In this document: positions 1 through 64,000 of the stretch, one piece after another
How the letters are laid out: each line of letters opens with the position of its first letter
Position numbering within the stretch: position 1 is the first letter of the stretch
DNA from: Raillietiella orientalis
Lineage: Eukaryota
Assembly: GCA_036172245.1 (NCBI GenBank)
Contig: JAYWIR010000023.1
Span: 806,001-870,000 of the forward strand
Length of the DNA stretch: 64,000 bases
Direction: 5' to 3'
Notes under the pieces: generated by a model
What the model saw: only the letters and a program-made list of their open reading frames with translations
The model's database searches: none
What the model was told of the DNA's origin: nothing
Program-made: the position numbers and the translations under genes

Positions 1-300
1 GCCGGAGATCCCCGCCACATGCAAGTGGCAATGACTGCCCAAAGCCGTCGTTCCGGGCAGCAGCCTTCAGTCGCCACTGCCCGCGGTTTTCGGAGTTCCA
101 GGGAACGGCTCAGAGGAGGGATGCGAAGCGAAAGGTGGAGAGATCAGGCGAGCTCGAGACCGGCTGCGGCGACCTTCGTTCCTCCTCTCCCGTCCTGCCC
201 AATTCAACGAGCTACGCTTATCACCTCGAGGCCCGTCCGTCCTCCCCGTTCCCTGTTTGCTCATTGGTTCGTCCCCTTTCGTTCACGGTCTCCCTGTGTC
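1..300 (-). mobile_element. non-LTR retrotransposon ORF2 remnant (post-RT region), truncated by window edge
   Basis: 1-190 aligns by eye (roughly 70%) with the reverse complement of 42850-43040, e.g. gatgcgaagcgaaag..gatcagg.gagctcgagacc in both. The minus frame reads RSRARLISPPFASH, matching SRALLIAHAFASH in the LINE at 41590-43200. Confidence 0.5.
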
Positions 301-699
301 GGTCCCTCCCTTACTGTAAAATTTTGCTTATTCATTTTAATCAGTTGCCCTGGAATCCGGGGCGAGGAGGTTCCCTTGAGGATTTGAAAGTCGACACGAT
401 ACAGAGGAAAAAAAATAACAAATACATGACTGTGCTTTTCCCTCCGTGCAAAACGAAGGCAAATTCGCCCCGATGGCAGAACGAGGTCCCTCGCCTCGAC
501 GGACGCGGATGCGCAAGCAGTCCCACTTGGCATGGGACAAGCGATTCCGGGAGCTGCCTTTCCCCCTCTTCTCCGATTTCTTCAGGCGAAACCGACCGTG
601 ATGAGAACACGTTTGCAGGTCCGGCATAATGGTCCTCTGCTGGAGCGCGGGGGTCTCTTCCCTTCGAGCAAATGGTCGAGGAACCCAAGCGTGGGAGGA

Positions 700-1110
700 C
701 GGAAGCGAGGTCCACGCACTCGCACGAGAACGCGAAAAAAACACTGCTGACGGACGCTGTGCGGTTCTGTGACGGGAGAGAGCTGTTTGGAGGGACTCTG
801 CTTCCGAGCAAACAGCGCGATGCTCCGTGGAGGCAACTCAGAGGGGAGAAAAGCTGGGAGCCGGTTGATACGCAGCGACAGGAGGGGGAACCATTCGTCA
901 GAAGACCATCATCGCACGCTCCACTCGGAATCCTGGGATCTCGTTCCTGGATGAGACAGTACGCTCTCTGAAGCAAGCCGCTTCCCGTTCGGAGACGCCA
1001 GAGCGGGTGATCTCCTGGGAGCTGCAAGAAACTCTCAGGGTCCGTGGAGCGTTTCTCTCGAAGCCGGCTGCCGCCAATGGGTCCTCTTTGTACAGTACGC
1101 GCGCGATGGG
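700..1110 (+). pseudogene. degraded PPR C-terminal (S2/E) remnant
   Basis: A frame-shifted read LSEASRFPFGDARAGDLLGAARNS resembles the E-class consensus L.EA..+..MPF.PD...W..LLGACR.H; no open frame. Confidence 0.3.
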
Positions 1111-1417
1111 GCACCAAGAAATTCGAACGTGGAAGCAGACAATCAGAATATCCATGATAGAAAGTAGAGCGAACAAGAATACACGCATTTTCCGAACGAA
1201 GTACCGTTTCTAAAAATAGGAGCGAACAGACTCGGGAACTGCCTGATCCCACCGTATGAATCTTCCCAGCATCAAGTTCCGGACTGCTAAGGCTTCGCTT
1301 ACGAGATCGCTTCGTTAGTCGGGAATTCGGTTCGGAGCTGTTTCCGTCGTTTCTGCACCCGTTTTCCTGATGCGGCCCATCCCTCGAGATAGCTTGCTGC
1401 TCGATTCATCCCACGGT

Positions 1418-1520
1418 CGAAACGGCAGTTTGAACTTTGCTGACGTCTCCGCTCCGAAACGGCAGTTTGAACTTTGCAGAGTGTCTCCATCTCCCGCACC
1501 GGGAGATGGAGACACTCTGC
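1418..1520. repeat. 23-bp direct repeat overlapping a perfect 21-bp hairpin
   Basis: cgaaacggcagtttgaactttgc at 1418-1440 and 1455-1477; gcagagtgtctccatctcccg (1476-1496), cac loop, cgggagatggagacactctgc (1500-1520). Confidence 0.95.
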
Positions 1521-2039
1521 GAGTCTCATTCGGACCACCTGCATCCTCTATGAAGCGACAACGGAAGGCGACAAATGGATGAGGATGGCGCAAGAGGAAG
1601 AGTCGCGGCTGAAGGAACAGATAGATCTGTGCCACGAGATAAGAGCGCTTGAGGCAAGGAGAAATGCAAAATCAAACTAGCGGTAAATCGATTCGAGGCA
1701 GTCGGATCCGGGAGAAGAGATTCATTAAGTTAGAACTAAGAGTATAAGGAATTGTGACAAAGCATCCCAAGTAATTCATCCTTCAATGTGAACGCCCCAA
1801 TCACTTACATCTTCTGTGAGCAATCCTTCAGGGCAGTCCTTAAGAAATCCCCGGTACCTAGAAAAGAACAGAATGAATTTTCAGGAATGAAGATAATCCT
1901 ATTTATGCTTGATGGCAAAGCCAATTTGTTTAATGAACTTTTCACTTTGAGCGCAAATGAAAAGACGCAACATTCGCGTGTTTTCCATAGGGTTATTTCC
2001 TTCTTTTCCTCACCGTCAGTTCTCTATCATTTCATCTTT

Positions 2040-2240
2040 TCTTTGGGAGCACATCCTCGGAAACAGCACCTCCATGGTGTGTTCAGAAAGCTTTTCGATT
2101 GCATTCTCACTCTTGTACAGTAAGCGGCGAATCGGCCCTCTTGGAATTAGTTTCTTGAAGAACGTCGTTTCCAAGATATTTTTCATGGGTGTCAACGGTC
2201 ACCAGCTTAGGATGCTGTGGTACCTGTAAGAGTTCTCTCT
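2040..2240 (+). pseudogene. degraded PPR remnant
   Basis: SIAFSLLYSK...KNVVSKIFFMGVNGHQLRMLWYL resembles L+.MY.KCG...KNVVSWN.+I.GYAQNGH..EAL.LF. Confidence 0.35.
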
Positions 2241-3289
2241 ACAGAGAAACGGCAATGCTGTCTCAAACTATCAAAAGGTCACGGAGTTTGGTTGCAAGGG
2301 TGTGTTTGTGGAGATGGAGTTTGCAGTTTGGGTGCGAGTGTACAGCTAAGTAGTTGATTGCAGACCGGAGATACTTCGAAATGCAGCAGGTGCCCTTTAG
2401 CAACCACAAGGAACGCTCTCAGTTTCCGAATCTGAGAGCACTTGAAAAACTGAATGTCGCTGATGGAGTTGTCTCAAGGGATAGCATTCGCCGTGTGAGC
2501 AGGAGGGCAGTTTTGAGAACAAATAGGCACAGATGGATGTGGTACAAACGGAGGAAAGGAGCATTTCTTTCTCTTCTTCAAAAAGGAAAAAAACAAAACA
2601 AACAGGCGATCTACTGCAAGGGGATTAGATGAAAACGAACGGGATTATAGCGGGAATAGAAGATGGCTCCTTCAAAAGAATCATTCACGAAAGTAGGAAT
2701 CGGTGTACTTTTCGAACTCGAAGGGATCTTTTAATTTGTAAATTAAATGCCTTTCTTGTAAAGTGAGAGGGCATGCCTGTGCTACCATTTGGTGCCCTCT
2801 TGCTCCTGAGTTTTAAAGATTTCCATATGACACAGAGGGAAACTTCTCGTTTCCATTGGTTAGAACGAATAGTTTTGACATTTTCGTTGGCACATCTTGA
2901 GAATAGAACGCTCTAGTATAAGCAAGGAAAACAAATAGATCGGAATGTGTGTGTGTTTTTTTTTTTTTTTTTTCAAAAAAAAAAAAAAAAATTTCCCATT
3001 CGACAATTGGAAGAAGATCATTCTAGTTTCCATTCCTTCACCTGGATTTAGAGATATTCTTACTAAGCGTTTATGCATAACGCGTAATGCAGATATCATT
3101 CTAAAGAAACCTAGGATGCCTGGGCGTTTGCGAATCCACAAACTTGTAATAAATAAGAAAGCAAGACAAAGAACTGGATCAAGATGTATGGAACCTCTTA
3201 CTGAAGAACCATTTTGTAGTAAATACGCTTAGGAATGTTTCCGTATGAAAAAAATAGTGGAAAATATTGGAAACACTCGAATATTTGGT

Positions 3290-3640
3290 GCCCTTATCAC
3301 ACCCAATGCATCCCCATTAATGAGAGATGAGTTCATAAAGTAGGATCAAGTTGCAAGTACAGAAGGACCGAGCTTCCTTCTCACCACCACCCCTTGAAGT
3401 ATTCGACCCACCATTGGCCAGATGACCAGTTGATTTTAAGGTGACTCGTAGTAGCCATGCAACATCTCGAGCACCCGAATGCTTGCAGAAGATATCACAT
3501 TGATATCACATTCTCATCTGGAATCAACTCTTTCCTTTTCAACCAAACTCCAATGAGCTTGCCATAGTCTTCAGAAACCACCATAATCTAGTGAATTCCC
3601 GTTTCTGAAATCTCCGAAAATAACTTAAGCTCTCATTTCA
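3290..3640 (-). pseudogene. degraded PPR remnant
   Basis: Minus frames give LKLFSEISETGI, LIPDENVISM and GRILQGVVVRRKLGPSVLAT..MNSSLIN (PPR helix register), with stops and frameshifts. Confidence 0.3.
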
Positions 3641-5094
3641 GAGAGAGGTAATGTCTGGTGGACCTCAAAAATTGTTTGGAAAATCTGATCCCCCTACTTC
3701 CTTTGATTGTATTGAACCCTATCAGAGTTGTTGCTACGTCCACACTTCACTGATTCCTGGAAAACAAGTCCAATGTTTCCCATGAGGTGACCCTCGTATG
3801 AGAAACTCCTGCTACATATGTGGGCTCAAATCCGAAAATAGAAATGGAAGATACGTTTCCTTTGAGTATACGTTAAGGTAAGTAGACAATATATACTCCA
3901 TTTAGTCCTTGCCCTCCCTCCCTCCCGAATGGAATGTATGTTGTACTCAAGGGCAGTGATGACTTTAAATTTAGTGACTCATTCTTCCGCTAATACCAAA
4001 TCATTCCAACTTCGAAAAGTCATGATTCCAGGCTGTTCTGAAGCGACTCGAATTTCCGAGAATTTAATGAGGATAGAATTTTGATTCTTACGTATCACCC
4101 CTTTCTTTTATTCACGTACGAGTAGCCCGCTAGGGTAGGAAGAACAATCTGTTTTAGTGGGTTCTTCTACTCAAGTGGTGTACATCTTTCGAATGTTCAT
4201 ACATCTCGCTATGTTTTGGGGATGAGGGGCCGATGCAAGATGAAATTATCACATAGGCAGACTGAGTACTGCCAATTTTGCGTTTCGGAGTCTAGAAACG
4301 GTTAAAATGAGAATGTACTGGTACAAAATGTACATACAATTTCCGATATGCACCTCCTTTTACGAACGTCCCACAATCCTAATTACCATCGGATCCACCG
4401 TAAAAGGAGAACTTAGAACAAGTGTATGGCAGCCCCGATGTGGCACTGCTTCTATGAAAAAAATCAAATCTCTCTGAGTGGCATTTTTCTTAACCCCAAA
4501 CGATGCTTTAATAGAGATGCGTCCTATTTCAGAACGTTTCGATTTGTTCTTAGAACTGAATAGAGCGGTTCCCAGGATCCCAATTCACCGTGAAGGATAC
4601 AGAATTATTGGATACTGACAATTAAGTCGATAATCAGGATTAGTTCATGTTGCTATTCTCAACACATTTTCTAATGGAAGCCGATAATTAGGCTTGTCGA
4701 TGCCAACGCTTATTGACCAATGGCCGTTTTTAGGCTCTTCGAATGGCCGAGATCTATCCGCCAGAAGGATCTGTTACATTCCCAGTGAAGCAATCACATT
4801 TTACGCTGACTTGTAACTAACTGTACAATAATCTCTCCATATCTGTGCAAATTTGAAAACTTCGACCGTTTTCAACGGATGTTTGTACACATCGTAATGT
4901 TTCGTTACGATGAGGACGATTGTCATGAGCGCTATCACACTTTAAAGAAATATTGAAAAAATTTGTTGACAATTTTAATAATTACAATTCCATGTCATAT
5001 AACATACGATGGTATTGTCATATATTATATGACAATATTGTTAATGTATAGAGCCTTACAAGTAGGCACTTCCGCGCCCCCGCGAGATAGCCAA

Positions 5095-5256
5095 AACCGA
5101 GCCGGTTGCTGGAGAGACTCATCAGGCTCAGCCGAGTCGGTTGCTGGAGAGACTCATCAGACTCAACCGAGTCGGTTGCTGGAGAGACTCATCAGGCTCA
5201 ACCGAGTCGGTTGCTGGAGAGACTCATCAGGCTCAACCGAGTCGGTTGCTGGAGAG
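5095..5256. repeat. 35-bp minisatellite, about 4.6 copies
   Basis: Unit ccgagtcggttgctggagagactcatcaggctcaa starts at 5097, 5132, 5167, 5202 and 5237; units are contiguous with no spacers. Confidence 0.97.
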
Positions 5257-5499
5257 TGATGACCGCAAACATGAGCTGTAGGTAGAGTGTTAATTAGAGC
5301 TTCAAAGTGATCAGACTTGAGGATCTTGTATGTATCCTGTATTAGTATCTATCTACACGCACATAAAAGACATTGGGAGCAGACACACATGGACATATAC
5401 GCTTAAGTTTTGATTTTGGTTCTCCTCCTCCTCTTAATAACTGTAGGACAATTACCCTTACCCGTTAAAAAGAGCTTTTCATCAGAATCCTCGCAAAAA

Positions 5500-7400
5500 T
5501 CCTGCAACGTCTGCTTGAAAGGACAGTAAATACTAAACAGAAGTGATAATCATAGTAATGAAGAAGAAATTTGAATATCATAGGAAGGCTTTTGTACCAG
5601 AAGCACAGCGAACCACCAAAAACCATCTTTGGAATGAGTTTGCAATGAAAAATTGACGTCAACCTTCGAGGCTTACGACCATGTGGACATGGGAACCATG
5701 GGAGCAAGTAGCACATCCCGTGTTTGACTGAAGCAATCAGTTCTACAAAATGCCTCTAAATAATCCTCAAAACATGGATATTGGTAGATGTCAAATGAAT
5801 TCAGGGATAGATTCTCAGAATAGATGGCATAGCTAGAAAAACCCTCTTGGGAGCAGCAACACGAAAAGGGAGAAAGTTGTTCGAATTTTGATAAATGTGA
5901 TTTTGCAATGATCATGATGCTGATAGGCTTCATTTCTTCTTCTTCAAGTGACATTCGAATGATGTATATATGCGGCAGGCATTTAGCAATGATACTGTTT
6001 ATTGACAATTGATATTTCGTAAGTAACCCAGGACGAAGGAGTATAAAAAAAAAACTTCAAGAGGTGCAGAATTCTTCTCCAAGACAATCTCACTTTCTTC
6101 TCAAATCCTTTCCCGAATTCTAGTAGTCTTGGGAGATTGTGGGCAATTTCCAGTTAAAGTATTTCTGTTTTATAGATTTCTAGGAGCTGAGCTTCTGGAA
6201 AGGGCAAAAGGACATGAAAATTGAAGTAACCGTTGCAGATCCATATGTCTTGATCTGCAGATATAAAGGTTTCTTGAAACAAATGACTTTAATAGAAATG
6301 TGGGAATATTAGGTTTTTATATGATTAAATGAGAGCCAAAATTTATTCTCTTTTTGGAAGAGATCTTCTCCATAGGGTTACATAAGCTATACTGAGGTCA
6401 TATAGTTTGTGAATCCAATGTTCCGAAGTAGAGAAAGTAGTAGTAGGAAAGTAGTAACAGGAAGTAGAGAAAAGTGTACCTTATCATAGATTTTCTTTGA
6501 ATTACATCGTGGAGGGCAGCTAAAGAAGCATTTCAGTACAGTAAATCATCTTATCTTCCCTCCAAGTCTCCCAGGAAGAGAGGTCTCTGTCACAACGCTC
6601 TGATATGAAGCCATTCTGGTTGCTCCATGACGAAGATCACAGAAAAGACTCGGCTCTCTTGACAGTCGATCCTATTTGCACTCTCCAAACCATAGAGGAA
6701 GCAGCCTGTGATTAATTCCTCATCATGTTTAATGTAGGCGGACAGTCGTGAGAAGGAACTTCGAGAAAAGGGAAGTGCAAGACTTAGACGACGACTGATC
6801 GGGAAAATGAGATCCAGTTCGGATCTGTGGTCGCTGGGAAAAATGCAAGGCAGCAAACAGTTTTCGTAAGTTGCATGCATACATCAAGAAAGGTCAGTAA
6901 AGAGTTTCCCAAATCAAGCCAAATTTTCCCCGTAACCCTTGGCTTGAATCCACACCTCTTGCAAGTCTAGTACAACCTCAGATATCCACCTCGGTTTTCC
7001 AAATGACCGAGAGAGGAAAAGCAGCAGGATTGAACCAGGCTACATGGCAACTTCCAAAGTGTGGACGAACCTCACCATGTGACCTAACAAGTTCTTTCTG
7101 ACAAGGAATGAGGCGAAACCCTGTGTGCAAGATTCTTAAATCCATAGTCTGTGATGGTCGTTTCGCTTCTAGCTTGGTTTCTCGTCTCTGGCCAGAAGAG
7201 ACTAGAAGAGGGCAGATCTTCCCGTACATTCTTTGAAACGCTGTGATTTTCTGAACAAAGTTTCCAAATTGAATATCTGGCTACTTTTGAAGTGTTCAGC
7301 TGCCCTCTGATGCCTTAGAAAAGTAGATGGAAGTTTTAGCTTCTCAGCAAGTAACATCCATTCATGAGAACTAAGACAGAGAACAATATCCACATGGTTG
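5500..7400 (-). pseudogene. degraded PLS/E-class PPR gene remnant
   Basis: CCSQEG...YPCFEDYLEAFCRTDCFSQTRDVLLAPM resembles ACSH.G...HY.C+VD.L.R.G.L.EA..LL..M. It is followed by an E-domain-like LQTHSK...LSLLFSIY and preceded by MYGK; many stops. Confidence 0.4.
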
Positions 7401-7699
7401 CCACGTCGATGGAGCCATCAGCTGCCTGACTGTGCGCTCGGCGATTCTTAACGTATTCTGTGGGAGGTTGTCATGGCGGAACCTTTATGTCTTCCTTGTT
7501 AGGAGCAATACCTGTTGAATTTGATAGTAACTTCCCTCTTGCCGTTGGTTTCCGAAGAGACCAATACAGAATCACACACAGAATGGAACCGAAAAACCGA
7601 ACTGAACAGGCCGAACTGACGTCAGAACAGGCAGGCGTCAGAAGGAATCGGTGCAGTGCCTTGGCGAGCGTTTGATTTTCAAAAGCTTAAAAACGGTTT

Positions 7700-9130
7700 G
7701 GGAACCAGGAAGTGTGTCTGTGTGGAAAATGGTTGCGAGGTTTCCCTTGCAGACAGCATTCCCGTCATCCCATGAAATTTTGCTCTGCATTGCATCCACT
7801 GGGGAGATCTTTTACGCACATCACCACATTGAAGCCACTGTCTTCTAGCAAGAAAGTCTTTGGTGTGTCCAACAGAACATATCCCAGGTTTGCCAGCCTT
7901 AGGGATGACTTTTGCAAACAGCTGGATCCGTGTATCATGCAAGGAGATGTCGCAAGATGTCTGACCCGTCGGTAATTTTGGAAGGCCAAGATGATCATCC
8001 TTTTGACAGCAAACTATCCGAAAAAGACTCCCTCACAAGGCACAGCCCTCTGAATCTGTAGGAAATCACAAACAGGCGTCAATTGGAAGATGCTTCTTGC
8101 GACATTCAAACCCATGCCCTCAAGTGAAGATCAGCGACTGATGCAAGTGCGTCTGAGCAGCTCTAAGACAAGAGTTGCCGAAATATCGTATTTGCCACCA
8201 TTGGAATCCTCTTGGATTGCAAAGGAACTTTTGAGACAGCTCCTTGTCGGACAGAAACAAGATTCTCCCCTTCAAAATCCCATCTTCACTACGTCCAGCC
8301 GCTTCTACGGAACGGGATTTCCAATCCTATCGAGTGGAAGAAGAGATGCAGAATCAGAGGTGCAAGGGTAGCCAATCGGGTTCGGAGTTCAGAAACCCCA
8401 CTATATGTAGGATGATCCAAACACGTAAAATTAGGAAGGGCTTCTTGTGATTCAACTCTTATCTTCGGGACTCGCAATGAGTGGAAATCCCGAATGGATA
8501 CTTTCCAGACGTGGAACGGTGCAATTCTCGTCTTGGGAATGCATAAGCAGTTAGCCAGCATAACCATCCCCTTCCTTAAGCAGCACCTTAACCACTGTAT
8601 TTAATTCGTTTCATGAGACACTGGGAATCTCGCTATGGAAGGAGCAGCCATGATTTGTGTTTCCTTTGTTTTTGATGCTCAGATCTCACTGGAGAGTGCA
8701 TTTATCTTTCTTCTGCATCACACCAAACTGCGAGTGAACGCGAGGCTGCTCTGTAGCAGAAAAGCTGATGAAACAGCATATCGTTTTCTGATGATCCCAA
8801 ATTTTCCATTTTGAAATCTTGCAATTCGGAAGTGCTCTTCTCGTTTCCCTTTCGTTAGAATGAGAAGAGTTCTAAATGGAATTCGGAAATTCGCTGCTGC
8901 ATTACTGTCCATTCTTTCTGGAATGTTTAGTCAGGGACTTCCTCCTTACGGATTGCGTTATCGTCACAGGCAACATGGATGACGCAATACGCGAATGCTG
9001 TTGCATATAATTTACCGTTCGGGAACCCGAGTATTTTTCTCATGAGAGCCAAGATATACTCCTCTAGAGCTGATAGCGTGGTCGGGAGAAATCCGAGGCC
9101 AAGCATGTGCGGCATGTGCTTTGAAATATT
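7700..9130 (+). pseudogene. degraded PPR remnant
   Basis: The 3' part reads LLSILSGMFSQGL...MLLHIIYRSG...PLELIAWSGEIRGQAC (S2/E1-like); the upstream part is only weakly PPR-like. Confidence 0.3.
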
Positions 9131-11215
9131 TCACTAGACAGTTTATCAGATTCCGATCTTATAAAGAAGACGGCTCGGAGGAAAACTCTGAAGTCAATGC
9201 CAGAGATGCGGCATTTCAAACAGAAAGCGGGTGCTTTTCTCCTTTATTCCAGAGCAATCGAGCTTGTTTGGCTATGAGTATGGAGAAATAACAAGAATTT
9301 CGCAGCAAAATGCAAGACTAAAAATACCCGTTGAGCAGGGGTAGCCCTATGACTGAAGGGAACAGCTTACATTCCTAAATTGCGACATGTGGGAGCAAAG
9401 TTCCACGGTTAAAACCAGAAAAAAAAACTCTCACTCCATTCCATTCTCATCTCAGGGGAGGCTGTAAATGAGACTGTCGATCACGATTAAATAATCGTAA
9501 TATTTAATTATCCTGAATAAAACCTGGCATTACGAAAATTAGTGTTTCATCTATTGATAAGTAGACGAGTTACTGCAATTTTCCAAGTAACTAAAGACTG
9601 CTGTTTTTTTTTTTTTTTTTCAGCATCCTTTCAAATTTTGCAGATTTTTCTCAAAAGAAGTAACATCTTCTCTCCAAGCAGTTTGAAATGTAGGTGGATA
9701 GATGGATACGTGCGTATGTGCACAGATTTACAGTTGGAAGGTGCATGTGCATAAGAAGATGGAGACGACTGCATGTTCAGAAGTAGCTAAAGCAGTTACT
9801 CCATCAGTATCTTTCCATTGAGGTTCAGTTTGTACCTTGAAATGGAAGAAGCCCTTTATTTCGAGCTCTCGGTCCCGGAATCGATTCAGGCTTCGGACAG
9901 AAAACGTGGAATGAAGAGGAAAGTTGAGAGCGTATAAGATGTGTAAGAGGGAGCACGGGAAAAGAATTATCAGCTCAGTTCGTCCCGCAAATCTTGCATG
10001 CCTGTTAAAAGAACAGGGACTGTCATACCCTGGATCAACGTCTCGAAATTAGGGAAGAAACGGGAGGCGGGGAACGTGCTTCCCAGAGTTCTCCCCTTTG
10101 AAAATATCTCTCAAGGACCGTAAGTCGAAAGAAAACAAATCCACAGGATAGGCAGGTCATGGCAACTTCTGCACTTACAGGATACTGGCATTCGTGGAAG
10201 GCAGATCGAACCAATCTGTGGAAATGAACCGAGTTGTTTTGTTCCATTCCCTTTTCTCCATGGAAGCACTTTCACAGAAAACGTTCTCAGCTCATCTCAC
10301 AATGAAGCCATACATCAGAAAATGGGATGTCAGGACTGAGGTTCTTTCCCCGGCCTTTAACAATATCTGAATCCTTCCAAACTGCCCATTAAAAACACCT
10401 CAGGAGAAAACGCCTCAAGCCTCTAGCTAACAAAGGGTCAAAAGGGATTGTGGTCACTTTCCGTTTCGGATCCAGGTTTACATATTCAGAGGGTTTTTTT
10501 TTTGGTTTTTGTTTTTTTGTTACAAAAAAAGAAAAAGAAACGAAAGCAGGAAGATAAAAGGAAAAAATCATAAACTTCCTGAATCGATTGAACAGGGGCA
10601 TGAAGATAGCAAACAAGAATCCCCACCTGTTCGTGTGACGAACCTACTCAGCGATCTGCCCGATGGAGGCTGACATCTCCGAGAACGCAAGAGATCTGGG
10701 CAGCCAGCCCGAGGTTCCTCGATACGATGCAAATGCGGTCACTGCGCAAGACGAAAGCGCAACGGTCAGCGAACAGTGCTTCCTGTTTTGACCCGAAGCA
10801 TCACAAGGAAGGAAGTCAGATCACTTGAGACGTGGCGAGAGGGAAGATCCGACGAAACGGGATGGAATTTTAAGTGGATTCAAAGGAGGTCCGAAGAAAC
10901 GAAGGAATTTCTGGAGCTCTCTCTGGAGGTGCATGGCGTTTCAAGAGGAGACTAGACTCGTCAGAAAGGATTTTGTGAACGTCCCTCTGAGAATCGAAGC
11001 GGACAGAGATCATGGAAGATGAAAGTTACCGAAAGCAATTGCACTCTTGCAAAAGAATAGGGATGGATATGAAAACAGCATAGCAACAGCATCTTGACGA
11101 AACGCTTACTTGACGAAAAGCAAACAAAAAAAAACTACGAAAAGAGAAACGGTTTGGTAGGTTTGAAAATTCGACGGAGCTCACCGAAGGGAAAATACCC
11201 CTTGTTGGATATCTA

Positions 11216-11257
11216 GAATTGGAAGCGCAGTTTCCTTCACAACTGCGCTTCCGATTC
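11216..11257. repeat. 17-bp inverted repeat (hairpin)
   Basis: gaattggaagcgcagtt, tccttcac loop, aactgcgcttccgattc (one G-T mismatch). Confidence 0.85.
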
Positions 11258-13809
11258 TTATCGTGGTTGCTAAGGAATATGAGATCAGCTACTTGAATGC
11301 CACCACCCTGCCGGAAACGAGACAGCCCTCCTTAAAAAGGTAGCTTTCATTCAGTTCTCAGTGACCTGCAATCTGAAAACAAATTATTTTGACTCTTTTC
11401 TTTGGTAGTTCAAGGATGCTCCTATCAATGGAGATGTCAGTCCACTTTGTTCCCCCTGAAATCAAAGTCAAAATCGGATCGATTTGGTAGTAATCTGAGG
11501 ATGGTCTTAGATTCCGAAACCCACTGATAATAGTATTGTTTATAATTCAGTAGCACCTCTTAACATGTGATGTGATGTGCCGCATCTACATTAGAAAGGA
11601 AAGAATTTCTTTAGCTAATTCATCTCTGCATCCACACCCAACAAGCGCATTTTCAACCATTTTTTTGTAGATTCCCATGGAGACCGGCTTGTTAAGAAAG
11701 TTTCCATCATCAAACTTCCATTTGACGTAAAATCAACGAAAATTAAAGGCGAGGACATCCAAGACCACAAACCAACATTAAAAGAGAAAGGTGTCTAGGA
11801 AAATTCAAGTAGTTATTGGTTTAAGACATCTGAAGTCTCCTACGAAATTTCTCATGCCACACAGAATTCCTGATGGGTCAACAAATCATCCTAAAACAGT
11901 TTCTCTTCGTCGTGTCTTGCTCCCGAGAGGGACGTTTCGTCCAGGATTTGGATGGAAAACTAACAGCTAGGACCTACGAGCCGGCACCATTTTATTGAGG
12001 TTTCTTTTGGCCTTGCTGATCTCCGTGAGCATAACGAACACCAACGTCTTCTCACGTCCTCAGTTTCTGCACAAAAAAGTAAAGCAGATTCACTATGGTG
12101 GAAGCGTCTTCCTCCATCAGCATGTAATGTTTATTTTCTAAGAACTGAGCAGAACTTCCAAAAAATGTATCCTGGATGTCAATCCTGATATTCTGGTACC
12201 TTCTACAGGGATGCATGTTTAATCCTTTGAGTCCTATGGACGCATATATGCGTCCGACGAAAAAACCATCAGCATGCGCTATGGACACACATGCGTTGGT
12301 CAGTGTTCTATCTCATACCCACAACGTAAGTTAACATTATCAATGTTTGAGATGGACGCATACACTTACCTTCTTACAGTTCCCTTAGCAACGACAATAA
12401 ACAAAATTCTGTTTATATCGGCTGACTAATCTCGGTTTTCCTCGATGTGACGTGTAATTTATTATATTGTTTTTCATCTTTGCGATATCTTAAAAATGTG
12501 AATGAATTATTGATTTATTTGAATTGTAATTAAAATTTTCAAATAAATATGTGTTTGGGAAAAATGAAAATATTTTATTTAACGTGGTGTAAATAAACAA
12601 TTACAATAGTAACTCTAATAAGCACTTTATGTAGTCAATCGGTACCTAGGCTAGAGCACGTGGTACTCGAAAAAGCATTCCGTCCACAGAGGTCGCAACT
12701 GCGACTCGCGTGCCGTCGACACAGAACGTTTCAATCTGATGGACTCCGCGCCCAAACAGTTAAAGGAAAGATGAAGCAGAGATACTATGAAAGGAGTTAA
12801 ATCCGCCACCAGAATCAGCAGCGCAACATCCCTGAATTGAGAGATCAGGAAATCTACTAAAAAGCGTAGGGTACCCATTTTGATAGATTCCTCATGTGTT
12901 CACACAGCTTTTCAAGGACGCGGAACGCCTAAAAAGCTGGATGAATTCTTAGGCCGACAGATTTTGGAATCAGCCGTTTGGTGGAGATCTCCTCTTGCAA
13001 GAGATCGTACTGACGATACACAACAAAAACAAACTCGTATTTCGTTTGGCGGAGGCCATGGTAACACAAACCTGAATCCAAAAGTTGCCTAAAATGCATG
13101 AACTGATTTTTGAAAATTAGTTCTACAAAGGGCTCCACGTTTATTCATTGGTCTTCTTTTGTTTTTATTCCTCTTCTATTTTGAGAAAAAGAAAAAGATG
13201 CTGACTTCCGATGCCACTTATCCTTGGGATCTCTTTTCGAAAAACTGGATGCAACTTGCATCAGCCAGAAAGCCAGCAACGACCCATGCTCCCAACTCCA
13301 AAGTGAAGAACAGCCCCAAAGCAAAGAATATCTCGATGAAGAACAAACATGGTGAATTCTCGCTTACCCGAGCTGCGGATGAACAAGGAGATGCCGAATG
13401 ATGCACCTCGCTGCTGACTTTTCAAACGTGCGTCAAGAGAGACGCTTTCGAAGAGGGCTTCTTGTTCAGCAGGTGCCCAACAAGCTTTCCTAACGACGAG
13501 CAGCGTAGGGGTAGAAGGAGCTGCGTCGCCGATGAGGGAAATCCCTCCAAAGGAGCATCACTTCCAAACAGCTGTTAGCTCCGATGTCGAAAGATGTTGA
13601 CGAAGAAAAGTGGGACGATCCCACTCACCCACGCCGTGAGGGCGTGTCTTTTGGGAAAAGACAGGAAGATACGAAACTAAATAGAATGGATCGTAAAGAA
13701 CCGGTGTAGCTTGACCAGCAATACTTTCACCAGCAATCCGCGAATCGCGCATCTGGTCTCGACTGTCCTATTCGAATGCAGAAAACTGTTCGTCACATAT
13801 AACACATGT

Positions 13810-14410
13810 GTATGGATGCAAAACGCATATGGTTCGTGAAAAATATCAAATACGTTTGGGTTTTGAGCGCCATCTCGCTAACTTACTGGAGCAATCGCTT
13901 AGAATGGTCTCTGTGGAAAGAAGCTCAGTGCCCTTGAAGAGATTCAAAACAAGGTCCCAAGCACTCACGAGGAAGGTCACCCAGCAGACTGAAAATTCGC
14001 TGAACAGTTTTACAACGGCAGCGAGTCCAGATCTTGGCAACAGGTCTTCCGAGGAGGACTGTAGCCTTTCAGTTTGGATCCCGAGATGCTGGACACAAGC
14101 CTTTCGGATGGAGTTTCACAACTTTATGGTGTACCAATGCTGCTATTTCTCCAAAGGCAAAGCTTCGCGCGGCTGAGGAATCAAAATCCATGGAAAGAGA
14201 GAGAGGGAGAGAGCAGCCTCTTCCAATGAGTTACAATTTCGAGTTTGTTTATAGGAGGTCTGAATGTATTGATGAATCAGAAGGTTGCCCAGCAAATTTA
14301 CCCCAACTGAAAATGCTGTGGAAAAGGTACTCTCTAGCAATATTCTGCTTCAGGAAGAGAAGGTGTCAAAGTACCATGCTGAGCGAAGGACTCATTGCAC
14401 TGTTAGAATG
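13810..14410 (+). pseudogene. degraded PLS/E-class PPR C-terminal remnant
   Basis: GHKPFGWSFTTL and SMERERGREQPLPMSYNFEFVYRRSECIDESEGCPANLPQLKMLWK resemble G.KP...TF..L and SM....G+.P...HY.C+VD..GR.G.LDEAE....+P....W. Confidence 0.5.
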
Positions 14411-14999
14411 AGATGAGGAATCCAGCCCACAGCGCTGGACAAAAAATGCATGCAAAAGATCCAAAATCGAGATTCAACCCGGAATCCCTCTTTCAAGAAA
14501 AGCTACCACCAATGCGCTGAATCATTCCACATTTGGCTTATCTGTAAAGACTTTAAGCAAACTTCATCTCGCTTGCATATTTGCAGATCTGCTTTGTCGG
14601 AGTATCCTTGGCACGTTCACACCATTGGTGAGCTCATTGCAGTAGTTGACTGATCACTATTTCTTTCGGCCTTTCCCATGTTCTTGCAACTTTCTGGATC
14701 CCACGGCAACGGGAGCCGGAACAGATTCTCAAAATCACTTTTTCTGGTCTCGGCAAAAAAAAAGCCTACTCCCTCGAGTGAAATTTGGATACATTGCCAC
14801 AGATTTTATTGTCTATGAATTTTCTTTAAAAAATTTGGAGCGTTCTCTTTAAAAATTGCTACAGCCGGGTGGCTGTTAACGCCTATGCAGATGCCATCGA
14901 ATAATTGACGGCCGGAACAGCAATAAGTGAAGCAGATTCAAAGTGAAAACTGATTGCTGAACCTCGCAGGATGCTCTTTGACGGCACACAGTGTCCTTT

Positions 15000-15350
15000 C
15001 TACATCAAATGTAATGGGTGTGTTACGAAGCCGCGCTGATCGACTTGAAACAAGAGTGGAGTTTTCGCCGTTGCCAGCGCAACGCATGACACCAGTTGAG
15101 TGAGTTGCTGCAGAGACACTCGAGCATCCATTCGTACCGAGCTCCCGTCACCGGCAGCAATCACTGTTCTCACGACTCTGAGAATCGCAGAAGGGAATTC
15201 GCAAATGTTGGCTTCCTTTCTTTCCATGAAGCCTTGCGAATTCGATCTAAGAACGAAGGTGAATCCCACCACTTGCAGCACGCAATGCAGCTCGATGCTG
15301 TCAAGTGGTAAGGCAATGAAGCAGCAACGCTGCTGCTGGTCTACTCGGAA
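15000..15350 (-). pseudogene. degraded PPR remnant
   Basis: GSSVRMDARVSLQQLTQLVSCVALATAKTPLLFQVDQRGFVTHP is a compressed GS+.DAR.VF..M..D+VSW.AL...AL.LFQ.M...G+.P. Confidence 0.4.
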
Positions 15351-17619
15351 CAAACGACAGAAAGAATCATTTTCACATCCTTAATCCTCTCGATAGCAGA
15401 GACACGTGCTCTTATGAGATGATTCTCTAAACAGTACCGGCCATAGACGAGATCCGGAAAGGGAAGATGGCGCATTTGAAATAGCTGGACCTTTCTTGGT
15501 CTCAGTGTGGAAACAAACAGAAATCAGCCAACTCTTCCGACAGATGACTTGTATGCAGATGTACGCAACATGCTCTGGTTGTATTTTTGCCACGTCATGA
15601 AAGTGTCATCGATTTGATGGCTTGCAGTCGTGAGAAAAAAAAGCGACTTCATACGACATGCTCATTTTTCAAACGAAAATACAGAGTGGAGACTTTCAGA
15701 AAGCTTTCTGATTTGAAAACTTCATTCAGAATTTTTTTTTTTTCCTTTCTCGAGAACCACCTTCAATGAGTTCTAAAGTATTTGATTTTCGGAAATCAAG
15801 GCTTAGAAAGCACGCCCAGGACCACTTCTTAAATCAGAAGATGATCTGCACGTAGCTAAGATCTGAATGAAATTTCGGAGCATGGTTATACCACAATAAA
15901 GTGCTTCTGTGCAATCATTTGTATAGTACAGGCAGTCGTGTGGCATATTCTCATTCGAACCCCCTTTGACGTTCCCATAGCCACGTCTTCACACGCGCAT
16001 TGCACATTCAAAACCAAGTTTGGGCTGAGCACATCGGAAAATCCCGACGTTTTCATTTTCAGGATGAGTCGATGCTTTAGGAGAGCTTGAAATCCAAAAA
16101 GAGAAATGCGAAAGGCGTTGGTGAGACTCGAAATCCCGCGGAAAAGCTGCGACGCAGTTAAAAGGCCTCACACGTATCGTGGCAGCGAACATTTTTTGTG
16201 TTGTGCTCACTGAAATCCTTCCCTGGTTTCATAGAATGGTTTCGCGAAAAGTGTCCCTCTGGGCACAGTTTCAAAGAGGACTAAGGCAAAGGTTCACATC
16301 AAAAAGCATGTCATCTATCAGATAACGAATCAAAAGACCCACTGCCACTTCTGGGACTCATCTGCCTGTTAACACTTGACATCGATGTCATTCTCACTCT
16401 TATTTTGAACACCAAGTCAGGAGTGAACTCCAGTTTTCGGTTTTCGTAGGCTCTGTTACTGAAAATCGAAATGCATTCTTCCAAGCTTTAATTTTCGAAG
16501 AACGATGGCTCATTTCCTTCCTTTAGAGAACAGCCATTGGCAAGTTCTCTGCTTGCACGGAGTATGTTGGTTTTTTGTTTTTTTTTTTTTAGAACTTATC
16601 TTTCGATTCAAGAGGCAACCGATCAAGTCGTTATGGTAGGTGGATCCGAAATGGCTTGTGGATCAAAACTGAAGAGCACAGCATCATCACTGAAGGCACG
16701 AAAATTCAAATGTGGCAGCCTGAATCACGAATGACGGGTCATCTTTCAGCGGTATTCTTCATGATTCTTCATTCAACTCTCTTCTTCTACCAGATATCAT
16801 ATTGGATATGCAAAAATACATTTGTAAGGAAAAGGTCCATTCCACAGTGACCATCCGATATTTTTGAAATCGAATTCATTTGTAGCCAATTCCATGATCA
16901 GGAGCTCACAACACCACTGGGAATTCGAAAAGGAACTGTGCTGATTCACCACGAAAACCACAACCAAGCAAGGCAGCCTTTCGGAAAACACCGAAAAAGT
17001 GAAAAAAAATGATCAAGTCCAATCATTGTGAAATCATCGTATTCTCCTGTGCAAGTGGGTGGATCCAAAGCGAGTTAGCTATTCGTGCTGTTTATTCAGG
17101 TATTACGGAGCAAAGTTCAATTGCTGCCTCCTCGCATGCACAGTTCATTATCCCATCCAAGGTTCTTTATTTGTGTTTTGTCCAGGATGACCAGGGCGAT
17201 TGAAAATTTAATTTCAGCCCGTCGGAGAACCCTCGGTCCTTTCCGGAAGAAATGGAAGGTACTGTATCCTTCCTTGCTTGGTATGGATTGTGTGTTCTCT
17301 CAGGAACTCGTGATATTTCCATTCATTTCTATACTTTTGCTTCCCTCCCTCCATATCTTTTTAGACTTCGTGGCTCCATAGAGTTACTCATCCATTTTTA
17401 TCTCGAATATTACTCTTGTTTAACTAGTACGCTGAAGCATCCAGCTAGATGACTTCAGTTCATGCGTATTATTAGTTTTTATTTCTTTCTATTCATCTTC
17501 TCGGAGTGTGACGTGTTTTTATCTCAGCCTCCATTGGTTGGCAGACCTCAAGTTTCGGAAGCCATGTCGTTTTCGAAGGCGAATCTGGATTGACCATTTT
17601 TCCCTGATTCTTCAACACT

Positions 17620-18505
17620 GGCTGTTATCTGATCCGTGGAATGCGGCCTGCTTGCAGAGCCAGCAAGGTCAAGTGAGCTACTACGCAATCCGCCATGTTT
17701 ACCACTTCTCTTACCGCGAATCCGAACGGGGCTACGTGGCTCAGTGGCTTTGCTTCCGTTTTTCCACCTTCTTTGGATGCTTGTTCTCCTATCCACCCAC
17801 CATGCCACGATGTTTGTCTAAATGCAGTTGGGTTTCATGTTTTTTCCTCGATTGAAACACGGAGAGACAAATCCCATCAAACCGATGGCGGAAATGGAAG
17901 TCACAAAGGTACCTAAGGTGGTTTTAGCCACAGATGTGAATGATTCGGACGACTTCCTGAGGAAGATTTGCCCTCCCATTTTTAAAGGATACTTTTCGCA
18001 GGTTTCACCATAGCTAAGGATTTTACGCCTGCTCATGGCAACTTCACTCCTGATTTGCTTTTGGGAGGCAGCTTCTCGAAAAACAGATGCAAATTTAAAG
18101 ATGCTGATTCCTTTGGTCTCCAAGAGCCCGATTCAAAAGGGCATCTGTTTTCTCTGATAAGAAAATGCTTCACCTCACTTGTGCGAGGCTTCCCCTCTGG
18201 TCCTTTTTTGCACACCACCTGAATCCTCGCTGCCTTTTCCGTGATCACCATCCTTCCTTCCTTCCTTCCTTCTCCTGCGTAAGGTATTTCAAAGCTGGAA
18301 CTCTGCTCTTCTCGTTGACTTGCTCGAACCCCTTTGCTGATCTCACAATGATCCCGAGAATTCCTGAATCTAGAAATTGCCTAGAGAATTTCAGAAATAC
18401 GCGATTCTTGCTCAGTTGGCAACTGAGAACGCTTGCAGTGGTCCATGACGCGAAGATCCACGGCTTCATATCCGTTTTTCGCGAATCTGAAGATGAACCC
18501 AGCAC
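17620..18505. pseudogene. two opposed PPR remnants (+ 17620-17920, - 18245-18505)
   Basis: Plus: WNAACLQSQQGQ and ANPNGATW..SLDACS. Minus: FASWTTASVLSCQLSKNRVFLKFSRQFLDSGI. Confidence 0.3.
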
Positions 18506-20852
18506 AAACGAGAAAAGTACCGGGTTTAGGGTGACACGGGTTCCTTGTCAGAGAAACCGAGAAAATTCACGGGATCGCATCATCCGTCGGTCTTGAGACA
18601 AGCAGACCTTCGAAGACCTGCAATCGGACGCCTTCGTGCTTTCTATGGTGCAGACCACGGACTGTGGGAAGTTCCCAAGCAGAACATCTCCTTCCTAGCG
18701 AAAGCTCCGAAATCTGCTTCTGCTTCTTATCACGGTCAGAGATTCTGAATTGCACTGTTTGCAGAGTTCTCTGCCTTGCAAATTCTTCCGGTGCCTCCTG
18801 GGTTTCTTCCCGTACGCTCATTTCCTCAGAATCTCACGAACGATTTGAGATACAACTTTCACTCGGTGATCGGTCAGCTCTTTTTCATCACGGACCCATG
18901 GGTTCCCCCCTCCCCCTTCTTTGCATTTCCTGCTGGAATTTTCCCTAGGCGCTCTTCAAAATAGTTCTTTCCCGTCCTTCTGCACGCCACGTGTTCTCTC
19001 AGAGTTTCCTCTCTTGCGGAATGCTTCTCTTTTTTCTCCTTTTTGTGCTTTTATTGCTTGCGATGGTTCCTTCGGTTCTCCAATGCATCTTCGCTTTCCG
19101 CTCCATTGAGCTGAACTTTTTAGAATCCCCTCTTCACAAATCTTTCAGTCTTCTCCCTCTCTCTCTCTCTATTTTTTTTTTATTTCAAAGCACAAGATCC
19201 TACGCGATGCTCTTCCTTCTGAGTTGGATTCCATGGAAACAAAAAAAAACATACAGTTGTACCTCGGTACTCGTCGGCAATTCGTTCCGGAACTCGTGAC
19301 GAGTGCCGAAACTGACGAGTACCGATGTACCACTGTATTTTGTAAAGTTCTTAGAGCGCGTGCACTGCGAAATCACTGTTCATCTTCTCCCACACCCATT
19401 TGCTCTTCGTCTCTACTCAAGCGAATGATTTCCACATCTATGTGGGAAAAGAATAATTCGTATGATGCGCATCCAGTTCCAGGTCAGTAGTCTTCTATTG
19501 CGTGAAAGAGATATAAGAATCTACAGTTTGATTTCCAATCTGTGACTGAAGCCAAGAGGGAGGAGCTTTTCCTCACTTCTGACACTGATGGCTCCGGCAA
19601 GAAGAAAGGCCATGGTTCTTTCGTTCTATTCTTTTTTATTTCTGTTGCAAAGTCGTCGGAATGATTCTGGATTTCTAGGGCATTGCCTGGAACCGAAGGT
19701 AGAGGCACAAACCCAGAATTAAAGAGTTGAACTACATCTCTGCATGTGGTATCTTTTGGAGGACGCTTCGTGAATCCTCCCCAGAGCCAGGGATGCGAAT
19801 CCTTACTGTTCTGGAGACACGGAAACTTCTCAGTATGCAGCATCCCTCCCCCCCGTACTTTCAAATCGTGGCAATCGGAGATGACCGAGACTGGGTGGAA
19901 CCTTTTCTCTGCGTTCGTGCTCTGATAATAGACAGTGTAGCTGCTTTGCGTATTCCTTGTACAAGCACTTCCTCCGCAGTCAGCTGCTGCTACGCTGAAG
20001 GTCTCCTTCTACTTCCTTTCCATGCGCTATTCAAGAGTTCTTTCCGATTCCTCACAACACAGGAAACGAACATCCTTCTATCCCAGTGGCCCAGGAATAG
20101 TTCATTCCCTTCGCAGATGTTGGGAGGCTGCCAACTGACTGACCAGGTTCTTGGAGATCAAATCCGCACTCAAATTCGCAGAGGCACGCTACTCATGGCT
20201 AAACAAATGAGGCCATAATCATAAGGGAGTGGAATTTTCTCGGGAATCAACGAACTGTGCAAACATCCGGAAGTGCACGATCAATCCAAAACAGGACTTC
20301 TTGTTGCCTGCTTGCTTTCCCGACTGTCCATTTGACAAGTTACTTGTGGATGTCATTTTAGAAAAATTAAAGAGTTGCACAAGAAAGGAAAAAAGGTCTA
20401 CGGGTTTACGAACGAGCGATGATGACTGCTAATTGTGTCAGTAGTTTTAGAAATCGGTCGGATGGTTTTCAGGCGAATGGTACTTCCGCTAGTAGAACTG
20501 ATGGAAACGGTGGAGCAGTAATTATACGGCAATCGTATTACCACTGAACAACTATCAGTAGCGATGCTGCGATATGAATTGACGTATGAAGCTTTTTAAC
20601 TGCTCCCACATTAATTATGTTTTTTATTGCTTTCCTTGAACATCAGAGCTTCCCTTTCTACATGTTTTCCCTTTCAATAATCCCCAAAAAGGAAAAATTT
20701 TCGAGAAGCAAATGCTCTCAAATGATAATAAACAGTCCCTGAGGAAAAAAGAACTGTTTTGCATAAGACACTCACTTTGAGGGAAGGCTGTTGTTTTAAG
20801 CTGAGACCAAGAAGCAACATGTACCATCGAAAAAACGACATTAGTTTATGCT

Positions 20853-20853
20853 T

Positions 20854-20916
<63 letters not shown>

Positions 20917-20918
20917 TT
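20853..20918. repeat. (TTTA)n microsatellite, about 16 units
   Basis: Perfect ttta tandem array. Confidence 0.98.
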
Positions 20919-21109
20919 TTTGAGATTAATGAAGTGTTTACTCACCATTTCCGTATCTCCTTTCTACTGACTGCTTGAAAATACAGTAATGCATTATTCG
21001 TTGATCAGCATAAATGCGTACTCGGGAAGATTTTCGCGAAATTTCTGATGATCTTTTAAAGTCATGCACGCAAGCAGTTAAAGATGGCTTTCGTGCCTTG
21101 ATTTCGTTT

Positions 21110-21247
21110 TCCACACATGAAGATTCTAGAAGCACGCATGAAAACAAAAAGGTCACAGACATTCTTAACGAAGAAGGGATCAATGGAGCACATATCTCTT
21201 TACGGAGGTTTCCAGAGCGGGAATCTCAGCACGCTAGCAAATGCCCA
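21110..21247 (+). repeat. 138-bp exact direct duplication, copy 1
   Basis: tccacacatgaagattctagaagc...cacgctagcaaatgccca is identical to 25621-25758. Confidence 0.97.
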
Positions 21248-22539
21248 TTCAGATTTCGGAAGCAGTGCATCGAAATGATGTTTTTGCATCGAATCACGTG
21301 TAGAACACGTCCAAGTGCACACCGCTGTGGCCGACCACTGACGTCAAAGACAAGTCGAGTGCATCTAAACAGTTCTTTGAGAACTGGAGTTCTCTTGATG
21401 CTCTTAACTTTTGCCTGAGATAAAATTGCATTTTGATGTGTTTTCCGATGGATGATGTTCGTTTTGAGTGATGCAATCAGATGGACATTTTGAAAATGGA
21501 ATAACTCATAGTACTCGTGCAGTAAACGTTAGATCGTAGTATCTGCAGCATGTACTTCTATGGAACAGATTCCCCGATTACCCAAAAAGTGAATTTAGAA
21601 AGGCACTAGCCGTATTCCAATCAGCCGACGCGGTAATACCGAAAATCCACGCCGTACCACTCCCGCTCGTGGACGTCTCGAACGAGCTGCTTCGTTGATC
21701 TGTGTGAGCCACTGCCGCATCCTGCCACGACGCTGATGTGGAGAGACAGATAAAAATGTGGCCCGGATTCGATTCCCGGATTGCTACTTGAGTCAGTCGA
21801 GCTTCTGTTTATTATTTGCGGCTTCCTACTTTATGCAACCTAAATGTTCCTGGAGGCAAAAAAAAAAAAAAAAAAACTCCTCAAGAATTTTTTTTTTTTT
21901 TTTCCTCCCTCTCTCTCCCCTGTTGGAAGTGAGGCGAATGGAGAAACTTTTCCAGGCGTGACTCGCCAACGTCCTTTCGAATGACCTTCGAAATGATCGC
22001 GGAACGTGTTCACGGTCAGAATCGAAAGCTCCCTTCGTTGCCTGGGAAGCGAGTTTTCTGCTCTCGACGCTCCTCCTGGGAAAATTCCCGCTCGTTTGCA
22101 CTGTATCTCCCTTTCTGACCACGCGCTCATGGGCAGCATCCCGGGGATTCCGTCCAGTAGCCTTCTATTCACGCTCAGGGAACTTCGTGTTTGTGCAAGA
22201 AAATAGGGGACCTCCCTCACACAGTACGCTGCGTGAGTGGCGTTGACCAAAGGACATGAGCGATGCTGCGAGACGTTTTAAGGGCTCTTGCAGTTGCAAT
22301 CAGCATTTTTTTTTTTGAAAAAAAAAAAAAAAAAAAAAACGTCCTTAGAATTAAAGGTGCTTGGACAAAAAAAAAAGTTCGGCCTAATCCGGTGACCAGT
22401 TCGTGGATAGATGGATCAAAAGCAAAGAGGATCCATGCAAAGCGTCCCGAATAACAGTTGCTAGTGTGTTTTCCCAACTCACGTACGGCGCAGATCCACC
22501 GTCTCGACACAAGCAAGGCACAGCAGGAGTGAGGCAATC

Positions 22540-23320
22540 GCAATGCAAGAAACCTTCCTGTCTGCTATTCTCCCTACATGCGAACACGCTTTGAGTCTCA
22601 ACTGGAACACGGGTCTTCCTGGCACATTACTTGGGTTCTCTTTATTGCCGAATTGTCCTTTCCAGGATGCCAGTGCCATGCTTATAGCTCTCAAAACTGC
22701 TGCAGAGGCATTCTCAAACAGATTAGCTGTTCTTCCATGGGTCGGAATGGGACCGTCTGCACGGAATGCAAAACTGAACTGAAAATCCTCCCTATTGATC
22801 GGCAGACTTTCCTTCGTCTGCAAAATTTTCGTCTGCTTACATTTTCTCGGTACGGGGCATCTCTGCATACCTCCGTGAACGTGGAAACTTGAGGAACGAA
22901 GATGACTGCACCAAACTTTAGCCCCGCGCACCCATCACTGTCTCCATCTCTCTTTCATCTTTCATCCTCTCTTTGGGTTGCCGTCGGGGACACACGCAGA
23001 ATAACGGGGTGGATGACAGGGACTCGCGACATAGCATCGAGTTTTCCAGACGACTGCTCCTTTCTCCAGAGTCAGCATTCATAACATCATTCATAAACAC
23101 TTGTCTGCTGAGATCACTTTCTGCGCACTCTAACATTCAGTGGAATGGAATAAGGTGAGATTTCTAGAGATAAAAGCATTGAAGAGTTCCTGAGACGAAT
23201 TTCCGTGTTTTCTAAAGGACCTTGAAGGCCACGTGGATCTTTCTCCAATCGGAGGCTGCGGCATAAGCCTCATGAAATGTGCATTCGCTTTCAGAGGCAT
23301 CGTTGGATTTCCAAACATTC
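22540..23320 (+). pseudogene. degraded PPR remnant
   Basis: TFLSAILPTCEHALSL, ALKTAAEAFSNRLAVLPWVGM, ILPIDRQTFLRL..YGASLHTSV and LLRSLSAHSN follow PLS motif order across frameshifts. Confidence 0.4.
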
Positions 23321-24307
23321 CGTGCTTCTAATTTTTCTTGCAGAGAAAAAAATACAAAACAGAAACTGCATGCAAAATATGGCTCGATTTCTTCTGCTAT
23401 ATCTGCTAAGCTTCGAATGTCATGGCTGCGACGTGGGGAGATGCGAATGACATCAGCCCATCATTTCTTAAAAGGAATATCTGGCTTTAAAGGAGAGAAA
23501 AGCAAACACCCTTGCTACAGCTCGTACCTCCCCATTTCGGCACGGTAGCTCTTATTGATTTCGTGGAGAAAGGACACTGCCAGAGTGCCAAAAATAGCCA
23601 AAACAGTGCGCAAGATACAGCCCAGGCATCTTAGAGGGGGATTATGGGGTCCTCCGAGTGAGAAGCTGGTTGCCAATGACACATCTGGTAGTCCTTTTAG
23701 TTTCCGAGGGGAGATATGACTGTGATTCAGTAGGACTCTGAGTATGCTGAGAGCGACCACGATCTCTCCCTGGAAACTTCCTCCTACTTTCCCACACCAA
23801 ACTGGTGTTTCCTGATGGCGACCTTTCTTCAGGCTAGTCTAGCAAGATCTTCTGCCGATTTGGATGCACTTTGAAGTTGCGTTGGAAATCTCCATCTGAA
23901 CCATTGAACCTGCTGTTTGGGAAAAAAGCATCCTTCCCACTTCTCTCTTCGATGGCCTTCTGCGCACAGAAGCTGCATTTCTAGGGAAGGATGTGTTCGT
24001 CGGGACAGACGAACCACGCTGGAGATCTTGGAGATTGCAAAATGGAGAAGTCTTTCATGACCTACACAAAGAATCTTGATTCAGGAAAACTTAAGAGACT
24101 TTGGGGAACAGTCCATCGAGTCTTCCTTCGTTAAGAACAGTTTTGGATCAGCTCAGGCGGAAGAGATTCGGGTCAATGTCCAGTCCAAAAATGGTTGCGT
24201 TATCCTTTAACGGTGAGTCGGCGGCTGTTTAGCTAATATCGTCATGCATTCGATTCTCGAACTGAGGAAATCAAAGTGACGTTCAACCTTTGTTCCAGCT
24301 AGATTAT

Positions 24308-24515
24308 GGAAATCCTTCTGAGTTCTTCCGTTTTCGCTGCTTTCCTTCCGGTTTTCTTTTTCTGGTTTTTCTTTTTTGGGTTCGCTAAGTACTGAAGAAC
24401 CGTTCACCTCCTTAGAAGGGCTCACCGTCCACGCCACCCGAGGGTGCGCGTAACCCTTCAACTTAGCAGGTGACCCCGGATGAACCACCTTATGAATCCA
24501 GGAAGGCTCTGGTGG
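24308..24515. repeat. dispersed repeat family R1, short copy
   Basis: Shares ggaaatcc..ttttcgctgctttc..(T-rich)..ggttcgctaagtactga.gaacc and cacgccacccgagggtgcg..tatgaatcc with the copies at 29405, 44170 and 59665. Confidence 0.8.
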
Positions 24516-25078
24516 AAAATGAAAGTAGAAAAAAGAAAAGTAGAAAAGCGTTTAGAAATATCGTTGAGTCCAAGCGCCCGTCTTGGCTCCTCGGTAATTT
24601 AGAAATTCACATTCCCATCTTATCTTATCGCATATTTCCAGATAAACAAAACGCATTCGACGAAGGAGAAACGTTCCTCTTGATGCAACATTGCTACTGA
24701 TTGCTATACTGTGAGTTCCACTCCCGTTCTTATGGCGACCTAGCGTGCGCACACCATTTTGCCTCAGTCAGCAACCATCATTCTCATTTCATCAGATTGA
24801 CCTCATTTTTATTTATCTTCATTTCCCTGCTTCCTTCGACAAGCGTCCATCCCCATAGTCACAAAAATGGAAGGAAATTTTGTCCCTCAAGTTGCTGAGC
24901 TCGCCCGACAAGCATCTTCCATGAAAGAGAACGGTTTTTACTCTAAGCAACGTGATTTCCTAAAGACTTCCCCATCGAGGATTCTCTTCGAAGTAAAAGG
25001 CCCATCACACATGACAAAAGAAAAGCTACAGTGAGCATAGTAGTCTCATAGTAGTCTTCACAAAAGATCTCCTCAGGG

Positions 25079-25405
25079 ATGACGAGTCATACACGAATGG
25101 TAACTAAGGAACTGTTTTTCAACTGCATTGCAATCTTTCTGCTTACGAATAACGAAGATGAGGATTTCGAACTCGAACCTACGGCATTTCTTCAGACCGC
25201 ACCAGAATCACCGTGGAGACGAAAAAGCGGAAGAATTATTTTCGGGTTTCCAGCAGCGCGGAATGGGAAAACCATAAATTCCCTCTGCGTACGTCGGTGC
25301 CACCTCCAAAAGCAAAAAGAATTCTTCCCGATTATGACTGGGCTCCGGGTGATTTCATACGCAGAAATCGGTGGCTCTCTGAGCTGGTGGATGTGGACGG
25401 GCTAG
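25079..25405 (+). pseudogene. degraded PPR remnant
   Basis: In-frame GRIIFGFPAARNGKTINSLCVRRCHLQKQKEFFPIMTGLRVISY resembles GR.+H...G...N+L+.MY.+CG.L..A+.+F..M....V+SW. Confidence 0.45.
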
Positions 25406-25620
25406 TGCACTGCTATTTGTAGCATTTGGCTGCTCTTGCTCTCTAAAAAGATCTTTCTTCTGAAGACATACTGATAATATCGACCACGCCCCAGATGAAC
25501 GTGTGTGGACAGACATGGACGCGCTGAGTACGCATCTGCAATTATTTTGTATGGTGACCTAAGCGACCTGTTAGAACCGAATCCTGATCGAGATTCATCT
25601 TCACATCATGATGTGGCTTA

Positions 25621-25758
25621 TCCACACATGAAGATTCTAGAAGCACGCATGAAAACAAAAAGGTCACAGACATTCTTAACGAAGAAGGGATCAATGGAGC
25701 ACATATCTCTTTACGGAGGTTTCCAGAGCGGGAATCTCAGCACGCTAGCAAATGCCCA
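25621..25758 (+). repeat. 138-bp exact direct duplication, copy 2
   Basis: Identical to 21110-21247. Confidence 0.97.
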
Positions 25759-26514
25759 ATTATTTTTTTTTCCTTTGAAGGGTTGAAAGCAAAACGAGGA
25801 TTGGCTTTTCGTCTGTATCTGAAGCCGGACAACATTACAGGCAGGGTACAGAGGGATAAAGGATCTTAAAGGCAACCAAAATAAATAAGCATCTCAGTAA
25901 AAGGGATTAATTGCAGGCATTAAGGAGAATTTAATAATTAGCCCAGAGCTTCTCGTTCTCAACTATCCACCGTTAGCAAAAGCTACAATTTACCCATTTC
26001 CCATTCCATTTTACCGAAGGGCCCTTTTAACTTCGCATTTGGTGCAGACGCACAGATGGCACCAATCAAGAGCAATCAAGGAAGAGTTCCGGTCTGAATT
26101 CAATCTGCCTTGCGTTGCCTAGCGCCGTCGTGAAATCGCTAATTCCAATCAAGGAAGCATATTCAGAGGGAAGGTGGAGGGGTGGGAGGATATCCTTTTT
26201 CACGGCCTTCGTGGGTTTTGCGGAACAAGGCACGATTTATGCCAACGAAACGGGTCCACATGGATTTCGTCACAAGCATTTGAAACGGTGAAGCAGTGAG
26301 ATCCTCCCCGAGGAAGAAGTTTTCCCAGATTCCAAATACCGGCGATTTCGTCGTTCGTTGGTACTTGCTACTTTGTATCTTCAATTACTACCTCAGATGC
26401 ATCGTGATGATGCAGCAGCATAGCGGGCCCTCCAGGATGCTTTCAGTCACGCTGCTGTGATTTTTGCGCTCGTGGGAACTGATGGATTTTAACCTCATTC
26501 TGTGCCCTCGTAGT

Positions 26515-26936
26515 TTAAGCTCTCAGGAATAATCTCTCAAAGAGCTGCGCTCTTGTTTTCAAAATGCAAAAGAAAAGTTGGAACATCGAGGGCTTTACAG
26601 TCGTTGAACTCTGAATTGAACTCTCTGCGAGCAGTAGCTGCTTTTCCCAGCTCCAAAGCATTGAGAAAATGGGGAACACAACAGATTTGAGTGCCATGAC
26701 TAATGTATGCATGGAGACTTTGAGGAATGCTTTCCTGTTTATTATGTTGGCGTTTATTTATGTAATACGGTCAAGATAATCTGTTTATGAACAGAATCTC
26801 CTACACATGAGCACTTAGATGTGGAATGGCAGGAGATGGACAATAAAATGAATTCCTGGACCAAAAACAAAAAATCATGCCAATGAGAGTCTTTTAATTC
26901 TTGAAAAGCAGATGCTTTGTGATATTCCATCCACAT
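26515..26936 (-). pseudogene. degraded PPR remnant
   Basis: ASAFQELKD..FILLSISCHSTSKCSCVGDSVHKQII and VKPSMFQLFFCILKTRAQL resemble P/L motif ends. Confidence 0.4.
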
Positions 26937-29404
26937 CCCTGGTGATAAAATAATTCACCTAAGAAGGTTCTTCTAAGAGCCAACAGTTATAAAAATGAAA
27001 AGGGAGCTTCGAGGGTTACTTTAATAGCCCTACATTAAGCAAACATCAAAGATATGGCATACCTGGAAAAGCCTTCCATGCAGTATTTCTCCTCGCTAAT
27101 TATTCAAAACAGACCATAGGAAATGGTACAAGAAGCTGTTATGGCTCCCTAAGACAGTACAGGAAATAACGATCCTCTGCGAATTGTCATGTGCCTCCAG
27201 CTGAATCTTAATCGTCTGATTCTAGTTCAGATGGTGGTTCGAGACGACCACTCATTGAATTACGTCTCTGTTTGAAAAAAATTCGCAGGAATTGAATGTT
27301 TCATTGAGCTCTTGTGATCGCTACCATGGTATCACTTGGAGATCGTTGCATTAACAGTTTGTTCAGCACTGGGTCAAGTTGATGCATTCTGACTTGCAAC
27401 GCTGCGTATCCACGATGATTGCTCCTGCCTTACAAGTCAGAACGTATCACACCATAATGTACATAACAGGATTCGGTCCCGATGTACTGTGCGGCAGTTT
27501 ACGCATGCTTGTACGTGTCCGCTTTCATGACGGTAGGTTTCTCCGGTGCAATCCCGTTCAGGTTCCATCTCATAGCGAAAACTCCTAAAAACCATCTAAT
27601 AAGCCTTCCCGAAACTCTACCGGTCTTCTGATAGACTGTGAAAGTATGTTTTTGAAGGATTTTCTTCCAGAAGAGTGAACGGTCGAATTAATTTTTCTGA
27701 TACATTTGTTAAGGGGCTATTTTCGACTCTTAGGTATTCCCTCAGCATGCAACAGCCAATCGTTGAAGTCTGCCTGTAGAAAAAACAGCAGAGGATTCTC
27801 TGTACAGAAATGTTTTCATCGCTATCAAACAGTGACTGCTTTCGGCATTATGGAGGTCGGATGTGATTCTCAGCGCTGGTCAGTTCCCGGGACAAACTGA
27901 ATGATTTGAAACTTGATTTCGAGCTCTTTGTTTCCATGGGATGTGCCGGGGAGCACACGCTGCTGCTGATCCTGAAAAATCGGCAAATCCTTTAGAGTGT
28001 CCTCATGGTATATTCGTTCTTGGGATTGCTCGCTTATATTTCTTTGAGTTGGACGTCGAATGCGCCTGCTTTCTTCGTCACTGATGATTTCGGAAATTCT
28101 TGCTTCCATATGGCATTGGAGTTGTTGCCGACTGATATCACAGGATGCCCACGCGAGGAAAGTCGAAATGTGGTCCCTGGATCCTTTAGGAAAAGGAGAA
28201 GGAAGCCAAAAAAAACAAGGGGTCCAGCAAGCTGAAGGATCGAAGCAATGTAAACCTGACTCATTATGATCAAATACTAATAATGTTCATCACCGCGCAC
28301 AATCGGATGGTCGCAGGCACACAAAAACAGATATACCAATCAGCGTGTCTTATAGCTGCCGCTTTTTCTTTCTACAGCACTTCTTCATTTTCTTATTCCT
28401 TCACTCTTTGTGATTTATCCAGAGAAATCTTGCTTATTTTCCCTTGCATTCTCCTCCCAACCAGGTTAGTTTGCATGCTTGTTTATCGACATTCTCTGGA
28501 GCTTCGATCATGGTTTCGGAAAAGACTTACTTTGATTAACAGTAGAAGGAAGCAGGAAGTGGCTTGAAAAACAAATTGGATAAAGTATTTTCCTCCTTCT
28601 CGTTGATCAATTTCTCTTTTGCATCTGTGTCTGCAGCGGCTTTGTTTTCAGAGAACTATCGTTATCTGCAAAGGCTATCTGTATACGATCGCTTACAGTC
28701 TTTTTAAAAGGGCATACGTCCTTCTTGCGTTTCTCTTTCCCAGATTAGCATCCTTATGAGACGTGAAACCAGTGGGGATGGCCTCTGAAATTCAACTCTC
28801 AGAGCAGACGTAACGACGCATCCCTATTTTTCCTCTCCAGAAATACCAATTTCTTTGTTAAGAATGTCCCTTGTTCGGGAAGTCACAAACCACTTGTTCC
28901 AGAGAATGGAATGCTACAGAGCACAGTTAGCATCACGAAAAATCACTCGGAGAGTGCTGTTGCTTCTTATTTTCAGTTTCCGCAAATGTCGAAAACCTCC
29001 GTTTCAGCCATTTCGGTGCTTCAAAATCGGAACCCGAACCAGCGCTTCTGTGGATGAAGATGAGAATTCTTCTTTCACAGTGAAATGCATGAGAATTTTT
29101 TGGACTCCTTCTTGCTAGTAACAGTGTTACATAAGCAGGAAAGCAGGAACGGATTTCAAGAATTCTTGAGGAAAGTAGTTCCCAGATGTCATGTCTTTGT
29201 CCTACCAATCTTACTATACAACCAATAAAACGCAGTGACCTTTCGTTTAAAAACCATGCTTGCCTCAGGAAAGATCATAGAAAACTAAGAAATGCTACTA
29301 AGAGTAGTGATTTATTTTAGCAAGTAAATAAGGGAAGGGACTAATTTTTTTATATAAAGCCAGTAGCGACCCACGAGGAGATCGTTACTATTGGCCTGGG
29401 ATGA

Positions 29405-29870
29405 TGGAAATTCTTTTGGGTTCCTTTTGCCTTCCAGCATATTTTTTTCACGTTTTTCAGGTTTTCTTTTTTTTTTTGGTTCGCTAAGTACCTCGCGGCG
29501 CACGTGGCTCTTTAACACTGTTCCACACCACCCACGGAGGGTGCGTGTTATTCTTCAAGATAGGGGGCACCTCGGAAGGGGAGGTCCGCCCTATAAATCA
29601 AGGAAGGCTCGGAGTCCGTTCCTCTGACGCTTGGGGAGGGGGGATCGCACCTCCTACCCTGGTTCTCTCCGAAGGGGAACCCAGAAGAGAATCTCCTTCC
29701 TCATTCTCTCCGGAGGGACACCACCAGGAAGGGGGGGGTCATCTCCATTCCATCTTCTCCGAAGGCAACCCGGAAAGGATCGCTAGTAGGAATTTCTTCT
29801 CCGGAGGGAACCCGCAAGGGAACCGCTCCTCTTCACTTCTCTGAAGCGAACCCCGAAGGGACGCTTCCGA
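29405..29870. repeat. dispersed repeat family R1 with about five internal 40-50 bp subunits
   Basis: T-tract + ggttcgctaagtac + gagggtgcgtgt, then repeated ttct(c)tccggagggaacccgcaagggaaccgctcctc-like units at 29660-29870. Confidence 0.85.
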
Positions 29871-30199
29871 AATTCAGACAAGTTCCCCGCTGACCGGCTT
29901 TTTGAAATCCCGACTGCAGAATCACTCCTCTTGCAAGTAATAGCAAGCAAGTAATAAATATTTTAGCCATTGCACGTTCTAGACAGCCAAACATTACATA
30001 AGCTACTGGAGGTTCACTTTCATAGCTCAGCTTTGGTTGTGCTTCTACGAAGCAGTAGTCGAGAATTCGATCTGATGCTGGACTACGACACTCTTGGAAA
30101 CCTTCGGCTTAGTTGAGAGAGTGACTCCTCACAGCCTCAACAGAATTTTCGAGTGGAAATCTCTGGAGCCTAATCGAGTCCGTCATGTGCCCTAGACGA

Positions 30200-31290
30200 T
30201 GCTTTCGTCAAAAGTTAGCACGCTAACGATAGTGACACCGAGTTGGTCTCTTGCCCACTGGTACATTTTAATCTGCAATATGCAAAAAGTCCTCAGAGTG
30301 TTTGCTTATGGCACTCTGAATTCTTTTCAGAGCGATTCGTCATCGCTAAGCTGCAATCACAGGAATTTCTGGAAAATGTACTGTCCTCAAAAGCGCAATT
30401 CTTCACTTTCATATTATTTTTTCTGGAGCAAAGCAAAATTCTTGGGGAATTCAATGTCCGATTGAAGAACGCATTCTGCCAGCACTGTCACAAATTTCTA
30501 CTGTCACAAGCGTTAACTAATTTCCACAAATACATATGGATATGTAGTATTACACCATCACACACGATTGTGGTTCTTCTTTTCAGAGCTCAAGAACAGG
30601 TACAGGTCATTTTTCGGTTAGGAAGTTGACGTTCCTTCTCAACCAAGAGCGATTTTTTGTCTCACTATGTAACAGAAGAATGTGACCAGCTCTTGTTTCT
30701 TCATAGTGTCGAACGAAACCCTGTTCTTACTTTGAGCAGCTCAGCGGACTAAAAAAATTAAAAGGCTCTGGAATGGTCTGAACAACCATAGCCAGGAAAA
30801 TTTGACCTTTTGGACTGAAGACCTAGTAGCATGTCATGCGTTGCATCGAAATTTCATTGAAAGCAACTGGAAGCACAATTCTTCATCCCGACCTGACATG
30901 GATGGTGTTACAGATGTGCAAAAGACTGAACAACTTAGATGATATAATTCTTAAATACAATGAATCGATATCATTTAGAGGATCAATCACTTTCGCAAAG
31001 AGAAAAAAAGATAGACCGTCAGGGATGCTACAAAGCTCAGGCATTCTTTCCACCTCCAGAAACTTCGGTCGGAAGTCGAAAATACAGGATCTCGAAGGAA
31101 TTGAATAGAAAGCGATCTGAATGAACGCAGAGAAATATTTTTACTTCTGTTCGATCCTTCGGGAGGATGCCGATTCAATCCTCTGGGATGTCGGCAGCCG
31201 ATGGGTATGATGTTCCGATGGAAATCTAACACTTTTGTAGATTGCCAGCACTAGATCCATGCACACGATGCGGAGAAAGCACCTCAGGAG
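30200..31290 (+). pseudogene. degraded PPR remnant
   Basis: LHPDLTWMVLQMCKRLNNLDD and RGSITFAKRKKDR resemble PD..TF..+L.AC..L..L+.G and CGS+..AR++FD. Confidence 0.45.
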
Positions 31291-34090
31291 CTAAGAGGAG
31301 TATTAATTTCTCCAAATGATGGGTTCCGTATGAAATCGGATGCAGCTAATTGGTCGGTCCATGTGAACGCTGGAATTCATTCTGTCCTTAGTAATGATTG
31401 GCTTTTCCCAGCATAGAATTCGTTGCCAAAATAATTTTTTTTCAAGGCTTTCCTTTCGGTCTTCTGAGGCCTGGGCCGCGCGGTGGTGGGGTAAGAGAAC
31501 GCGAAGACAAACAACACTGCTCAAAGAGTGTCCTCCGAAGATGAAATTAGAGCATCCCGGGGAAATTAAAGAATACATACAGTCTTTGTTGACCGAAAGT
31601 CTAGATACTGTACCAACATTGCTGCGCTGGATACAGATATTGTACCCAGGTACCTTTTCCTCTTTGCACCGCTTTCCGTGGAATAATTCCCCATTTCAAT
31701 TAGAAGGCACGAAAGGCGTAGAAATAGGTGAAAAGCTTCCATTGCCAAATGTGAGGACCGCGAAAAGGTCATGCAAAGCTTGAATAAATATAGCAAGCTC
31801 GCGTAACTGTAAACGACTTGGGCGGTCCTGATAGGAACGCGTGCACATGTTATCACGCTTCTTCTAATCACATTGCTTCAAAAGTCTGGGAGACGTTGGG
31901 GAAGGCTTCCCAACTGGTGGATGCGTCTCCCTACGGAAAGATTTTGCCTATGAATTTTATGTTTTCGACGAGGACATCCGAAGAGGTACTGAGTATCCAC
32001 ATTGTCTCCATGTGCATCATCACCCCCATTTCAGGTTTTTCTTGAGGTGGTGTACGTGCGGCTGCGAACATGGCCGCCATCTTTTTGCCACGAACAATTC
32101 AAATCAAACCAAGCTGTGAGGCAGCTGAACCAACCGCTCCCATGTCCCCGAGGATGAATTTTTAAGGTGCCGTTTGTGGGATGATGGAAGCGCTCCGAGG
32201 AATTTTCAGGAAATGAAAGAAGCAAAACGAATTTAAAAAAGGGCCCCTAGTTCAGCTAGATCTTCTTTCCTAATCTGCTATGTTTCATACCAAGATTTCC
32301 AGAATTGTACTCTTCCACTTAGTTCCCATTCAGCTCCATATACATATTACGTAGGCAAGCGTGTGTGTGTGCATCGTTAAGTCACACATATATATGCGGA
32401 TGCGTGCAAATGTGCTAATGAGTTACACACTATTCAAGAGACTAGACTTCCTAGGAAATCGACCAGAAAATCTTCCACTTGAGGATTCGGTCCGCATAGA
32501 CGGGATGAGATCATATTTGACTGTGGCAAGCCCAGCATCCTGTCTCAACGGATTAGTAATTCAATGAATGCATGAATGCTTGTAAATAGCCAATGTAATG
32601 CACCATTGGCCAAGCTTTGAGCGGCTGGTCCGTGCCCAAACTCTCTATCGATAAAACCTTCAGTCTTTCAGTAAAGTGCGAACAAGCGGAAGGAGGCGTT
32701 GAGGACGCACAAATGATGGAAACTAAAAGCGGACGTGACCGGAGATCGCAACATCTCGAGGAGATAGGCGCAGTTAGCATTTCCATCCCTGCACCAACAC
32801 TGATAAGACGAAATTAGCTTATCAAGTTTAAAGTGTGATCAAAATTTATCGAAACTCATCAGAAGAAGTGAGAAGGAAGAAGAAGAACAGAACGAAAAGT
32901 CGTTTCTATTTTCTACCATGATTCGTGAAATACTAAATAAATTTATTTCTGACAAAGATAAAGTATTTCCGCCACCACCACCACTTGCGAACTGAGATTC
33001 AAATTGCTAGAATGATAACGATCAAGTTCGTGATTTCCGCACAGAGCAAACTAAGGAGGATCATCAGCACCAATTTATAGAAGGAGCATTTGCACAAGGA
33101 GTTCCGGGGAAAAAAAGCAAACGAAAGCCGGTTTTCGAAAGGCAGCCGGAAAAGCCTCGTTGAAAGAGGCAGATATCACACGAAAACAGCCGATTCCTCG
33201 ATGCAGCAGCGAAGAGCGGGGGCCTTCCCCTCGCGGTCCTCCGGAGTGACTCTGCGCCGACGGCAGTTGGGAGTCAACGGGCCCGAAGGAAGGGCGTGTG
33301 CTGAGAAACCGCGGAAGCTATCACAGCAACCCAAAGAAGCGGAATTCACCCCCATCCCAACCCCCATCTCCGCGTAACGGGATCTCGAACTGAGGATCGC
33401 AGAGGTGAGAAGAACTCGGTCCAGTTCCGAAACCCTGAGGAACCGAATAGGTGCCAACAACCGATCGGTGATTATCCCCTTTCGCCACGTGAAAGCTACG
33501 CAAGCAAAAAGGCAAAGAGCAAGCAAAGAGGACGCGGTGGTGGTGGTTCACTGCAAGCGAGGGATGGCGGATTGCGCGCGCTTTCTTTTTCCCGGAGGAA
33601 GATATTCAACAACGTCGAGAAAACGGGAATGCTCTCCCCCCACAGTCGATCCCTGAAATATCTATCTGAACAGATCTGAATCCTCCGTGGCTGAGAAGAG
33701 CATCCACGTGACAGTCTCGTGTCTATTCGTTCTCTCCTTCTCACTGAACTGAAAGCTCCAGGAGAGAAGTAATGAATTCCTGATCCTGAAGAGCTACTAA
33801 TAACACGTTCTCGCTCTTCGATTATCACAGGGATGTATTATGCAGGGGTTCTGTTTCCGGATGAGGAGCTCGACTTTAAGTGTGGATGTGTCGGGTCATG
33901 AAGCAGCCATAATTAATTACTGAATAATTATCGGGTGTAATGAAATCTAAAGGAAGAGGATGGTGGTTTTGCATTATTCGGAAAATGTCGTTCTCAGCTT
34001 TCAGGAAGATTTTTTTAAAGGAGATTACTGAATCTCCAGACTGCACAAACAGTGCCTGAAAGGAAGATATGCAAGGCCAAGTGCAAATGA

Positions 34091-34700
34091 TTACATGATG
34101 GTGTGACGAAGACTATCTGAAGGAATCAGGAGGTGAGGTGTGCAGTGACTACTAAGATTCGGGGAGCAGCACCGCGGATGTGTAGGTTCTTTTAGAAGTT
34201 TCCCACTATTCCCGATCTCTGTGGATTCATGAACTATCTGATGCCAAAATCGATGTAACCGTCTAAAGCTTAACATTAATTCAGTCATCGTCTCGGTAGC
34301 CATTATCCCCGCTCCAGAAGACCGCATGGAATGAAAATGCGGTGAGGAGTAGAAGGAAAAGGCGTTTCCCGTGAGTGGAAGGGAATCGGAACTGAAGGAA
34401 GCGCAAGTGCATGAATTTGAGTTCTGATCCACTTGGAACAACTGGATGATGATTTAAAAGGAACCTTCATCAAGGACACGTGTTGTCTGTGTCAACAGGA
34501 ATGTGCTCCGCCTCTCGTACCAAATATCTCCCATGGAAACCCAAAGTACTTCGTGCATTCTTCCGAGCTGAACACATCCAGTAGGTCAGCACGAATTGAA
34601 GAATGACTTGGAAAGCTGGTAGTTCCCCAAGTACGTCCCTGATGATTAAGCCCTATTCTTTTTTCCTTTCCGCTTATTGAGAGAACGACAAAACTTCCAA
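34091..34700 (-). pseudogene. degraded PPR remnant
   Basis: RADLLDVFSSEEC..WEIF and FHSMRSSGAGIMATETMTELMLSFRRL..HQIVHESTEIGNS. Confidence 0.35.
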
Positions 34701-35696
34701 ATGGATGGTGAATCGAGGATTCGAAAACCAAAGGAAAACCTGCAGAATGCACCCGACACCACAGTGTCGCAAAATAGGAAGCGACATCTGACTGGACCGG
34801 TGTAACTTCTCGGACGGAATTATTCACGCTTCCTGAGAAGATGGTCTCTTTCGCAGCCACCTTCCTGAGAAGGAGAAGATCCTCAAGTTCCTGACAGCGC
34901 GAATGTCGGCAGCGAGCGGCTGGTGGAGTGAATACCGGAAGCTGCGCGGCCAGAGGTCTGCTGCAGTGCGGCCTGACTTCTGGCGGCGTCTTCCAAATAC
35001 ACGCATTGCTTTCCTTCTTCGTGGAAAGAAAAAATTCAAGAAACTCTTCGTCACTAACATTCTCGCGTTCCACACGAACTCTTCTGCTTCTCCTGAAGAA
35101 CGGGTTTCTGAACACAAATTAGCAGCTGCATAATCAAGAACTGTATAATCAACATCTAAGATGAAACACTAATATGATTCGTCTTGTTTGATGGAAGCAG
35201 TCAGTGTGCTCGAAGGCTGCGCGTCCAGCAGGACCTCAGGCACCCGATGCCCAACGGAAACGAGTCCAGAGAGTTTTTTAGCAGCTCACGTGAGCCGAAA
35301 TCAGTACGTTTTTCCAGGTGGGAGGAATGCCGGGAAAGAAGGTACCGCACTCTTGTGATCGAGCAACGGAGAGCAGTGAATTCACTGCTCTCACAGGATT
35401 TCCGACCGCTTTCCAGTTTCCTGAGGGGATACTGAGTCTCTTTTGCATCCTTCTGCTTCCTCGCACTGAAACCACCCTTTCTGCCTTTAGCAAAGCATCA
35501 TCACTGAAAGACTGATTCGAGAGCGGCTCTGCTTTCCGAGAAGCAGAAACAGTGAGAGATTCTGGCTTGTCCTAAATAGAAACTCTAGATGGGTGTTTTA
35601 GATTTTTGCGATGGATCTTCAGTGCTTCTGGAACCTCAATCGGTGAAAATAGCTGGGAAGGACGAAATGAGTTCCAGAATCGTCCACGATGAAGAT

Positions 35697-35827
35697 AGCG
35701 GCCGCGTGGCTGCGGTCTTCGAGCGTGGTACCAAGAGTTGCGGGTTCGAATCCCCACGTGGAGAATCGGTGCCGTGAAACGGGTGCTCCGTGGGTCGCAG
35801 GACAAGGAAATCAGGGAAACAAAAAAA
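35697..35827 (+). mobile_element. tRNA-derived SINE-like element (short copy)
   Basis: A-box-like TGGCTGCGGT (35707-35716), perfect B-box GGTTCGAATCC (35743-35753) inside a T-arm-like stem, and an A-rich end gggaaacaaaaaaa. Homologous to the heads at 45501-45569 and 62319-62388. Confidence 0.7.
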
Positions 35828-36214
35828 CTGGCCGTCTCTGGAACACCGCTGTTTGATCATTTGAGTTTCAAGAGATTCTCCAGGGGTTCTGTCCCTCCCA
35901 CCTCTCCACCACCCCACTCATACCGATGCCAGAGGCTTCTTTGAAGATACAGATGCGAGCGCGGTTGCTCACAGTCTATGTTCGAGTGCACCGTGAAATC
36001 ATTAAATTTCCATTGCGTATCCGAGGATCATAAAACCGATGATGCTAATTTTCCGTTCCGGAGGGAACGGAAACTGCGGGTGCCACTGCTCCTCGCAAAT
36101 AACGAGAAAGACGATTCGCATTCTTCTGTAGTCTCAGAGCAAATTCTACCGGCGATCCCCTTTGTAAAATTTGCCGGGTCGGCTGTCGAGTTTCAATAGC
36201 GGACAGCAGCTCGG

Positions 36215-36300
36215 CTTTTTCATGTGTCTGCTACTGTATCCTGAGAGAATCACAGAGCAACTTTTTTCATGTGTCTACTACTTTGTCGTGTGAGAATCAC
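36215..36300. repeat. degenerate tandem duplication, two ~40-bp units
   Basis: ctttttcatgtgtctgctactgtatcctgagagaatcac and cttttttcatgtgtctactactttgtcgtgtgagaatcac. Confidence 0.85.
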
Positions 36301-38569
36301 TGGATTACATCGAGAGAAATATTCTGAAGAGAAATAAAGAGCGCTGGAGGAATGAGGAAAACGGTAGGGATTGGCAGCTTCCAGGCTTCCTCGACCGTGC
36401 AGCTTCGCCAATAAAGAACCGCTTGTTACTGGACCCCAGCGCCACAAGCCGACAAGGCAAGTCCTCACACGGATGCGCTCAAATATGTTCCTTGTTGAGA
36501 TGAGTAGCCTCTCAGGGGTTCACCCCGAAGGTTCTCACTCCCGGTCTTTCTATCGGCACAGTAGTTTTTTTTCCCTTTCGCCGTTGGACCACGCCTGCTC
36601 CCTTAAATTCTCGGTATTCAGCGGATCGTTCTTCTGGACGCTCGAATATGCGGGTCTTCTAGCACCGAAAGCATAGACTGCGAGCAAGCGTTCTCTTCCT
36701 CATCTTCCCTTCAGAAGTTCTTCTAGAAGATTCGGATTGAATAAAGGATGAAATTATGTTTTCTCCAGCGCTTCCTGGGTCTGACCAGCTTTTCCGTCGT
36801 TAGCAAAGGTATCCATGCAAGAAAACTGTGTTGAGGTACAAAGATGACCAAGGGGTTCGTGGCATCCCTAGGCATACCAGCCGATGACCACGGCAATCTT
36901 ACTTCTTGTCTGATTTTCCCGTTGCGTGAGACGAAAGAGGCCAAGTTTTTTCGGTTGGCATCCCCCGTCTTCGAACCCGCAGCCTTTTCAGTCTTTTGGC
37001 CAGCGTGCCAAGCAGAACTCGCTTTAGCAGTATCGTTGCGAAAGAGTAAAAAGCACCGTCATCTTGTGGCGAGAATTGACGATGACACTAAAGACTTGCT
37101 CTGAAATCTAAATATCCAGTTAGGAAATGCTGGGAGGAGTCGAATGGAGTACTCAGTCTCATAGCATGGCTCAGGAGCGTAAGAAATCACATCAGGAGCT
37201 CCCTAATGAACGGCACCAGTTTTCCTTCGAGCACACGCACGTGCATCGGAAATCAAGAATTACCCTCCGGTGTGCCTTCTGCAACCTATGTAAACTTCGC
37301 TATGGCACCAAGTGCTGCCTCAACTTTGAGATCCTGCTTCCCTCCTTCCTATTTCGGAATTTTCCATTTTTTTTTTTTTTTTTGGTCCATTATTGAATCC
37401 TCGGGATTCTTCAACTAGAATCTGGCACGCATTTCTATGTTCCAGTTCTGTGAATCATCAAATCTCATCGCAGTGGCACACGGATGGAATATCCGAAACA
37501 AAGCTGCCGCCTATAGGAATGTATCGGTCTGTCGCGAAAGAAAAGTCAAGGAAAGAGATCCTGTCGTCACAAAGTCATGCTGACCATTACCAGAATCTCG
37601 ACATCTTCCATACTCAAAGCCTACCCATAAGTAGTATCATGATCAGCGCCATACTGAATTTCTGAGTTCGTCTAGCGATACATCTCAGTGTCTCCGATTC
37701 TGCATGATTACTACGAGATCAACAGAAAAAGTGGTGAGATAATAAACTGATCGCGACCACGGTGAATCTCGTGATGCGGTGGTCCTAAATGCGAACCTCG
37801 AAGCCAGGTAACCGTGTGAACGTTTTCCAGGATTTCTTATGGTCTCCGATCTCTCAGTTCACGAAACAACCAAAACATTCACACCGCATTCATTGGATTT
37901 CCTTACGTAGGAAGAAGAAGAATTTTATTTCGCACTCTGCAAGAAAGCATCTGAGTTATGGAATGAGTTGCCACCAACCCTATTCCGCCTCCCTCCCCAG
38001 TAATGGATTGGTGGGGGGGGGGGAGGATAGCTACATTTCAACATGGCAGATTCTCTTCCCTGAACCATGAAATGGGATACTTTCCTTCAGCGCGAGCCGT
38101 CTGTGGTTCTGCTGACCTCTGTTTCTCACGTCTAATGCTTGAAGACATTAGACCAGTGTTCATAAACGCGCCCTCGATAGTGCACGCTGAATCCTGCGAT
38201 TCTGTGTATCCTGCAGGGCTTCCTTTCGAAATCTTGGTTGGAGAGGTTAATGTCCCAACTAATTGGTCCTACATCTCTTTCGAATCAGATAAATACCGAA
38301 ACCACTGACTCTGCCACAACACCTGAAGAGTGTGATGAATGATGACCCGGTCATTGATTTGTATCTCTGTCGCCTGCATTCCTGTTCCCCATGGAGCTCG
38401 AAAAGACACCCACCACTGAGCTCGCTTGCATTCCGTCACACCTTTGAAAGCCGAACGGAACTTCCCTGGGAGCGTTCGATCCCAGGGAACACTTGAGGGA
38501 CACCCGAGCGGATGCATGCTCGGTTTAAGCGAACGTCGCGCTCACACGGACGTCGAGGGTACACGTCGT

Positions 38570-38890
38570 GTGCTCCATAACTCCAAATGAGAGAGGGGAA
38601 AGCAAAGAAGGGAGCGTTTTGTCTATGCATCGGCAACATTCCTATTCTTGCATGGTGAGGCAGCTGGCTGGTTTAGACGATGCATGCTGGTACGTGATGC
38701 TTGTGAAGTGTGCTATCAGGACACGTGTTCGAGAACAGCACGCAAACGGGGACGTCTCACAAAAAGGGAAACCAGAACAGCTTGGAAGCATGCGATGCTG
38801 GTTCGGAAGCTGGAACAAAGACGGGATAAGCGGGATTTTTTTTCCTGCCGACAACGCTTTCACCTTGGATCTTCCATTCACGTGAGAGCG
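38570..38890 (+). pseudogene. degraded PPR S2/E remnant
   Basis: QHSYSCMVRQLAGLDDACWYVM resembles EHYSCMVDLLGRAG.L+DA...+..M. Confidence 0.5.
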
Positions 38891-39499
38891 CGCCATGATG
38901 AAAGGAAGACTGCTTCGCCTCGGATGAAGAAGAATTCAAGGTTCCAAGATGAAGCAGCTCGGGAAAGTAGACCCGGATTTAGTATCTCGGTGCTTCTGAT
39001 ACGCTGAAGACGATGACAGGAAGAGACAGTCCGGCTCAAACTTCGAAGGCACACGAAGAGCAAACCGAAACCTGTCGAGCTGTCCAACCGAAAGGATGAG
39101 GAGCAAAAACGAATCGGGAGCCCGATCATCATCAGTCCAAGGAGCATAAAGGACGAACATGGCATCAAGGACAAAGGAAAGGGAACCGCAGATACCGCAC
39201 TCTATGGTGCAAGTCCAAGAGTGGACACGCTGGGAAAGTGGAGAGAGCGCCACTCGCCTTCCCTCCGGCTGATCCACGCGAGGGAAAGCACCCGCGTGTG
39301 TTCAACACGTTCTCCTGAGATTCGTCGAGTTTCGCCCACCTTGCCTCCCACCACGTCCGGTGCTACAAGGAGGCGGACTGCGATGCACCGGCAGAGCGCG
39401 TACCTCGGCAAAGGCGCCTAGCAGAGGAGGGGGAGTGTTCCCTTGGAAGCAGCATGACCGCCGACGGGGAGAGGATCGGAAGGGAAGGCAGTGAGGGAG

Positions 39500-40400
39500 G
39501 CGAAGATGGCGGTCACGTGCCGGATCGGAGGACGCATACCGAAGTAGGGCCCGCGGGTGCGTGGGGAGGTCCCGCGGGCAATCGCCGAAGACAATGGCTT
39601 CCATTCCAAAGTGAGCGCGCCCCAAGGAAAAAGGAGGGAATCGGACGCTGTCGCTCCCCTATTTTCGCCTTTCTCCAAATAAGGATGCGTCCCGCGTGCC
39701 TGTCCTCGAAATGCGATTCTGTGTGCAGATTCCAATACATCATTGGCTTGTATCCACGATGCCAATCAAGAGAGGAGAGGTTCCGACGTGTATCAGCATC
39801 CGGCGCGTCAACCGCGATCTGCCTCTTGAGTTGCCCCGTTCCCGGATTCGCGGCCGGCGATGCTGGAAGGAGCAGCGCGAATCAGCATCCTTGCGCGCGA
39901 TCCGCATTCGGCCCGGAGCCGCCGGTTTTCGTCTAGGGAACTCGAGAGATCCGCTTCGATGCGAACCACGCAGGAACCAGCTCTACCCCGGGGGTCTACC
40001 CCCGAGGTGCGGCCTGACCCCACAGGGAGAGGAGGAGCAGACCGGCAGCCCAGGAACCGACTCGCCCCTCCCGCGAGCCTGTCGCGCCGCGATGCGAGAG
40101 CCCCATGAGTGTGCGGACTCCGGAAAGGTTTCTCCCTTCCCTTCCATCCATACCCTCGCCTTCCGAGACGCGCCTCGGCCACTCCCCTTCCACCGCAAGG
40201 TCCACTCTCCGCCAAACCGCCGCCGCGCCCTCTCCAAGATGGAACCAAAGTACTCACAGTACGTTTCCTTGCTGAGCTTCGACGCTCTCTGCTCTTCCAG
40301 CTTCGAGTTCTTCTTACCCATTACACATAGCACAGCAGACACGCCAGCGACCGGTTGCCGTAGCAATGGCGAGCGTACTCCACATGGAAGAGTTGCCGCA
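39500..40400 (-). mobile_element. possible gag/aspartic-protease remnant in a GC-rich block
   Basis: Minus strand MLIHVGTSPLLIGIVDTS (about 39745-39800) with frameshifted ANDVL resembles a D-T-G-A protease motif; KLSKETYCEYFGSILERA is weakly gag-like. Speculative. Confidence 0.2.
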
Positions 40401-41589
40401 CAACAGGGATACTGGCGGGAGCACGGGCACTTCCACGCATGCGTTTGTTTGCACCTCCCCCCTTCCCCCCCTGCTTGGAAAGAAACGCCCTGTCGCTCGA
40501 GCTGAGGATAGAGGGTCACCCTACTGTTCAGAGATTCCCCCCCAAGGGGGCACAAGTGAGAGAACCCGTGGCGGATTCGAAACGAGGTCGCTGCATTCGG
40601 AGCTCGTTTTCGCACAGGTCACCCGGGCTTCTCGGGGTTTCCCGCTGTCGGGGGACGGGAAGCAAAAGAAGCTCCCACGCTAATAGGGGGCACCGGTTAA
40701 GGACGGACCCCTGTCCTCCCTTGTGGGGAGCCCTCGTCGATTCGAGGGTTCGAAGCGTCCCCAGGCGGAAGGAGACCACCACAGGCCGAAGGCAGCAAGG
40801 GGGAGCTCGGAGAGAGACGCCTTCGCCGCCCTTCCGCGAGAAGGCGGCGCCACCACCGACCCAGGCATGACCGGTCCGTAGCGGAACGCCGGTCCTCCGA
40901 GCAGACGCTGCGCCTCCCCAAAGGGGGGAGCATCCGTCCCCTCGGCAGCCGGGCGTACCCGGGAAGGCGTGCCCCCTCGCTTTGTAGCTCTGCTGCGCCC
41001 GGCCGACGCGTCTGGAGACCTGCGTCCCCGTCTTCAGGGTGGTTTCCAGGAGCGAAATGCCCCTCACCTCCCGCCCTTTGGACGAGCGACCCTCCCCCCC
41101 TTCCGAGCCAGATCGATGACTCTGATGCCCCTGGTCGACTTGCAGTAGAGAGGGAAAGTCGAAGGGAGGCACCCCAACTGCTCCTGTTGCTTTCGTGGAC
41201 GAGGCGGTCACTGCGGCGGCGGCGTTTCTTTCGATCCTCGTGCTGCCGCGGCCGTTCCGATGACGTCAGCAGAGGATTAGCGGATCGGCACGAGTCTGTC
41301 CTCTCAAGGGCGGGCTGGGAGATCTCTCCAGAGCCCCGCCACGCATCTTCGGAGGCTTCTTCGATCCGGAGATGCCTTTCGCCTCCTTCCAGCGACCCTA
41401 CGAAAGGCCCCCCTCCCTCCCACCCACCAACCCGCCTTCGCGCTTCAGCATCATCCCGATGCTTGCTCCTGAGGATTCCTCCTTTGATCCTGCTCCTTCC
41501 GGGGTGCCTCGACTCGCGACTCCTTCCTCTTGAAGCCGTGCCTTTCGGTGTTTTTCCGACCCTCTGGCGAGAGAGATCAGTTCCTGGCA

Positions 41590-43200
41590 CGGTCCCTCCC
41601 GGATCAGCTCCACTTTCCGTGAGGAACGTCCGTTCCCACCACCAAAATGGCTACCACTCGTCATGGGGGACCGATTCGATCCTTCGTCTGAGGGGGGAGA
41701 TGGGGTGAGGGTGGATGGGACGCTCTCCCTTCCGTCCCGCTTTCACACCCAACCCCCTTCTTGCCATCATCCTCTCCGATTCGCAGCTGCCACCCCTCAG
41801 AAAATCCGTCTCCGTGGGAAACGGATCTTGACCCGCCGGCCGCTCATCCTGAGCCGAGATTCAGCAACCCGCCCCCTCAGGGTCGAAGAGAACGCCAGCG
41901 TCCTCTATTTATCTTCTCCTCCCCCCTTTTCGCCTTGGGTTCCTCGCCTTCCCGACCCGATCGCTTTCCAGGTAAGCCACCTCTTCCGCCGCCGACCGAG
42001 AAGCCGCCGAGTGACCTCCGCAAAATGGCTCAGTGTCCGCCCCGCATCTGCTGATGGCCCGCTGACCCCGTTTCGAGGTTGTTCTCAGCGTTCATCCCTG
42101 AATCTTTCCTCCTCATTTCTCTGGGCCCCGAAGCGGAGTCCCGAAAGATCGGCAGCGTGAAGAGTCACTTGCCATCGGCCTGGGCGTGTGGAACGGGAAG
42201 CAGGAAGAGCGGGAGCGTGATCCCTCTGACCCATGGCCTCCCGTGGCGGCGCGTCCTTAGCGATGGGATGGCCGAGGTGATGGATTGGAATGACCGCACC
42301 CCACGGTGCGGTTATTCCACGGATCGAAATCAAGATGGGCATGGAGGTAGGCAGGGGAGTCCCGGGATCCCTTCGCTGGGTGGACGCCGTCCGCCCTCTT
42401 CAGCGTTCAAGGTTGGCAACGGGAGGCATGGCTCCTCACGGACTCCGGCAGGGATCCTGTTCTCGTCTCGCAGGGAGACCCGGAGAAGGTAGGGGAAGAC
42501 ATGGGAGAAGTGGGCAGTTCACTAAGAGCGCACTCACCTGGCGTCCCGGTCCCTTCGCCTCGCCCCCGAGGTACACCCACAGGTTGGGGGTGACCCCTCG
42601 CGGCTACGGGGGTGGCATCGCGGCTGCGCAGGGCGGTGCGGCTGCTCCCACCAAGGGCACCAATTCAGACGGAGAAGGCGCAGGAGGGTGACCACCGGAA
42701 GCGACCTCCGCCTTTTCGGCCATGCCAAGGTCACCGCGCGCTTGCCTCGTCGTCGGGCATCTCCTGGCTGCTCCTCTCCAGAGAATTACAGCAGTTGTGG
42801 CTGGACACATCGTGACCCGAACTTCATCAGGAACGGACCTAAGCAAAAGCAGAGGAAGGACGGGAGGAACTCGCCTCCCTGGTCTCGAGCTCTCCTGATC
42901 GCTCACGCTTTCGCTTCGCATCTCCGTCTGTACCGTTTCCTAGAGATCCAAGAACGCGGTAGCGGCGACCACGACCTGCTGCCCAGAACCTACAGCTTTG
43001 GGCTGTCTTCGCCGCTTGTACGTGGCGGAGGAGCGCCGGTGAGGCAGCGCCCATGGCGTGACTGCCCCCTAAGGATCATCATCGGAGAGGCCCTCTCTCC
43101 CCGCTGCAGCTTCTGGAACATTCCGAAACCACGGGAGGGATGACTCCTCCTTCCATCCCAGAATTGGGAGCATTTCTTGGAAACCCCTCCCCCCTACTCC
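41590..43200 (+). mobile_element. heavily degraded L1/Tx1-like LINE ORF2 (APE endonuclease, RT, post-RT)
   Basis: Motifs in correct order across frameshifts: LVMGDRF (~41657), RVD..SCHHPL (~41760, SDH-like), PTEKPPSDLRKM/SADGPLTPF, HGLPWRRVLSDGMAEVMDW, GVPGSLRWV, GLRQG (42440-42454), SRALLIAHAFASH and PLVRGGG. YADD not seen. Confidence 0.6.
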
Positions 43201-44169
43201 TACTCCTCCGAGGCGTGACCTTTTCCTCTCTTGTACCAACTAAATGATCCAGAGATCGGGAGCGTGCCGTTCGGTTGCAGCGCCATCTGCTGCGCGTTCC
43301 GGAGACACCACTCACTACCAACGCGCTCCAATCAGAGGAGGTCACAGCCGTCCCAGATTCATAGAGCGAGATCACCGGCCTACAAGATGGTGGTAGGTAA
43401 AGGAAAGGGGGGGTGAGAGTAGGGGCATAAAAAGGAGAAACAAAAACGAAAAAGCGGATCAAGAGATGACTCTTGACCTCCGACAACTTCAGCCCCAGCG
43501 TGGTAATCAGGTTCGCTTCCAAGGACACGGGGACGCTTACTACCGCTACCCAACCCCCTCTCTTCGAGGAAGCCACCCCCTACATTCGCGCTCCTCTGTC
43601 GGAAACGTCAGCCGTCCCGCGTCGCCGCCGACCTCCGAGCCTGGTTGATGCACGCTGCAGCGACGGGAATTGACTGCTTGCGGGATGGCGAAAGGCCGTC
43701 ATTCGAATGTGCAGGCATGTCGCCCCGCTTGTACTCGGGAAGGAGGGAGGTGTTCGAACGACGGGGCAGCACGACGAGGACGGGTGGGTGGCAGTGTGGA
43801 CCGCCTTCGGGGGTCAGCTCGGAGATTCCCAGCCGATTTGCAATCCCGTGATCCGGTGAAAAGATGAACTGCGTCCGATTACCGGTTCGATTCCTCGCCA
43901 CTTACTCGCTCTTCGATCCTGTAGTATCCGTAGCTGCCGCTGAGAACCAAACTGCACGGGAAGCTAGGCGGCCCTTTCTCGAAGAAGAGGAACTTGGGAT
44001 GACCGTGGACCTTCTGCCCGGGAATCCCCACCGTATGCTTCCCTCGATCTCTGAGTCCTCTAGCAGCTCCCTGATTCGCTTCCGGATCGAAGGATTGGGA
44101 TCAAAAAGATCTCGGGTTGAGTGAGAAGGGTCCTTCGTGCCTTTGATTCCCGTCTCTGGACCTGCGAAA

Positions 44170-44735
44170 CTCTTTTTTGGAAGGGGGGAGGGGTTCGCTA
44201 GGTGCACAAGCAATGATTGTCCCCTTGGGGGGAAGGGGCTCACAGAGCTCTTCGACGCTGCCACGCCACCTGAGGGTGCGTGTAATAAGCTCTTCAAGTT
44301 AGAGGGGCAACCCTAGAGGGTCCACCCTATGAATCCTAGAAGGGCTCCGGAGGAAGCAGTCCGTTCCTCGCACGCTTGGGAGGGGAACCCTCACACTGGT
44401 TGTCGCTGGAGGGAACCCTGAAGGGAATTTCTCCCTCATTCTCTCCGGAAGGGTCCCCTGTTGAAGGGGGGCACTTTTCATGTATTCTCTGGAAAGAATC
44501 TGCAAGGGAATCGCTCCTCGTTTCCTCATCCTCCTCCTCTGAAGACAACCCCGAAGGAACGTTTCCAAGTTTCTCTGAAGGGTCGCTCCCTGAAGGGAGC
44601 AGCTCGTTTCTTCACACACTGAAGAAGCAATCTCCCGAGGGGAAATCAACCATCATCATGGCACAATCCCCTTTTCACAACCTGAAGGACTCCTTGATTT
44701 CTGGAAGGACCCCGGAGGGTCGACTTCTAATCCAT
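44170..44735. repeat. dispersed repeat family R1 (left flank of LINE copy A)
   Basis: ggttcgcta..ccacgccacctgagggtgcgtgt..ccctatgaatcc, subunit array, ending ggaaggaccccggagggtcgacttctaatcc; collinear with 59665-60285. Confidence 0.85.
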
Positions 44736-44738
44736 GCA

Positions 44739-45380
44739 TCCCGGCAACGCCCGCCGGCATCAGCGGACATCACGAGGATGTGTGGATCTAAAACTGCACA
44801 CGGTGCGGGGAGCGGGAATCCCTTCCGCACCTCTTAGTGGACTGTGTTGCCCTCCGGACCCTTTGAAAATGCTTTGCCCTTGGAACTCCCGGCAGCAACG
44901 CCAGAGATGTTTTAAAGCGCCTCTTCCTGAGCGACACACTCATGCCTGGCGTATCCCCGGCAGCACTTTGCTACTCACGCGGTGGTATCGTGGTTGCATG
45001 GAGCAATGCCAGAGAATGCCAGAACGACAGAGATGCCATCTATTGCTGTCCTTTTCATGAGGACAGCGTCAAGATGGCCCCATCTGGGAATCATAAAACA
45101 GGAAACTTGCCGGCATCCTTACAAGGATGCAGAGGACGCCCTCCAGCACGCAGTGATCCCTTCCCAAACCTCCCCCTCCCCCTCTTTCTTTTTTTTTTTT
45201 GACTGTTTTGTTTTTGTTTTATTTTTTTCTTTCTGTTTGTCTCCCCTTCCCCTGTGCTGCCGAGGCAAAGCCTGCTGGTCTGCGTGGCAGATCCCGGCAG
45301 GTTCCTTTTCGTATTCATAAGTAACGTGGCAGGATCAAACGATCTGCCACAGACGTGTGTGTTTATTTTTTATAAATAAA
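44739..45380 (+). mobile_element. 5'-truncated LINE 3' end, copy A (zinc-finger region + 3'UTR)
   Basis: Homologous to 61562-62202; 44848-45385 equals 61669-62207 except for one C-run indel. T-rich 3'UTR, hairpin at 45326-45350, ends ...ttttttataaataaa. Confidence 0.85.
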
Positions 45381-45569
45381 CGCCCTGGAGTGACCAGGTG
45401 TGAACCAGTGCCGCCCCCGAAGCCTACAGGCTAACCAGCGTCATCCTGCAGGGGGCATTCGAAACCGACGACGCACCGTCCATTCTCGGCGTCGTCCCTT
45501 CCCCGAGTGGGATCCGAACCCGCAACTCTTGGCACCAGGCGTGGAGGTCGCAGCAGCCAATGCGGGCCT
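45381..45569 (-). mobile_element. tRNA-derived SINE-like head and body
   Basis: Minus strand ...tggctgctgcg..ccaagagttgcgGGTTCGGATCCcac (B-box at 45510-45520), then gcaggatgac..ctgtaggcttcgggggcggcactggttcacacc shared with 62203-62388. Confidence 0.7.
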
Positions 45570-47599
45570 ACTTTCAGGCCGAGAGCTCATTACCTTTAAC
45601 ACAGCAAAGGTTGCTCAAGAGCACCTTCCTAATGGTCTTCCCGGAGGAAATCTTCAGCTGCCACTGGAACGAGGAGAGTCACGGAAACTCTTCACATATG
45701 CTGCACTTTCGTTCTGCGCCGACTCACTCAAAGCGCAGTCCACGCGGTGCGCATCCACCGCACCCATTCCGCCGCCGTAAGCATTTCGTCTTCAAAGTGC
45801 TGAAGACAACTGAAGAAGAGAGAGCAGCTTCTCACGTCCAGAAAAATTTTTGGAAAACCATTCTTCGATGCCACGCTACCCATGAAGAGGACGTGTGGTT
45901 GGCTTGAATGCGCTTTATGGGCACGGCGGAAACGAAAAGCCCTTTCTGGCTACCCAGGTGCGAGCAGCGTCGTGGTAGCTCTTTCTTTCAAGCTGCGAAC
46001 CCTATTCCTCGGAAAGGTGCTCTTTGTTCTCCAAGACCAACCATACCTCCATCTGGACTTTTCTTCGCTTATCTTCTTGCTCTCTAGATTGCTTGAAGAC
46101 TGAAATAAATCCTATTCCTCTTAAAAATTTGTATTCTCTTCTCTTCGATCGGTACTGCTTTTCGTTCTTTGGTTTTTTCTTGTTTATCGATTCTCCAGCA
46201 GTCGTTAAATCTTTAAGACCGGGTTTACTCTCCAGCAGTCCCTGAAGGTGATGGTCTTCCATCTCCCTTCCGCGTTTGCAACTTTGAGATGACTATCTCA
46301 AAGATCATCAGAAAGAATTCTCCTCTTCCCTATTTGGAATGCAAGATGGGCTTCCGCTTCCGTGACATCAAAGGCGCAGATCGGCTGTCCGCTCTTGTAC
46401 TTCTCCCTTCGATGCACACAGCCACGAGACGGAGGAAACTTTTTGTGGCTCACGGGACGCAATCGGCTCGACAGTCTCAAAGGAGCAGTAACTGTCTTCT
46501 CCAAACTCCCTGCCCCAAACCCGAGTTCCCGTCTCTTGATTAAACAGCTCAGATCCAACCAGCCACCAGTGATCCCTCTCTCGCTCAAATCTCGTTTCGA
46601 TCCGGTCCACAGCCTACACGCGGTACCGCTCTACTGCATCTCAGCCCGTGTTTTCTGATCCAAAGTTCCGGAGAAGAGATAGACCGTCTCTTCCTCTTGC
46701 GGAAATAGGTTGAAATTGCCACCGCACGGCACAGCACAAACCCATGGTCCGTTTTCCTTGATCGGGATGAAGTGTCGCGCAGGTCACGGTAATGCTCTTG
46801 CAAGCACAAGTGCCGAACGTCGAGCAGCATCTGCACAGCACCAAGCGCATTCAAGAGTGTGAAGCATGTGCAAACAGGAAACAGGGTAAGCAGGAGCTGC
46901 CAAAGATAAGAAACTGGGGAAGCGACAAAAAAAGGGAGAAGAGACAAACTCAGAACTTCAGATCGAGTCCCCAACTGCCTGCCTTAATAGACAAAGGCAG
47001 ACAGGTCCATACATGAGTTAGGTAAGCAGGTACGGGCCATTACTGAAGAAAGAACCTCGTGTGATCCTAAATGAAAGTCGAGATGCCATCTGTGACGAGG
47101 AACGAATGGGGGAAGGGGAGGTGGAGGTTGGTGTTAAACGAGTCTGAACTGTTGGCATGGTGCAGCATCGGAAGGATCATTTGGAGGGCCTCCAAAAAAA
47201 AAAAAAATAAACAGTTCCTACAAACAGTGCTTCCGAAGAATCTCTCAATCTGCTTGCAGCAAGCCGCCATCTTGCGTCCCCTCTGCGTAGCCCCCATGAA
47301 TGTCACGTGTTACTAGCACGATAGTACGGTTGCTCGCACACCATGCAGAACAGCAGGGGGGCTATTAGCTACATGGTGGCACTCCTATGCAGAGTTAGAG
47401 TGAGGAGACAGTATATTTTTTTTTTTTTTTGGAGCAAAAGGATGGATCAAAAATATGTCTGTTCCTCAAAGCATCTCTTTCTCTTTCACTCCCATCTAAC
47501 ACCATTGGTAAATTGCTGGGCATTTTATAGGTTTTCGCCATCTTTCTCTACAGGACTCGACGACAATCAGGTGTTTGTGGTCTCGTGGAAATCACCCTT

Positions 47600-49020
47600 G
47601 CATCCATCCATACTGCAGGACAAGACGAAATCAAGCATTGTGCTATTTGTTGAAGGTGGAGGATTCCGGTTGGCAGGATGTATCTTGGAGTATCCTGGTC
47701 CCCTCTTGTCTCTTCAGAACACTTCTCGAAGAGTAGAGTGCTGTATGCCCCTGCCCTTTCCAAGCTTCTCTCACCCTTAGGCATTCCAAAAGGTAAACTG
47801 GTCTCCTGCGACGGTGGACAGGCGTGGTACACCTTGAGTGCGTGCTTCCGACATCGCTGAGGTGCATCCTCCCAGTCTGCACCCCAGTCTGTCGCAGGCG
47901 TGTCCGTCCAACAACGCTGAGGCGCTGCCGACCTGTCCGCCCATTCTGCGGTACACCGTAAGTGCTTCCTGATTGCGGTCCACCAGCGAAGCGCTCGTGT
48001 ATGCTGAGAATAATCTCCACTTTGCATTTCTGCAGCCAATCCGAGCGCCAGGCTGCTTGTAGAGTTCGGGAGCAGTCACTCCGAGTCTGCCTTCTCTTGA
48101 GTGGCTGTCCCGAGTAGCAAACCATGCATTTCAATGCATTTCTTGCGAACCCATGCTTTCTTTTGCCTCCGATCTGGGAGCGTTCCAGAAGAGGAATTCG
48201 AAAACTGCTCATCAATCTTTCACAAGCCCACTTTGTGTAAAGGAGGAGGATAGGAGGACTCAGAGGTGACCGGAGAACAATTCCCAAACCAGTGGTTGGA
48301 TCAGCAGGTTCAGGAATCTCGAATACCAGTCCTTGTTCGCTGCAGAAGGGGAGCGTCCCTTCTGCTGCTAACAGGCTGCTTCGATAACGGACCGCAATCG
48401 GAAAGCACCCGCGGTGTACCGCTGGCGAGCTCTTCAACGCCTGCCCACCGTCGCCGGCGATCCATTTACCTTTCGGAATGCTTTTGGAATCCTCTGTTCA
48501 ACCTTCAACAAGCGTCCGAGCTTTCCAGCTCGAAAGGGTAAAGGGATATGGGAGGCAGATTCAGCATGCGAACATTCGCGTACGAAGCTGCTTTTCTATA
48601 AACAGCAGAAAGTTGGTGTGGAAAACTAAATTTCGCAAGTAAAAGCTCGACTGGCTCATCTTTCTAATGGTGGCATCCTCACTCATGGATGCTACGTGAA
48701 TGGTTCCTCTGGTTTGCATGGCCGAGACTTGTTGACCCAACTGATTTCGTTTTAATGTTTCCTTTATGTCTTTGTAGGTTTCCATGCCATCCGGCGCTGG
48801 AAGCTAACGCTGCACAAAGTGGCCAAGCTCCGAAACGTCTTGAGACCGCCTGGAACGTCTTGAGACCGGAAGGGAAAAAAACAGCCTTCGTCGCAGGGTT
48901 CCCATTCGCGAGACGAGATGCGAAGAGTATTGCTTTATTGGTTTCTGGTTCACCCTTGGGGTGCGACCTCGGCCTTTCCGTGTTTTCTACGCCGTACATC
49001 GCAAACCATGGAACATCCAC
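47600..49020 (-). pseudogene. degraded PPR remnant, interrupted by inverted repeat arms
   Basis: LLLYTKWAC..IGGKRKHGFARNALKC..QPLKRRQTRSDCS (48060-48250), AWKGQGHTALY..CQPESSTF, and GAWPLCAALASSAGWHG. Confidence 0.5.
47781..48481. repeat. inverted repeat pair about 700 bp apart (TIR/MITE-like)
   Basis: 47781-47825 gcattccaaaaggtaaactggtctcctgcgacggtggacaggcgt matches the reverse complement of 48437-48481 at 38/45. A second block, gcggtacaccg..gtgctt.c.gattgcggtcc, pairs ~47948-47992 with ~48378-48422. Confidence 0.75.
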
Positions 49021-51129
49021 AAAGACGCCCTACCTACTTGCCCTAGTGCTGCCTTCCCTTCTGTCTCAAGAAAAAAGAAGGGAACCAAGAAAGAAGGGGA
49101 AAGGAGTTTCTTTATCGACTCGGTGCGTTTTCTTCGAGTTCCGGATGTGCGGTTCGTGAAGAGGGAGGACTGAAGGAGTCCTTTTCCCGACGGAACGCTT
49201 GCGATTTTGTGACTATGTCGACGGGGCGAAACGCTCCCGATCGGACCGACAAAGCTCCCCAGGTGAAAACAGTCGGAAACGACGTTTGCTTCCTGCGTTG
49301 GGCAGAACCAGAACCACCACCGAAGTGAGCATTGCATCTGGCTTCGCCTCTTCCTTTTCGGTAAGGATCGCCTGCTGCTCTTAGAAGCGGTGCCAGTCGT
49401 ACTTCACGGATGGAGAAAACTCAAGGGAATTTGCGAGCTGATACTCTCCCGATCAGCTGGCACTCAGAAGCCGTGAAATGTCCGTTGACATGACTTGCCA
49501 ACACATTGGCGATAGGATTCGACCGTGGAAGAATCAGAAACTGCAAACGGCTGCAGGGAGTAAGCGAGCGAACGGGAACCAAACGGGGGAAAACGAACGA
49601 AGCCAGTCCTTCCCGAAACTGAGCTTGCGGTGCTTTCAATATTAACGCTCGCATCCTGCTCACGTGATTGACTCCTGATATCGAACTTGAGCTCGCCGAA
49701 TGCTCACGTCACGTCCGTCGGAGACCGTGCTCGCGGAGGAAGATCAGCCGACGGCAGAGATTACTCTGGCAATCCGAATGTGCCCGACTCGGGATGCTGT
49801 CGAGCGCTTTCCCCCCCTGGAGCGAGCCTTGCATGCGCTGCGCAGTCGGGAAGAGCAAACACTGTTCCCAAACACGTCCGAGCGCACCCTGCAGCTGGAG
49901 ATGAACTACGTGAGGCAGCGACGAGTGAAAGCAGCAGCGAACGTTTTCCTCTGCCCACAAGATTCCGGTTTCCTCTGCGCTTCCTTGGCTGCCGTGATTG
50001 ATCCTCGCAGCCGGAGCAATAACTCAACACGAATCCGCCGGAGAGCACAAATGGCTGAGCGGGAAGCGTCCATCCGAGACCATGTGTGATGGTTTCTTCT
50101 TGTTACTACACATCCATCACTCTCTGAGTCCCATCTGAGCGATGTTCGCTACGAGTAACGCCCACGATAAATCAGAAATCTCAGCTGAAGCCATGAGAAA
50201 ACGAAGTTATGAAATTTAATAAGAAAGCAGTCCGATTGCTAAATCCTCTTTTTGACTTGGAAACGGGATCAGAACAAATCTTGCATGCAAAGTAATCAAA
50301 TGGGGGTAGAAAATCCTCGATCACAATCATGAAAGGGAATGCAGATCCTCCGCTGGAATTCATCCGGGTAGGTGAACTGATGATCACATTCTGCGCTTCA
50401 TCAGGAAGTTCATTTTGGCCTGTGTCCATTTGCGTCCAGATCTTCCCGCTACTTTTTTCGATCCCGGCTACTTTCCAAGTAGCTCGACGAAGAGTTCCAA
50501 GTACCTGGCGCCGGAATGTGGCGCCATGTGCATTCAAAAAGAGTTTCTCAACACGTGCCGCCATCTTGTTAATTTATTTCTTCTATTTTTTTTTTGTTAC
50601 TTGAAAGCTACACTGAGGATTCGATGAGCACCCCTGCGAGTCTGTAAACAAAAAAAAAACACGAGTCAACAACACCTAGGTTTTTTGATTAGTACAGAGT
50701 TTCTTCTTTGAACACTGGAAACGCTGGTGCTTGTGATGACGAAACAGGAATGAAACTCACCGCGTAAAGGTACGGAAGCGTTTCTCAGTGGATGGAGAAA
50801 GGAAGGCCCCAGCTACGGTGCTGGCAGAAATGAAATGGCGCTCTTGAATCGATGCACGTTGCAGTAGAACTGAGGAAGCGTTCCTTTCTCACAGGATGGA
50901 GCGAGCTGCTGGAACAGAGCGATAAATCAAGTGAAAAGAGAAATGAACCCGAAAAAAAAGCTTCGGGAGCAACCGACAACTCATCAACCTGACATTCTGT
51001 GGAAAGATGAAATCGTCAGTGCACAACACTTTCTGAGATTCGCTTTCTACAGAAAATGCCATGAGCCTCGTTCAATGGTACAAAGAAGTCATCGTCATCG
51101 GGTAGCTCACTCGGACACAAGTAGCAATT

Positions 51130-52213
51130 CAATTAGACAAGATTCGGCGTGCAAGCTCCTGACGACGGATCCTCTTCCCTTTGTTTTTGAGGAAAAGAAG
51201 GAAAGAAAAAAAAAATTAGCTTGATCTTGGAATTCAAATTTTCTGGAAAGAGGCAATCCCAATGATTCAGATCAGCTGCATATTTCATTTCATTTTGCTT
51301 GCAAATTGAATTCTTCAGGCTGGCTTTCACGACCAACGCGCCTACTGGCTTGCACTGTTGTGGAGGATGCGCACGTCTGATCCCAATCTCTTTGAAGTTC
51401 CGGACATTCCGTGCGATACGTTTTCGCAGCACCGCTGCGATTTCCCTCAAGAAATCCTTCCTCCAGCAGAAAATGCATATCTCATCGGCCATAACCTTTT
51501 GAGGCCTTCCAACTGATTCCAAAGAGCGATCCCAAGATCACCACGTGTTCCGTCGCACCTCATGACCATCACTGGCGCAAACTGCATGCTGATGAGAAGA
51601 ACACACAGAAGGGAACAGGATAGGACCATCCGCCAAGGAGTTCTTAATAAAACCCTTGAGCGAAAATTGTTTTGCTGGGATGGAAGCGCAGAGCTGCTGA
51701 CGGTTTCAGACATTCAGAAAGGCATTTGAAAGGATTTACAGCTTTCTTTTCAAAATAAGAACACTTGGAACACTTTCCAACACTTGGAAAAATTCTATTC
51801 TTTAAGAATTCCAAAAAGAAATCGTTTTCCACTGCATCTACCAGCTCAGTACATTGAACTTTACCGACCTCCCTTTTTTTCTTTTTGTTTATGAACTTTA
51901 AGAAAATCTGGCTAATAAATTCCCATTCGAATAATCTTTTCTCCACTGATTTATTGTTTCTACTCCCATTTGATACTTCGTCCCAGATAATCATTGCAAA
52001 ACGATCAAACCTCTGAAGAAATCTGGGGAATCTGAATTCTGAAAAACAAACTCTCGAGTGATGGGCCGGAGCATTTCGTCTTTGCATCCGTAGCGAACAT
52101 GGGGTTTCAAGATCCGAAACATTTGGAATGAATTCAAGCTGTAATCGTTTCCGATCAGCAGAATCCTGAATTCCCACAACAGGAATAAGGCTGCAACGCA
52201 GATACCTGTTCAT
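51130..52213 (-). pseudogene. degraded PPR remnant
   Basis: IIWDEVSNGSRNNKSVEKRLF, ENDFFLEFLKNRIFPSVGKC and RNFKEIGIRR..VGALVVKASLKNSICKQNE. Confidence 0.4.
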
Positions 52214-53349
52214 TTCAAATCGATACTATTGAGCTACGAAATACCCGTCCTGATGCATGAGCTGCTTGTGCTCGGAACATTGGGCCATCATCATCTCCTT
52301 CCAAACTGTTCTGTGATGTGCCAGCTCTCTGATAATGCACTGGGTTACATGATGAAATATTTTCTTCGTATTAGCATCATACAGTAGGCGGCCTGAAACA
52401 CATCACAAAATCCAATCATAAATTCCGAGAGTTCGGGATGTACGATTTCGATAACGTATACAATAGCTGAGCGGCAGTTCTGTGCGCCACATCCTTGCGA
52501 CCTGGACCACGGCGGCACCCGACAGACGCAGGCAGCGAGCACGAAGATTTTCAATTGTACTCGCAACACAGGTACCGATGATGGGAGATTGATCGAAAGC
52601 CGTATGGCTTCCGAGAAAAAAGACAAAGTGGGACCGAGGATTTGGCCAACAAGAATTCTAAAAAAAAGGAAAAGAAATCCACAGACCCGGATGCAAAAAG
52701 CCTGCTGCAGTAGCTGTCTATCTCTACTCCAACCAACCTGTGGTCACGAAAATGCTTGTTAAGAACTTTATACCAGTTATCGATGACGATGATGATGTAA
52801 TGGCGCTTTTCCTACAAGAATAAAGAGCGTTCAAACGATTTCTACCTTTATTTCTCTTGCTTCCCATTCATAGGTTCAATCTCTTGTGTATCTTTATGGT
52901 TTCTTTCAAGAGGCAGATTCTTCGGCTCGTTCTCCCCCGACAAACATGAGCATCAGCTTTGTCTTCCTTTCAGTATCTCGTTGGATTGACGTATTTTTAA
53001 AATATGTGTGGAAGACTGCAAGCAAGATTTATTTTCTTGTATTCAAAGGAAACCTAGCTGGGGGCTTGAACTTGGGTCTGTTTGCTTGGGAAACGACCAA
53101 TGATTTTGATGGCATAAACAGCAAAACTGAGCAATCAAGAAATTTCCCTGTGTAAGGAAAGAAGGCGTGATTGAGGTTCGTAAAAGACCAAAGCGTGGGT
53201 ACGGATTACGACGAGATCTACAGCAGAATGGTCGCCTCGCATCCCAGGCACATCGGAAATCTGCACCTCGGCTGAAATGTTTTCGGGAAAAGCCTCCACT
53301 CTTCGGCGTTTTCTGCAAAAAGCAGATAATGCACTAAGAGCGAGACTTT

Positions 53350-55300
53350 GCTCATGGGCAGCTCAAACCCGAATTTCGTGAATTTTCATGATTCGCTTAA
53401 CATTCCTTATGCTTTCCCTCCTTCCCGTATTACAGGCATGAGGTTCGATGGATGCGGACGTGGGATAGTTAAAATCACGGTGGCAGTAAGGGAATGTCAA
53501 GAGGAAGGAGGAAGAACGCCTGCGGGGTTACCGAGAATAGGTACTGAAAGGTTGTAGAAGCCATCCTGAGCGCTTCTGTGAAAAATTTGTCTTCCGAAAG
53601 AAATCAGAGTGCCTACGGAGATAGCCGAAAGTTCCGATCTCGACACAGAAGTCATGTTCAGGTCTCTCCTCGGAACAGCCACCGCTTGGAAATCGGAAAC
53701 CTCGAGGGATTTTCGAGCGCATCATTTTGTCCTTCCTCAGCCTCTAAATTTCGTACATCTGATTTTGAGGAAAGAACGGATCGCCTTCGAAATTTCTTTT
53801 GATGCTTGGGGTGCAGAGAAACTCCCGCGTAATTTGTGCAGATGCGAGACCTTGATCGATCCTATTTACTTCACTTTACCTCATTCCATTACAATTTTTC
53901 CATCGCTTCCTCCGTTAGCTCCTGGACGGAGGGTTCTTTTATCAATATGGTAATCTGGTGATCTGAATTTACTGACTTTGGTTACTCTCAAGAAGTCACC
54001 TAATCCGAAATTCTTGCCTCGTTCAGATTCGGTCTCTACGTATAGAAGTGATGATGATCATCTTCTGATGATTTCATTATTTAGTAGAGCGCCTGCAATA
54101 TTTTCAGCAAACATCTTACGCCCGATTTATGATTCCCCGCCTAGTCCGGCCAACCGGGACTTTCGTCGGTCCAGCTCCTGCTTCCTTCACTTTCAGCACG
54201 AGATTTTAGTTTCAGGGCACGAAATGGGCAGGCAGCCCACAAGATGGGATCGGACAGTAAACACTGGTAGCGTGTGGACTGGTAGCCATGTCTCCTTCGT
54301 TCGACTCTGGAAGAGGTGGTTGTCTTAGGCACGGTCCCTTCTTGAACGTCTCAGAAAGATTGCCCATTCAATCCGCGTGCCGTCATGATCTTCTGTGGGA
54401 ATGGTCGGTTTCATTGCGCAGGTCTCACCTCGTTATGCACTTCGTGCATTTTCTCAAAGAAAAAGTCGAATGCAGAGGGTGCAGAGTGTGATGTCTGGTC
54501 TCGACTGCTTCATCTTAAATGGAAATTTTTTGTAAGCAGTGTCCTCGCAAAAAGCGAGAGTAGCGTGGAGCAAGGAGCAGGAGTAGTGACTGCTCGCTGC
54601 GCTGAACCATTCTTTGCCAATGCTTTCAGTCAACCTGCACGTTTGCACACCCCCAAGAGTTTCTGATTTCCTCTTCTTGACAGTCTGTCTATTTGACAGT
54701 CGAAATTTCAGAGGTCCAAGCCGAAAGCCAAAAAAGTAAGTTTCAGGTGCCCTCTCATCCAGAGTCAGGGAAGACAAATCCATGTTCATTAGGTATTCTC
54801 TGCTTGTACAAGTTGAGCTTTCGTTTTGAAGGCTGTTGATGATCGCTCATCCTCTTCCTCCCTTTTATTCCAGAGCTGACCATCTAGCTTTCAGGATGCT
54901 TGCAAGGAAGATATTACAGTCGCCTGAATGTCATCTGAAGTTGTTGTTCACTGACAACTACAGTGGAATGAACCGTACAGGAACAAACAAAATCGGAACA
55001 CTGAAAATCTCTTTATGACGTCATTGGCCCAGCAGACAGCTGCAGCAGACATTCGTAGCTGTTTAGTCTACGGAAATCGTCGTCCAAGAAGATGCCGGGA
55101 AAGAAATTCCACTTCCCACGTACTAGTGAGTCTGGTCGGCCTCACAGCATGTTTACTTGGATCTGGAAAGAAAGATCCGAAACGATCTTCCAGTCACAGC
55201 TGACGATGGCAGCTTTCAGTGGGGCGTCAACGAGTCCTAGAACATTTTCAAGGACTCCAACAACTGACAATGCCTACAGCCTGTGATACTTCACGTTAAT
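53350..55300 (+). pseudogene. degraded PPR remnant
   Basis: NPNFVNF, FVSSVLAKSESSVEQGAGV and QQTFVAV*STEIVVQEDAGKEI resemble TF.SVL.AC.....LEQGK.IH. Confidence 0.4.
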
Positions 55301-55999
55301 CTCGAGCACAAATTCAGGACGCGAAATCTTTCTTCCTTGTCACGGCAAGGCATCTCCAGCTGAAAGATGGGACCAATCCGAGCTCCTGAGATACTCATTC
55401 TGGGAAGAGGGAATGAGATACTTGAATAGATCCAGCAGTGGGCTGGTGGTCGTCAAAAAAATGGGCATTACTTTGCAAAACTCGCGGAGTCCACTTCCCA
55501 AGAAGGACTCGATTCATTTTGCGAAAAATGCATCGACACGAACACACAAGGAAGTTGTCTGCGACCGAATTCTCATTAAAAAGCGTCTGCATGCAATGCG
55601 GGGACAAAGGCCATGCGATCGCAAGAACACCCAAGTGAAACGCGGGCCTCCTCTGCGAAAGGTAAACGAAGTCTGTCCTCACCACAATGGACAGACATCA
55701 GAAAGCACAGACAGACATTCGCATCTTCATCGTAACCGAATCACCCAGTATCACCCGCTCAATCACCCTTTGCTCTTGATCATCTCTCGTGAAACCATCA
55801 GAAAGAGCACATCTGAAGTGCTCATACCATGAAAATTTTCTTTCTTCGCGGGTTGCTGCTGCTGTTGCTGCCGGTTGAATTTCGTGCAAAAACAAGAACT
55901 GCCTTCTCTTAGAGACTCGGAAACAAGGTGAAGCTCTGGAGATAAAAATCCCTGGAAATTCACTCATACAGACTAAGAAACAAGTTCAAAAGACGTGAT

Positions 56000-58080
56000 C
56001 GTGGTTCCGAGGTGGTAGTTCTCTGTGTCGGAAACTAAAGCTAAACGATGGGCTTCGCTGATTTCACGGAAGAAGCTGTATGCGTATCGTACCATTTATC
56101 ATGCATCTGTGCGTCATGGTTTTAATTTACAGTCATTTCTCATCCAAGGAAACTTCCGAATGGATCTTTTCAGAAAGCTGAGGAAACACCACCGGCACCC
56201 CAAATGGCGATGTTTGTTGAACAAATGCTGAAAACTTCCGAGATAACCTTCCCCTAACATGGATGATAAATAACTAACGAAGATTCGTAGGCAGCTGGTA
56301 TCTGGAATGAAACCGCCTAATGTGTCTGAAAAGTATCTAAATATACTTATAATTAAGGAATGTAGGTATATCAGGAACCAGTCAAGGGATCCAAATACAC
56401 TTTTCCATAATATGTGTTCTAAATGCCCTTGAAAACTGAGAAAGCAGACTGGGAAACTATTCAAGCACATGCAGTGAACTGCAGTCAATCATGGAATGCA
56501 TTTGCTCGGTGAGCTACAAAGAAAAGAAAAATTTCCAAGTCAAAGAGGAATCCAGTGGTTTCATTTTTTATTCAAAAATCTTCATGAATTTCAATGGGCG
56601 TCTGCATGCCACATGAATCAGAGATCAGCAAGCAATAGCAAGAAATCAAGTGAAACCAAGCAGAGATTTCATTCCTCCTCCAAAAAGTCGAAATGGAAAC
56701 GGAAACGAACAACGAAGTTGAAATTGTGTTCTGACGACTGACACAGGCAGCAGATGAAGGATACCTTCCGTGTAAAACCGTGTAAAAGATCTGAAAATAT
56801 CTGTAGCAATTTTTTTTCCCCAAATTAAAAGTGGATGTAGCTTGTGATCAGCACATGTTTTCGATTCCCTTGACTTCTCCTGCCAATGGTTCACATCTGC
56901 AACTCATTCGTCAGCAGGGGAAGCTAGTTACACACTCTCTCTCCCTCGTCCCCACAGACACTGATTTTGGGGGATTAACCCCCGTTTCTCCGCATCGCAT
57001 CTTCTTCAGCTGGTCAGCACACGGTGATCATTCATGGAATTGGCGCAGCGACTCACAGACTGAGGCTTAGCAGCTGATCAGTTGAATCCTGGGTGTTTCA
57101 GGGAGCACGGACTGGCATTACTCAAGAGTCCCATTCTGCATTTGTCTTGATCAAACAAGATGAACTCCAAATGAACTGCAGGGAGTGACGGTTCCTGTTT
57201 CAGAAAGATGACCACGAGCGGCTTCGTCGATGCAATCCATGGATCCTAATTTCTCCATTTATCTAAAACGATCTCGAGGCAGCAATATATTTGCATATGC
57301 TCGAAACTCGAGAATCGATGGGAGCTTCTGAATTCTTGCACATCTGCTTCCCTCTCGAGTCAGAGGACAGCTAAGAACTTACTCAGGGTACTCGACGGAA
57401 AAAGAGATTAGTGATTTGTACGGATACAAGAGCGATGAGAATCTCATATTGCTTGCATTCTTTTGCTCTTTCAGGTGAATTCTCCATACAAGAATGGATG
57501 TATAGATTCAAGCAATCAAGTACAATCAGGTACTGACTCTCCGTAATGATTCCAGAGAACGGAATTCAGCGTCCACGTTTATCTGAAAAGCAGTGTGAGA
57601 AAAGAAAGCAGCAAGTTTTCACTCTTTTCAGAAATGATTGGCCCTTCTAGGATTGGATTGAGTCACTGTTTGTGTGAAAGGATTCACCCTTTCGAACTGA
57701 AACGGGCAGAAATTTACGAAGAGCTGTCGAACGGGTTCTAGTCTGGAGCAGCCCTTGCCACACAGAGAACTATAAAAGACTGCTTATAATAAAAGACCTC
57801 CTGAAGGTGGCGAAAACAAGACCCTACCTTGTGGAAGCATTTGCTCCGGGGTGTGATCACTGGGTCGTTTCAGTGTGTAAAAGCGATGAGGAATCTTTGC
57901 TCCAAAGTATTCCTCAACATGAGATTTCCTTGAGAAGAACTGCCCCAAAGCCACAGACTTTTGCGATTTATTTGGCTTTATCTTCGTTCGCCTTTGAATT
58001 ACATTCTTTTAACAAGTTGTATAAGCATACTGCAGCCTCAGCCAAAGTGTGGACTATTTGCTGTTCTTATCTGATGAGAT
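56000..58080 (+). pseudogene. degraded PPR remnant ending in an E-like region
   Basis: DLFRKLRKHHRHPK..LLNKC, NTLFHNMCSKCP*KLRKQTGKLFKHM, IFAYARNSRI and APGCDHWVVSVCKSDEESLLQSIP. Confidence 0.45.
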
Positions 58081-59664
58081 AGACGGAATGCCTTTTTTTT
58101 TGTCAGCAAATTCCGTGATTATAAGAGCACGAGTCGTGAAACACGTAGGCGGAAGCCCTACCACTGTTCCTCGCATTATCCCCTACGTAACCGACTGATG
58201 GGAAAATGCGTGGAGCCAAGCATCTCCGATTAATGCAACCCGCACTGCAATCGAATGCTAAGAATTGATCATTTGTAAGCATCGTCACCCACTCTTCGGT
58301 TCCTTTCGAGCCTTTTGGACTTTGAGTAGGAAACTTCTCAAGAGTTTCAACAAGAGTTCTATTGATAGTGTACAGGGAAATTTGACGGTATAACTGAATC
58401 CAGAATCGATCGTGTTTTTAAAATGCGCCATCCAGAGCTCCTCAGAATGTTCGCAACATCTGTGTTTTCTCAAGTGTGCTATCTCTTTCCAAATTTGTTT
58501 GAAGAATTTAGTTTTCGACTGTCTTCTATCGCTGGATCTTCTCATTTCCATGATTCTCAATGGACGATCTTGTATCTTGGTTCAAGTTCTCCCTTTTTCT
58601 CAACTCTCCTGCCTTCGGATGATGAGTATTCCCTTTTCCTTCGGTTACCACCAACACCTATATCTTAACTTCTATCATCACAAATGACTGCAAATGAACT
58701 TCAAATTCAATGTAGGTTGCATGACTGGGGGAGCAGTTCCGTTTCTCAAGTAGAGCTCTTCGTTCATCCTCCTTGGCAACTCTTGAACAGCTGAAGCTCT
58801 CCGAATCATCGTGACCTCAAAGTTGTTATTAACAGTTGTTGTTGTTTTTTTAAATATCAGGTTTCTCCAACGAGTCTACCTACCATTCATAGATTTTTCC
58901 TAGTCCTGCATTCCTTTTCTCGGTACCGCACGTCCCTTTCCCCTTTTCAGTCAGTTTGTTTGCACAATTCAAAACAGAGAGCACAGAAATCTCTTCCATG
59001 TTTGGTTTGATGCCTGTCGAATGTGGATTCTTCTCTGGAAGCGCCTTCGTTCACCACTCGTCTTGCGACCGCGAAATCGACACCGTGAGCAGCGCTGCCA
59101 ATATGTGGTGCCGTTCCTCTGAGTTCAGGAGTGACCTTAAAGGAGAGTTCGCGAAGAGTTGTTGCAGAGGCTGGAAAATTCTTGAAAGAATATCCATCAT
59201 CTGGTAATGCTTCCTGCTTTCGGTCAAACTGACTTGCGAGAACACATCGTTTTAAATACTGTGAGGAGAGATGGAAACTGCAGAGCCAAATCTTCCCATC
59301 CCCTTGACGGGGAAACGAAGTTTGTGGAGATGTCGCATCTGAGAGAGGGAAAGCTTTCAGATCTCGATTCCGAAAGCAGATGGGTTTGTGGGATGGGTTT
59401 GATTGCAGACATAGGCAGAGATCGAGACAAAGACCTCAGAGAGGACGTGATCCGAAAGGAGACCATCCCACCTGAAGTCCGCCGAACAAGGACGGAACAA
59501 GCGTAAGGAGGCCAACCGGTGTGACCTAACGTTTCGCTGCATCCGATGGAGAGAGCTCGAAGGAAGAGTCCGAAGTATCCAGCAGGTTTGCGGGAAATTT
59601 TCTTGAAGGCATTTCGGGCACGAGCTGCAAGTGCTTCGAGAGTGCACAAAAGGAACACGAAATC

Positions 59665-60285
59665 GAAATCCCTTTGGGACTTTCCTGTTTTCGCTGCTTT
59701 CAGCTTTTTTTCTCTTCGGGTTTTCTTTTTTTTTGGTTCGCGAAGTACTGAGGAACCTCTGCCTCTTCAGGGAGGACTCACGAAGCTCTTTCGCACTTGT
59801 CCACGTCGCCCGAGAATGCGTGCAACAAGGTCGTGGGGTTACCCCGGAAGGACCAGCCTATGAATCCAGAAACTCCAGAGGGAACCCTTGCCCTGGTTCT
59901 CTCCGGAGGGGTCCCACAGAGGGAGAGCACTCCTCGTTTCTTCTCTGAAGGGATACCGGAAAGGATCCGCTCATGAATTTCTTCTCCGGAGGAACCCGCA
60001 AGGGAACCACTCCTCGTCTCCTCCTCCTCTGAAGACAATCCCGAAGGGACGCTTCCCCATGTCTCTGGAGGGTGCTCCTCGAAGTGAGCAGCTCCCTTCT
60101 TGAAACCCTGGAGAGGTGACCCTCCGAGGGGGGTATCAACCGGATCCGTGGTACGCGATGAAGGGTGCCTCCCCGAGGGGGCAGACGGCTCCATTTTCAC
60201 ACCTGGAGTCGGGGGAACCTCGAAGGAAACTGGGGCTCCATGATGTCCTGGGAAGACCCCGGAAGATCCATTTCCGATCCTGACC
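59665..60285. repeat. dispersed repeat family R1 (left flank of LINE copy B)
   Basis: gaaatccc..ttttcgctgctttc..T-tract..ggttcgcgaagtactgaggaacc, cctatgaatcc, subunit array, ending ggaagaccccggaagatccatttccgatcc. Confidence 0.85.
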
Positions 60286-60289
60286 GGTC

Positions 60290-62202
60290 AACAAGGGCAT
60301 ACGGGGGTTTCTGGCTTTCACCCTTATGTCCCAACACGCCTGCTATCTTAGCATACGTGGACGATCTTCTGCTGTTGCTCCCCATGTTCACCCTGGAATG
60401 CGCACTCGACGGCTTCTTCGAGCTGCTCAGTCTTGGGACGGACCTGGTGGTGAACAAAGCGAAGTCGTCTGTGGTTCCCGTTGGTGCGGCGTAGGCAGGG
60501 CGGCAGGGCTGGATCCACCTGGGGATCCCTATTATTCAGTGCTTAAAGTACCTGGGCGTTCCGTTGGGGGAATTCTGCTCCGCAGAAGCACACAGGTTCG
60601 ACCGTCTTCAAAAAGCACTGCAGGCGCTCAGCCCGTTCCAAAGAGGCAGGTTTTATCTGCCGGAACAGGCCGCGATGTGGAACACGTTTGTGGCCCCCCT
60701 GCTCAGCCCCTTGCTTTTTGCTTGCCCCCGCCATGCAGCATTAGAAAGCAGACAAAGGACCTTCTCTGGATCGCCCTCTGGGGCAAAGGGATACCCCGAG
60801 TCCTCCTAAAGGACTTGTGTGCTCTGAGCTGGGACGGTGGCCTAGGCCTCCTGAGTCCTTCCCAGCAGTCTCACGCTGAAGCGAATCGAGCTGCAGCTCC
60901 AGTTCCGAACACTGGCCCTCATGGAAAAATTATGGAGCACCACCTATTGCCAACCTGCAAGTCTCCTTGTCCAGCAAGCCACCGGGAGCGTGTAACTCGC
61001 GTCCTTCCTTGCGGGTCGTCCCCGCAGTCTCAAGCACTGCGGACTGCACTTCGGCAGGTAGCCACGCTGGCCAGGAAGGACGGATGGATCTCGTGCCGCC
61101 TAGAGAACGGCAATGGTTTCAGGGAACCATTCGCATGTGGGGGAGGATCCAGGAGCTAAGCGCGGAGCAGGTGCGACGTTTCCTGTACGCGCATAGCAAC
61201 AACGCACAAGGAGCACAACGCACAACTGCACGCTCAAGGAGACTCTGGAAGATCCCGCGGAGAGTGCATGGAACCTCCCTCGTCGCAACACTGCCCTTCC
61301 TTAGGGAGCACATAGGCAGCAGCCTTAAGTCCTGATGGGAGGTTCTGTGGAAATCTCCTGAAGGAGAAAAGGACTGGGAGAGTGATGACGGGCCAGCTCA
61401 CTGACGCTGCAACCCCGAGTGCTCGACCTCGTTGACTTTAGCTCTGGGTCGTGCTACTGGGTCTTCCGGAGGAAGACCTGCAGTGGCCACCAATCCTCAT
61501 GAACACCCGCACCCTCCCCTTAAAGTGGCAGGAGTCGGCATTGATGCTGCTGCACTGGGCCTCCCGTGCAACGCCCGCCGGCGTCAGCGGACTTCACGAG
61601 GATGTGTGGATCCAAACTGCACACGGTGCGGGGAGCGGGAATCCCTTCTGCACCTTAGTGGACTGTGCTGCCCTCCGGACCCTTTGAAAATGCTTTGCCC
61701 TTGGAACTCCCGGCAGCAACGCCAGAGATGTTTTAAAGCGCCTCTTCCTGAGCGACACACTCATGCCTGGCGTATCCCCGGCAGCACTTTGCTACTCACG
61801 CGGTGGTATCGTGGTTGCATGGAGCAATGCCAGAGAATGCCAGAACGACAGAGATGCCATCTATTGCTGTCCTTTTCATGAGGACAGCGTCAAGATGGCC
61901 CCATCTGGGAATCATAAAACAGGAAACTTGCCGGCATCCTTACAAGGATGCAGAGGACGCCCTCCAGCACGCAGTGATCCCTTCCCAAACCTCCCCCCTC
62001 CCCCTCTTTCTTTTTTTTTTTTGACTGTTTTGTTTTTGTTTTATTTTTTTCTTTCTGTTTGTCTCCCCTTCCCCTGTGCTGCCGAGGCAAAGCCTGCTGG
62101 TCTGCGTGGCAGATCCCGGCAGGTTCCTTTTCGTATTCATAAGTAACGTGGCAGGATCAAACGATCTGCCACAGACGTGTGTGTTTATTTTTTATAAATA
62201 AA
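60290..62202 (+). mobile_element. 5'-truncated, frameshifted L1/Tx1-like LINE (RT C-terminus, thumb, zf-RVT-like CxxC-H-C, 3'UTR), copy B
   Basis: ILAYVDDLLLL (YVDD 60354-60365), LVVNKAKS, KYLGVPL (60546-60566), LCALSWDGGLGL (GGLGL 60836-60850) and CTRCGERESLLHLSGLC (from 61618). Confidence 0.9.
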
Positions 62203-62388
62203 CGCCCGGAATGACCGGGTGTGAACCAGTGCCGCCCCCGAAGCCTACAGTCTAACTGAAGTCATCCTGCCGGAGGTTCTTGAAACCCACTACGCATCCC
62301 CCATTGTCGCTGTGGATCCTCCACGCGGGGATTCGAACCCGCAACGCTTGGTGCCTCCATGCTCGGAGGCCTCAGCCACACGGTCGCT
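62203..62388 (-). mobile_element. tRNA-derived SINE-like head and body
   Basis: Minus strand agcgaccgtgTGGCTGAGGcc...ccaagcgttgcgGGTTCGAATCCccgcgtggag (B-box at 62329-62339); close to the 35697 copy. Confidence 0.72.
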
Positions 62389-62399
62389 CAATTCGTGCT

Positions 62400-64000
62400 A
62401 CAGAACAGTCTATAGGACACTGCACGGGAACTTCACCAAAGGAGGCGTTGCAATTCTGCCGTGGACTCGCGGGTGTCGTGAGAATGGTCTCCCATAGAGC
62501 TCTATAGTCGGAACAGGACAACAGATCCTCCTCGATAGTCGCAATCCTGAACGCATTCCAGAGCAGGCCAAAAGCGGAAGCGAATGGAGAGGATGCGACC
62601 TTTGCTATGGGCGCAGACTTCGAGGAGCGCGCCATCCTGGAAGCACGGGGGAAAAAAAACCGAGGGGGAAGGGAAGAGGGAGGGAAAGAAAGGGAGAAAG
62701 CACTTCGTAATTGCTGTGGTGATGACAGCGGAGTTGAGCTGGAAATCTGCTTGAACGGAACGTGATCACATCTTCGGATCACACGAGGAGTACTCCTCCT
62801 GAAGCTTCAATCCACGAAGGCAGACGCAGGATCCTCAAGTCAGAGTAAGAAGCAGCCAAGGAAGAAGAATCACACGAAGATTCGAGTGGGATACAGTGAA
62901 TCAGGGGGGAGGGAGTGGCTTTGGAGTTTTCCTTAGAGCATGAAGGGAGGTCGAAGGGAGCGAGGATCAATTTCGCATCCCCTGTCTCTTTGAATTCTGC
63001 ACACTGGAGAAAGAAAGAAGGAAAGGAAAGGAAGGAGGGAGGAGAACAGATTTTCTGGCATGAAATCACTCTGGGAACAGAAGTCGAGATGACTGAACCG
63101 GGGGTTCCTATGCAAAATGCTTGCGAAACACTCCCCCTTCAGGCTAAGGAACGTCTGCCGTAGAGGACGGTGATTCCCTTGTTTTCCAAATTTCCCTTTT
63201 CCCTAAAGGGAGGGCTTTCTAGTAGGAAGAGTGAACCACTACACGTTCTTCTGCTGGCCGAGCGTCTTAAAAGTCTGCACAGCATCCAAACAGCAGATGA
63301 GTGCGCCTTCAAAATGTTTTCAGTTAGCAGAGAAGATGCGGAAACCAATTTCAGTCACCCCTGTCGAGATCCCTCCCCAGATGAATCGAAAAGGTCAGAC
63401 TTGAAAGAAGCGGACATCAGCGATGAAAAGATCCAAGGATCACGCCCCTAGCGATTTTGAAACAGCAGCAAACAGGAACGATGCGAAAAGCAGGCTGGAT
63501 GCGCTCTGGCTTGCCTCCGGATGCTTTCTGAACGAGACCGAATCTCCCTGTCGAGTGGCCTTCCGTATCTGTTCATCACGGTCAGCTGCAGGACAGAAGA
63601 ACTCCAGGAGCTCGAATTGTTTAGAAGTTTCTCACTGGCCGCACGTTTAGGTCGATTCACCTCCAGAGATTACGACCCTCAGAAAGTCTTATCTGTCCCC
63701 GAGTTCATAGGAGTAGTTCATCGCTCGGGTCACGAAGGAGCTGGAAAAATTGGGCGCGGAGCGGCTCCAGTTCTCCGGTCTCCTCCACGCATGCTGCGAT
63801 GCTTCCTTCGACTTGCAGTCTAGAGGAAAGACGCCGTGGCAGAAAGGCGAAGAGGCCGAAATGCCGGCCCGCCAGTTCTCCGGGGATAACCAAGAGAGTC
63901 GAGCATTTTCGACGACTTTCCGAGGCGCTCTGATTCTTCTTTTTAAATTCCAGTCCACGGGGAATTCGCTGACAGTCCAGCGGTGCAGATGCTGGCGATG
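62400..64000 (-). pseudogene. degraded PLS-class PPR remnant
   Basis: IRAPRKVVENARLSW..WRAGISASSPFCHG, NILKAHSSAVWMLCRLLRRSASRRTCSGSLFLLESPPFREKGNLE and LLWNAF..LLSCSDYRALWE. Confidence 0.5.

Follow-up and report, generated by a model that had tools for sequence, protein, structure and literature searches.

A candidate target-specific LINE: two insertions of an L1-like element at the same position of an antisense repeat with a tRNA-like head in Raillietiella orientalis

Among the cases drawn from one source on LINEs of the Tx1 clade, which target other transposons, Tx1L is found in the piggyBac-type transposon Tx1D, Tx1-Mar families in Mariner-N4_AMi, Tx1-9_AMi in Harbinger transposons, and Tx1-8_Crp and Tx1-4_AMi in LTR retrotransposons (PMC4494074). 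Other LINEs are specific to rDNA or snRNA genes, those named in the portion of a second source used here being R1, R2, Keno and Utopia (PMC4640811). Target-specific LINEs show how a retrotransposon can find safe havens, and they offer, in their endonucleases and RNA 3' ends, natural models of programmable, site-directed insertion. The TRE3 retrotransposons of Dictyostelium integrate downstream of tRNA genes. Chimeric retrocopies that arise by template switching are known as U6-L1 in mammals and MINE in Magnaporthe.

In the window (the whole stretch of DNA that was analysed, 64,000 nucleotides of a Raillietiella orientalis contig), two copies of a LINE, A and B, each lie between a repeat designated R1, a name that refers below only to this repeat, and a minus-strand sequence with a tRNA-like head (Table 1). 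We give a probability of roughly 0.55 to the reading that these are two independent, target-specific insertions into an old composite retroposon of about 0.8 kb. As in the Tx1 clade, so far as the cited source extends, the LINE is L1-related, 5'-truncated, attached to its target by a fixed 3' junction, and encountered more than once at a single position within a different interspersed repeat. Unlike the Tx1-clade targets given in that source (DNA or LTR transposon, RNA gene, microsatellite), the target here would be a retroposon with a tRNA-like head. Also unlike the Tx1-clade LINEs, this one is represented by two events, and its nearest relatives, except the metagenome protein P0001, are 23-32% identical; the likeness is not a clade assignment. 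With the rDNA- and snRNA-gene-specific LINEs, as characterised in the portion of the source cited above, it shares insertion at one set nucleotide of a multicopy target and a 3' junction that lacks a long poly(A), but it lies in a diverged, dispersed repeat instead of a conserved RNA gene.

Table 1. Features of the two loci and related repeat copies in the window
Feature	Positions	Strand	Remarks
LINE copy A	44744-45385	+	about 0.64 kb, 5'-truncated; aligned to copy B
LINE copy B	60286-62207	+	about 1.92 kb, 5'-truncated inside the RT domain; P0001 tblastn, fold z -4.4
Head side A	45386-45574	-	tRNA-like head and body of about 124 nt up to the LINE 3' end
Head side B	62208-62394	-	tRNA-like head and body of about 121 nt adjoining the LINE 3' end
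Third head copy	35696-35827	+	E 6.2e-13; about 110 nt in common with heads A and B
R1 copy A	44170-44743	-	profile positions 63-640, E 1.1e-163; about 62 positions short at the left end
R1 copy B	59662-60285	-	profile positions 1-639, E 7.3e-173; left end full length
R1 copy C	29404-29889	-	E 4.5e-136; own right end, no LINE or head after it
R1 copy D	24306-24511	-	E 3.5e-54; cut after about 206 nt, right flank A-rich

The original prediction, made from the sequence alone, described a nearly identical LINE of about 0.64 and 1.9 kb at the two loci, with a shared 3' junction, a shared R1 end and far more diverged flanks; all of the features that it described were recovered where it had placed them, and the alignments bear out each of these statements. 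LINE A pairs with positions 61568-62207 of LINE B; the two copies have one 3' end, ...ttttttataaataaa, in common and differ in their 5' truncation points (2 of 2 copies), the upstream extension of copy B reaching about 60286-60294. In the LINE 3' part (44848-45385 in A, 61669-62207 in B) 538 of 539 columns are identical, whereas R1 A (44170-44743) and R1 B (59662-60281) are 68.6% identical and the two head-side flanks agree in 129 of 178 columns (72.5%), a contrast that suggests young inserts in old hosts. Comparison of the LINE 3' part with only the first 53 flank columns by Fisher test gave p 2e-7. The differences between the LINE copies are unevenly spread, 1 in 539 columns of the 3' part against 8 in the 104 columns of the 5' part of LINE A (44744-44847, 96/104 identical; p 3e-6), so part of the near-identity may reflect gene conversion, assembly polishing or different source copies, and the copies could be older than it implies. 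Indels in homopolymer runs are among the differences between the aligned copies. The two loci are 16.8 kb apart, in the same orientation.

LINE A contains the end of ORF2 followed by the 3' UTR. A Cys-x2-Cys-x7-His-x4-Cys motif can be read at 44795-44845, immediately preceded by an in-frame TAA; in LINE B the motif is broken up by 1-nt and 2-nt gaps. The Pfam family zf-RVT gave no match at E up to 10. LINE B carries reverse transcriptase (RT) motifs at 60315-61186, including an in-frame YVDD (the YxDD motif) at about 60354-60365; one TAG stands in frame at 60492-60494, and the frame changes several times. Two hairpins are present in its 3' UTR, at about 62148-62172 and 62181-62205 (fold z -4.4). 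The N-terminal region of ORF2, where an APE-type endonuclease would be expected, is absent from both LINE copies of the window. The stop codon and frameshifts of LINE B are odd for a very recent copy and count against the reading that we prefer.

A search of 1.84 billion representative proteins gave one relative, P0001 (57% identity, E 4.3e-42), which contains an RVT_1 domain (E 4.7e-24), lacks the N-terminal region, and finds the window by tblastn at E 4e-53. P0001 has human L1 ORF2p as its best match among solved LINE RTs (chains at E 7e-40 to 5e-39), far ahead of R2 proteins at 7e-17 or weaker. Judged by these matches and the YVDD motif, the middle piece of each sandwich is, as predicted, a LINE with a reverse transcriptase, and belongs to the L1 superfamily. 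The window's own RT fragments had no Pfam match, and a PDB search with the window fragment alone returned chance-level matches only. A word-based search for longer proteins, started from the same fragment, gave none and missed P0001. The other homologues of P0001 are no more than 32% identical to it, and distant ones (23-31%) mostly carry PF03372; a protein atlas placed P0001 in generic RT clusters with uninformative taxa, and automatic names of database matches were not taken as clade assignments. The RT lineage is, on the evidence of these searches, poorly sampled. Metagenome contigs contained no exact match to a 21-mer from the LINE 3' end, and a protein-pattern scan of them matched 123 stretches, of which none was confirmed; in viral contigs the protein-pattern scan gave no confirmed match and a 25-mer of the SINE body no match. 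The one locus in genome contigs, only 28% identical and from a contig that bears a bacterial MAG label, was set aside. In the window, Pfam found no family in 13 long ORFs. Of the 182 ORFs with at least 95 aa, 147 likewise had none; the others coincided with the two loci or had been through an earlier scan. A dinoflagellate spliced-leader motif had no match in a search that allowed 3 mismatches.

The heads contain TGGCTG(A/C)GG, followed about 39 nt on by GGTTCGAATCC or GGTTCGGATCC, motifs that were recognised by eye from the consensus of Pol III boxes. The B-box-like motif reads ggatccgaacc in head A (45510-45520, plus strand) and ggattcgaacc in head B (62329-62339, plus strand); the latter head also has an A-box-like tggctgagg on the minus strand and, by eye, T-arm-like and anticodon-arm-like hairpins. 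The third head continues after the shared part into a short body of its own and an A-rich tail, and looks like a short SINE variant. The predicted tRNA origin of the heads found no backing in default tRNA detection: no tRNA gene was reported in the window by ARAGORN at default settings, no match by Rfam at the gathering threshold, and none of the three heads was matched by the Rfam tRNA model at E up to 10. When ARAGORN was relaxed, none of the three heads was detected at -ps or ps90, one at ps80 (head B, as tRNA-Leu-like), and all three at ps70. "tRNA-headed" is accordingly a label for the A/B-box-like motifs only. Of the flank columns beside the LINE, 46 of the first 53 are identical between the loci as against 45 of the next 69 (p 0.007), and this better-kept stretch next to the site fits a recognised target.

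R1 A and R1 B end at the same motif, gaccccgga.g.tc.a.ttc..atcc, to the left of the LINE; the last bases at R1 B, 60282-60293, may belong either to the target or to the LINE 5' junction. Three of the four R1 copies (B, C and D) have a left end in common, which carries no terminal A-run, and their right ends differ. The common left and varied right ends give them the look of 5'-truncated minus-strand retrocopies, and we infer that, on the minus strand, R1 makes up the 3' portion of the composite retroposon. The evidence for this orientation is mixed. The loss of about 62 positions from the left of R1 A affects the very end, the protected 3' one, that a minus-strand retrocopy should have kept, and the A-rich plus-strand stretch after R1 D would fit a plus-strand R1; both observations count against it. 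The notion that R1 C might carry an empty site, or show the true right end of R1, was rejected: aligned with the R1 end and with the SINE side, it scored within the range of shuffles.

A profile search of the whole 64 kb window gave two copies of the LINE (two further matches, at E 0.48 and 5.5, were treated as noise), four of R1 (six more at E 0.093 or above were treated likewise) and three heads (as were two more at E 2.7 or above). Each of the two complete R1 and head units holds one of the two LINE copies, inserted at one and the same aligned nucleotide and pointing the same way, antisense to the head, as the prediction of one site hit twice had it. By our arithmetic, the chance that two random insertions in 64 kb would fall at two given sites and strands is of the order of 1e-10. 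The profile search found no empty, uninterrupted R1 and head site in the window. The number of insertion events behind the targeting reading is two. From the LINE 3' end to the B-box-like motif the distance is 124 nt in A and 121 nt in B, and since the aligned nucleotide stays the same despite this 3-nt change, sequence is favoured over distance. That R1 and head form a single Pol III-headed element of about 0.8 kb is at most plausible, given no empty site in the window and mixed evidence on the orientation of R1.

At the 5' junction of copy A, the predicted microhomology is present: the 7-bp aacgccc occurs at both ends of LINE A (44746-44752 and 45379-45385) and also inside LINE B (61570-61576), the latter as expected for microhomology-mediated 5' joining of copy A. 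A direct-repeat search around both LINEs and both composites found no clear target-site duplication (TSD), in agreement with the original prediction, and at the outer borders of composites A and B no direct repeat reached 6 nt; this, like the lack of an empty site in the window, speaks against the preferred reading. Repeats of cccggaa and tgaccgg at locus B were rejected as TSDs; they are away from the junctions and were put down to chance. On the plus strand the A-rich LINE tail meets the SINE body without an intervening SINE tail, which indicates that the SINE was interrupted inside its body and that R1 is the sole shared sequence on the other side. Tail-to-tail insertion into a SINE A-tail was rejected, since on the plus strand the T-rich stretch precedes the A-rich one and the LINE tail touches the body.

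Outside the R1-to-head unit the two loci are unrelated: all local alignment scores of the outer flanks are within those of 200 shuffles, and a self-BLAST of the window found no similarity between the loci beyond R1 and head. These results exclude a larger duplication. The identity contrast and the unrelated outer DNA together make segmental duplication or chance coincidence unlikely, and LINE A and LINE B look like independent insertions.

Under the preferred reading, an old retroposon family of about 0.8 kb, consisting on the minus strand of a tRNA-like head with a Pol III-type box, a body of about 120 nt and then R1, would have been entered independently and recently, in two diverged copies, by a LINE of the L1 superfamily. 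Each entry would have occurred by target-primed reverse transcription at the same nucleotide, antisense to the head: the LINE endonuclease would nick the minus strand after ...GGGCGTT, the cDNA would be primed at the nick from the A-rich LINE tail, ...ATAAATAAA, reverse transcription would stop early, after 0.64 kb in copy A and 1.9 kb in copy B, and microhomology (aacgccc in A, aac in B) would serve to join the 5' end. The composite as it stood before insertion, the nick site and any genome-wide specificity belong to this reconstruction, and so does a sequence-directed preference of the LINE for this retroposon, to which the two insertions would point.

A different history, which we regard as unlikely, would make R1 a separate plus-strand RNA or element that was joined, by template switching of the reverse transcriptase, to 5'-truncated LINE cDNA, the chimeras then entering one site of a short antisense SINE; there would be no composite, and targeting of the SINE would remain intact. 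As in U6-L1 and MINE, the 5' partner (here R1) has a constant end at which it meets LINE 3' parts of differing length, and both the short left end of R1 A, like that of a 5'-truncated plus-strand copy, and the A-rich stretch after R1 D would suit such an origin. The remainder of the SINE would, however, be expected to the left of R1 at A and B, where the flanks are unrelated, and unlike U6-L1 and MINE the chimera of R1 and LINE is surrounded by no TSD and has the same antisense SINE on its 3' side at both loci. The other R1 copies are moreover truncated at the wrong end, R1 C and D keeping the left and losing the right, the reverse of plus-strand retrocopies. Decidedly unlikely, in our estimate, is the copying of one ancestral R1-LINE-head unit, by duplication or as a mobile unit, with the LINE homogenised by conversion or polishing and 1.28 kb then lost from A. 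Conversion or polishing can give a pattern such as the 539-column tract of 99.8% identity between sides of 87-92%, and the proximity and common orientation of the loci would agree with copying; yet even the unconverted LINE 5' part (96/104) is still far above R1 and the head side in identity, the deletion in A must begin exactly at the border of R1 and LINE, and the outer flanks share nothing.

Guidance by position, with a Pol III complex on the head directing the LINE to about 120 nt downstream of the B box, 3' end toward the head, appears very unlikely. LINE and head do converge, and as with TRE3 the LINE 3' end is turned toward the downstream side of a Pol III-type head and lies some 120 nt away from the B box, at nearly equal distance in A and B. 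Unlike the position of TRE3, that of this LINE is fixed in sequence and not by distance alone, the same aligned nucleotide being used at both spacings; the third head has no LINE downstream; and what is present is a degenerate SINE head, not recognisable as a tRNA gene. An assembly artefact, with LINE sequence misplaced in, or collapsed onto, two loci rich in repeats, we consider highly improbable: the identity over 539 columns and the homopolymer indels are typical of polished long-read assemblies, but each of the two junctions is clean and falls at a homologous position of the diverged flanks, and the copies differ in length and carry private differences.

Two independent, target-specific insertions thus remain our preferred reading; drawn from two events, targeting is a lead and not a result. 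A bolder version, which we think unlikely, is that the LINE and P0001 represent an undescribed, deep-branching L1-like lineage whose endonuclease has as its recognition site a GC-rich sequence (nicked strand, ...GGGCGTT/G.CCGG) in a Pol III-type retroposon; the LINE would then be a dedicated parasite of a SINE-like element, and the Pol III complex may help recognition. LINE targeting of transposons is known behaviour, and a retroposon as the target would be new, if true. Retroposons would then join the list of targets of such LINEs, and the usual dependence of SINEs on LINEs would be reversed.

At two loci (A and B), each ordered as repeat R1, 5'-truncated LINE and minus-strand tRNA-like head side, the best reading is that a LINE of the L1 superfamily inserted twice, independently, at the same site of an old repeat, to which we assign a probability of about 0.55. 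Alignment and self-BLAST confirmed the original prediction that the same LINE 3' end adjoins the same point of the head element twice, and both LINE copies indeed begin just after the R1 motif that it quoted, where both R1 copies end; the interpretation offered with it is supported in part. The 5' truncation points of the LINE copies differ, and the endonuclease region is absent from both. Profile searches of the window with all filters off, disregarding matches with E >= 0.09, found two LINE copies, three head copies (one of them on the opposite strand) and four R1 copies. Both LINE copies lie in complete R1+head units and occupy both such units (2/2), with the aligned nucleotide and the orientation identical. 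Searches of metagenomic, genomic and viral collections yielded no further LINE copies.

Positions of the LINE copies, head copies and R1 copies
Feature	Position	Strand	Remarks	Method
R1 copy A	44170-44743		left of LINE A	profile search, alignment
R1 copy B	59662-60281		left of LINE B	profile search, alignment
R1 copy C	29404-29889			profile search
R1 copy D	24306-24511			profile search
LINE copy A	44744-45385	+		pairwise alignment with copy B, self-BLAST, repeat scan
LINE copy B	61568-62207	+	shared with A; extends upstream to about 60286-60294	pairwise alignment, self-BLAST, repeat scan
Head side A	45386-45574		adjoins LINE A 3' end	alignment, profile search
Head side B	62208-62394		adjoins LINE B 3' end	alignment, profile search
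Third head copy	35696-35827	+	short SINE-like element; about 110 nt common with heads A and B	

The repeated middle piece is an L1-superfamily LINE truncated at its 5' end, as indicated by its reverse transcriptase (RT) frame and its relationship to the metagenome protein P0001. The frame at 60288-60809 (copy B) reads ...AILAYVDDLLLL... and, past one in-frame TAG, ...YLGVPLG.... When 1.84 billion representative proteins were scanned in full with HMMER, P0001 (619 aa, encoded on one JGI metagenome contig of 2870 bp) was the single relative of the window RT (E 4.3e-42, 57% identity), and tblastn tracks it through copy B (60315-61186) across one stop and two or more changes of frame. It contains an RVT_1 domain (E 4.7e-24); among solved structures it matches human L1 ORF2p chains best (E 7e-40 to 5e-39; R2, 7e-17), and its distant homologues (23-32% identity) mostly combine Exo_endo_phos, RVT_1 and zf-RVT. 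Near the end of the ORF, Cys-x2-Cys-x7-His-x4-Cys is readable in copy A, with an in-frame TAA directly before it, and is interrupted in copy B by gaps of 1 nt and 2 nt. The 3' UTR forms two strong hairpins (fold z -4.4); its terminal sequence is ...TTTATTTTTTATAAATAAA, with no poly(A) run. Since P0001 is the only relative of the RT among the proteins scanned and all its other homologues are at most 32% identical to it, public data contain almost no sample of this LINE lineage.

The predicted contrast between near-identical LINE copies and far more diverged flanks was borne out: 538 of 539 columns are identical in the 3' part of the shared LINE stretch, versus 68.6%, with many indels, for R1 and 129/178 (72.5%) for the head sides. 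Even the less similar 5' part of the LINE (92%; 96 of the first 104 columns of A) is more alike between the loci than R1 (69%) or the head side (72.5%). Duplication of a ready-made R1-LINE-head unit, which requires uniform divergence, is therefore unlikely; it also requires a deletion in A beginning exactly at the R1 border. Outside the unit, A and B are unrelated: when the 300 nt flanking each side were aligned locally, the scores fell within those of 200 shuffles, and self-BLAST found no similarity there, which also speaks against the one segmental duplication that the original prediction had named among its counter-explanations. Alternatively, template switching fused R1 to the LINE, and the resulting chimera inserted into a short SINE; A and B should then share a SINE remainder to the left of R1, and a TSD should flank the chimera, but neither was found, the former in alignments compared with shuffles. 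Under the favoured reading of two independent insertions, their age is less certain than the 99.8% identity suggests. The LINE copies do not differ evenly along their length (8/104 columns versus 1/539, p 3e-6), so part of the identity may come from gene conversion, assembly polishing, or distinct source copies whose 3' UTR is conserved.

On the minus strand, the right flank shows a motif resembling an A box, a hairpin like that of an anticodon arm, and a T-arm that contains GGTTCGAATCC in B and GGTTCGGATCC in A. ARAGORN at default settings found no genes in the whole window and called heads at relaxed thresholds only (1/3 at ps80, 3/3 at ps70); Rfam gave no match in the window at gathering scores, and its tRNA model matched none of the three heads at E up to 10. 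The "tRNA-like head" is thus a label read from motifs. Past the common stretch, the third head copy continues into a short body and an A-rich tail of its own, with no LINE downstream; thus, the head module is also present in a short SINE.

At the LINE 3' junction, the plus strand runs from T-rich through A-rich sequence (ATAAATAAA) into the SINE body, so that the A-rich LINE tail adjoins the body directly, the SINE tail is absent there, and the SINE is interrupted within its body. On the far side of the LINE, R1 is the sole sequence common to A and B, and nothing common lies beyond it. A single unit of about 0.8 kb, comprising head, body and antisense R1, is therefore favoured, and the joint element originally proposed is plausible, although R1 copy A lacks about 62 positions at its left end and an A-rich plus-strand stretch follows R1 copy D. 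These two features also stand against reading R1 as a minus-strand element with its 3' end at the R1 left end, whereas copies B, C and D share their left nucleotide and stop at different points on the right, the pattern of 5'-truncated retrocopies. R1 (44170-44743, 59662-60281, 29404-29889) contains degenerate internal repeats with a motif like ttctctccggaggg.acccgcaagggaa.c.ctcctc, and open frames on both strands without a family match.

No uninterrupted R1+head unit was found by profile searches of the 64-kb window. The 5' junction reads ...catcccggc-aacgccc-gccggc... in A and ...gaccggtc-aac-aagggc... in B. As predicted, the 7-bp aacgccc is present at both ends of LINE copy A; it also occurs inside LINE copy B (61570-61576). 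On visual comparison, the bases that separate the R1 motif from the LINE (atgcatcccggc in A, tgaccggtc in B) resemble diverged forms of one sequence. The empty site would read R1...ggc/ggtc + aacgccc(t)gga..., and any TSD or microhomology would measure at most 7 bp (A) or 3 bp (B). The B-box-like motif lies 124 nt from the junction in A and 121 nt in B, but both insertions fall at the same aligned nucleotide; this points to recognition of the sequence rather than of the spacing from a Pol III complex. Conservation is higher in the 53 columns adjoining the site than in the next 69 (46/53 versus 45/69, p 0.007), which would follow if the LINE hits only those copies that retain an intact target; with two copies, this is a weak indication.

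Several other features were noted in the window. A direct repeat of about 141 bp (21109-21249 and 25620-25760), with sharp borders and all aligned columns identical, flanks R1 copy D on both sides, its copies 4.5 kb apart; they may be terminal repeats belonging to a small element of LTR type, or a short repeat that is present twice. The region 38000-44000 is GC-rich (55-63% versus about 44% elsewhere); both of its strands hold long open frames that overlap, without any Pfam family. Pfam likewise found none in 13 long ORFs of the window, nor in another 147 ORFs that lie outside the two LINE loci. There are also an inverted repeat (2-161 with 42881-43039, 76-88% matched), a tandem array of about 5-6 copies of a 35-bp unit (5060-5269, 81-96% alike) and an (ATTT)n microsatellite of about 100 bp (20832-20935).

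Systems for comparison include TRE3 of Dictyostelium and the U6-L1 and MINE chimeras. Most target-specific LINEs belong to the early-branched, Tx1 and R1 groups (PMC4640811). Many Tx1-clade LINEs show target preferences, and the targets described include other transposons, such as Tx1D (piggyBac type), Mariner-N4_AMi, specific LTR retrotransposons and three Harbinger families struck about 300 bp from their 5' ends (PMC4494074). A limited literature search found no report, in titles and abstracts, of a LINE specific for a SINE-type retroposon. If true, the insertions at A and B would be another case of an already known LINE targeting behaviour.
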